Source of the DNA: an uncultured virus (IMG/VR IMGVR_UViG_3300032087_002549)
Taxonomy: Duplodnaviria > Heunggongvirae > Uroviricota > Caudoviricetes > Crassvirales
IMG/VR virus record: IMGVR_UViG_3300032087_002549
DNA: 20,000 bases
Reading direction: 5' to 3' (one strand)
Shown here: in pieces, positions 1-20,000 of the stretch
Layout of the letters: each line of letters begins with the position of its first letter
How positions within the stretch are numbered: the first letter of the stretch is position 1
Program-made: the position numbers and the translations under genes
The notes under the pieces: generated by a model
Database searches by the model: none
Told to the model about the DNA's origin: nothing
The model's input: only the letters and a program-made list of their open reading frames with translations

Positions 1-2
1 GT

Positions 3-227
3 AAAGGTAAACGTTCAGGCACGCTAGGCAAGTTCTTAATGCAAGATGACGATGGCGTTAAGTTTGGTTGCCCTCCCGGCAAAGGCTATACGTACAAAGA
101 CATGGCAAATATGCTAGCTAATATTCAAGATTATATTGGCAAGCGTGCGACGTTTACTTATTTTCAAAGAACACAAGCAGGTTCATACAGACACCCGCTA
201 TTTAAAACAATACGTAACTATGAGTAG
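3..227 (+). CDS. ATP-dependent DNA ligase, C-terminal OB-fold (5'-truncated by window edge)
   Basis: Frame is open from base 3: KGKRSGTLGKFLMQDDDGVKFGC...YIGKRATFTYFQRTQAGSYRHPLFKTIR. This matches the phage ligase OB domain (G.GK..G.LG...; IGK..TF.Y...T..G.PR.P.F...R, motif VI). Confidence 0.85.
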   Translation, partial: KGKRSGTLGKFLMQDDDGVKFGCPPGKGYTYKDMANMLANIQDYIGKRATFTYFQRTQAGSYRHPLFKTIRNYE

Positions 228-360
228 AAAATTTAAAAATGATGTACTGTTTAAAGTCTCAGTAGACGTTAACGGTAAGCAAGAATATAATTTTATGGAA
301 AAAAATTATGATCAGCTATGCGATAAGCTAACTGATGTTATGATACGAGAAACTTTATGA
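220..360 (+). CDS. hypothetical protein (46 aa, MSRKFKNDVLF...)
   Basis: ATG at 220 overlaps the ligase end and its stop overlaps the next ATG (ATGA at 357). The start at 136 in the ORF track lies inside the ligase. Confidence 0.6.
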   Translation: MSRKFKNDVLFKVSVDVNGKQEYNFMEKNYDQLCDKLTDVMIRETL

Positions 361-890
361 ATATATTTTATTTACATAAAGATCCTTATAAAGCTGCACA
401 GATACAATACAATAAGCATGTGGTTAAAATGATCTTAGAATCAGCCCAGATGCTTTGTACTGCGCATCATCATTATAACAACGGAGATAATGTACCTTAT
501 AAAAAAGCACATTACAACCATCCGTCAACCATATGGTGTAGACAAAACAAAAACCATTATAGATGGTTATACAATCATATGATAGGTTTAGGCCAAGAGT
601 ATAAAGCTAGATATGGTAAAGAACATCTTACAATAACTAAATGTAGATTACCATTATTTAAATATCCTGTTGGTATGCCAGACGGTAAGTTTAAACAACC
701 TCCACAGGCTATGCCTGATCAGTTCAAGCGTGATTGTGCTATACACGCATACTGGTTATACTACGTGTATGACAAAAAACATATAGCGCATAACAAAGAA
801 TCATTATATGATACTAAATACATTAAAGATAATTTTGGTTACAGCGACGATTTATCATGCTACACCGGAGCAGACGGACAGCACTCCTGA
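357..890 (+). CDS. pyrimidine-dimer DNA glycosylase / endonuclease V-like protein
   Basis: MNIFYL..DP..AAQ....KHVVKMILESAQMLCTAH, YK..H.NHPSTIW.R, EY..RYGK.H, PPQAMP: motifs of the phage family usually annotated as DenV-like. Activity is inferred. Confidence 0.7.
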   Translation: MNIFYLHKDPYKAAQIQYNKHVVKMILESAQMLCTAHHHYNNGDNVPYKKAHYNHPSTIWCRQNKNHYRWLYNHMIGLGQEYKARYGKEHLTITKCRLPLFKYPVGMPDGKFKQPPQAMPDQFKRDCAIHAYWLYYVYDKKHIAHNKESLYDTKYIKDNFGYSDDLSCYTGADGQHS

Positions 891-1161
891 CATAACGGCT
901 AGTAATAAAAAGATAGATCTTAGTAATCCACAAAAACATAGGTGGATAGCTGTATCAAGAGATTTAGAGGCTAAAGGTCTAACGTTTGGCGTAAAAGTCA
1001 AAGTTACTGGAGCCGGTAATCTTGACGGTATATGGACCGTACAAGACAGAATGCACCACAGGTGGTTATCACGTATTGACTTTTTAGTCAATGAAGAAAT
1101 TACAGGTGGTAAATGGGAAAATGTCAGAATCGAAATAATCGATGATGACAATAGGTTATAA
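808..1161 (+). CDS. 3D-domain / RlpA-like double-psi barrel cell-wall protein
   Basis: VTATIYH....QTDSTPDITAS, RWIAVSRDL, FG.KV.V.G.G..DG.W.VQDRM, RIDFL; hydrophobic N-terminus. Confidence 0.75.
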   Translation: MILNTLKIILVTATIYHATPEQTDSTPDITASNKKIDLSNPQKHRWIAVSRDLEAKGLTFGVKVKVTGAGNLDGIWTVQDRMHHRWLSRIDFLVNEEITGGKWENVRIEIIDDDNRL

Positions 1162-1182
1162 GATATAATTAGTAATAGGCTA

Positions 1183-1788
1183 ATGTCACAGAATAGAAAT
1201 ATAAAATGGTTAAATGATAGACGCATATTATATAGGAAAGATCCTGTTAATGATGTGCCCACTATTGAAACTGAACAATATAGATACTACAAAAATGGTA
1301 CGTATGAGTGTTATCACTTGTTTAATAGCAAGGCTAAAATAACTACATACAAATCATTGAAATGGCACATGCTTGTATTATATTATCTTAACGAAGATGT
1401 AGATTTAAGACCTGTTTTTAAATTTATAGCTAACAAAGAAAATGGTTTTGTAACCTTCTTCATTAAACAGCGACTACTAGATGAAATGATAGAAGATGTA
1501 TTAAAACAAGGCGGTGACCCACCGTCAAACAAGCTACGTAAAGTAGTGTTTAAAGATTATTCAGGTTTAGACTTGAGTGGTAAATTAAAAATTGTAGGTC
1601 AACTAATAGGTAGATCTAGCATTGACAAAGATATGATATATGATACTATGTTGGATTTAAACGACATGGGTAAAAAAATAACTATCAGTCGTGTTGCTGG
1701 TTTACTTAATTGCTCTACAAGAACAATACATCGCCATATGTGTGATGATTTAAAACAAGAAAAACAAATACTAAATGAAGAAATATAA
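1183..1788 (+). CDS. hypothetical DNA-binding protein with C-terminal helix-turn-helix
   Basis: C-terminal KKITISRVAGLLNCSTRTIHRHM fits an HTH pattern. The gene overlaps the sigma factor start. Confidence 0.6.
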   Translation: MSQNRNIKWLNDRRILYRKDPVNDVPTIETEQYRYYKNGTYECYHLFNSKAKITTYKSLKWHMLVLYYLNEDVDLRPVFKFIANKENGFVTFFIKQRLLDEMIEDVLKQGGDPPSNKLRKVVFKDYSGLDLSGKLKIVGQLIGRSSIDKDMIYDTMLDLNDMGKKITISRVAGLLNCSTRTIHRHMCDDLKQEKQILNEEI

Positions 1789-2545
1789 TTTAGATAATTA
1801 TATAAGGTACAAAAACGAGGTTCAAGAACTTGTTAGCAAATTGCCTGAAGTACAAAATAATGACTTCACAATATATGATGATAAGCAAATGATAACATGT
1901 TTTTTACCGCTAGTAGAGAACGTTGCAAGAAAGTTTTCAACTAGTCAACAAGCCTCAGGTGTAATGACTATACTTGATTTGATACAAGAAGGTAGCGCTG
2001 GTTTAACACTAGCTGTTGGCAAGCTTGACAGATCTTTGTTGTTAGAATCTGAAGACCAATTAAAAACATTAAAATCATTTTTCTCAAAACGTATCAAAGG
2101 TGCAATACGTAGAGCTGTAGATATTAATCGTGGTAACATGAGAATACCTGAGCATAAACTAAACGAAATACGTAAGAACTTTGGTCACAACAAGAAAATG
2201 GTTGAAATGTTTTTCAATAGTATATTTTTAAGTATTGATGAAAAGAAAACAGACCTTAATGAAGACTGGGCTGCTCAGATACCTGATAAGTCAGAGCCAT
2301 ATAACGTGGGTATGTTAAATCAATATTTAAAAGGCTTACTTAAAAAACATCTAAACAATAAAGAGTACGAAGTATTACGTATGAGCTATGGTTTAGACTG
2401 TGACAAGCATGATGCTAAGACAATAGCTAGTAAACTAGGTATACAAGGCAGCAGTGCATATGTACGTGTTTCACAGGTTAAAAAACAAGCAGTACAAAAA
2501 CTTATTGATAATGTAGATTACACACAAGTGCTTGATTATCTTTAA
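1775..2545 (+). CDS. phage-encoded sigma-70 family RNA polymerase sigma factor
   Basis: Region 2.1 FLPLVENVARKF, region 2.2 LDLIQEGSAGLTLAV, region 2.4-3.0 RIKGAIRRAV...MRIPEH, region 4 LNNKEYEVLRMSYGL...IASKLG...VRVSQVKKQAVQKL. Confidence 0.85.
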   Translation: MKKYNLDNYIRYKNEVQELVSKLPEVQNNDFTIYDDKQMITCFLPLVENVARKFSTSQQASGVMTILDLIQEGSAGLTLAVGKLDRSLLLESEDQLKTLKSFFSKRIKGAIRRAVDINRGNMRIPEHKLNEIRKNFGHNKKMVEMFFNSIFLSIDEKKTDLNEDWAAQIPDKSEPYNVGMLNQYLKGLLKKHLNNKEYEVLRMSYGLDCDKHDAKTIASKLGIQGSSAYVRVSQVKKQAVQKLIDNVDYTQVLDYL

Positions 2546-2620
2546 GTTATAGAGTGAACAATTGATTAAATAGCGTTCACCAATATGTAATTATAGATAT
2601 AGACAATTTAATTTTATAAT
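2546..2620 (+). promoter_or_regulatory. intergenic region, probable promoter or regulatory site upstream of the recombination/replication genes
   Basis: The longest non-coding gap in the window (75 bp). It contains the inverted repeat GTGAAC (2554-2559) / GTTCAC (2575-2580) followed by AT-rich TATGTAATTATA. Function is inferred. Confidence 0.35.
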
Positions 2621-3130
2621 ATGACTTTACAACAAAAACTGGCTCAGATTCAAACTGAGCTCAAGGCTAAAAAGAGTAGATTTAATTCTTTCGGTAAGTA
2701 TTACTTTCGTAGTGCTGAAGATATACTTGAATCAATAAAGCCTTTCTTACTAAAGTACAATGTAACCGTTACTGTAAACGAAAAGTTAATCGCAGAATCT
2801 AACGGTGTTCCAGTACTAAAATCAACAGCTACAATACACGATGAAAAGGGTATGATGTTATCAACATCAGCCATAGTCGGAGTAGACTTAATGCAAAAGG
2901 GTATGCAAACTCCACAACAGTTTGGTAGCGCATCCTCTTATGGTAAGAAATATGCTTTAGGTAATTTGTTCCTTATTGATGACACACAAGACAGTGATGC
3001 TACAAACAATCACAAGTCTGACTTCGATGTGGATGCAGCTAAAAAGTATATCAAATCTGGCGGTACGTTAGATGCGATAAAGAAAAAATATAAACTTACT
3101 CCTGAACTGGAAAAACAACTAACACTATAG
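2621..3130 (+). CDS. erf: ERF-family single-strand annealing protein
   Basis: KL..IQTELKA.K..FNSFGKY.FRSAEDILE.IKP and Q..GSASSYGKKYAL.NLFLIDD..D.D, the ERF signature (G...SY.RRY.L). Confidence 0.9.
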   Translation: MTLQQKLAQIQTELKAKKSRFNSFGKYYFRSAEDILESIKPFLLKYNVTVTVNEKLIAESNGVPVLKSTATIHDEKGMMLSTSAIVGVDLMQKGMQTPQQFGSASSYGKKYALGNLFLIDDTQDSDATNNHKSDFDVDAAKKYIKSGGTLDAIKKKYKLTPELEKQLTL

Positions 3131-3131
3131 T

Positions 3132-3863
3132 ATGACAAAAGAGGAGATCCTAAAAAAGCTACGTAACGATGAAGATTATTATGGAGACTTTGGTAGGAAT
3201 TTTTTAAGTACTTCTGATATTGGTGTGTTGTTAAAAAACCCATTAGCTTATGGCCAACCGTCAAAACAAACATCTGCATTTTTAGTAGGTGGTTATTTTC
3301 ACACAGCTATACTTGAACCAGATAAACTGAAAAAGTATAAAGTGATACAATCATCAACTAGAAATACTAAATTGTATAAAGAGATGTCTGAAGGCGAATT
3401 ATGTTTATTACAACATGAAGTTGATCATATTGAACTTATGACTGAAAAAATTATGAATAATGAAGTTTGCAAAAATTTAATTCAAGGTGCTAGCGTTGAC
3501 TACGAAGTACCGGGTGTTGCCAAACTAAATAAATATACCTGGAAAGGTAAAGCAGACATTATTAATCATGATGATAAAGTTATAGTTGATTTGAAAACTA
3601 CAGCAGATATAAACAAATTTAGGTCAAATGCATTTAGGTATAATTACGATGCACAAGCATATATATACAGTCAATTATTTGGCTACGAAATGATATTCTT
3701 AGTTATCGACAAAACAACACACCAAATAGGAGTGTTTGACTGTTCTGCTGAATTTTATTCGTCAGGGCAAGACAAGGTTAATAGAGCAGAAGATGCTTAT
3801 GAGCTGTTCTATAAAACCAAGGATTTTAATCCAAAACAATATTTCATAAGTAAAACACTTTAA
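3132..3863 (+). CDS. PD-(D/E)XK exonuclease, RecE/exonuclease VIII-like (DUF3799-type)
   Basis: LSTSDI, G.YFHTAILEP, WKGKADII....IVDLKTT, Y.Y..QA.IY; adjacent to the ERF gene. Confidence 0.8.
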   Translation: MTKEEILKKLRNDEDYYGDFGRNFLSTSDIGVLLKNPLAYGQPSKQTSAFLVGGYFHTAILEPDKLKKYKVIQSSTRNTKLYKEMSEGELCLLQHEVDHIELMTEKIMNNEVCKNLIQGASVDYEVPGVAKLNKYTWKGKADIINHDDKVIVDLKTTADINKFRSNAFRYNYDAQAYIYSQLFGYEMIFLVIDKTTHQIGVFDCSAEFYSSGQDKVNRAEDAYELFYKTKDFNPKQYFISKTL

Positions 3864-3872
3864 TATAATAAT

Positions 3873-4040
3873 ATGGCAAGAACTAGAAAAAGAACATGCG
3901 ACGTAACAGGCATGACAACAAGCGTTAACAATTTTTACACTAATCAATCACATGTAAAAGCTGTTGACAATTTAAGAAGAGGCACTGGTGCTACAAAAGC
4001 TCAGATGTCTAGAATGTTTAACCAATTAAATGCTTATTAA
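3873..4040 (+). CDS. hypothetical protein (55 aa, MARTRKRTCDVTG...)
   Basis: Read by eye and absent from the ORF track. It fills the gap between exonuclease and SSB and has an AT-rich leader (taatataataatATG). Confidence 0.65.
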   Translation: MARTRKRTCDVTGMTTSVNNFYTNQSHVKAVDNLRRGTGATKAQMSRMFNQLNAY

Positions 4041-4042
4041 TT

Positions 4043-4360
4043 ATGGCAGGAATTATTAAAACCAGTATTAATCTTTCACAAATACCTAAGGATAAAATTA
4101 TCACAGGTAAGAAAGGTAAATACTTACCAATTAGTATCTCAATCAACGATGAACCTGATCAATTTGGAAATCAAGGTCCAGTTGTAGTAGATCAAACCAA
4201 GGAAGAAAGAGAAGCTAAAGCAGCTAAAACTTACCTTGGTAATTGCAGAGTTGTTTGGACAAACGGCGCGTTCCCAGAACCCGTTAGTAATCCACAAGCT
4301 GATGGCTCTGTAAGTGTGCAGCAACCTGTACAAGATGTAAAAGAAGATTTACCGTTTTAA
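4043..4360 (+). CDS. probable single-stranded DNA-binding protein (Bacteroidota-phage type)
   Basis: Short beta-rich domain (SINLSQIPK...GKKGKYL.I.I...D.FGN...QTKEER....YLGN), flexible tail ending in acidic EDLPF; lies between recombinase genes and primase-helicase. Confidence 0.7.
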   Translation: MAGIIKTSINLSQIPKDKIITGKKGKYLPISISINDEPDQFGNQGPVVVDQTKEEREAKAAKTYLGNCRVVWTNGAFPEPVSNPQADGSVSVQQPVQDVKEDLPF

Positions 4361-4369
4361 ATATTATAA

Positions 4370-6100
4370 ATGCAAGTAGAAGATAAAGAGATCAATGGAT
4401 TTTTGATTGATGAGTTCAATCAATACAAGCTTGACGTAGGTAAAACACAGGGGATTTGTCCTCTGTGTTCCCACGACAGGAAACCCAAAAATCAAAAGGC
4501 CAAATGTGCGTCTTATGATTGGGAACGTGGTCTCGGTACTTGCCACAACTGTAATACAACTTATCAACTACATACTTACAAACGTAAGGGAGCTAGTGAA
4601 CGTGAATACGTACGTCCTAGTTTTTCAACTAAGACTCATGAAACTCCCAGTAGTAAAGTTATAGAATGGTTTAAGTCCAGAGGAATATCTCAGGATACTT
4701 TAGAAGCATTAAATGTTTCTGAAGGTCCTGAGTTTATGCCTCAAACTGGTAAAACTGAGAACACAATTAAGTTCAATTATTTTATAGGTAACCAACTAAT
4801 AAATATTAAATACCGTGACGGCGCTAAAAACTTTAAATTATATAAAGGTGCTGAAAAAGTATTTTATAATATTAATAGTATTGTTGGTCATACAACCTGT
4901 GTAATAGTTGAAGGCGAAATAGATGTATTATCATTACATGAAGCTGGTATAAGAAATGTTATATCAGTTCCAAATGGTGCTACGTTAAATCACAATAACC
5001 TAGATTACTTAGATAACTGTATAGATTATTTTGAAGATAAAGAAAAAATAATACTAGCTGTAGATGCTGATGAACCTGGTACTATGTTAAGACAAGAGTT
5101 TATACGTAGGCTTGGTGCTGAAAACTGTTATTTAGTTGATTTTAATGATTGTAAAGACGCAAACGAATACTTAATAAAATATGGCAGCAACGAGCTTGCT
5201 AATGCTATACACAGCGCAATACAAGTTCCGCTGGAAAATGTTACAACACTTAAAAACGTAGAAAATGATCTTAAAGACTTTGTTAAAAATGGTTTTAAAC
5301 CTGGCTACCAAGTTGGGCTCAAAAATTTCGACGAAGTATTCAGCACTTATACTGGACAGTTTATTACTGTTACTGGTATCCCTAGTAGTGGGAAGTCTGA
5401 TTTTGTTGATCAAATGGTTGTAGGGTATAATAAAATGTACGGTTGGAAGACTGCTTTTGCTAGTCCAGAAAACGCGCCTATTTATTTACATGCCCATAAA
5501 CTTATGCGTAAAACGTGGGGTGATATGCCTTCACCTAGTGATATTGGTAGTGGTAAATGGAAAGAAGTTTCTGACCACGTTAACGATAACTATTATTTCA
5601 TAGATATGGATAAATATAGTTTAGAATCAGTATTACGTAAAGGTGCAGAGCTAGTTAAACGTAAAGGTATTAAATGCCTTGTGATAGATCCTTATAATAA
5701 GGTCAGAGATACAAATGCAGTTTCAGATGATGTTAATAGATATACTATGGACTACTTAGCTAAGATTGAGCAGTTCTGTAAAAAGTATGATGTTTTAACG
5801 TTTATAGTAGCACATCCAACTAAAATGTATAAAGGCCAAGACGGTAGAATGGAAGAACCAACTATGTATAACATAAAAGGCGGTGGTGAATGGTATGATG
5901 CTAGTTATCACGGTTTATTAGTACATAGAGATTATGAAGCCAAAACTACTAAAGTAAAAGTACTTAAAGTTAAGTTTCAAAACCTAGGTGAAAACGGCGC
6001 TGAGGCGCATTTTACATGGGAGCGCAGATCAGGATCATTTGTGCCACAAGTTAACGTATTAGACGAAAACAAAGATGACAGCAGCCTTCCGTGGGAATAA
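4370..6100 (+). CDS. DNA primase-helicase (T7 gp4 / Twinkle-like)
   Basis: Zn finger CPLC...CHNC, NIKYR, TOPRIM VIVEGEIDVLS and AVDADEPG, KDANE, Walker A GIPSSGKS, Walker B LVIDP, IVAHP. Confidence 0.93.
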   Translation: MQVEDKEINGFLIDEFNQYKLDVGKTQGICPLCSHDRKPKNQKAKCASYDWERGLGTCHNCNTTYQLHTYKRKGASEREYVRPSFSTKTHETPSSKVIEWFKSRGISQDTLEALNVSEGPEFMPQTGKTENTIKFNYFIGNQLINIKYRDGAKNFKLYKGAEKVFYNINSIVGHTTCVIVEGEIDVLSLHEAGIRNVISVPNGATLNHNNLDYLDNCIDYFEDKEKIILAVDADEPGTMLRQEFIRRLGAENCYLVDFNDCKDANEYLIKYGSNELANAIHSAIQVPLENVTTLKNVENDLKDFVKNGFKPGYQVGLKNFDEVFSTYTGQFITVTGIPSSGKSDFVDQMVVGYNKMYGWKTAFASPENAPIYLHAHKLMRKTWGDMPSPSDIGSGKWKEVSDHVNDNYYFIDMDKYSLESVLRKGAELVKRKGIKCLVIDPYNKVRDTNAVSDDVNRYTMDYLAKIEQFCKKYDVLTFIVAHPTKMYKGQDGRMEEPTMYNIKGGGEWYDASYHGLLVHRDYEAKTTKVKVLKVKFQNLGENGAEAHFTWERRSGSFVPQVNVLDENKDDSSLPWE

Positions 6101-6110
6101 GAAATACAGT

Positions 6111-6353
6111 ATGGGTGAATACACCCGAACTGATAATGAAGAAAAAGCTAGACTATGGTGTCACGAAAACGATATATGTATAACACCAAGGCAAGCTAAA
6201 TGGGGAGAGCCTATTTGGTATATAGATATAGAAAAAGGTAAATATCCTAATCGTAAAAAACTAGGATCAACACCTAATGTTTATGGACCAATTAGAATAT
6301 GGGAGAAGATAAGTGAATATCAATTATATTATTACAATAAACATGGAAAATAA
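6111..6353 (+). CDS. hypothetical protein
   Basis: Open frame between helicase and the TS-family gene. ATG at 6111 is the first start after the helicase stop; the ORF track uses 6075. Confidence 0.6.
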   Translation: MGEYTRTDNEEKARLWCHENDICITPRQAKWGEPIWYIDIEKGKYPNRKKLGSTPNVYGPIRIWEKISEYQLYYYNKHGK

Positions 6354-6984
6354 ATTTTACAACGCTAATCACGCATACAATTACTTGTGGGATTATATAA
6401 TAAGAAATGGTGTTGATTTTGACAATACAAAGGCTATATTTAATTGTGGCTTTACAATTGAAAAACCATTAGAAAATTATATAACAAACGAAGATCGTAA
6501 TTGGAAGCCTGATTATGCTGAAGCCGAATGGCAATGGTACTTATCTGGCGATCCTAGTGTTAAAAAGCTAGGTGATATATATGGTAAGGTTCCACCTATA
6601 TGGGAAAAAATGGCAGATGAAAATGGTCACGTAAGAAGTAATTACGGTTGGCAATGGCAACGTAATCATCAAATAGATTATGTAGTCAATAAGCTTAAAA
6701 ACCATAAAGAAACAAGACACGCTGCTATAAGTATATACGATTGTAAAGAACACGGTACATATGAGTCTGATACTCCTTGTACATATGCTGTTCAATTTAC
6801 AATACTTAATGATAAACTAAATATGTCTGTTTATATGCGATCTAATGATCTCTGGTACGGCTTTTGTAATGATCAATACTGTTTTAGTATGTTACAAAAA
6901 CTTGTTGCAGAGAGACTGTCTATGGACACAGGGTGGTATTACCATCACGCACATAACATGCATATATATAACGATAAATTATGA
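6343..6984 (+). CDS. thymidylate synthase-family enzyme, dCMP hydroxymethylase (T4 gp42)-like
   Basis: Catalytic PC (Cys codon 6778-6780), YMRSNDLWYGFCND with Asp (6871-6873) at the E. coli ThyA Asn177 position, HIY. gp42-like segments Y...E.QWY.S, P.IW...A...G...SNYGW. Confidence 0.8.
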   Translation: MENKFYNANHAYNYLWDYIIRNGVDFDNTKAIFNCGFTIEKPLENYITNEDRNWKPDYAEAEWQWYLSGDPSVKKLGDIYGKVPPIWEKMADENGHVRSNYGWQWQRNHQIDYVVNKLKNHKETRHAAISIYDCKEHGTYESDTPCTYAVQFTILNDKLNMSVYMRSNDLWYGFCNDQYCFSMLQKLVAERLSMDTGWYYHHAHNMHIYNDKL

Positions 6985-7769
6985 CATATTATATTTATCA
7001 TATTCCAGGTAAAAAAATTGGTGTTACCTGTGATCTTAATAACCGGGTCACAGTTCAGCAAGGTTATAACCCTGATGAATATGAAATACTAGAAAGCTCT
7101 ACTGATGTTGATTATATATCAACAAAAGAGAGAAAATTACAAAGAGAATATGGCTACCGGGTAGATATGGTACCATATAAAAACCTTAAACCAAAATCAA
7201 ATATGAATATAAATATAACTGAACAGACCACAACGTTTCCAGTTCCGGTGGATAAATTAAAAGGTCAATTGTTTGATAATATGGGTATGTCTTGGCAAAC
7301 TGATCACGGTAAGTTAGATATAACACCTAAAACAATAAACTGGATAATGAAAAACGTTAAAACTTCTATGTTTAATAATAATAGAAGTTATGTATATAAC
7401 AAAGCATTTGCTAGGTTCTACGAAAACAATGATGTGTTTGAAAAACCAGTAGTTAAATGCTGTAAAAAACCTTTAAAAATGTTTGAAAACATTAGACAAT
7501 GGGCTGATGAAAGAGGACTATACGATAAAGGTGATACTAAAACTCAATTAATCAAACTACAAGAAGAAATGGGTGAGCTAGCTAAAGCTACACTAGAAAA
7601 CGATAAGCCAGAAGTTATAGATGCTATTGGTGATATGGTTGTAGTATTAACTAACTTAGCACATTTAAATAATGTAAACATAGAAACGTGTATATCAGAA
7701 GCATATAACGTAATATCTAAACGTACAGGTAAAATGGTTAACGGAACATTTGTCAAAGATGCAGATTAA
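6981..7769 (+). CDS. multidomain protein: N-terminal GIY-YIG-like domain plus C-terminal MazG-like NTP pyrophosphohydrolase
   Basis: N-terminus YYIYHI..KKIGVT.DL..R. C-terminus IRQWADERGL...Q..KLQEEMGELA......EVIDAIGDMVVVL...AY..I..R.GKMVNGTFVK (EExxE...D motif). Confidence 0.75.
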   Translation: MTYYIYHIPGKKIGVTCDLNNRVTVQQGYNPDEYEILESSTDVDYISTKERKLQREYGYRVDMVPYKNLKPKSNMNINITEQTTTFPVPVDKLKGQLFDNMGMSWQTDHGKLDITPKTINWIMKNVKTSMFNNNRSYVYNKAFARFYENNDVFEKPVVKCCKKPLKMFENIRQWADERGLYDKGDTKTQLIKLQEEMGELAKATLENDKPEVIDAIGDMVVVLTNLAHLNNVNIETCISEAYNVISKRTGKMVNGTFVKDAD

Positions 7770-7983
7770 AACTAAAGATAAGATAGTACAGGCTGTACTA
7801 AGGAAGATGGATAATCGTAGCATTACTGGCCAAAAGAAATATGGCCAAACAATGTGTAACGAAATAGAAACAGGCAAGAAAGGCTTGTGTATGTTTTTAA
7901 CAGATGTACAAGAAGAGATAATGGATGCTTTATTGTATATTGAAGCTGCTAAAAAATGTATTGAAGATGAGAAGAAAGATTAG
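7759..7983 (+). CDS. small all-alpha protein, possibly MazG-like nucleotide pyrophosphatase
   Basis: RS..G.KKYG.T......L...QEEIMDALLY.E, a common small phage protein with a MazG-like EExxD helix. Confidence 0.55.
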   Translation: MQIKTKDKIVQAVLRKMDNRSITGQKKYGQTMCNEIETGKKGLCMFLTDVQEEIMDALLYIEAAKKCIEDEKKD

Positions 7984-8422
7984 AAGAAAGAAAGGACCTG
8001 TTACAAGTAGAAAAGTTACTTGTGACGGGATAACTTTCGCATCAGGACTAGAAAAACACATGCATTTAGCTCTTAAAAAAGCAAAAATACAAGCTGTTTA
8101 TGAAGGACATACTTATGAAATATTTCCAGCGTACCAGTTTGATACATCGGCTTATGAAAGATGCGCTAACGGTAAAGGTGACTATAAAGATCGTGGACAT
8201 AAAAAGATATTAAACATATCTTATACACCAGACTTTATGGGTCAAGGATTTATTATTGAATGTAAAGGTAGAGCAAACGAAAGTTTTCCTTTACGTTGGA
8301 AGATGTTTAAAAAATATGTTAAAGAACATTTACCTAATGTTATATTGTATAAACCACAAAATCAAAAAGAATGCGAGGAAACAGTAAGGCTAATTTTGAA
8401 AAACAAAGGAGCAAGGAGATAG
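7967..8422 (+). CDS. T7 endonuclease I-like Holliday junction resolvase
   Basis: FASGLE...L......YE, YTPDF.....IIECKGR (PD-(D/E)XK as in T7 gp3). Likely start is MRRKIRRKK at 7967. Confidence 0.8.
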   Translation: MRRKIRRKKGPVTSRKVTCDGITFASGLEKHMHLALKKAKIQAVYEGHTYEIFPAYQFDTSAYERCANGKGDYKDRGHKKILNISYTPDFMGQGFIIECKGRANESFPLRWKMFKKYVKEHLPNVILYKPQNQKECEETVRLILKNKGARR

Positions 8423-8550
8423 CAAGACGTATGTATGGCTTGAGAAAAATTGATACATTTATAAAATGGACAGTAACACAAAGAGGTTATTTAAAATGGA
8501 AGCACTTAAAAGAACAATATTTAAAGTATAACTTACCATGGGACGATTAA
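8371..8550 (+). CDS. hypothetical protein (up to 59 aa)
   Basis: Read by eye: MRGNSKANFEKQRSKEIARRMYGLRKIDTFIKW...LPWDD. It fills the gap; the start is uncertain. Confidence 0.5.
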   Translation: MRGNSKANFEKQRSKEIARRMYGLRKIDTFIKWTVTQRGYLKWKHLKEQYLKYNLPWDD

Positions 8551-8675
8551 TATTAAGCTCGTACACTTGGAAGCCTAAAAAGAAAAGACCAGGCATTCAC
8601 GGTAAAAAGAGAAACACTAACAATAAAAACGGTAAGTACTATAATGGTACTGCTTATAGAGGACAAGGAAGATAA
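8538..8675 (+). CDS. small basic protein ending YRGQGR (45 aa)
   Basis: Read by eye: MGRLILSSYTWKPKKKRPGIHGKKRNTNNKNGKYYNGTAYRGQGR. A C-terminal YRGQG(R/K) motif recurs in small marine phage proteins. Confidence 0.65.
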   Translation: MGRLILSSYTWKPKKKRPGIHGKKRNTNNKNGKYYNGTAYRGQGR

Positions 8676-8676
8676 T

Positions 8677-8817
8677 ATGAAAAGTTGGGAATTAAGTTTT
8701 GGCCTGTTTACAGGATTTTTATTTGGATATAGATCGTATCCAGATGCAGAAAACAATAAGATAGATCATGTATTTTATGTATTTATATTTGACATTTGTT
8801 TAACACTACAATATTAA
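8677..8817 (+). CDS. small hydrophobic hypothetical protein (46 aa)
   Basis: Read by eye: MKSWELSFGLFTGFLFGYRSY...DHVFYVFIFDICLTLQY. It is spaced 1 bp from each neighbour. Confidence 0.6.
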   Translation: MKSWELSFGLFTGFLFGYRSYPDAENNKIDHVFYVFIFDICLTLQY

Positions 8818-8818
8818 T

Positions 8819-9787
8819 ATGGGATTATTTGATAACAGAATAGCGTATAAACCTTTTGAGTACCCAGAGTATTATACTGAGGGTTGGTTGAAACAAGCTC
8901 AAGCGTTTTGGTTACACACAGAAATACCTATGTCAGGTGATGTAAAAGACTGGAATGAACATTTAACAAAAGAAGAAAAAAACCTAGTAGGAAATATACT
9001 ACTAGGCTTTGCTCAAACAGAATGTGCAGTGTCTGATTATTGGACACAAAAAGTTGTAGGATGGTTTCCTAAACACGAGATACAACAAATGGCAATGATG
9101 TTTGGTTCACAAGAAACTATACACGCAGTAGCATATAGTTACTTAAATGAAACTTTAGGTCTTGAGGACTTTGAAGCTTTCTTACATGAGCCAGCAACAG
9201 CAGAGAGGTTTGATAATCTAGTGGCTTATGATGGTAATGATCCTGTAGAGATCGGTAAGTCTTTAGCTGTGTTTAGTGCATTTGCTGAAGGCGTTAGTTT
9301 ATATTCTGCGTTTGCAGTTTTATATAGCTTTCAAATGAGAAACTTGTTAAAAGGTGTAGGTCAACAAATGAAATGGAGTGTAAGAGATGAATCATTACAT
9401 AGCCGCATGGGCTGTAGATTATTCAGACATATGTGTGAAGAAAAAGACTTTTTAAAAGAGTCTTGTAAACCACATATAATAGAAGCCGCGCAAGTTATGC
9501 ACGATGCTGAAATGAAATATATAGATAAGATGTTTGAAGCAGGAGATATTGAAGGAATGAAATCTTATGATTTAAAACAATTTATAAAGAAAAGAATAAA
9601 TGAAAAACTTGTGGAGCTCGGATACAAAGAGCTCTCAAAAGAATTTAAATACGACGAAGAAGCGGCAAAAGAGCTTGATTGGTTTTATCATCTTACTGGT
9701 GGTCATACCCATACTGACTTTTTTGCTATTAGGTCGACAGACTACAGTAAAGCAAATGAGGGAGAAGATTTCGAAAATATCTGGTAA
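8819..9787 (+). CDS. nrdB: class I ribonucleotide reductase beta subunit
   Basis: KPFEYP, FW..TEI....D..DW, QTE, ETIH..AY, AEGVSLYSAF, RDESLH, C-terminal DFF..R..DY. Confidence 0.95.
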   Translation: MGLFDNRIAYKPFEYPEYYTEGWLKQAQAFWLHTEIPMSGDVKDWNEHLTKEEKNLVGNILLGFAQTECAVSDYWTQKVVGWFPKHEIQQMAMMFGSQETIHAVAYSYLNETLGLEDFEAFLHEPATAERFDNLVAYDGNDPVEIGKSLAVFSAFAEGVSLYSAFAVLYSFQMRNLLKGVGQQMKWSVRDESLHSRMGCRLFRHMCEEKDFLKESCKPHIIEAAQVMHDAEMKYIDKMFEAGDIEGMKSYDLKQFIKKRINEKLVELGYKELSKEFKYDEEAAKELDWFYHLTGGHTHTDFFAIRSTDYSKANEGEDFENIW

Positions 9788-9792
9788 ATAAT

Positions 9793-11514
9793 ATGTGGAG
9801 CAATAGATGGAAAAAAGGCGAAGACTACCCAGAGTGGGCAGACGCCGATGTATATAAAAAAACAATAACAGGAGGATATTTACATAATGGAGAAACACCA
9901 AGAGAAGCGTACAGAAGAGTTGCTAGAACGGTTGCGCAAAGACTACAGAAACCAGAAATGGAAGAGACGTTTTTTACGTACATATGGAAAGGTTGGTTAT
10001 GTCTTGCGTCACCTGTACTTAGCAATACTGGTACTGACCGTGGCTTGCCTATTAGTTGCTTTGGTATCGATGTTGCTGATAGCATTTACGACATAGGTAC
10101 TAAAAACCTAGAAATGATGCTACTAGCTAAGCATGGCGGTGGTGTTGGTATTGGTCTAAACATGATAAGACCTTCTGGTGCAAATATTACAATGAATGGT
10201 ACATCAGATGGTGTTGTACCTTTCTGTAAAATATATGACTCTACAATACTAGCTACCAACCAAGGAGCTGTAAGAAGAGGTGCTGCATCAGTTAACTTAA
10301 ATATAGATCATAAAGACTGGGAAGACTGGTTAGAAATAAGAGAGCCTAAAGGTGATGTTAATAGACAATCATTAAACCTACATCAATGTACTATAATTGG
10401 TGATAAGTTTATGCGTAAGCTTAGAGATGGTGATAAAGTTGCAAGACGTAAATGGGGTAAATTGCTACAAAAGCGTAAAGCAACAGGTGAACCTTATATA
10501 ATGTACAAGGGTAATATTAATAAAAATAACCCAGCTGCATACAAAGATAATGCTCTGAAAGTATTTATGACAAATATTTGTTCAGAGATAGTATTACACA
10601 CGGATGAAAACCATAGCTTCGTTTGCTGTTTATCTAGTTTAAACTTAGCTAAATACCACGAATGGAAAGACTCTAATTTAATATATGATAGCATATGGTT
10701 TTTAGACGGTGTATTAGAAGAGTTTATACAGAAAGCAAAAAATAGAAGAGGATTTGAAAACGCTGTAAGATCTGCAGAAAAAGGTAGAGCACTAGGTTTA
10801 GGTGTTTTAGGTTGGCATACATATCTACAACAAAAAGGATTTCCTTTTGAAGGATTATTAGCACAATATGAGACAAGAAGAATATTTTCACAAATTAAAA
10901 TTGAAAGCGAAAGAGCTAGTATGGCTTTGGCAGAGCAGTATGGAGAACCTCTTTGGTGTGTTGGAACTGGTTTTCGTAATACTCATTTACGTGCTATTGC
11001 TCCTACTGTTAGCAATAGTAAGCTTGCTGGTAATATTTCACCGGGTATTGAACCTTGGGCTGCTAACGTCTTTACAGACCAAAGCGCAAAAGGAACTTTC
11101 ATCCGAAAAAATCCAACTTTAATAAAAGAATTAGAAAAACATAAATTAAACAATAAAAAAACATGGGACCAAATACTGAGAGACGGAGGTTCAATACAAG
11201 GTATCAAACAATTAGAGAACGTTACTATAGGAGAACACAACGTACCTATAAAAGAAGTTTACAAAACTTTTAAAGAAATAAATCAATTAGAGTTAGTTAA
11301 TCAAGCTGGTATCAGACAGCAATATATAGATCAGTCTGTAAGTTTGAATTTAGCTTTCCCTTCACAAGCAGATCCTAAATGGATTAATAAAGTACATTTA
11401 GAAGCTTGGAAAAAAGGTATTAAAACTCTATATTATATGAGAACCGAGTCTGTATTAAGAGGTGATATTGCATCTCAAGCTATGGACCCTAACTGTTTAA
11501 GTTGCGATGGATAA
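9793..11514 (+). CDS. nrdA: class I ribonucleotide reductase alpha subunit (no ATP cone)
   Basis: SPVLSN, PISCF, GGGVG, NICSEI, CCLSSLNL, RALGLG, AIAPT, DQSVSLNL, KTLYY, C-terminal CLSCDG. Confidence 0.95.
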   Translation: MWSNRWKKGEDYPEWADADVYKKTITGGYLHNGETPREAYRRVARTVAQRLQKPEMEETFFTYIWKGWLCLASPVLSNTGTDRGLPISCFGIDVADSIYDIGTKNLEMMLLAKHGGGVGIGLNMIRPSGANITMNGTSDGVVPFCKIYDSTILATNQGAVRRGAASVNLNIDHKDWEDWLEIREPKGDVNRQSLNLHQCTIIGDKFMRKLRDGDKVARRKWGKLLQKRKATGEPYIMYKGNINKNNPAAYKDNALKVFMTNICSEIVLHTDENHSFVCCLSSLNLAKYHEWKDSNLIYDSIWFLDGVLEEFIQKAKNRRGFENAVRSAEKGRALGLGVLGWHTYLQQKGFPFEGLLAQYETRRIFSQIKIESERASMALAEQYGEPLWCVGTGFRNTHLRAIAPTVSNSKLAGNISPGIEPWAANVFTDQSAKGTFIRKNPTLIKELEKHKLNNKKTWDQILRDGGSIQGIKQLENVTIGEHNVPIKEVYKTFKEINQLELVNQAGIRQQYIDQSVSLNLAFPSQADPKWINKVHLEAWKKGIKTLYYMRTESVLRGDIASQAMDPNCLSCDG

Positions 11515-12334
11515 TATAACAATAAAACAAATACTAGATCCAGTCGATCCTAAGAGGTTCTGGCTGAACTATTGGGGTAAAAAACATTTAGTTATTAGAA
11601 GAAATACATTTAAAAATTTATTTAAATGGCATGATTTTACTAATTTATTAAATGGTTACCCTAGAAATTTAAACCACTTACAGATACTAGATTATGATGG
11701 TAAAGGTAATAAGTGGTGTTTAGATAAAGTAAATAAAGGTAAATTAAAATTACCTATGTTAAAGAAAAAAGAAGTATTAGACCTGTGGAGGTCTGGTAAA
11801 ACATTTGTTCTTTCAATGGCAGAATATACTAAACAAGACTTTGTTGAAATATGCGATGAGCTTGAAAGATATTTTGAAAGAGGTCAAGTTAATATATATT
11901 GCTCAAGTAAAAAAGATGCTGTTGGTTTTCCAGCGCATTGCGATAGTACAGAAAACTTTTTGTTTCATACAGAGGGTAAAGTTAAATGGACTATATATGA
12001 TAACTCTGCACCTGAAAGAAAACCTGGAAAGGTTATTGATGAGTTTGTTTTAGAAGCTGGAGATTTATTGTACATACCACAGTACAGATACCATAAAGCC
12101 GAATCACTTACGCCTAGAATATCTATAAGTATTCATTTTCCAAACAAACAAAATCAATCATTAAAAAAGTTTCAGATAACTAAAAAAGGTGTGAAAAGAG
12201 ATGGTTGGTATAACTGGATGCCCGAAGATTTATATTATGATGCTAAAGGTAATAGCACAAGAGATGTACCTAGAAAATTTAGGATGGGCGGAACACGATG
12301 GAAAGAAACGTATTTTAATAATTTAAAAAAATGA
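11507..12334 (+). CDS. JmjC/cupin-4 Fe(II)/2-oxoglutarate dioxygenase (RoxA/YcfD-like)
   Basis: F...YWGKK.LVIRR, N.Y.S.....GF.AHCD...NF....EG...W, LEAGDLLYIP...YH (HxD...H triad). Confidence 0.85.
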   Translation: MDNITIKQILDPVDPKRFWLNYWGKKHLVIRRNTFKNLFKWHDFTNLLNGYPRNLNHLQILDYDGKGNKWCLDKVNKGKLKLPMLKKKEVLDLWRSGKTFVLSMAEYTKQDFVEICDELERYFERGQVNIYCSSKKDAVGFPAHCDSTENFLFHTEGKVKWTIYDNSAPERKPGKVIDEFVLEAGDLLYIPQYRYHKAESLTPRISISIHFPNKQNQSLKKFQITKKGVKRDGWYNWMPEDLYYDAKGNSTRDVPRKFRMGGTRWKETYFNNLKK

Positions 12335-12531
12335 ATAGAGTAGCAATAGTAGAAGCTCCTCACAATATTAGAAACGCAACGTTAATGCCTAATTTGAATA
12401 AGGCGTTTTGCGCTAAATGGGTTATTGACAATGTAGAAAAGATAGAGGATATTGAAACAAAGGATTATGATTGTTTAATATTGTTTGGTGATAAAGAAAA
12501 ATTACAAAAAATAGTAAATGAAAGCAGGTAA
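12331..12531 (+). CDS. hypothetical protein (66 aa)
   Basis: Overlaps both neighbours (ATGA at 12331), consistent with translational coupling. Confidence 0.6.
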   Translation: MNRVAIVEAPHNIRNATLMPNLNKAFCAKWVIDNVEKIEDIETKDYDCLILFGDKEKLQKIVNESR

Positions 12532-12862
12532 AATATGGGGTAAAACAGAAATGATACATAAAAATGGTGTCATGGAGTTTCACCGAATAGAATTTAATAA
12601 AGGATTTAAATGCTCTGAACATGAGCATAGATTTAAATGGAACGGATTTTTTGTAGAATCCGGTAAAATGCTTGTCAGGGTATGGCAAGAAGATCAAGGT
12701 CTTGTTGATGAAACAATACTTGAAGCAGGTGATTTTACTATGGTAAAACCTGGTAAGATACATCAGTTTGAAGGTGTTGAAGATGGTGTTGCTTTTGAAT
12801 TATATTGGGCTGAGTTTAATCACGATGATATAATCAGAAGAACAGCTGGTACTAAGACATGA
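12518..12862 (+). CDS. cupin-domain protein, sugar isomerase-like
   Basis: KIWG, CSEHEH..K.N.F.VESG, L.AGD...VKPG.IHQF: cupin motifs 1 and 2, resembling small mannose-6-P / D-lyxose isomerase-type cupins. Confidence 0.7.
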   Translation: MKAGKIWGKTEMIHKNGVMEFHRIEFNKGFKCSEHEHRFKWNGFFVESGKMLVRVWQEDQGLVDETILEAGDFTMVKPGKIHQFEGVEDGVAFELYWAEFNHDDIIRRTAGTKT

Positions 12863-13497
12863 AAAACATAGCGGTAGTTATACCAGCAAGACTTAATAGT
12901 ACTAGACTCAAACACAAAATGTTAATGAAGTTCGATGATGAACCTCTAATACGTCTTGTGTTTGATAAAGTACGTATGATGGGATATGATACATTTGTAG
13001 CAACAGACAGCAAGCGTATTGCTAAACTGTTTCCTATGAAATGGTGTATACAAACAGGTAAAGCCGATAACGGTACACATAGATTATCTAAACGAGTTGT
13101 ATTAGATTTAGTAAATGGATATGATTATGTATTAAACATACAAGGTGATATGCTTGATATAAATCTAGATACAATTAAACCTATAATAAAAGCATTAAAC
13201 AAAAAAGATGTAGTATGTTTAACTGCATATACTAAAGGCGCTAAATCAGATGATGTTAAAGTTATACATCAAAATGGTAAAGCAATGTGGTTTACAAGAT
13301 CTGACATAGGTTATGGTGATAGACACTTAGGTATATATGCTTATAAACCTTATTTGTTAAAAGCATATAGAGCTATGAAAGATAAATATAAATCAGAAAA
13401 CTTAGAACAAAACAAAATATTAGGTTTATACGATATTGATGTAGTTGAAACTACATATAATGGCGTAGAAATTAACACTTATAATGATATAAAATGA
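12859..13497 (+). CDS. kdsB: CMP-Kdo synthetase (3-deoxy-manno-octulosonate cytidylyltransferase)
   Basis: VIPARLNSTRL..K.L, VATD, NGT.R, NIQGD, VKV.......A.WFTR, HLGIYAY, E.LEQ. Confidence 0.9.
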   Translation: MKNIAVVIPARLNSTRLKHKMLMKFDDEPLIRLVFDKVRMMGYDTFVATDSKRIAKLFPMKWCIQTGKADNGTHRLSKRVVLDLVNGYDYVLNIQGDMLDINLDTIKPIIKALNKKDVVCLTAYTKGAKSDDVKVIHQNGKAMWFTRSDIGYGDRHLGIYAYKPYLLKAYRAMKDKYKSENLEQNKILGLYDIDVVETTYNGVEINTYNDIK

Positions 13498-14120
13498 AAT
13501 ATGCAGAAAAATACAAAGCACTACACGAAGGTGCTGAATATAAAATAAAATATCCAGACGGCGAATGGAGAGTAAAAAAAGGTAACTATGGTAATGGTGC
13601 AGGTTTTAAAACTGTACTAAAACCTGTTAAAAAGTGGGTTGATGAAAACCCTGGCACAATGTTATTAGATTATGGTTGTGGATCTGGTATGGTTTGGGAT
13701 AATAAAATGGCTATTTACAACGGTGAAAAATATACTAAACCAGGTAAACGTGTTCCTGAAAAATATGATGCCATGACACTTACACAGTTTCTTGGTGAAA
13801 ACTTACAGGGTTTTTACAGGTACGATCCTTTTCACCCTAAGTATTATATGAGACCACCAGATATTAAATTTGATTTAACAGTTGTTAATGATGTTATAGA
13901 GCACGTGCCATTAGAAGAGCTGCCTGCATTGTTAAGAGATATAGCTGATTTAACGTGTACTTGTGGCGCAATAGTAATGTCAATACCACAAAGCCCTTCA
14001 CACGCGCATTTTATGGACGGTGAAAATATGCACTGCACGTTAATGCCAAGAGGTGAGTGGAAAAAATTATTAAGAAAATATATACCAAAACATAAAATAA
14101 TAATAAATTTTACTCCATGA
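13494..14120 (+). CDS. class I SAM-dependent methyltransferase
   Basis: LLDYGCGSG, YDP, FDL....DVIEHVP, DGEN.H.T.....W: a small-molecule or sugar-type MTase pattern. No DPPY/NPPY or PC motif of DNA MTases. Confidence 0.85.
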   Translation: MKYAEKYKALHEGAEYKIKYPDGEWRVKKGNYGNGAGFKTVLKPVKKWVDENPGTMLLDYGCGSGMVWDNKMAIYNGEKYTKPGKRVPEKYDAMTLTQFLGENLQGFYRYDPFHPKYYMRPPDIKFDLTVVNDVIEHVPLEELPALLRDIADLTCTCGAIVMSIPQSPSHAHFMDGENMHCTLMPRGEWKKLLRKYIPKHKIIINFTP

Positions 14121-14869
14121 AAAAACCGATATTAATAGCTGGTCCGTGTAGTCTAGAAGGTAGAATACAAGCTCATGAAATATCTAACAAATGTCAAGAG
14201 CTAGCGGACAAATATGGCTTTGACTATTATTTCAAAGCTTCATTTGACAAGGCTAATAGAACGTCTGTAAACTCTAAACGAGGTATTGGTATAGACAAAG
14301 CTATAGATATATTTGCTGAGTTGAAAGATTTAGATAGTTGTAAGATTACAACAGATATACATGAGCCTTGGCAAGCAGATAGGTTAGCTGACGTTGTAGA
14401 CATTATACAAATACCAGCTTATTTATGTAGACAAACTGATTTATTAGTTGCTGCAGGTAATACGTTTAGAAATATTAATATTAAAAAAGGACAGTTTATA
14501 AATGGTAGTAATATGGTGCATGCTGTTAATAAAGTTAAAAGTACAGGTAATAATAATATTATGCTAACTGAAAGAGGTAGTATGTTTGGTATGGGTGATC
14601 TTGTTGTAGATTTTAGACAGATCGTAGATATGAAAGAGTTAGGTGTACCAGTTATAATGGACTGCACCCACTCAACACAAAGACCTAATTCAGGTAGCAC
14701 AACGGCTGGTCAACCACGCTATGCTATACACATTGCAAAAGCTGCGAAAGCAGTTGGCGTTGATGGTTACTTTTTTGAAGTACACGAAAATCCTAGCGCT
14801 GCATGGAGTGACGGGTCTAATATGATTAAGTTAGATAAATTTGAAGAAATATTAAAACAATTAGTATGA
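14117..14869 (+). CDS. kdsA: Kdo-8-phosphate synthase (metal-dependent type)
   Basis: IAGPCSLE, FKASFDKANRTS...RG.G, TDIHE, QIPAYLCRQTDLL, NIKKGQF, TERG, D.THS.Q.P, FFEVH..P..A.SDG. Confidence 0.95.
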   Translation: MKKPILIAGPCSLEGRIQAHEISNKCQELADKYGFDYYFKASFDKANRTSVNSKRGIGIDKAIDIFAELKDLDSCKITTDIHEPWQADRLADVVDIIQIPAYLCRQTDLLVAAGNTFRNINIKKGQFINGSNMVHAVNKVKSTGNNNIMLTERGSMFGMGDLVVDFRQIVDMKELGVPVIMDCTHSTQRPNSGSTTAGQPRYAIHIAKAAKAVGVDGYFFEVHENPSAAWSDGSNMIKLDKFEEILKQLV

Positions 14870-15516
14870 GAGTATTTATAGGGCATGATAGCAGATACCC
14901 AGACGCTACTAAAGCATGCTACAATTCGATTAAAGCATATAACAAAAACATTAAAGTAATACCTTTATATAAACATAAGTTAATAAACAAAGGTGTGTAT
15001 GGTAGAAAAGATATACAAGGTGAATCAACAGAGTTTTCATTTACTAGGTTTTATGTGCCACTTATGTCTGCCTACAAAGGTGTGTCTATGTTTTGTGATA
15101 ATGACTTTATATTTAGAGATGATGTTGCTAAAATTTTTAAACAACTAAACGATAGAGATTTAGTAGCTTGTGTTAAGCATAAGTATTATGAATCAAAATC
15201 TACCAAAATGGACGGCATTGTAAATAAAGCGTATCCAAGAAAAAACTGGAGTTCATTAATGGTTTTTAATAATGAAAAGTTAAAAGATATTTTAACAAAA
15301 GAATATTTAGACAATGCTAGCGCTGCGGATTTACACCAATTAGCTTGGGCTGAAAACAAAATAAGTGAGATTGATAAAATATGGAATCATTTAGTTGGAG
15401 AACAAGATGGTTCTAGTAACGCTAAGGGTATACACTTTACAAATGGTGGACCTTGGTTTAAAGAGTATAAAGATTGTGAATTTGCAAATGAATGGAGAAA
15501 GATATTAGGAAAATAG
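14866..15516 (+). CDS. GT-A glycosyltransferase, CDI/GT8-like
   Basis: VFIG.D.R, STEFSFTRF.VP, F.DND (DxD), KMDG.....YPRKNWSSLM, LHQ..W, WN.LVG, IHFTNGGPWF. Confidence 0.85.
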   Translation: MRVFIGHDSRYPDATKACYNSIKAYNKNIKVIPLYKHKLINKGVYGRKDIQGESTEFSFTRFYVPLMSAYKGVSMFCDNDFIFRDDVAKIFKQLNDRDLVACVKHKYYESKSTKMDGIVNKAYPRKNWSSLMVFNNEKLKDILTKEYLDNASAADLHQLAWAENKISEIDKIWNHLVGEQDGSSNAKGIHFTNGGPWFKEYKDCEFANEWRKILGK

Positions 15517-16319
15517 TAAAAGATAAATCAGTTATATTTGTTGGTAATTCTGTAGAAATAATGAAGCATGAACATGCTAAATTTATAGAAAGCCACGATA
15601 TAGTTGTTAAGTTTGGTAGAGCATTAGAAGCTACATCATTACAAGAAAAATCACTAAGCGAAAGAGTTGATGTATGGGTTACTGGTCAGTTTAGATCTCA
15701 TGCATTTAGAAAAATGAAAGATCATTTTAAACCTGGTGGTAAGTTTGAAAATACACATATATTACTAAATAGATCAAGAGGTAACTTTCATTTAAAAGAG
15801 TTTGTTATTGAAAAACATATGTGTCCTCATTTAATAAAATATGGTTATCAAGAAATGTATAGTGATAAAGAAATTATTGATACTATGAAAGTTTTTGATA
15901 AAGATATTATAGGTACTGATCTTAGACCATCAAGTGGTTTTCTAACTATATTGTGGTTTATAGAAAAAGTTAAAACATATAAAAGCTTATCATTGATAGG
16001 CTTTGATTTCTTTACAAAATCAACACCAGCTAAAAGAGTTGGATATAATAAAAAATCTAAAAAATCAAACATAAGCGCACACGATCCACATAGCTGGCAT
16101 TTACCTATATATTTAAGGGCAGCAAGTGCTCATGATACTTATCTCGAAGAACAATTTGTTTCTTGGTTAACAAGAACAAATCAAGTTACTTGGCATATAT
16201 TAAGTGATTTAAAAAAGAGAAGTATTAAGTATACAGGCTGGGCAAAGAACTTACCAATGATAATAACAGCCTCTAATGAAAGAACTAAATATTACAAATC
16301 AAGGGTTAAAACTACTTAG
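15492..16319 (+). CDS. GT29 (sialyltransferase-like) glycosyltransferase, candidate CMP-Kdo transferase
   Basis: L-motif-like VIFVGNS.........FIESHDIVVKF, S-motif-like RPSSGFLTI.........L.LIGFDFF, VS-like HDTYLE (HxxxxE). Confidence 0.75.
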   Translation: MEKDIRKIVKDKSVIFVGNSVEIMKHEHAKFIESHDIVVKFGRALEATSLQEKSLSERVDVWVTGQFRSHAFRKMKDHFKPGGKFENTHILLNRSRGNFHLKEFVIEKHMCPHLIKYGYQEMYSDKEIIDTMKVFDKDIIGTDLRPSSGFLTILWFIEKVKTYKSLSLIGFDFFTKSTPAKRVGYNKKSKKSNISAHDPHSWHLPIYLRAASAHDTYLEEQFVSWLTRTNQVTWHILSDLKKRSIKYTGWAKNLPMIITASNERTKYYKSRVKTT

Positions 16320-16566
16320 CGCCACAAGGCTTACCATTAGCTATATTAACCCATTTTTCTTTTTGGAACCAATCACGTAGTGTAGCTCCTTTTTTTCTAG
16401 CGCCTTTTACATTAGACTTACTAGATCTTTTATATTTACCTTGAGCTGCAGCACTACGTTTAGCACGTATTACTTTTTGCTTTTCAGCTTTGCTCATGCT
16501 TTTGTATTTATTATATGGCAAACAAACTTTCTTTGTTCCACCACCTTTAATTTTACTTTTTGGCAT
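16312..16566 (-). CDS. small basic protein (84 aa)
   Basis: MPKSKIKGGGTKKVCLP...LRDWFQKEKWVNIANGKPCG; strongly Lys/Arg-rich. ATG at 16566 is preferred over GTG at 16587. Confidence 0.75.
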   Translation of the reverse strand: MPKSKIKGGGTKKVCLPYNKYKSMSKAEKQKVIRAKRSAAAQGKYKRSSKSNVKGARKKGATLRDWFQKEKWVNIANGKPCGAK

Positions 16567-16675
16567 TTTTAGGTTTTTTATGACCACATCCTTTCTTCAT
16601 AAGTGCTTTATGTTTTCTAAGACTACTTACATCATGGACAGATCCGTCCTTACAATACATTTTATGATTTTTCAT
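16553..16675 (-). CDS. small basic protein (40 aa)
   Basis: Read by eye: MKNHKMYCKDGSVHDVSSLRKHKALMKKGCGHKKPKNAKK; overlaps both neighbours. Confidence 0.6.
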   Translation of the reverse strand: MKNHKMYCKDGSVHDVSSLRKHKALMKKGCGHKKPKNAKK

Positions 16676-17054
16676 TTTTTGATTTTAAAGTTTTATTAGC
16701 ATCTTGTTCCCATGGTAATTTTCTACTCTTTGTATTTATTTGATCAGTAGCTATTTTTAAGCTTTTACCGCCTGGGTTAGCTTTCCATTTGTAGTATAAA
16801 CTATTAAATTGTAATTGAGGTTCATGATCTTTACCAAATAAACTCATTTGTCTTTTGTGTCCTTTTTCATGCTTTATAGTTTCAAGCATTTGTTTAGGTT
16901 TTAAATCTTTATTTACAAATATAGTTTTATTCTCATCAATATAACCCCAATGTTTGTTAGTAGGCATATCAACAAGCTTAACGACATTATCTAGTTTGTT
17001 AGAACTTGGATGCAAGCTTAACAACTGATGAAAAGATTTCATTTTAAATCCCAT
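16662..17054 (-). CDS. putative zinc metallopeptidase (HExxH)
   Basis: WGY......IFVNKDL......ETIKHEKGH..Q and LPWEQDA: a minimal zincin pattern. Confidence 0.6.
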   Translation of the reverse strand: MGFKMKSFHQLLSLHPSSNKLDNVVKLVDMPTNKHWGYIDENKTIFVNKDLKPKQMLETIKHEKGHKRQMSLFGKDHEPQLQFNSLYYKWKANPGGKSLKIATDQINTKSRKLPWEQDANKTLKSKNEKS

Positions 17055-17158
17055 TACTTCTTTTTTCTTCTAGTTTTTCTTTTGGTTTTTTTACCTTTTT
17101 TCTTTTCGTTTTTTGATGCCCAAACCGCTTTACGTTGAGCTGCACTAGCATATCCCAT
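17054..17158 (-). CDS. protamine-like basic peptide (34 aa)
   Basis: Read by eye: MGYASAAQRKAVWASKNEKKKGKKTKRKTRRKKK; TAATG overlaps at both ends. Confidence 0.65.
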   Translation of the reverse strand: MGYASAAQRKAVWASKNEKKKGKKTKRKTRRKKK

Positions 17159-17247
17159 TATCTTCTTTTTTTAATTTTTACACAACTACCTTTAGAGTAT
17201 TTTTTAGTGCCAGCTTTTCTTTTGTAGCCTTTCCAGCACTTAGGCAT
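17158..17247 (-). CDS. basic peptide with CWKGY...CVK motif (29 aa)
   Basis: Read by eye: MPKCWKGYKRKAGTKKYSKGSCVKIKKRR; TAATG overlap with the next gene. Confidence 0.7.
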   Translation of the reverse strand: MPKCWKGYKRKAGTKKYSKGSCVKIKKRR

Positions 17248-17251
17248 ATAA

Positions 17252-17392
17252 TTATTTTTTACCACCTTTTCCCATTTTACCTGGTCCGCCTTTTTTAGTG
17301 CATCTTACACCCCATCCTGAAGCGTAGGCGCTAGGCCATACTTTAAATTTTCTTTTTGCAGCTGATTTACAAGCTGGACTAATTTTTCCCAT
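17252..17392 (-). CDS. basic peptide with KVWPSAYASG motif (46 aa)
   Basis: Read by eye: MGKISPACKSAAKRKFKVWPSAYASGWGVRCTKKGGPGKMGKGGKK. Confidence 0.7.
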   Translation of the reverse strand: MGKISPACKSAAKRKFKVWPSAYASGWGVRCTKKGGPGKMGKGGKK

Positions 17393-17606
17393 TTCCTTTA
17401 ATTTTTTCGATTGAACTAATACCAAAGCAACCTAGTGTAACCCATACAAATGAGTTATAAACTACTTCATTAATAATAAGATCTTTTTCAGCTATCACAC
17501 TTGTTGCTAAATCTGCTACAGCAAATAATGTCATTACTATAAATGACATAAATCCTATAACATTTTTTTCATTAATTTCGTTTTTATCTTTAAATAATGC
17601 CCACAT
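17379..17606 (-). CDS. two-TM membrane protein, holin candidate
   Basis: Two hydrophobic stretches (VIGFMSFIVMTLFAVADL; VVYNSFVWVTLGCFGI), charged C-terminus, close to the endolysin. Confidence 0.55.
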   Translation of the reverse strand: MWALFKDKNEINEKNVIGFMSFIVMTLFAVADLATSVIAEKDLIINEVVYNSFVWVTLGCFGISSIEKIKGNGKN

Positions 17607-17611
17607 AATAT

Positions 17612-17779
17612 TTATTTTTTACCACCGCGTGAATATGGAAATAAAGCATTCATAGCTTTACGCCTACCTTCACAACCACATGGTATATTTAAACCTTTTG
17701 ATACTCTATCTACAGCTGTCTTAATGCCAGTCTTAGTAGTGAATTTATGTATAGTGTCTCCTAATCCTCTTGATTTCAT
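17612..17779 (-). CDS. hypothetical phage protein (GLGDT...CGC family, 55 aa)
   Basis: MKSRGLGDTIHKFT..TGIK..V......PCGC..RR..MN..FPY. ATG at 17779 avoids overlap with the upstream gene. Confidence 0.7.
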   Translation of the reverse strand: MKSRGLGDTIHKFTTKTGIKTAVDRVSKGLNIPCGCEGRRKAMNALFPYSRGGKK

Positions 17780-17783
17780 AATA

Positions 17784-18041
17784 TTAACATTTCCATCTAC
17801 GTCTAGCAGCTTTACCTCTTTCACCGGTCCAACCTTTTGATCTAGCGCAAAATGATTTTCTTCGTTTAGCAGCTTTACTACCAGGCTTTACTTTACCTGT
17901 TACTGCTGTTTTTAATTTACTACCAGGGTTTTTACGTTTATAAGCTGCAACTCCTTTTTTAGTCATACCAGCACCTTCTTTAGTAGTTCTAAAGTTTCTA
18001 TTCTTACCTTTAGTAGTTTTTCTTACGTCTGGTTTTGGCAT
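17784..18041 (-). CDS. small basic protein (DUF6321-like)
   Basis: GMTKKGVAAY.R.NPGSKLKTAVT...KRRKSFCARS...ARRRWKC, a recurrent marine phage motif. The DUF assignment is from memory. Confidence 0.75.
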   Translation of the reverse strand: MPKPDVRKTTKGKNRNFRTTKEGAGMTKKGVAAYKRKNPGSKLKTAVTGKVKPGSKAAKRRKSFCARSKGWTGERGKAARRRWKC

Positions 18042-18043
18042 AA

Positions 18044-18463
18044 TTAATTATTTTTTTTAGGATTATCTTTTGCTGGATTAGGTGGGTTTATAACTGGTCT
18101 ATTTGGCGGTCTATTAATAGTTGGCGTATTATTATTATTATAATTGCTATTACCACTATACAAAGGTTTATGTACGTTGTACAAACCTGGATGATAATAT
18201 GGTTTATCCCATCTAGTGTAGTAACCGTTGTATGGTCTATACCAATCATAACCAACCACGTTATATACTACGTTAGGTCTTATATCTCTGATAGGTATTT
18301 TTAAAGTATCACCGTTTTCAGTTAATGCTAACACGTGAGTTACTTGAGGCCCTTTGCTTTGATAATAATAAGGTGAACAACTAGCTAACATAGCAAGTAA
18401 TAATATTGCTAGTAAAACTGTTATTGATATTACTCTACCTAAGTCTCTTTCTTTATCTGTCAT
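18044..18463 (-). CDS. lipoprotein with Pro/Asn-rich tail, possible outer-membrane spanin
   Basis: Hydrophobic signal plus lipobox LAS-C (Cys29), Pro-rich C-terminus, ATGA overlap with the endolysin stop. Confidence 0.6.
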   Translation of the reverse strand: MTDKERDLGRVISITVLLAILLLAMLASCSPYYYQSKGPQVTHVLALTENGDTLKIPIRDIRPNVVYNVVGYDWYRPYNGYYTRWDKPYYHPGLYNVHKPLYSGNSNYNNNNTPTINRPPNRPVINPPNPAKDNPKKNN

Positions 18464-18921
18464 ATTACCATGTATTTAGTCTTACCGTTTTCATGATAAG
18501 CTTTTAAACATCTTTTTCTGTTTTCACCTGGATTTACATAGCTTACGTGTACCCACGCTGGATTACTATCATCACCAAACTCCCATATCATTTGATCAAA
18601 CTCTAAGTTTTCTTTAATAAACTTATACATATCACAATTTTTCATGTGACCAAACGTGTCGTCTATATCCATTGCTTGACCGTGACAATGTTGTGATTTT
18701 GCTGACCCACCGATTGCAGCATTAAGTTCAGGTCCACGATAAAACGAATTTATCTTTATAGGACCTCCTACGTGCATTCTAAGAGGTTCAAATACTTTTT
18801 CTGCTAATAGCTTCATGTTTTGTAAATGAGCATCAGAGGGATCGTTTTTTAAACCAAGTCTCAAAGCAGTTATACTATATACACCTTCTTTGTAACTTAT
18901 ATGTTTACTTATTTTATCCAT
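18460..18921 (-). CDS. endolysin, peptidase M15A family
   Basis: PIKINSFYR...LN..IGG...SQH..GQAMDI ... FDQMIWE......WVHVSY (H-x6-D...H zinc ligands). Confidence 0.88.
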   Translation of the reverse strand: MDKISKHISYKEGVYSITALRLGLKNDPSDAHLQNMKLLAEKVFEPLRMHVGGPIKINSFYRGPELNAAIGGSAKSQHCHGQAMDIDDTFGHMKNCDMYKFIKENLEFDQMIWEFGDDSNPAWVHVSYVNPGENRKRCLKAYHENGKTKYMVI

Positions 18922-19057
18922 TTTTAATTGCTTTTTTGACAGCTCTAGCTTTAGCTTTTATTTTAGCTGCTTTAGCTATTATAATATCATCTACTGTAGT
19001 TTTACTCCACAGTAAAGTCCATACGTCTTTCCAGTATTGTTTTGTTAATTTCCACAT
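18914..19057 (-). CDS. amphipathic cationic peptide (47 aa)
   Basis: Read by eye: MWKLTKQYWKDVWTLLWSKTTVDDIIIAKAAKIKAKARAVKKAIKNG; overlaps the endolysin start by 8 bp. Confidence 0.65.
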   Translation of the reverse strand: MWKLTKQYWKDVWTLLWSKTTVDDIIIAKAAKIKAKARAVKKAIKNG

Positions 19058-19068
19058 AATTTATTTAT

Positions 19069-19110
19069 TTAGCATCCGCAACAAAACGGACAGTTAGGTA
19101 TTCCACACAT
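19069..19110 (-). CDS. Cys-rich micropeptide MCGIPNCPFCCGC (13 aa)
   Basis: ATG 3 bp after the thioredoxin-like stop, TAA at 19069-19071. It has 5 Cys in 13 codons and is a GC-richer patch filling most of the gap. Confidence 0.5.
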   Translation of the reverse strand: MCGIPNCPFCCGC

Positions 19111-19113
19111 ATC

Positions 19114-19527
19114 TTAAAATTTACTTGCATTATTAATTTCATTAATGGCTTCTTGAATATCGTTTAAATCTGCTGGTAGCATTAAATCTAAACCAGCTTT
19201 AAAAACAGTTTCTTTTATACCGTCTTTAAATATTATTAACGTGGGTGCCATACGAACCCTGTATTTCTTTTTTGCTTCAGGAGCTTTTGATATATCAACT
19301 CTATAATAAACAGCGTTTTTTATTGTTTCCCACTCAGCAAAGCAATTAGCTTCATTAAATTTAGCCCAAAACTCTACAACAATAGGTTTTGTTTCATCAT
19401 CACCAAAAGCATTGTTACTGTTTATTTTATCTTCAAAATTTGAATCATCTATCCAATATTTTTCTGGAACGTCTTGTTGTGCAAATGATATAAATGGTAT
19501 TAAAATTAAAATTAAAATGTTTTTCAT
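19114..19527 (-). CDS. secreted thioredoxin-fold protein lacking the CxxC motif
   Basis: Signal peptide MKNILILILIPFISFA, then PIVVEFWAKFN (thioredoxin has VDFWAPWC), YRVD, Y.V...PTLIIFKDG (cis-Pro loop). Confidence 0.75.
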   Translation of the reverse strand: MKNILILILIPFISFAQQDVPEKYWIDDSNFEDKINSNNAFGDDETKPIVVEFWAKFNEANCFAEWETIKNAVYYRVDISKAPEAKKKYRVRMAPTLIIFKDGIKETVFKAGLDLMLPADLNDIQEAINEINNASKF

Positions 19528-19811
19528 TATTTATTTTTTTGTATTTCATATAATCTTTCATCAATTTTATCTAATTGATCTCTCATAGCCTCAACATCTT
19601 CTTGAGTATCCATAATTGTTTGGCGTATTAACTCGTCTTTCAGATCATACTCTATTCTATCAATAACTGGAGCGGGAAGCTCTTTCGCCTCAGCTATATC
19701 GGCTTGTAAAGTAAACCACATTGCTGCCAAGCTAAATATGCCTGCACCAGCTAAACCTATAGTTTTTAAATCTATTGTAACTTTAGTTTCTTCTGATATT
19801 TGTTTTGCCAT
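19527..19811 (-). CDS. single-TM protein with C-terminal coiled coil
   Basis: Hydrophobic IGLAGAGIFSLAAMWFTL followed by heptad-like TQEDVEAMRDQLDKIDERLYEI. Confidence 0.7.
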   Translation of the reverse strand: MAKQISEETKVTIDLKTIGLAGAGIFSLAAMWFTLQADIAEAKELPAPVIDRIEYDLKDELIRQTIMDTQEDVEAMRDQLDKIDERLYEIQKNK

Positions 19812-19812
19812 T

Positions 19813-19998
19813 TTATTTATCTTTTAATTCTTCAATTATTGACATTAATTTGTCTACATCTTTCTGTAGGTATTCAATTCTTAAATCTTGTTTAGCATCA
19901 TCAGGTAATGCACCCATTTCACCTCTTGGCCATTTAATTCTAAATTCATCGTTTAGTGTTTGGTTATATTCTAACCTAACAAGCGTGGAGTCTATAGC
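19813..19998 (-). CDS. hypothetical phage protein, 3' part (start beyond window edge)
   Basis: Frame is open from the edge: AIDSTLVRLEYNQTLNDEFRIKWPRGEMGALPDDAKQDLRIEYLQKDVDKL...KDK*; stop lies 1 bp before the next ATG. Confidence 0.7.
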   Translation of the reverse strand, partial: AIDSTLVRLEYNQTLNDEFRIKWPRGEMGALPDDAKQDLRIEYLQKDVDKLMSIIEELKDK

Positions 19999-20000
19999 TC

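Follow-up and report, generated by a model that had tools for sequence, protein, structure and literature searches.

The dCMP hydroxymethylases are part of textbook T4 biology, and gp42 of that phage is one of the enzymes with which the protein described here was compared. Within the wider thymidylate synthase (TS) family, exchange of Asn177 for Asp is described as switching the substrate from dUMP to dCMP (PMC8670742; PMC13326640), and the marks given for hydroxymethylation as opposed to methylation are an Asp three residues before the catalytic Cys, a Ser-x-Tyr pair and the lack of a C-terminal tail sealing the active site (PMC6400193; PMC13326640). Replacement of Asp169 by Asn (D169N) is the mark of the flavin-dependent 5-hydroxy-dCMP synthases (PMC13326640), and the ribose preference of the CMP hydroxymethylase MilA is reported to rest on Ala176 and Lys133, with Ser and Arg at these positions in enzymes that use deoxyribose substrates (PMC5175136). 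In environmental viral DNA, the MetaGPA study (eLife 2021, PMC8670742) describes TS homologues that have Asp177 together with an altered residue 147 as the domain most strongly associated with cytosine-modified viral contigs, and reports that they co-occur with PF01503 pyrophosphohydrolases and DNA ligase PF14743. Earlier publications (PMC8670742, PMC6400193, PMC13326640) cover this class of enzyme, the residues that diagnose it and its connection with modified cytosine in the DNA of environmental phages.

A short TS homologue in a replication and nucleotide-metabolism string

The window (the whole 20-kb stretch of DNA from an uncultured virus that was analyzed; 32.7% G+C) carries a string of replication and nucleotide-metabolism genes on the + strand, within which a TS homologue lies between a primase/helicase and a MazG-type gene. 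Locus counts in the list and below refer to the best 80 loci of 524 IMG/VR relatives of the TS homologue.

3-227, +: end of a DNA ligase gene
Between the ligase end and the primase/helicase, +: sigma-like factor, Erf annealing protein and exonuclease
4370..6100, +: primase/helicase with Toprim and DnaB-like domains (PHROG 239 at 7.8e-82)
6075..6353, +: small ORF linking the primase/helicase gene to that of the TS homologue, function not assigned (homologue in 51/80 loci)
6343..6984, +: short TS-fold enzyme, predicted deoxycytidylate 5-hydroxymethyltransferase (PF00303, PDB 1b49 match, residues, AlphaFold2 model)
6981..7769, +: MazG/PRA-PH-like fusion protein (PF01503 6.5e-7, PF03819 9e-4)
7750..7983, +: small conserved ORF, function not assigned (homologue in 77/80 loci; PHROG matches solely to function-less families)
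Between the 7750-7983 ORF and the reductase genes, +: DUF1064 nuclease
8819-9787 (small subunit) and 9793-11514 (large subunit), +: class I ribonucleotide reductase, RNR (PF00268 1.3e-57, PF02867 1.2e-91)

The ORF at 6343-6984 begins with ATG (a GTG in the same frame occurs at 6313) and encodes a product of 213 aa, which is also the length of most among the 120 closest homologues listed. The protein matches Pfam PF00303 (E = 1.8e-24), its PHROGs family is named thymidylate synthase and close homologues carry the same name at JGI, as the preliminary description of this DNA had expected of automated pipelines. However, scores against the NCBIfam TS equivalog models were all far under their cut-offs (e.g., 72 vs 327 bits), and a sequence search of solved structures (HMMER against PDB) returned T4 dCMP hydroxymethylase (1b49, E = 4.2e-17) as the top match, with the CMP hydroxymethylase MilA (3.4e-15) as runner-up and E. 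coli ThyA at 4.4e-13. At least 8000 proteins match the product at E ≤ 1e-10.

To compare active-site residues, the protein was aligned with E. coli ThyA (NC_000913), RB69 td, T4 gp42 (product 5hm-dCMP), RB69 gp48 (5-hydroxy-dCMP) and SPO1 gp29 (5hm-dUMP), together with the two TS homologues of Bacteroides phage BF486P2 and one each from an Agathobaculum and an Acinetobacter phage. In E. coli numbering, it was identical to T4 gp42 at 17/17 compared active-site positions (E58, W80, Y94, R126, D143, C146, T147, M165, R166, S167, N168, D169, G173, N176, D177, H207 and Y209); residues 165-177 of the protein read MRSNDLWYGFCND. Asp177 (Asp179 of T4) aligns with Asn177 of E. coli ThyA, and the catalytic Cys146 (T4 Cys148) is present and invariant across a 74-sequence alignment. 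Three residues ahead of this Cys, in the motif D-T-P-C, stands the predicted water-activating Asp143; the Ser99-x-Tyr101 pair is present and reads S99-N-Y101; and four residues follow H-x-Y, compared to 55 in E. coli ThyA and 28 in T4 gp42, leaving no ThyA-type C-terminal tail. Where ThyA combines Asn177, Leu143 and His147 with that tail, the protein has Asp, Asp and Thr and no tail. Asp169 is kept, so that the D169N exchange of the 5-hydroxy-dCMP synthases is absent, and Ser167 and Arg126 stand in place of the Ala and Lys pair of MilA/BcmA. The preliminary description had placed an Asp at the ThyA Asn177 position and a stop just after H-x-Y without the ThyA extension, both of which the alignment confirmed, and the gp42 segments that it had cited (E..WY.S, P.IW...SNYGW, CT..VQ and RSND..FGF.ND) were all visible in the HMMER alignment to 1b49.

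These residues are strongly conserved among relatives. Asp177 and Asp169 were found in 119/119 close homologues and in 117/117 full-length representatives of 50%-identity clusters (236/236), and an Asp three residues before the Cys in 119/119 and 115/117, respectively, with sequences shorter than 195 aa (1/120 close homologues and 33/150 representatives) left out of the counts. On these sequence comparisons, neither the similarity to PF00303 and T4 dCMP hydroxymethylase nor the conservation of Asp177 is a matter of chance. They support assignment of the product to the dCMP-modifying type rather than to thymidylate synthase, and the residues likewise support the call of a predicted hydroxymethyl-transferring enzyme over one that adds a methyl or a hydroxy group.

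An AlphaFold2 model built on the 74-sequence alignment (pLDDT 97.0, pTM 0.93) has the TS fold. Foldseek placed MilA (TM 0.89-0.91) and T4 dCMP hydroxymethylase at the top, ahead of true thymidylate synthases, with a probability of 1.00 for MilA, T4 dCMP hydroxymethylase and ThyA structures alike. In a quick maximum-likelihood tree (IQ-TREE, 83 rows), the protein and the Bacteroides phage protein fell in a 22-row clade with an SH-aLRT of 99, and T4 gp42 was grouped elsewhere with other Asp177 proteins; support for the deep forks of this tree was poor. In this tree, of the kind that the preliminary description had proposed as a check, the clade of the protein lay apart from ThyA as well as from the gp42 clade. 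Since the two clades are separate, the predicted function like that of T4 dCMP hydroxymethylase rests on shared residues and not on orthology.

The gene is translationally coupled to its downstream neighbor, the TGA stop of the TS homologue overlapping the ATG of the MazG fusion in an ATGA at 6981-6984, and the fusion gene directly adjoins the TS homologue in 79/80 loci. Residues ∼165-262 of the fusion form a MazG/PRA-PH-like all-alpha NTP pyrophosphatase domain (PHROG 1992 and 715, “MazG-like pyrophosphatase”, at 4e-33 and 1e-30), whose sole PDB sequence match, 1vmg, is weak (E = 0.0012); residues 1 to ∼160 had no family match. We regard the MazG-like domain as a candidate dCTPase. Of the two small ORFs nearby, that at 6075..6353 had no Pfam or PHROG match and that at 7750..7983 had no Pfam match at E ≤ 0.05. 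The small and large RNR subunits, found in 75/80 and 69/80 loci, respectively, supply dNDPs within the same operon-like string as the TS homologue.

Competing chemistries and the proposed pathway

To evaluate which enzymes occupy the position upstream of the MazG fusion, 25 further related loci in which the gene just upstream of the fusion was visible were fetched via a downstream glycosyltransferase gene. In 13 of these the slot holds the short type with D143, T147, M165 and D177, as in the window. The other 12 carry a ThyA-like enzyme of 277-301 aa (two cut by the locus end) that likewise has Asp177, together with Leu143, His147, Gln165 and a tail of 65-73 residues. From these residues, the long slot enzyme of the sister phages is expected to be a dCMP methylase. 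That enzymes of two expected chemistries occupy a single slot, next to a MazG partner common to both, suggests that the slot is dedicated to modifying dCMP at C5 for DNA. The occurrence, at one position, of the hydroxymethylase type in some phages and the methylase type in others provides a natural experiment on anti-restriction diversification, though it introduces no new principle.

The same sister-phage enzyme bears on whether the short protein might itself be a dCMP methyltransferase making 5-methyl-dCMP, as in phage XP12 or engineered ThyA N177D. Asp177 alone is described as sufficient to make a dCMP methylase of TS (Liu and Santi 1992; Hardy and Nalivaika 1992, cited in PMC8670742), and a ThyA-type Asp177 enzyme does occur in this slot. 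However, the sister-phage enzyme is distinct and long, with Leu143 and His147, which suggests two different chemistries; in the short protein the position three ahead of the Cys is taken by Asp and not by Leu, Ser-x-Tyr is present, and the chain ends four residues after H-x-Y, too early for a tail that would close the site during hydride transfer. On this comparison with ThyA and the sister-phage enzymes, methylation is improbable. Asp177 and the acidic residue 143 are also shared with RB69 gp48 and DLP3 gp80, and sugar genes lie downstream, as might be expected if the protein were a flavin-dependent 5-hydroxy-dCMP synthase feeding ether-linked glycosylation. Such a function is nevertheless very improbable, given that D169N is absent (Asp169 is found here and in all 236 homologues), that RB69 gp48 is without E58, W80, G173 and Y209, all four of which are kept here, and that gp48 was the weakest of nine reference matches by phmmer (4e-9).

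The remaining alternatives concern the substrate. As the sole TS-family gene of an AT-rich phage (33% G+C) that has an RNR and no ThyX, and one that databases label thymidylate synthase, the gene could be thought to act on a uracil nucleotide, whether as a genuine thymidylate synthase or by hydroxymethylating dUMP in the way of SPO1 gp29. The uracil-selecting Asn177 of ThyA, RB69 td and SPO1 gp29 is replaced by Asp, however, and the NCBIfam equivalog scores point the same way (72 vs 327 bits, far under the cut-off), leaving little room for a uracil substrate. Similarly, the best structural match to MilA (TM 0.89-0.91) would fit a CMP hydroxymethylase of the MilA/BcmA kind working toward a non-DNA product, but Ser167 and Arg are found instead of the Ala176 and Lys133 reported for MilA (PMC5175136), and the context is that of a replication module with RNR neighbors, making a ribonucleotide substrate scarcely credible.

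On the observed fold, diagnostic residues, gene coupling and conservation, we infer, with a probability of roughly three in four, that the gene encodes a minimal folate-dependent dCMP 5-hydroxymethyltransferase of the T4 gp42 kind, which together with removal of dCTP by the MazG-type partner would provide 5hm-dCMP for phage DNA ahead of replication. In the proposed mechanism, Cys146 would attack C6 of dCMP and Asp177 would read its N3/N4 edge, and the methylene group of 5,10-methylene-tetrahydrofolate would be transferred to C5. With no C-terminal tail to seal the site, and with Asp143 and Ser99/Tyr101 positioning a water molecule, the exocyclic methylene would be hydrated instead of reduced, yielding 5-hydroxymethyl-dCMP. 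The coupled MazG-like pyrophosphatase would most likely convert dCTP to dCMP, both removing the competing nucleotide and feeding the hydroxymethylase, in the manner of gp56, the T4 dCTPase. Host kinases or unrecognised phage kinases would then make 5hm-dCTP, and the host replicase, invoked because no phage polymerase is recognisable, would build it into phage DNA.

The nearest IMG/VR record and four CheckV-complete relatives were used for genome-wide searches. A 70,850-bp relative (G002; CheckV 100% complete) is syntenic with the window, and its TS homologue has 89% identity to that described here. Each of the four complete relatives has exactly one PF00303 gene; searches for ThyX and for DNA polymerases of families A and B found none in any of the four. 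The T4 gp1 dNMP kinase, used as a query without a positive control, had no match at E ≤ 1 in the four complete relatives or the nearest record. When the G002 ORFs lacking a counterpart in the window were scanned against PHROGs and Pfam, none was named as a polymerase or kinase, with several large proteins remaining without assignment. With no gp1 match and no polymerase recognised, phosphorylation and incorporation of 5hm-dCMP would depend on host or unrecognised phage functions, and replication of the phage DNA seems to fall to the host replicase, and phosphorylation to kinases that are the host's own or unrecognised.

The preliminary description had proposed a dCMP-modifying enzyme with likely genome-wide replacement of cytosine, and had suggested looking for a dNMP kinase and a DNA polymerase in the rest of the genome. 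A dCMP-modifying enzyme remains the favored reading and is narrowed by the residues to hydroxymethylation, but neither kinase (in the gp1 search) nor polymerase (family A or B) turned up in the four complete relatives, and the coupled MazG gene is what speaks for genome-wide replacement. We consider that the phage DNA probably contains modified cytosine and that 5hmC is likely; the apparent dependence on a replicase of the host, and on kinases that are either the host's or unrecognised, is the reason why we do not extend this grade to complete replacement, the degree of which is the most conjectural part of the scheme.

Downstream sugar genes, host and distribution

Downstream of the RNR genes, the + strand carries a sugar cassette spanning 11507-16319:

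11507-12334, +: JmjC-type dioxygenase
12518-12862, +: small cupin
12859-13497, +: KdsB-like cytidylyltransferase (best NCBIfam match, below cut-off)
13494-14120, +: methyltransferase
14117-14869, +: KdsA (above equivalog cut-offs, 325.8 vs 314 bits)
14866-15516, +: GT8-like protein (protein-atlas lead only)
15492-16319, +: sialyltransferase-like protein (atlas lead and moderate model)

The best matches of the model of the sialyltransferase-like protein (pLDDT 64.5) were all GT29/GT42 sialyltransferases, at TM values of 0.4-0.5 that indicate fold class only, and two scans meant to follow the gene, together with Asp177 TS homologues, into unrelated phage lineages reached no further than members of the same phage group (≥49% identity). 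Across 60 related hydroxymethylase loci with enough downstream sequence, the cassette was absent in 27; 10 carry JmjC, cupin and two transferases, and 23 also have KdsA and KdsB, 8 of which add radical-SAM and SDR genes. An assignment of extra cassette genes (c16/c17) as KdsD/KdsC was rejected, the genes matching radical SAM/SPASM and SDR families. The glycosyltransferase pair also accompanies the methylase-type slot enzyme (12/25 loci).

A metagenomic phage glycosyltransferase is described as apparently transferring Kdo to 5hmC within a methyltransferase/TET-type pathway (bioRxiv 10.1101/2023.12.21.572611). It is conceivable, though unlikely, that 5hmC of the phage described here is decorated with Kdo or a tailored Kdo-like ulosonic acid, which KdsA and KdsB of the phage would supply and the sialyltransferase-like and GT8-like enzymes encoded at 14866-16319 would attach. 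If true, a pre-replicative 5hmC pathway would for the first time be linked to a phage-encoded supply of CMP-ulosonic acid and to a DNA glycosyltransferase of the GT29/GT42 fold. The proposal is weakened by the cassette being optional and by its occurrence with a methylase-type partner, which would leave no hydroxyl to glycosylate. A surface glycan or virion protein is at least as likely a target, and the CMP-Kdo/glycosyltransferase cassette is not tied to 5hmC.

The nearest cultured match of the primase/helicase was Cellulophaga phage phi10:1 (41.8%), followed by phages of Tenacibaculum, Riemerella and Flavobacterium, and the nearest cultured matches of the G002 terminase were phages of Flavobacterium, Cellulophaga, Tenacibaculum and Maribacter. 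For the TS homologue, they were Bacteroides fragilis phages. No match to a cultured phage was obtained when 8 kb of the window was searched by megablast. A host within the Bacteroidota, probably among the Flavobacteriia, is suggested by these nearest cultured phages, whose hosts include Cellulophaga, Flavobacterium, Tenacibaculum and Bacteroides, in agreement with the earlier reading of a non-T4 phage of Bacteroidota. Near-identical DNA, matching at least half of the sampled words, was found in 14 DNA runs, every one of them under a label of marine, seawater or aquatic viral metagenome; shares in six RNA runs were just 0.06-0.10 and gave no evidence of expression.

The predicted dCMP hydroxymethylase family, labelled thymidylate synthase in databases, is very common in marine viral data. 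Should the prediction of 5hmC be true, a large and abundant group of Flavobacteriia phages would carry modified DNA, the outcomes of restriction and CRISPR defense in bloom-associated bacteria would be affected, and some library preparations as well as nanopore base calling could be biased. A minimal hydroxymethylase scaffold of 213 aa would also be added to those described.

Comparison with described enzymes

In a collection of cultured phages, the closest protein was WAX06796.1 of Bacteroides phage BF486P2 (45.2% identity over 100% of the query). This protein and its relatives are annotated “deoxycytidylate 5-hydroxymethyltransferase”, and they have an equally short architecture and the same signature residues. 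BF486P2 differs in being a gut Bacteroides phage of 53 kb with another gene neighborhood, a second, divergent TS homologue and a dUTPase. A literature search found no paper on the DNA chemistry of Bacteroides phage BF486P2 and none on a hydroxymethylase in a Flavobacterium phage, and a search on hydroxymethyl in Cellulophaga phage returned nothing relevant as judged by titles and the beginnings of abstracts.

The TS homologues of the MetaGPA study resemble the protein described here in belonging to PF00303 and in having Asp177 and a residue other than His at 147, and both PF01503 and PF14743 also occur in the window; the evidence described there is a statistical association in sewage and coastal viromes (PMC8670742). 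MilA of Streptomyces (CMP 5-hydroxymethylase; PDB 5b6d, 5jnh), the best Foldseek match, shares the Cys and the equivalents of Asp143 and Asp177. It is ∼100 residues longer, however, and its Ala176 and Lys133 contrast with Ser and Arg here, as in dCMP and dUMP enzymes. The 5-hydroxy-dCMP synthases RB69 gp48 and DLP3 gp80 (NAR 2026, PMC13326640) are likewise phage-encoded TS homologues that use dCMP as substrate and have both Asp177 and an acidic residue 143, but these flavin-binding enzymes have Asn169, whereas the protein described here has Asp169 and keeps Glu58 and Trp80.

T4 gp42 (dCMP hydroxymethylase; PDB 1b49/1b5e, 6a9a) shares with the protein the TS fold, all 17 active-site residues and the absence of the ThyA C-terminal tail. 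The two differ in overall sequence (∼24% identity in structural alignment) and in length (213 aa here vs 246 aa in T4). Arg177 of the T4 enzyme, which binds the glutamate tail of the folate, corresponds to Cys175 here, and its Arg127 position is occupied by His. The partner gene also differs, a MazG-type pyrophosphatase being found here in place of the gp56 dCTPase of T4.

An alternative enzyme in the TS slot of sister phages

In 12 sister-phage loci, the slot between primase/helicase and the MazG fusion (occupied in the window by the short TS homologue, a predicted dCMP hydroxymethylase) is taken by a long protein of the ThyA type that has Leu143, His147 and Asp177 (E. coli ThyA numbering) as well as the full C-terminal tail:

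L182, 2837-3670: long ThyA-type Asp177 protein
L151, L152, L158, L168, L169, L173, L174, L176, L181, L183, L184: the same type of protein in the 11 further loci

This protein is predicted to be a dCMP methylase that replaces the short hydroxymethylase type.

Downstream of the slot, the C-terminal part of the MazG fusion is a MazG-like pyrophosphatase; the N-terminal two thirds (residues 1 to about 160) were not matched by any Pfam family:

6981-7460, +: N-terminal part of the MazG fusion

The profiles of PHROG 1992 and 7855 are about 290 positions long, so the fusion itself is conserved.

Sugar cassette downstream of RNR

RNR is followed by an optional cassette that 33 of 60 related loci carry:

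11507-16319, +: sugar cassette

It encodes a JmjC dioxygenase, a cupin, a KdsB-like CMP-sugar synthetase, a methyltransferase, a bona fide Kdo-8-P synthase (KdsA), a GT8-like protein and a protein with a sialyltransferase fold. KdsA and KdsB occur together in 23 of the 33 cassette-bearing loci, and the product is probably a Kdo-containing glycan. In eight related loci, the JmjC and cupin genes are separated by two extra genes, one for a radical SAM/SPASM protein and one for a short-chain dehydrogenase, an insertion that suggests additional tailoring of the sugar:

L050, 13855-14862, and L031, 6801-7400 (loci of relatives): radical SAM/SPASM and short-chain dehydrogenase insertion

Other genes of the window and its complete relatives

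Two further genes of the window have database matches:

357-890, +: 177-aa protein, PHROG 624 "DNA binding protein" (4.8e-47), which also matches pyrimidine-dimer DNA glycosylase PF03013 weakly and below the cut-off (E = 0.0036)
19114-19527, -: protein with a thioredoxin fold (PF00085, 2.5e-7) and a hydrophobic N-terminus, next to the minus-strand M15 endolysin module

Across the four complete relatives (G002-G005), neither a DNA polymerase of family A or B nor ThyX was present, and a search lacking a positive control found no T4 gp1-like kinase. One of them (G002, 70,850 bp) encodes GroEL and GroES homologues and giant proteins of 2886 and 1428 aa without family assignment.

Two TS homologues in a cultured gut phage

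Bacteroides phage BF486P2 carries two TS homologues, separated by a dUTPase gene:

L001 (BF486P2), 9168-9929 and 12001-12681: TS homologues

The first is highly divergent, lacking Glu58, Trp80 and Gly173, and forms a long branch. Both have Asp177, and both are annotated as dCMP hydroxymethyltransferase.

Follow-up and report, generated by a model that had tools for sequence, protein, structure and literature searches.

Genes for Kdo supply and putative Kdo transfer in an uncultured virus point to a phage system that may O-glycosylate threonine-rich fibre-like proteins

An eight-gene cassette behind nrdA

What would a virus do with genes to make, activate and transfer Kdo, and onto which acceptor would the sugar be placed? 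The question is raised by a 20,000-nucleotide stretch of uncultured marine viral DNA (IMGVR_UViG_3300032087_002549; hereafter the window), whose contig is a 21.6-kb fragment (CheckV 33%). An earlier note on this DNA had claimed eight overlapping genes directly after nrdA that form a self-contained Kdo pathway, with the acceptor left open between DNA, virion protein and host envelope. We found eight ORFs at exactly the span given there, 11507-16319 on the + strand, with successive ORFs overlapping by 4-25 nt and the start of g1 overlapping nrdA (9793-11514) by 8 nt, which places the cassette directly 3' of nrdA:

11507-12334, +: g1, JmjC-type Fe(II)/2-oxoglutarate hydroxylase, 275 aa (Pfam JmjC_2)
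12331-12531, +: g2, 66-aa ORF conserved in relatives
12518-12862, +: g3, small cupin, 114 aa (Pfam Cupin_2)
12859-13497, +: g4, KdsB-like CMP-Kdo synthetase, short form, 212 aa (Pfam CTP_transf_3, PDB KdsB matches)
13494-14120, +: g5, class I SAM methyltransferase, 208 aa (Pfam Methyltransf_23, phrog_24759)
14117-14869, +: g6, KdsA (Kdo-8-phosphate synthase), 250 aa (NCBIfam equivalogs, Pfam)
14866-15516, +: g7, GT8-like retaining GT-A glycosyltransferase, 216 aa, DxD motif D78-N-D80 (predicted fold, phrog_28018)
15492-16319, +: g8, GT29-fold (sialyltransferase-like) transferase and candidate Kdo transferase, 275 aa (predicted fold, homologues)

Chance does not account for this arrangement: the block is syntenic in 18 of the 18 related IMG/VR loci of sufficient length. 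In the window's lineage it follows genes of nucleotide metabolism and shares the orientation of early/middle (replication) genes, outside the structural module.

Predicted enzymes for Kdo supply, transfer and tailoring

Judged by its sequence, g6 is a bona fide KdsA, the Kdo8P synthase claimed previously: it exceeds two NCBIfam equivalog cut-offs (NF003543, 331 bits against 242; TIGR01362, 325.8 bits against 314) and matches Pfam DAHP_synth_1 (1.7e-58). The CMP-Kdo synthetase claimed for g4 stands as KdsB-like, an assignment supported by Pfam CTP_transf_3 (81 bits, 1.4e-22) and by a PDB sequence search in which 13 of 13 matches were KdsB (best 2y6p, 5.1e-18, to which its PARxxSxRL, QGD and LEQ stretches align), but not as a full family member, since it falls under the cut-offs of the KdsB models that make up the five best of its seven NCBIfam matches (113.8 vs 193). 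No phosphatase or sugar-isomerase family corresponding to KdsC or KdsD was recognised by general family scans of the cassette and the rest of the window, and Pfam and NCBIfam scans of the cassette revealed no NeuB-type nonulosonic-acid synthase or aminotransferase.

The fold predicted for g8 supports a transferase of the CMP-ulosonate (sialyltransferase) type, and the GT29 label given to it earlier proved apt. Its AF2 model (pLDDT 87.8) retrieved only sialyltransferase entries at Foldseek ranks 1-46. A VIA comparison aligned 182 of its residues with ST3Gal-I at Z 14.3 and rmsd 3.3 A and gave GT29 structures in all of its first 14 rows; Cst-I/II (GT42) scored 9.7-11.5, and Maf was a distant structural neighbour (Z 7.7). 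The window's own protein (P0002) is too divergent for the Pfam models, with no Pfam match and no Pfam GT29 score at all; all 10 homologues tested passed the Pfam GT29 cut-off, and H203, H214 and E219 are invariant. For g7, previously labelled a CDI-like glycosyltransferase, the enzyme class held and the family is better given as GT8-like: it matches phrog_28018 (2.7e-49) and no Pfam family, and its AF2 model (pLDDT 90.7) found, by Foldseek, LgtC (2e-9) as well as GlyE, WbbM, UGGT, LARGE1 and glycogenin, with D78, N79 and D80 invariant across 26 homologues.

This second transferase is co-transcribed with the kds and GT29-like genes, and so are the three tailoring enzymes of the earlier claim. 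The hydroxylase g1 (JmjC_2, 58.7 bits vs cut-off 22, 5.5e-16) has an HxD...H triad (H144, D146, H196) invariant in 18 orthologues, and a profile search of the PDB with it returned MINA53 (7.9e-18), NO66 (1.8e-10) and FIH (1e-4), all protein hydroxylases. The cupin g3 (Cupin_2, 31 bits vs cut-off 27.2, 2e-7) is the best-conserved protein of the block (83-100% identity vs about 50% for g1, g7 and g8); in the Atlas it is surrounded by viral cupins only, a minority of which are assigned to Lyx_isomer and MannoseP_isomer. The methyltransferase g5 matches Methyltransf_23 (31.2 bits vs cut-off 27, 2.2e-7) and phrog_24759 (1.5e-18). The small g2 matched no family in Pfam, PHROG and NCBIfam scans; its conservation is 84-100% in the window's clade and 36% in L063/L064.

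The Kdo genes in related loci

Presence and absence were counted over 39 distinct related loci in which the interval is complete. The JmjC gene g1 is kept in 39/39, g2 occurs in 8/39, and g5 in 8/39 loci of the window's lineage. The kdsB and kdsA genes are present in 17/39, always as a pair and between the cupin and g7 genes; this insertion exactly between cupin and transferases ties the transferases to Kdo. The remaining 22 loci lack both genes and retain the JmjC, cupin, GT8-like and GT29-like genes, so that there host Kdo precursors or the host CMP-Kdo pool must suffice. With kdsB-kdsA missing so often, and KdsC and KdsD not recognised in the window, the pathway cannot be called self-contained.

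Could kdsA and kdsB be ordinary auxiliary genes that sustain host LPS synthesis, with the other cassette genes as unrelated passengers of a variable region? Their absence from 22/39 loci would fit, as would their position: in marine phages, accessory genes are known to accumulate behind the nrd genes, and Mosig, which has a g7 homologue, carries other glycan genes at the corresponding place. Nonetheless, we consider this improbable, because the pair sits at one constant spot inside the block with 4-nt overlaps with its neighbours, GT29-like proteins are fused with tailoring enzymes, and one operon of an unrelated myophage contig (L221), an independent lineage, again combines KdsA with cupin, GT29-like and GT8-like genes. 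In cyanophage S-SCSM2R, a g7 homologue (40% identity) lies three genes upstream of KdsB and KdsA, and no g8-family gene was detected in its 18.6-kb stretch L021.

A somewhat less remote alternative, though still unlikely, keeps the system and changes the sugar: a modified octulosonic acid would be made with the cupin, JmjC enzyme or methyltransferase, or elsewhere with radical SAM and SDR enzymes, and phages without kdsAB could draw on another host CMP-ulosonic acid as donor. Consistent with it are the short g4 (212 aa), under every KdsB cut-off; the highly conserved cupin, which always travels with the transferases and which, in the L221 and L204 operons of myophages too, directly follows KdsA (1.6e-40); the radical SAM/SPASM and SDR genes that the L204 operon also holds; and a radical SAM domain fused to the GT29-like protein in L112. 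Against it stand the clean equivalog match of KdsA, the cassette's lack of a NeuB-type synthase or aminotransferase, and the fit of host-supplied CMP-Kdo to the many relatives without supply genes; CMP-Kdo is, to our knowledge, the one CMP-ulosonate supplied by every Gram-negative host. The Kdo reading of the cassette is supported.

Candidate acceptors of the glycan

DNA as the acceptor would mean hypermodification: cytosine would become 5-hydroxymethyl- (or 5-methyl-) cytosine, on which the transferases would build a hexose-Kdo glycan, like the glucosyl-hmC of T-even phages but larger. Nucleotide-metabolism genes directly precede the cassette, and the 'thymidylate synthase' at 6313-6984 has T4 dCMP hydroxymethylase as its best match (4.6e-17), with Asp at the Asn position that specifies uracil in thymidylate synthases ('CND' aligned with T4 'RND'; the Asp-for-Asn rule). 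A MazG-type pyrophosphatase gene (6981-7769) overlaps its end, and one of 34 g8 homologues weakly matches a TET-associated glycosyltransferase family (7.1e-4). However, we regard this as very improbable: no relative of the hydroxymethylase-like gene occurs in S-SCSM2R, Mosig or the cultured Stenotrophomonas phage DLP_6 (0/3), all of which have g7 homologues and the last also a g8 homologue; DNA glycosyltransferases are absent among the fold matches of g7 and g8; the solved structures nearest to the JmjC enzyme are those of enzymes with protein substrates; and the transferase module of six other lineages lies among tail-fibre, not DNA-metabolism, genes.

In those six loci (L105, L106, L109, L110, L111 and L112), a phrog_26179 gene is followed by GT29-like, methyltransferase and GT8-like genes, amid tail-fibre and fibre-assembly genes, and each has a nearby ORF with 29-41% Ser+Thr (49% in a further locus, L118). 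The methyltransferase family phrog_24759 is found there and in DLP_6, either flanked by the GT29-like and GT8-like genes or next to them. The phrog_26179 family, unannotated proteins of ~300 aa, accompanies huge repeat proteins rich in Thr/Ser and may itself be another transferase. In the L221 operon, a Thr-rich 2349-aa ORF is followed by phrog_26179, KdsA, cupin, GT29-like and GT8-like genes, and the operon then runs through a 96-aa ORF into tail sheath and tail tube genes. The JmjC hydroxylase is absent in the other lineages bearing the transferase module and therefore cannot be the general maker of the attachment site.

In a reverse test, loci were fetched by the peptide motif TTTTFNTT alone and their 9-kb flanks examined. 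The 52 groups obtained, many of them related by descent and therefore fewer as independent events than the counts suggest, held a Thr-rich ORF in 47, a phrog_26179-family gene in 41, a g8-family gene in 12 and a g7-family gene in 11, and in 39/41 the Thr-rich ORF ended at most 600 nt upstream of the phrog_26179-family gene on the same strand. When five motif-fetched contigs were searched whole, a g8-family gene was found elsewhere in only two, the most complete; the Thr-rich and phrog_26179 pair may often be functional without g7 and g8. Moreover, in all five cassette-bearing genomes that are at least 98% complete (G002-G006), an ORF with 57-63% Ser+Thr is immediately followed by a gene of the phrog_26179 family. 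The window's lineage thus carries the pair at a second locus, apart from the cassette, whereas in other lineages the Thr-rich/phrog_26179 and transferase halves share one operon among tail genes. The window's own 21.6-kb contig holds no Thr-rich gene, and the link to Thr-rich proteins rests on relatives. Across lineages, this synteny favours Thr-rich fibre-like phage proteins as candidate acceptors.

Such genes in marine phages are usually read as remodelling the host envelope. In that case the transferases and phage CMP-Kdo would decorate host LPS or lipooligosaccharide, capsule or surface glycoproteins during infection, blocking superinfection or keeping progeny from sticking to debris. We hold this to be the strongest rival, albeit one with perhaps a modest chance of being right. 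The lipooligosaccharide enzymes LgtC and Cst-I/II are among the structural neighbours of g7 and g8, respectively; g8 and g1 homologues have basic or aromatic C-terminal tails, through which LgtC-type enzymes sit on membranes; the window's cassette is co-oriented with early/middle replication genes; and receptor-related genes would co-evolve in tail-fibre clusters too. Pelagimyophage GT8 genes in host-recognition clusters are read as O-chain modifiers in the relevant passages of PMC7029224. Phage-borne kdsA and kdsB are in print for the marine viral genome TARA_ERS478052_N000008 (PMC5332604) and for S-SCSM2R (ORF264/265; PMC12801897), and the available text of both papers treats them as LPS or cell-wall genes that modify the host cell surface, naming no Kdo transferase or acceptor. 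What envelope remodelling leaves unexplained is the tight pairing with Thr-rich repeat proteins (39/41) and the operon running straight into tail sheath and tube genes. Close g8 relatives, moreover, are nearly all viral, 185,579 species genomes yielding just two, both on 1-kb single-cell contigs, which would be odd for a host-borrowed gene, and neither the window nor genome G002 showed an integrase or lysogeny module.

A putative phage protein O-glycosylation system and its relatives

Taken together, gene content, folds, synteny and co-occurrence lead us to propose, with a probability of about one half, that the phage attaches a partly methylated glycan, containing hexose and Kdo, by O-glycosylation to Thr-rich fibre proteins of its own. 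In keeping with this proposal, the closest solved g1 relatives are protein hydroxylases, and g8-like and g1-like proteins are naturally fused in P0118. The cassette would be the sugar-supply and sugar-transfer arm. From family membership, KdsA would make Kdo-8-P from host arabinose-5-phosphate and PEP, a host phosphatase would free Kdo, and the KdsB-like enzyme would form CMP-Kdo. The GT8-like enzyme, given its fold and DxD motif, would add a hexose from a UDP-sugar with retention, and the GT29-fold enzyme, given its fold and gene linkage, would use CMP-Kdo to cap or extend the glycan; g5 could O-methylate a sugar, and the JmjC hydroxylase and cupin could tailor glycan or acceptor. The acceptors would be the phage's giant Thr/Ser-rich repeat proteins, putatively fibre-like and encoded by structural-module genes paired with the phrog_26179 family. 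Against protein O-glycosylation, GT8 and GT29/GT42 relatives (LgtC, Cst-II) also build lipooligosaccharide, S-SCSM2R (whole record) and Mosig have g7 homologues and no phrog_26179 member, and only 12/52 motif-fetched groups have a g8-family gene within the 9-kb flank; the position of the cassette outside the structural module, the sub-threshold scores of g4 and the missing Pfam GT29 score of P0002 weigh against it too.

We found no description of such Kdo coating of phage proteins in the literature; the earlier statement that no such phage system had been characterised is fair for the transferase part, but not for kdsA and kdsB, already in print. Mycobacteriophage virion glycosylation includes methyltransferases and belongs to phages of Gram-positive-type hosts; it is not known to involve an acidic ulosonic sugar, genes that supply sugar nucleotides, an enzyme of GT29 fold or giant acceptors with Thr repeats. 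Shared with it (Che8, Corndog, Myrna; Freeman et al. 2023, as cited in PMC12619734 and PMC12801897) are phage glycosyltransferases that decorate the phage's own structural proteins; there, according to the passages available from PMC12619734, capsid and tail-tube subunits bear the glycans at their C-termini.

Bacterial GT29-like proteins (Petit et al. 2018, PMC5811610), in whose text the words virus, viral and phage occur 0 times, appear from the parts available to lack a transmembrane anchor and conserved disulfide, as does g8; the g8 family differs from GT29 sialyltransferases in being viral and about 260-280 aa long. Plant RCKT1, described in the available text as a putative CMP-Kdo transferase for rhamnogalacturonan-II (PMC11288761), is a precedent for a GT29 enzyme that may use CMP-Kdo instead of sialic acid. 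Likewise, Kdo transfer appears possible for Maf flagellin glycosyltransferases and the Neisseria Lst sialyltransferase (bioRxiv 10.1101/2020.06.03.131540; PMC8092323, in the portions available), the former onto Ser/Thr of a filament protein; in these sialyltransferase/nonulosonate-type enzymes Kdo is a promiscuous substitute donor, whereas the phage operon has dedicated kdsA and kdsB genes.

The canonical bacterial Kdo pathway (KdsD, KdsA, KdsC, KdsB) shares with the cassette KdsA and a KdsB-like enzyme adjoining transferases, although KdsD and KdsC were not recognised in the latter. WaaA (GT30), KpsC/KpsS (GT107) and WbbB (GT99) have GT-B-type folds, unlike the GT-A-variant sialyltransferase fold predicted for g8, and bacterial Kdo acceptors are lipid A, O-antigen and capsule linker, in contrast to the protein proposed here. 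Protein glycosylation by hydroxylase and transferase is familiar from collagen hydroxylysine Gal-Glc, Mimivirus L230 and the Skp1 hydroxyproline pathway with its GT8-type Gat1. In these cases, to be compared with the P0118 fusion, glycosyltransferases are encoded together with, or fused to, a protein hydroxylase of the Fe(II)/2-oxoglutarate class; the phage hydroxylase differs from these in being of the JmjC/ribosomal-oxygenase type.

Layout of the cassette and its neighbours

The parent IMG/VR viral fragment of the window is 21.6 kb long (CheckV 33%, ~32% G+C). Family scans, homologue alignments and folded models of g7 and g8 bear out the gene list of the earlier note, and the region is laid out as follows.

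Replication/nucleotide block, + strand: Erf-type annealing protein, exonuclease, primase-helicase, thymidylate-synthase-family gene, MazG, endonuclease, nrdB, nrdA
11507-16319, + strand: cassette of eight genes (g1-g8) with mutual overlaps of 4-25 nt
g1: JmjC_2
g2: 66-aa ORF
g3: Cupin_2
g4: KdsB-like cytidylyltransferase
g5: class I methyltransferase
g6: KdsA
g7 and g8: no Pfam match for either
Downstream of the cassette, after a strand switch: lysis-side genes including an M15 endolysin

The last cassette gene, g8 (+), converges with the first minus-strand gene (16312-16587), and their 8-nt overlap at 16312-16319 leaves no intervening space in which a terminator could separate the two units. 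Elsewhere in the window, 1775-2545 (+) encodes a 256-aa protein with a weak sigma-70 region 2 match and a PHROG of RNA polymerase sigma factors.

The predicted fold of g8 is that of GT29 sialyltransferases

We collected 139 homologues of g8 and aligned 34 of the 120 listed. With the predicted g8 model (pLDDT 87.8), Foldseek ranks 1-46 were all sialyltransferase entries, and in VIA re-alignment the top 14 rows were animal GT29 enzymes (ST3Gal-I, ST6GalNAc2, ST8SiaIII and ST6Gal1; Z 12.1-14.3), followed by Campylobacter GT42 (Z 9.7-11.5) and Maf (Z 7.7). The model has the GT-A variant 2 sialyltransferase fold, and its alignment with ST3Gal-I gave an rmsd of 3.3 Å over 182 residues. The g8 protein itself (P0002) had no score with Pfam PF00777; 29 of the 34 aligned family members matched Glyco_transf_29 at E ≤ 1. 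Ten homologues picked from those flagged were re-scanned and all scored above the Pfam gathering score (25.0-31.1 bits vs 23), the match in seven of them running from profile position 58 or 60 to 269-271 of 272. A g8 profile searched against the PDB returned solely a marginal ST3Gal-I match (50 residues, E 0.44), and single-sequence PDB searches with g8 and g7 yielded chance matches only (ferritin, lumazine synthase).

Compared by eye with the consensus sequences of sialylmotifs L, S, III and VS, g8 has possible counterparts in a 'VGNSVE' stretch (residues 17-22) aligned with the start of motif L of ST3Gal-I, 'RPSSGF' at 145-150, an invariant H203 within 'PHSWHLP', and an invariant H214-x4-E219 matching H-x4-E. 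Motifs L, S, III and VS are the sialylmotifs of GT29 named in PMC5811610. A CMP-activated ulosonic acid would be a candidate donor for g8, as suggested by gene linkage to kdsA and kdsB. Scanning species genome contigs for cellular relatives, with patterns that detect close relatives and not distant cellular GT29 enzymes, returned just two short single-cell contigs. The GT29-like protein also occurs naturally fused to tailoring enzymes, in P0118 (461 aa), which joins it to a g1-type JmjC domain, and in the product of L112:2852-4387 in another viral locus, which joins it to a radical SAM/SPASM domain.

g7 is GT8-like and g1 is related to protein hydroxylases

For g7, 579 homologues were collected and 26 of the 120 listed were aligned. 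Its predicted model (pLDDT 90.7) has the GT-A fold of GT8-type retaining enzymes and matched in Foldseek LgtC (2e-9, TMq 0.60), GlyE, WbbM (TMq 0.69), the GT8 protein 3tzt and glycogenin, with the related UGGT and LARGE1 also among the matches; D78-N-D80, the DxD metal motif, is invariant. Pfam Glyco_transf_8 gave no match to the g7 protein (P0001) and matched one of the 26 homologues (E 0.028), and the g7 profile found no match in the PDB. For the glycosyltransferase labelled 'CDI-like' in the earlier note, GT8-like is thus the better reading.

The JmjC protein g1 scored 58.7 bits with JmjC_2 (vs 22), and its iron triad (H144, D146, H196) is invariant in 18 sequences. Its closest solved relatives, MINA53 (7.9e-18 over residues 7-199), NO66 and FIH, are all protein hydroxylases, a kinship consistent with a protein substrate for g1. 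With 275 aa, compared to 442 for MINA53/NO66, it lacks their dimerisation and winged-helix domains, which presumably account for the extra length. Since g1 is missing from other lineages that carry the module, we regard it as accessory. A role for g1 as a KdoO-like Kdo hydroxylase was considered and set aside, as none occurred among 35 PDB matches at E ≤ 1 and no Kdo hydroxylase family came up in the Pfam scan at E ≤ 0.1, which is an absence and proves nothing. Sequence searches of the PDB with the cupin g3 yielded nothing usable (best E 0.21); minority Atlas labels hint that it might be a sugar-phosphate isomerase.

Kdo supply varies within the lineage

The g6 protein exceeds equivalog cut-offs over nearly its full length (NCBIfam NF003543, 331 bits vs 242; TIGR01362, 325.8 vs 314). 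The g4 protein falls under every KdsB cut-off (best NF003952, 113.8 bits vs 193; TIGR00466, 69.2 vs 155.2) and exceeds that of the Pfam superfamily model CTP_transf_3 (81 vs 22.6). All 13 of its PDB sequence matches are KdsB, and alignment to 2y6p shows retention of the PARLxSTRLK, QGD and LEQ stretches, which we take to be functional nucleotide/sugar motifs of KdsB. General family scans of the cassette and the rest of the window found no match to phosphatase or sugar-isomerase families (KdsC, KdsD), so that the 'self-contained' pathway proposed at the outset is at best unproven.

The 137 fetched loci of the window's lineage reduced to 57 distinct ones, 39 of them with the whole cupin-to-g7 interval; these and the other locus counts are taken over related contigs and hence are not independent. 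The JmjC gene occurs in all 39. In 17 there are kdsB and kdsA, always as a pair and always between cupin and g7, and the methyltransferase is present as well in eight. Cupin and g7 are direct neighbours (gap 0-39 nt) in 22. Presence and absence across the 39 loci thus define an invariant core of JmjC, cupin, GT8-like and GT29-like genes. Kdo supply is an optional insert, which fits a donor already made by every Gram-negative host. At least 333 of 587 candidate IMG/VR stretches encode g8 relatives. Between the window and the corresponding stretch (L013) of a related genome, G002, the g8, g5, g1 and g7 products are 71-82% identical, and those of nrdA, KdsA and cupin 93-99%; the much faster divergence of the former, of which these values are an example, is behaviour that would be expected of specificity-determining enzymes. 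Overall, we consider a donor of the Kdo type probable.

In two loci of other origin (L221:8918-10312 and L204:13519-14925), KdsA carries a C-terminal region of ~200 extra residues with no Pfam match, which could be a stand-in for the missing KdsB or KdsC.

Lineage and host

G002 is complete (70,178 bp, CheckV 100%), encodes terminase, portal and GroEL/ES, and has 93.5% identity to the window in nrdA and 71% in g8. Its GroEL (1.4e-131) and GroES lie at 6249-8055 (of its stretch L101). Of the 87 phage records that the G002 terminase matched, 86 are named phages infecting Flavobacterium, Cellulophaga, Tenacibaculum and Maribacter, and the primase-helicase of the window is closest to that of Cellulophaga phage phi10:1 (42%). 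These matches favour marine Flavobacteriia as the likely host. Two homologues are labelled 'Pelagibacterales MAG', and a short stretch of DNA matches pelagiphage Mosig; the SAR11 host at which these hint was set aside as the weaker case.

The module recurs in other lineages and in cultured phages

Searches with the most distant g8 homologues led to other lineages, in contigs of 33-51% G+C. Six loci (L105, L106, L109, L110, L111 and L112) share the order phrog_26179 (an unannotated family), GT29-like, methyltransferase (the PHROG of g5) and GT8-like, surrounded by tail-fibre and fibre-assembly genes and, in L112, also by a tail sheath gene. In a further locus, L118, g7 and g8 come after nrdA and nrdB. 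Among cultured phages, Stenotrophomonas phage DLP_6 has consecutive methyltransferase, g7-like and g8-like genes (AAY80_200-202), and a phrog_26179 member (AAY80_002) that adjoins neck and sheath genes; in cyanophage S-SCSM2R, a homologue of g7 lies at a distance of three genes from KdsB and KdsA. No phrog_26179 member was found in S-SCSM2R or Mosig.

Mosig (MT647606.1, 124832-130666) has its g7 homologue in a different glycan set behind nrdA, nrdB and RuvC, comprising also two methyltransferases, a sulfotransferase, another glycosyltransferase and three hypotheticals; neither g8-family nor phrog_26179-family genes occur in this phage.

These arrangements bear on DNA hypermodification as the purpose of the cassette, a reading prompted by a thymidylate synthase homologue that resembles dCMP hydroxymethylase and has MazG next to it. 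We consider it very improbable, given that the module lies among tail-fibre genes in other lineages and that no dCMP-hydroxymethylase-like enzyme is present in DLP_6, S-SCSM2R or Mosig. The two window genes are:

6313-6984, + strand: thymidylate synthase homologue, best match T4 dCMP hydroxymethylase (4.6e-17), with Asp where thymidylate synthases have Asn
6981-7769, + strand: gene of a 262-aa MazG-type pyrophosphatase, overlapping the end of 6313-6984

In thymidylate synthases the Asn specifies uracil. On the strength of the dCMP-hydroxymethylase-like features and MazG, the phage may carry modified cytosine, with 5-hydroxymethyl- or 5-methyl-cytosine in its DNA.

Giant Thr-rich proteins accompany the module

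In every other lineage examined (the L105-L112 group and L118), a large ORF with 29-49% Ser+Thr, built of short repeats such as S-T-T-T-T-F-N-T-S-K, lies beside the module. In G002 there are two Thr-rich genes (13572-16466 and 17502-19946; 54% and 63% Ser+Thr), with a phrog_26179-family gene (2.8e-103) directly after them, and the pair of Thr-rich and phrog_26179 genes recurs in each of four more genomes from the window's lineage (98-100% complete). Members of the phrog_26179 family, which are about 300 aa long and share an invariant 'KPHP', include, among others:

G002, 20000-20893
L105:1511-2383
L110:1137-2045
L118:9553-10446

The family had no Pfam match and no PDB match at E ≤ 10, hhalign with the g8 family gave a probability of 0.1, and the 120 homologues listed of 449 had no Pfam domain and were named only 'hypothetical protein' or by gene-call coordinates. 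We regard it as a candidate new glycosyltransferase, the invariant 'KPHP' raising the suspicion of a CMP-sugar (HP-motif) transferase.

In a reverse test, viral loci were fetched solely by the peptide motif TTTTFNTT, giving 77 loci in 52 groups (in truth 51, since L217 and L218 are the same contig). Of the 52 groups, 47 contained a Thr-rich ORF within the flank, and genes of the phrog_26179, g8 and g7 families were present there in 41, 12 and 11, respectively. For 39 of the 41 phrog_26179 genes, the end of the Thr-rich ORF lies a short way upstream on the same strand. Two groups (L204 and L221) have one continuous operon for a Thr-rich protein of >2300 aa, phrog_26179, KdsA, a cupin of almost the same kind as g3 (1.6e-40), GT29-like and GT8-like proteins; tail sheath and tube genes directly follow it in L221, and radical-SAM and SDR genes are inserted in L204. 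Five of the Thr-rich contigs with no g8 in the flank were searched whole; g8 was found elsewhere in the two most complete and was absent from the three fragments.

The giant proteins of G002, L221:809-7858 and L204:2569-12465 (800-3300 aa, 50-63% Ser+Thr) consist of ~10-residue repeats (e.g. STTTTFNTSK) with Thr at alternate positions and aromatics at regular spacing; they might be disordered and mucin-like, or else form Thr-ladder beta-solenoids. In G002, the gene that separates the two Thr-rich ones (16457-17509) encodes a 350-aa protein with a weak Methyltransf_25 signature (E 0.0088) and an 'ECGFGMG' motif, which hints at another methyltransferase beside the candidate acceptors.

Protein O-glycosylation proposed as the simplest account

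Phage protein O-glycosylation, with the Thr-rich fibre-like proteins as acceptors, is in our view the simplest account of these linkages. The window cassette would supply CMP-Kdo, two transferases and tailoring enzymes. A protein acceptor we rate slightly better than even, and combined with the Kdo-type donor this gives the reading a probability of about 0.5. Against this reading, the window fragment is without Thr-rich genes, the cassette of its lineage is placed with early or middle genes, and the Thr-rich and phrog_26179 pair is often without nearby g7 and g8. Unlike in L105-L112 and L221, where transferase genes adjoin those of the candidate acceptors, the cassette of G002 (53-58 kb) is separated by ~33 kb from the Thr-rich genes (13.5-20 kb). 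Moreover, lipooligosaccharide is also built by GT8 and GT29/42 relatives, which speaks for host-envelope remodelling. That is the textbook reading, taken for such phage genes in PMC7029224, PMC5332604 and PMC12801897; set against the linkage to Thr-rich ORFs, we judge it unlikely.

Protein O-glycosylation may extend further. We give somewhat less than even odds to the idea that numerous tailed phages of marine and fresh waters make a 'viral mucin', for which they would encode giant fibre proteins with Thr ladders together with a mobile kit of enzymes. The kit would consist of the phrog_26179 protein, GT8-like, GT29-fold and methyltransferase enzymes, with Kdo supply, JmjC, cupin or radical-SAM as optional add-ons, and would give the fibres a coat of O-glycan that is acidic, methylated and capped with Kdo.

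Relation to published systems

Phage kdsA and kdsB have been published as auxiliary genes (PMC5332604 and PMC12801897), and the earlier view that no characterised phage system was known must be narrowed to that extent. It stands for the remainder: we found no paper that describes GT29-type enzymes or Kdo transferases of phages, or glycans carried by Thr-rich phage fibres, in a search that left most subscription journals outside and so is not proof of absence. The GT29 evolution paper PMC5811610 nowhere uses the words 'virus', 'viral' or 'phage'. Published texts describe a plant GT29 as a putative Kdo transferase (PMC11288761) and Kdo transfer by Lst and Maf (bioRxiv 10.1101/2020.06.03.131540; PMC8092323). 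Glycosylated phage particles have been experimentally documented so far only in mycobacteriophages, as cited in PMC12619734 and PMC12801897; there the glycans are documented on particles, whereas the evidence here is position among the tail genes of other lineages.

Glycosyltransferases of ocean phages are routinely dismissed as 'LPS modification' genes. If this module does coat phage fibres with Kdo, no system dedicated to attaching Kdo to proteins would precede it, candidate Kdo transferases would gain a fourth structural class, and GT29-type enzymes would for the first time have a function in bacterial viruses, with a GT29 role beyond eukaryotes and a few bacteria. Genes found in hundreds of contigs of uncultured marine phages would also acquire a function that can be tested, and an abundant ocean phage group would have a surface chemically like the lipopolysaccharide or capsule of its host, suggesting that phage adsorption, particle stickiness and grazing or immune recognition in the sea depend on phage-made glycans. 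Since the cultured DLP_6 has the transferase trio and a phrog_26179 member, the idea is open to bench testing now.

At the ends of the DLP_6 genome (KU682439.2) lie an unannotated open frame of 876 codons that reaches the right end (165860-168489) and one of 550 codons that runs from the left end (3-1652) up to AAY80_002. Their Ser+Thr content is only 19-25%, and given the 229-bp terminal repeat they may be one fibre-like gene.
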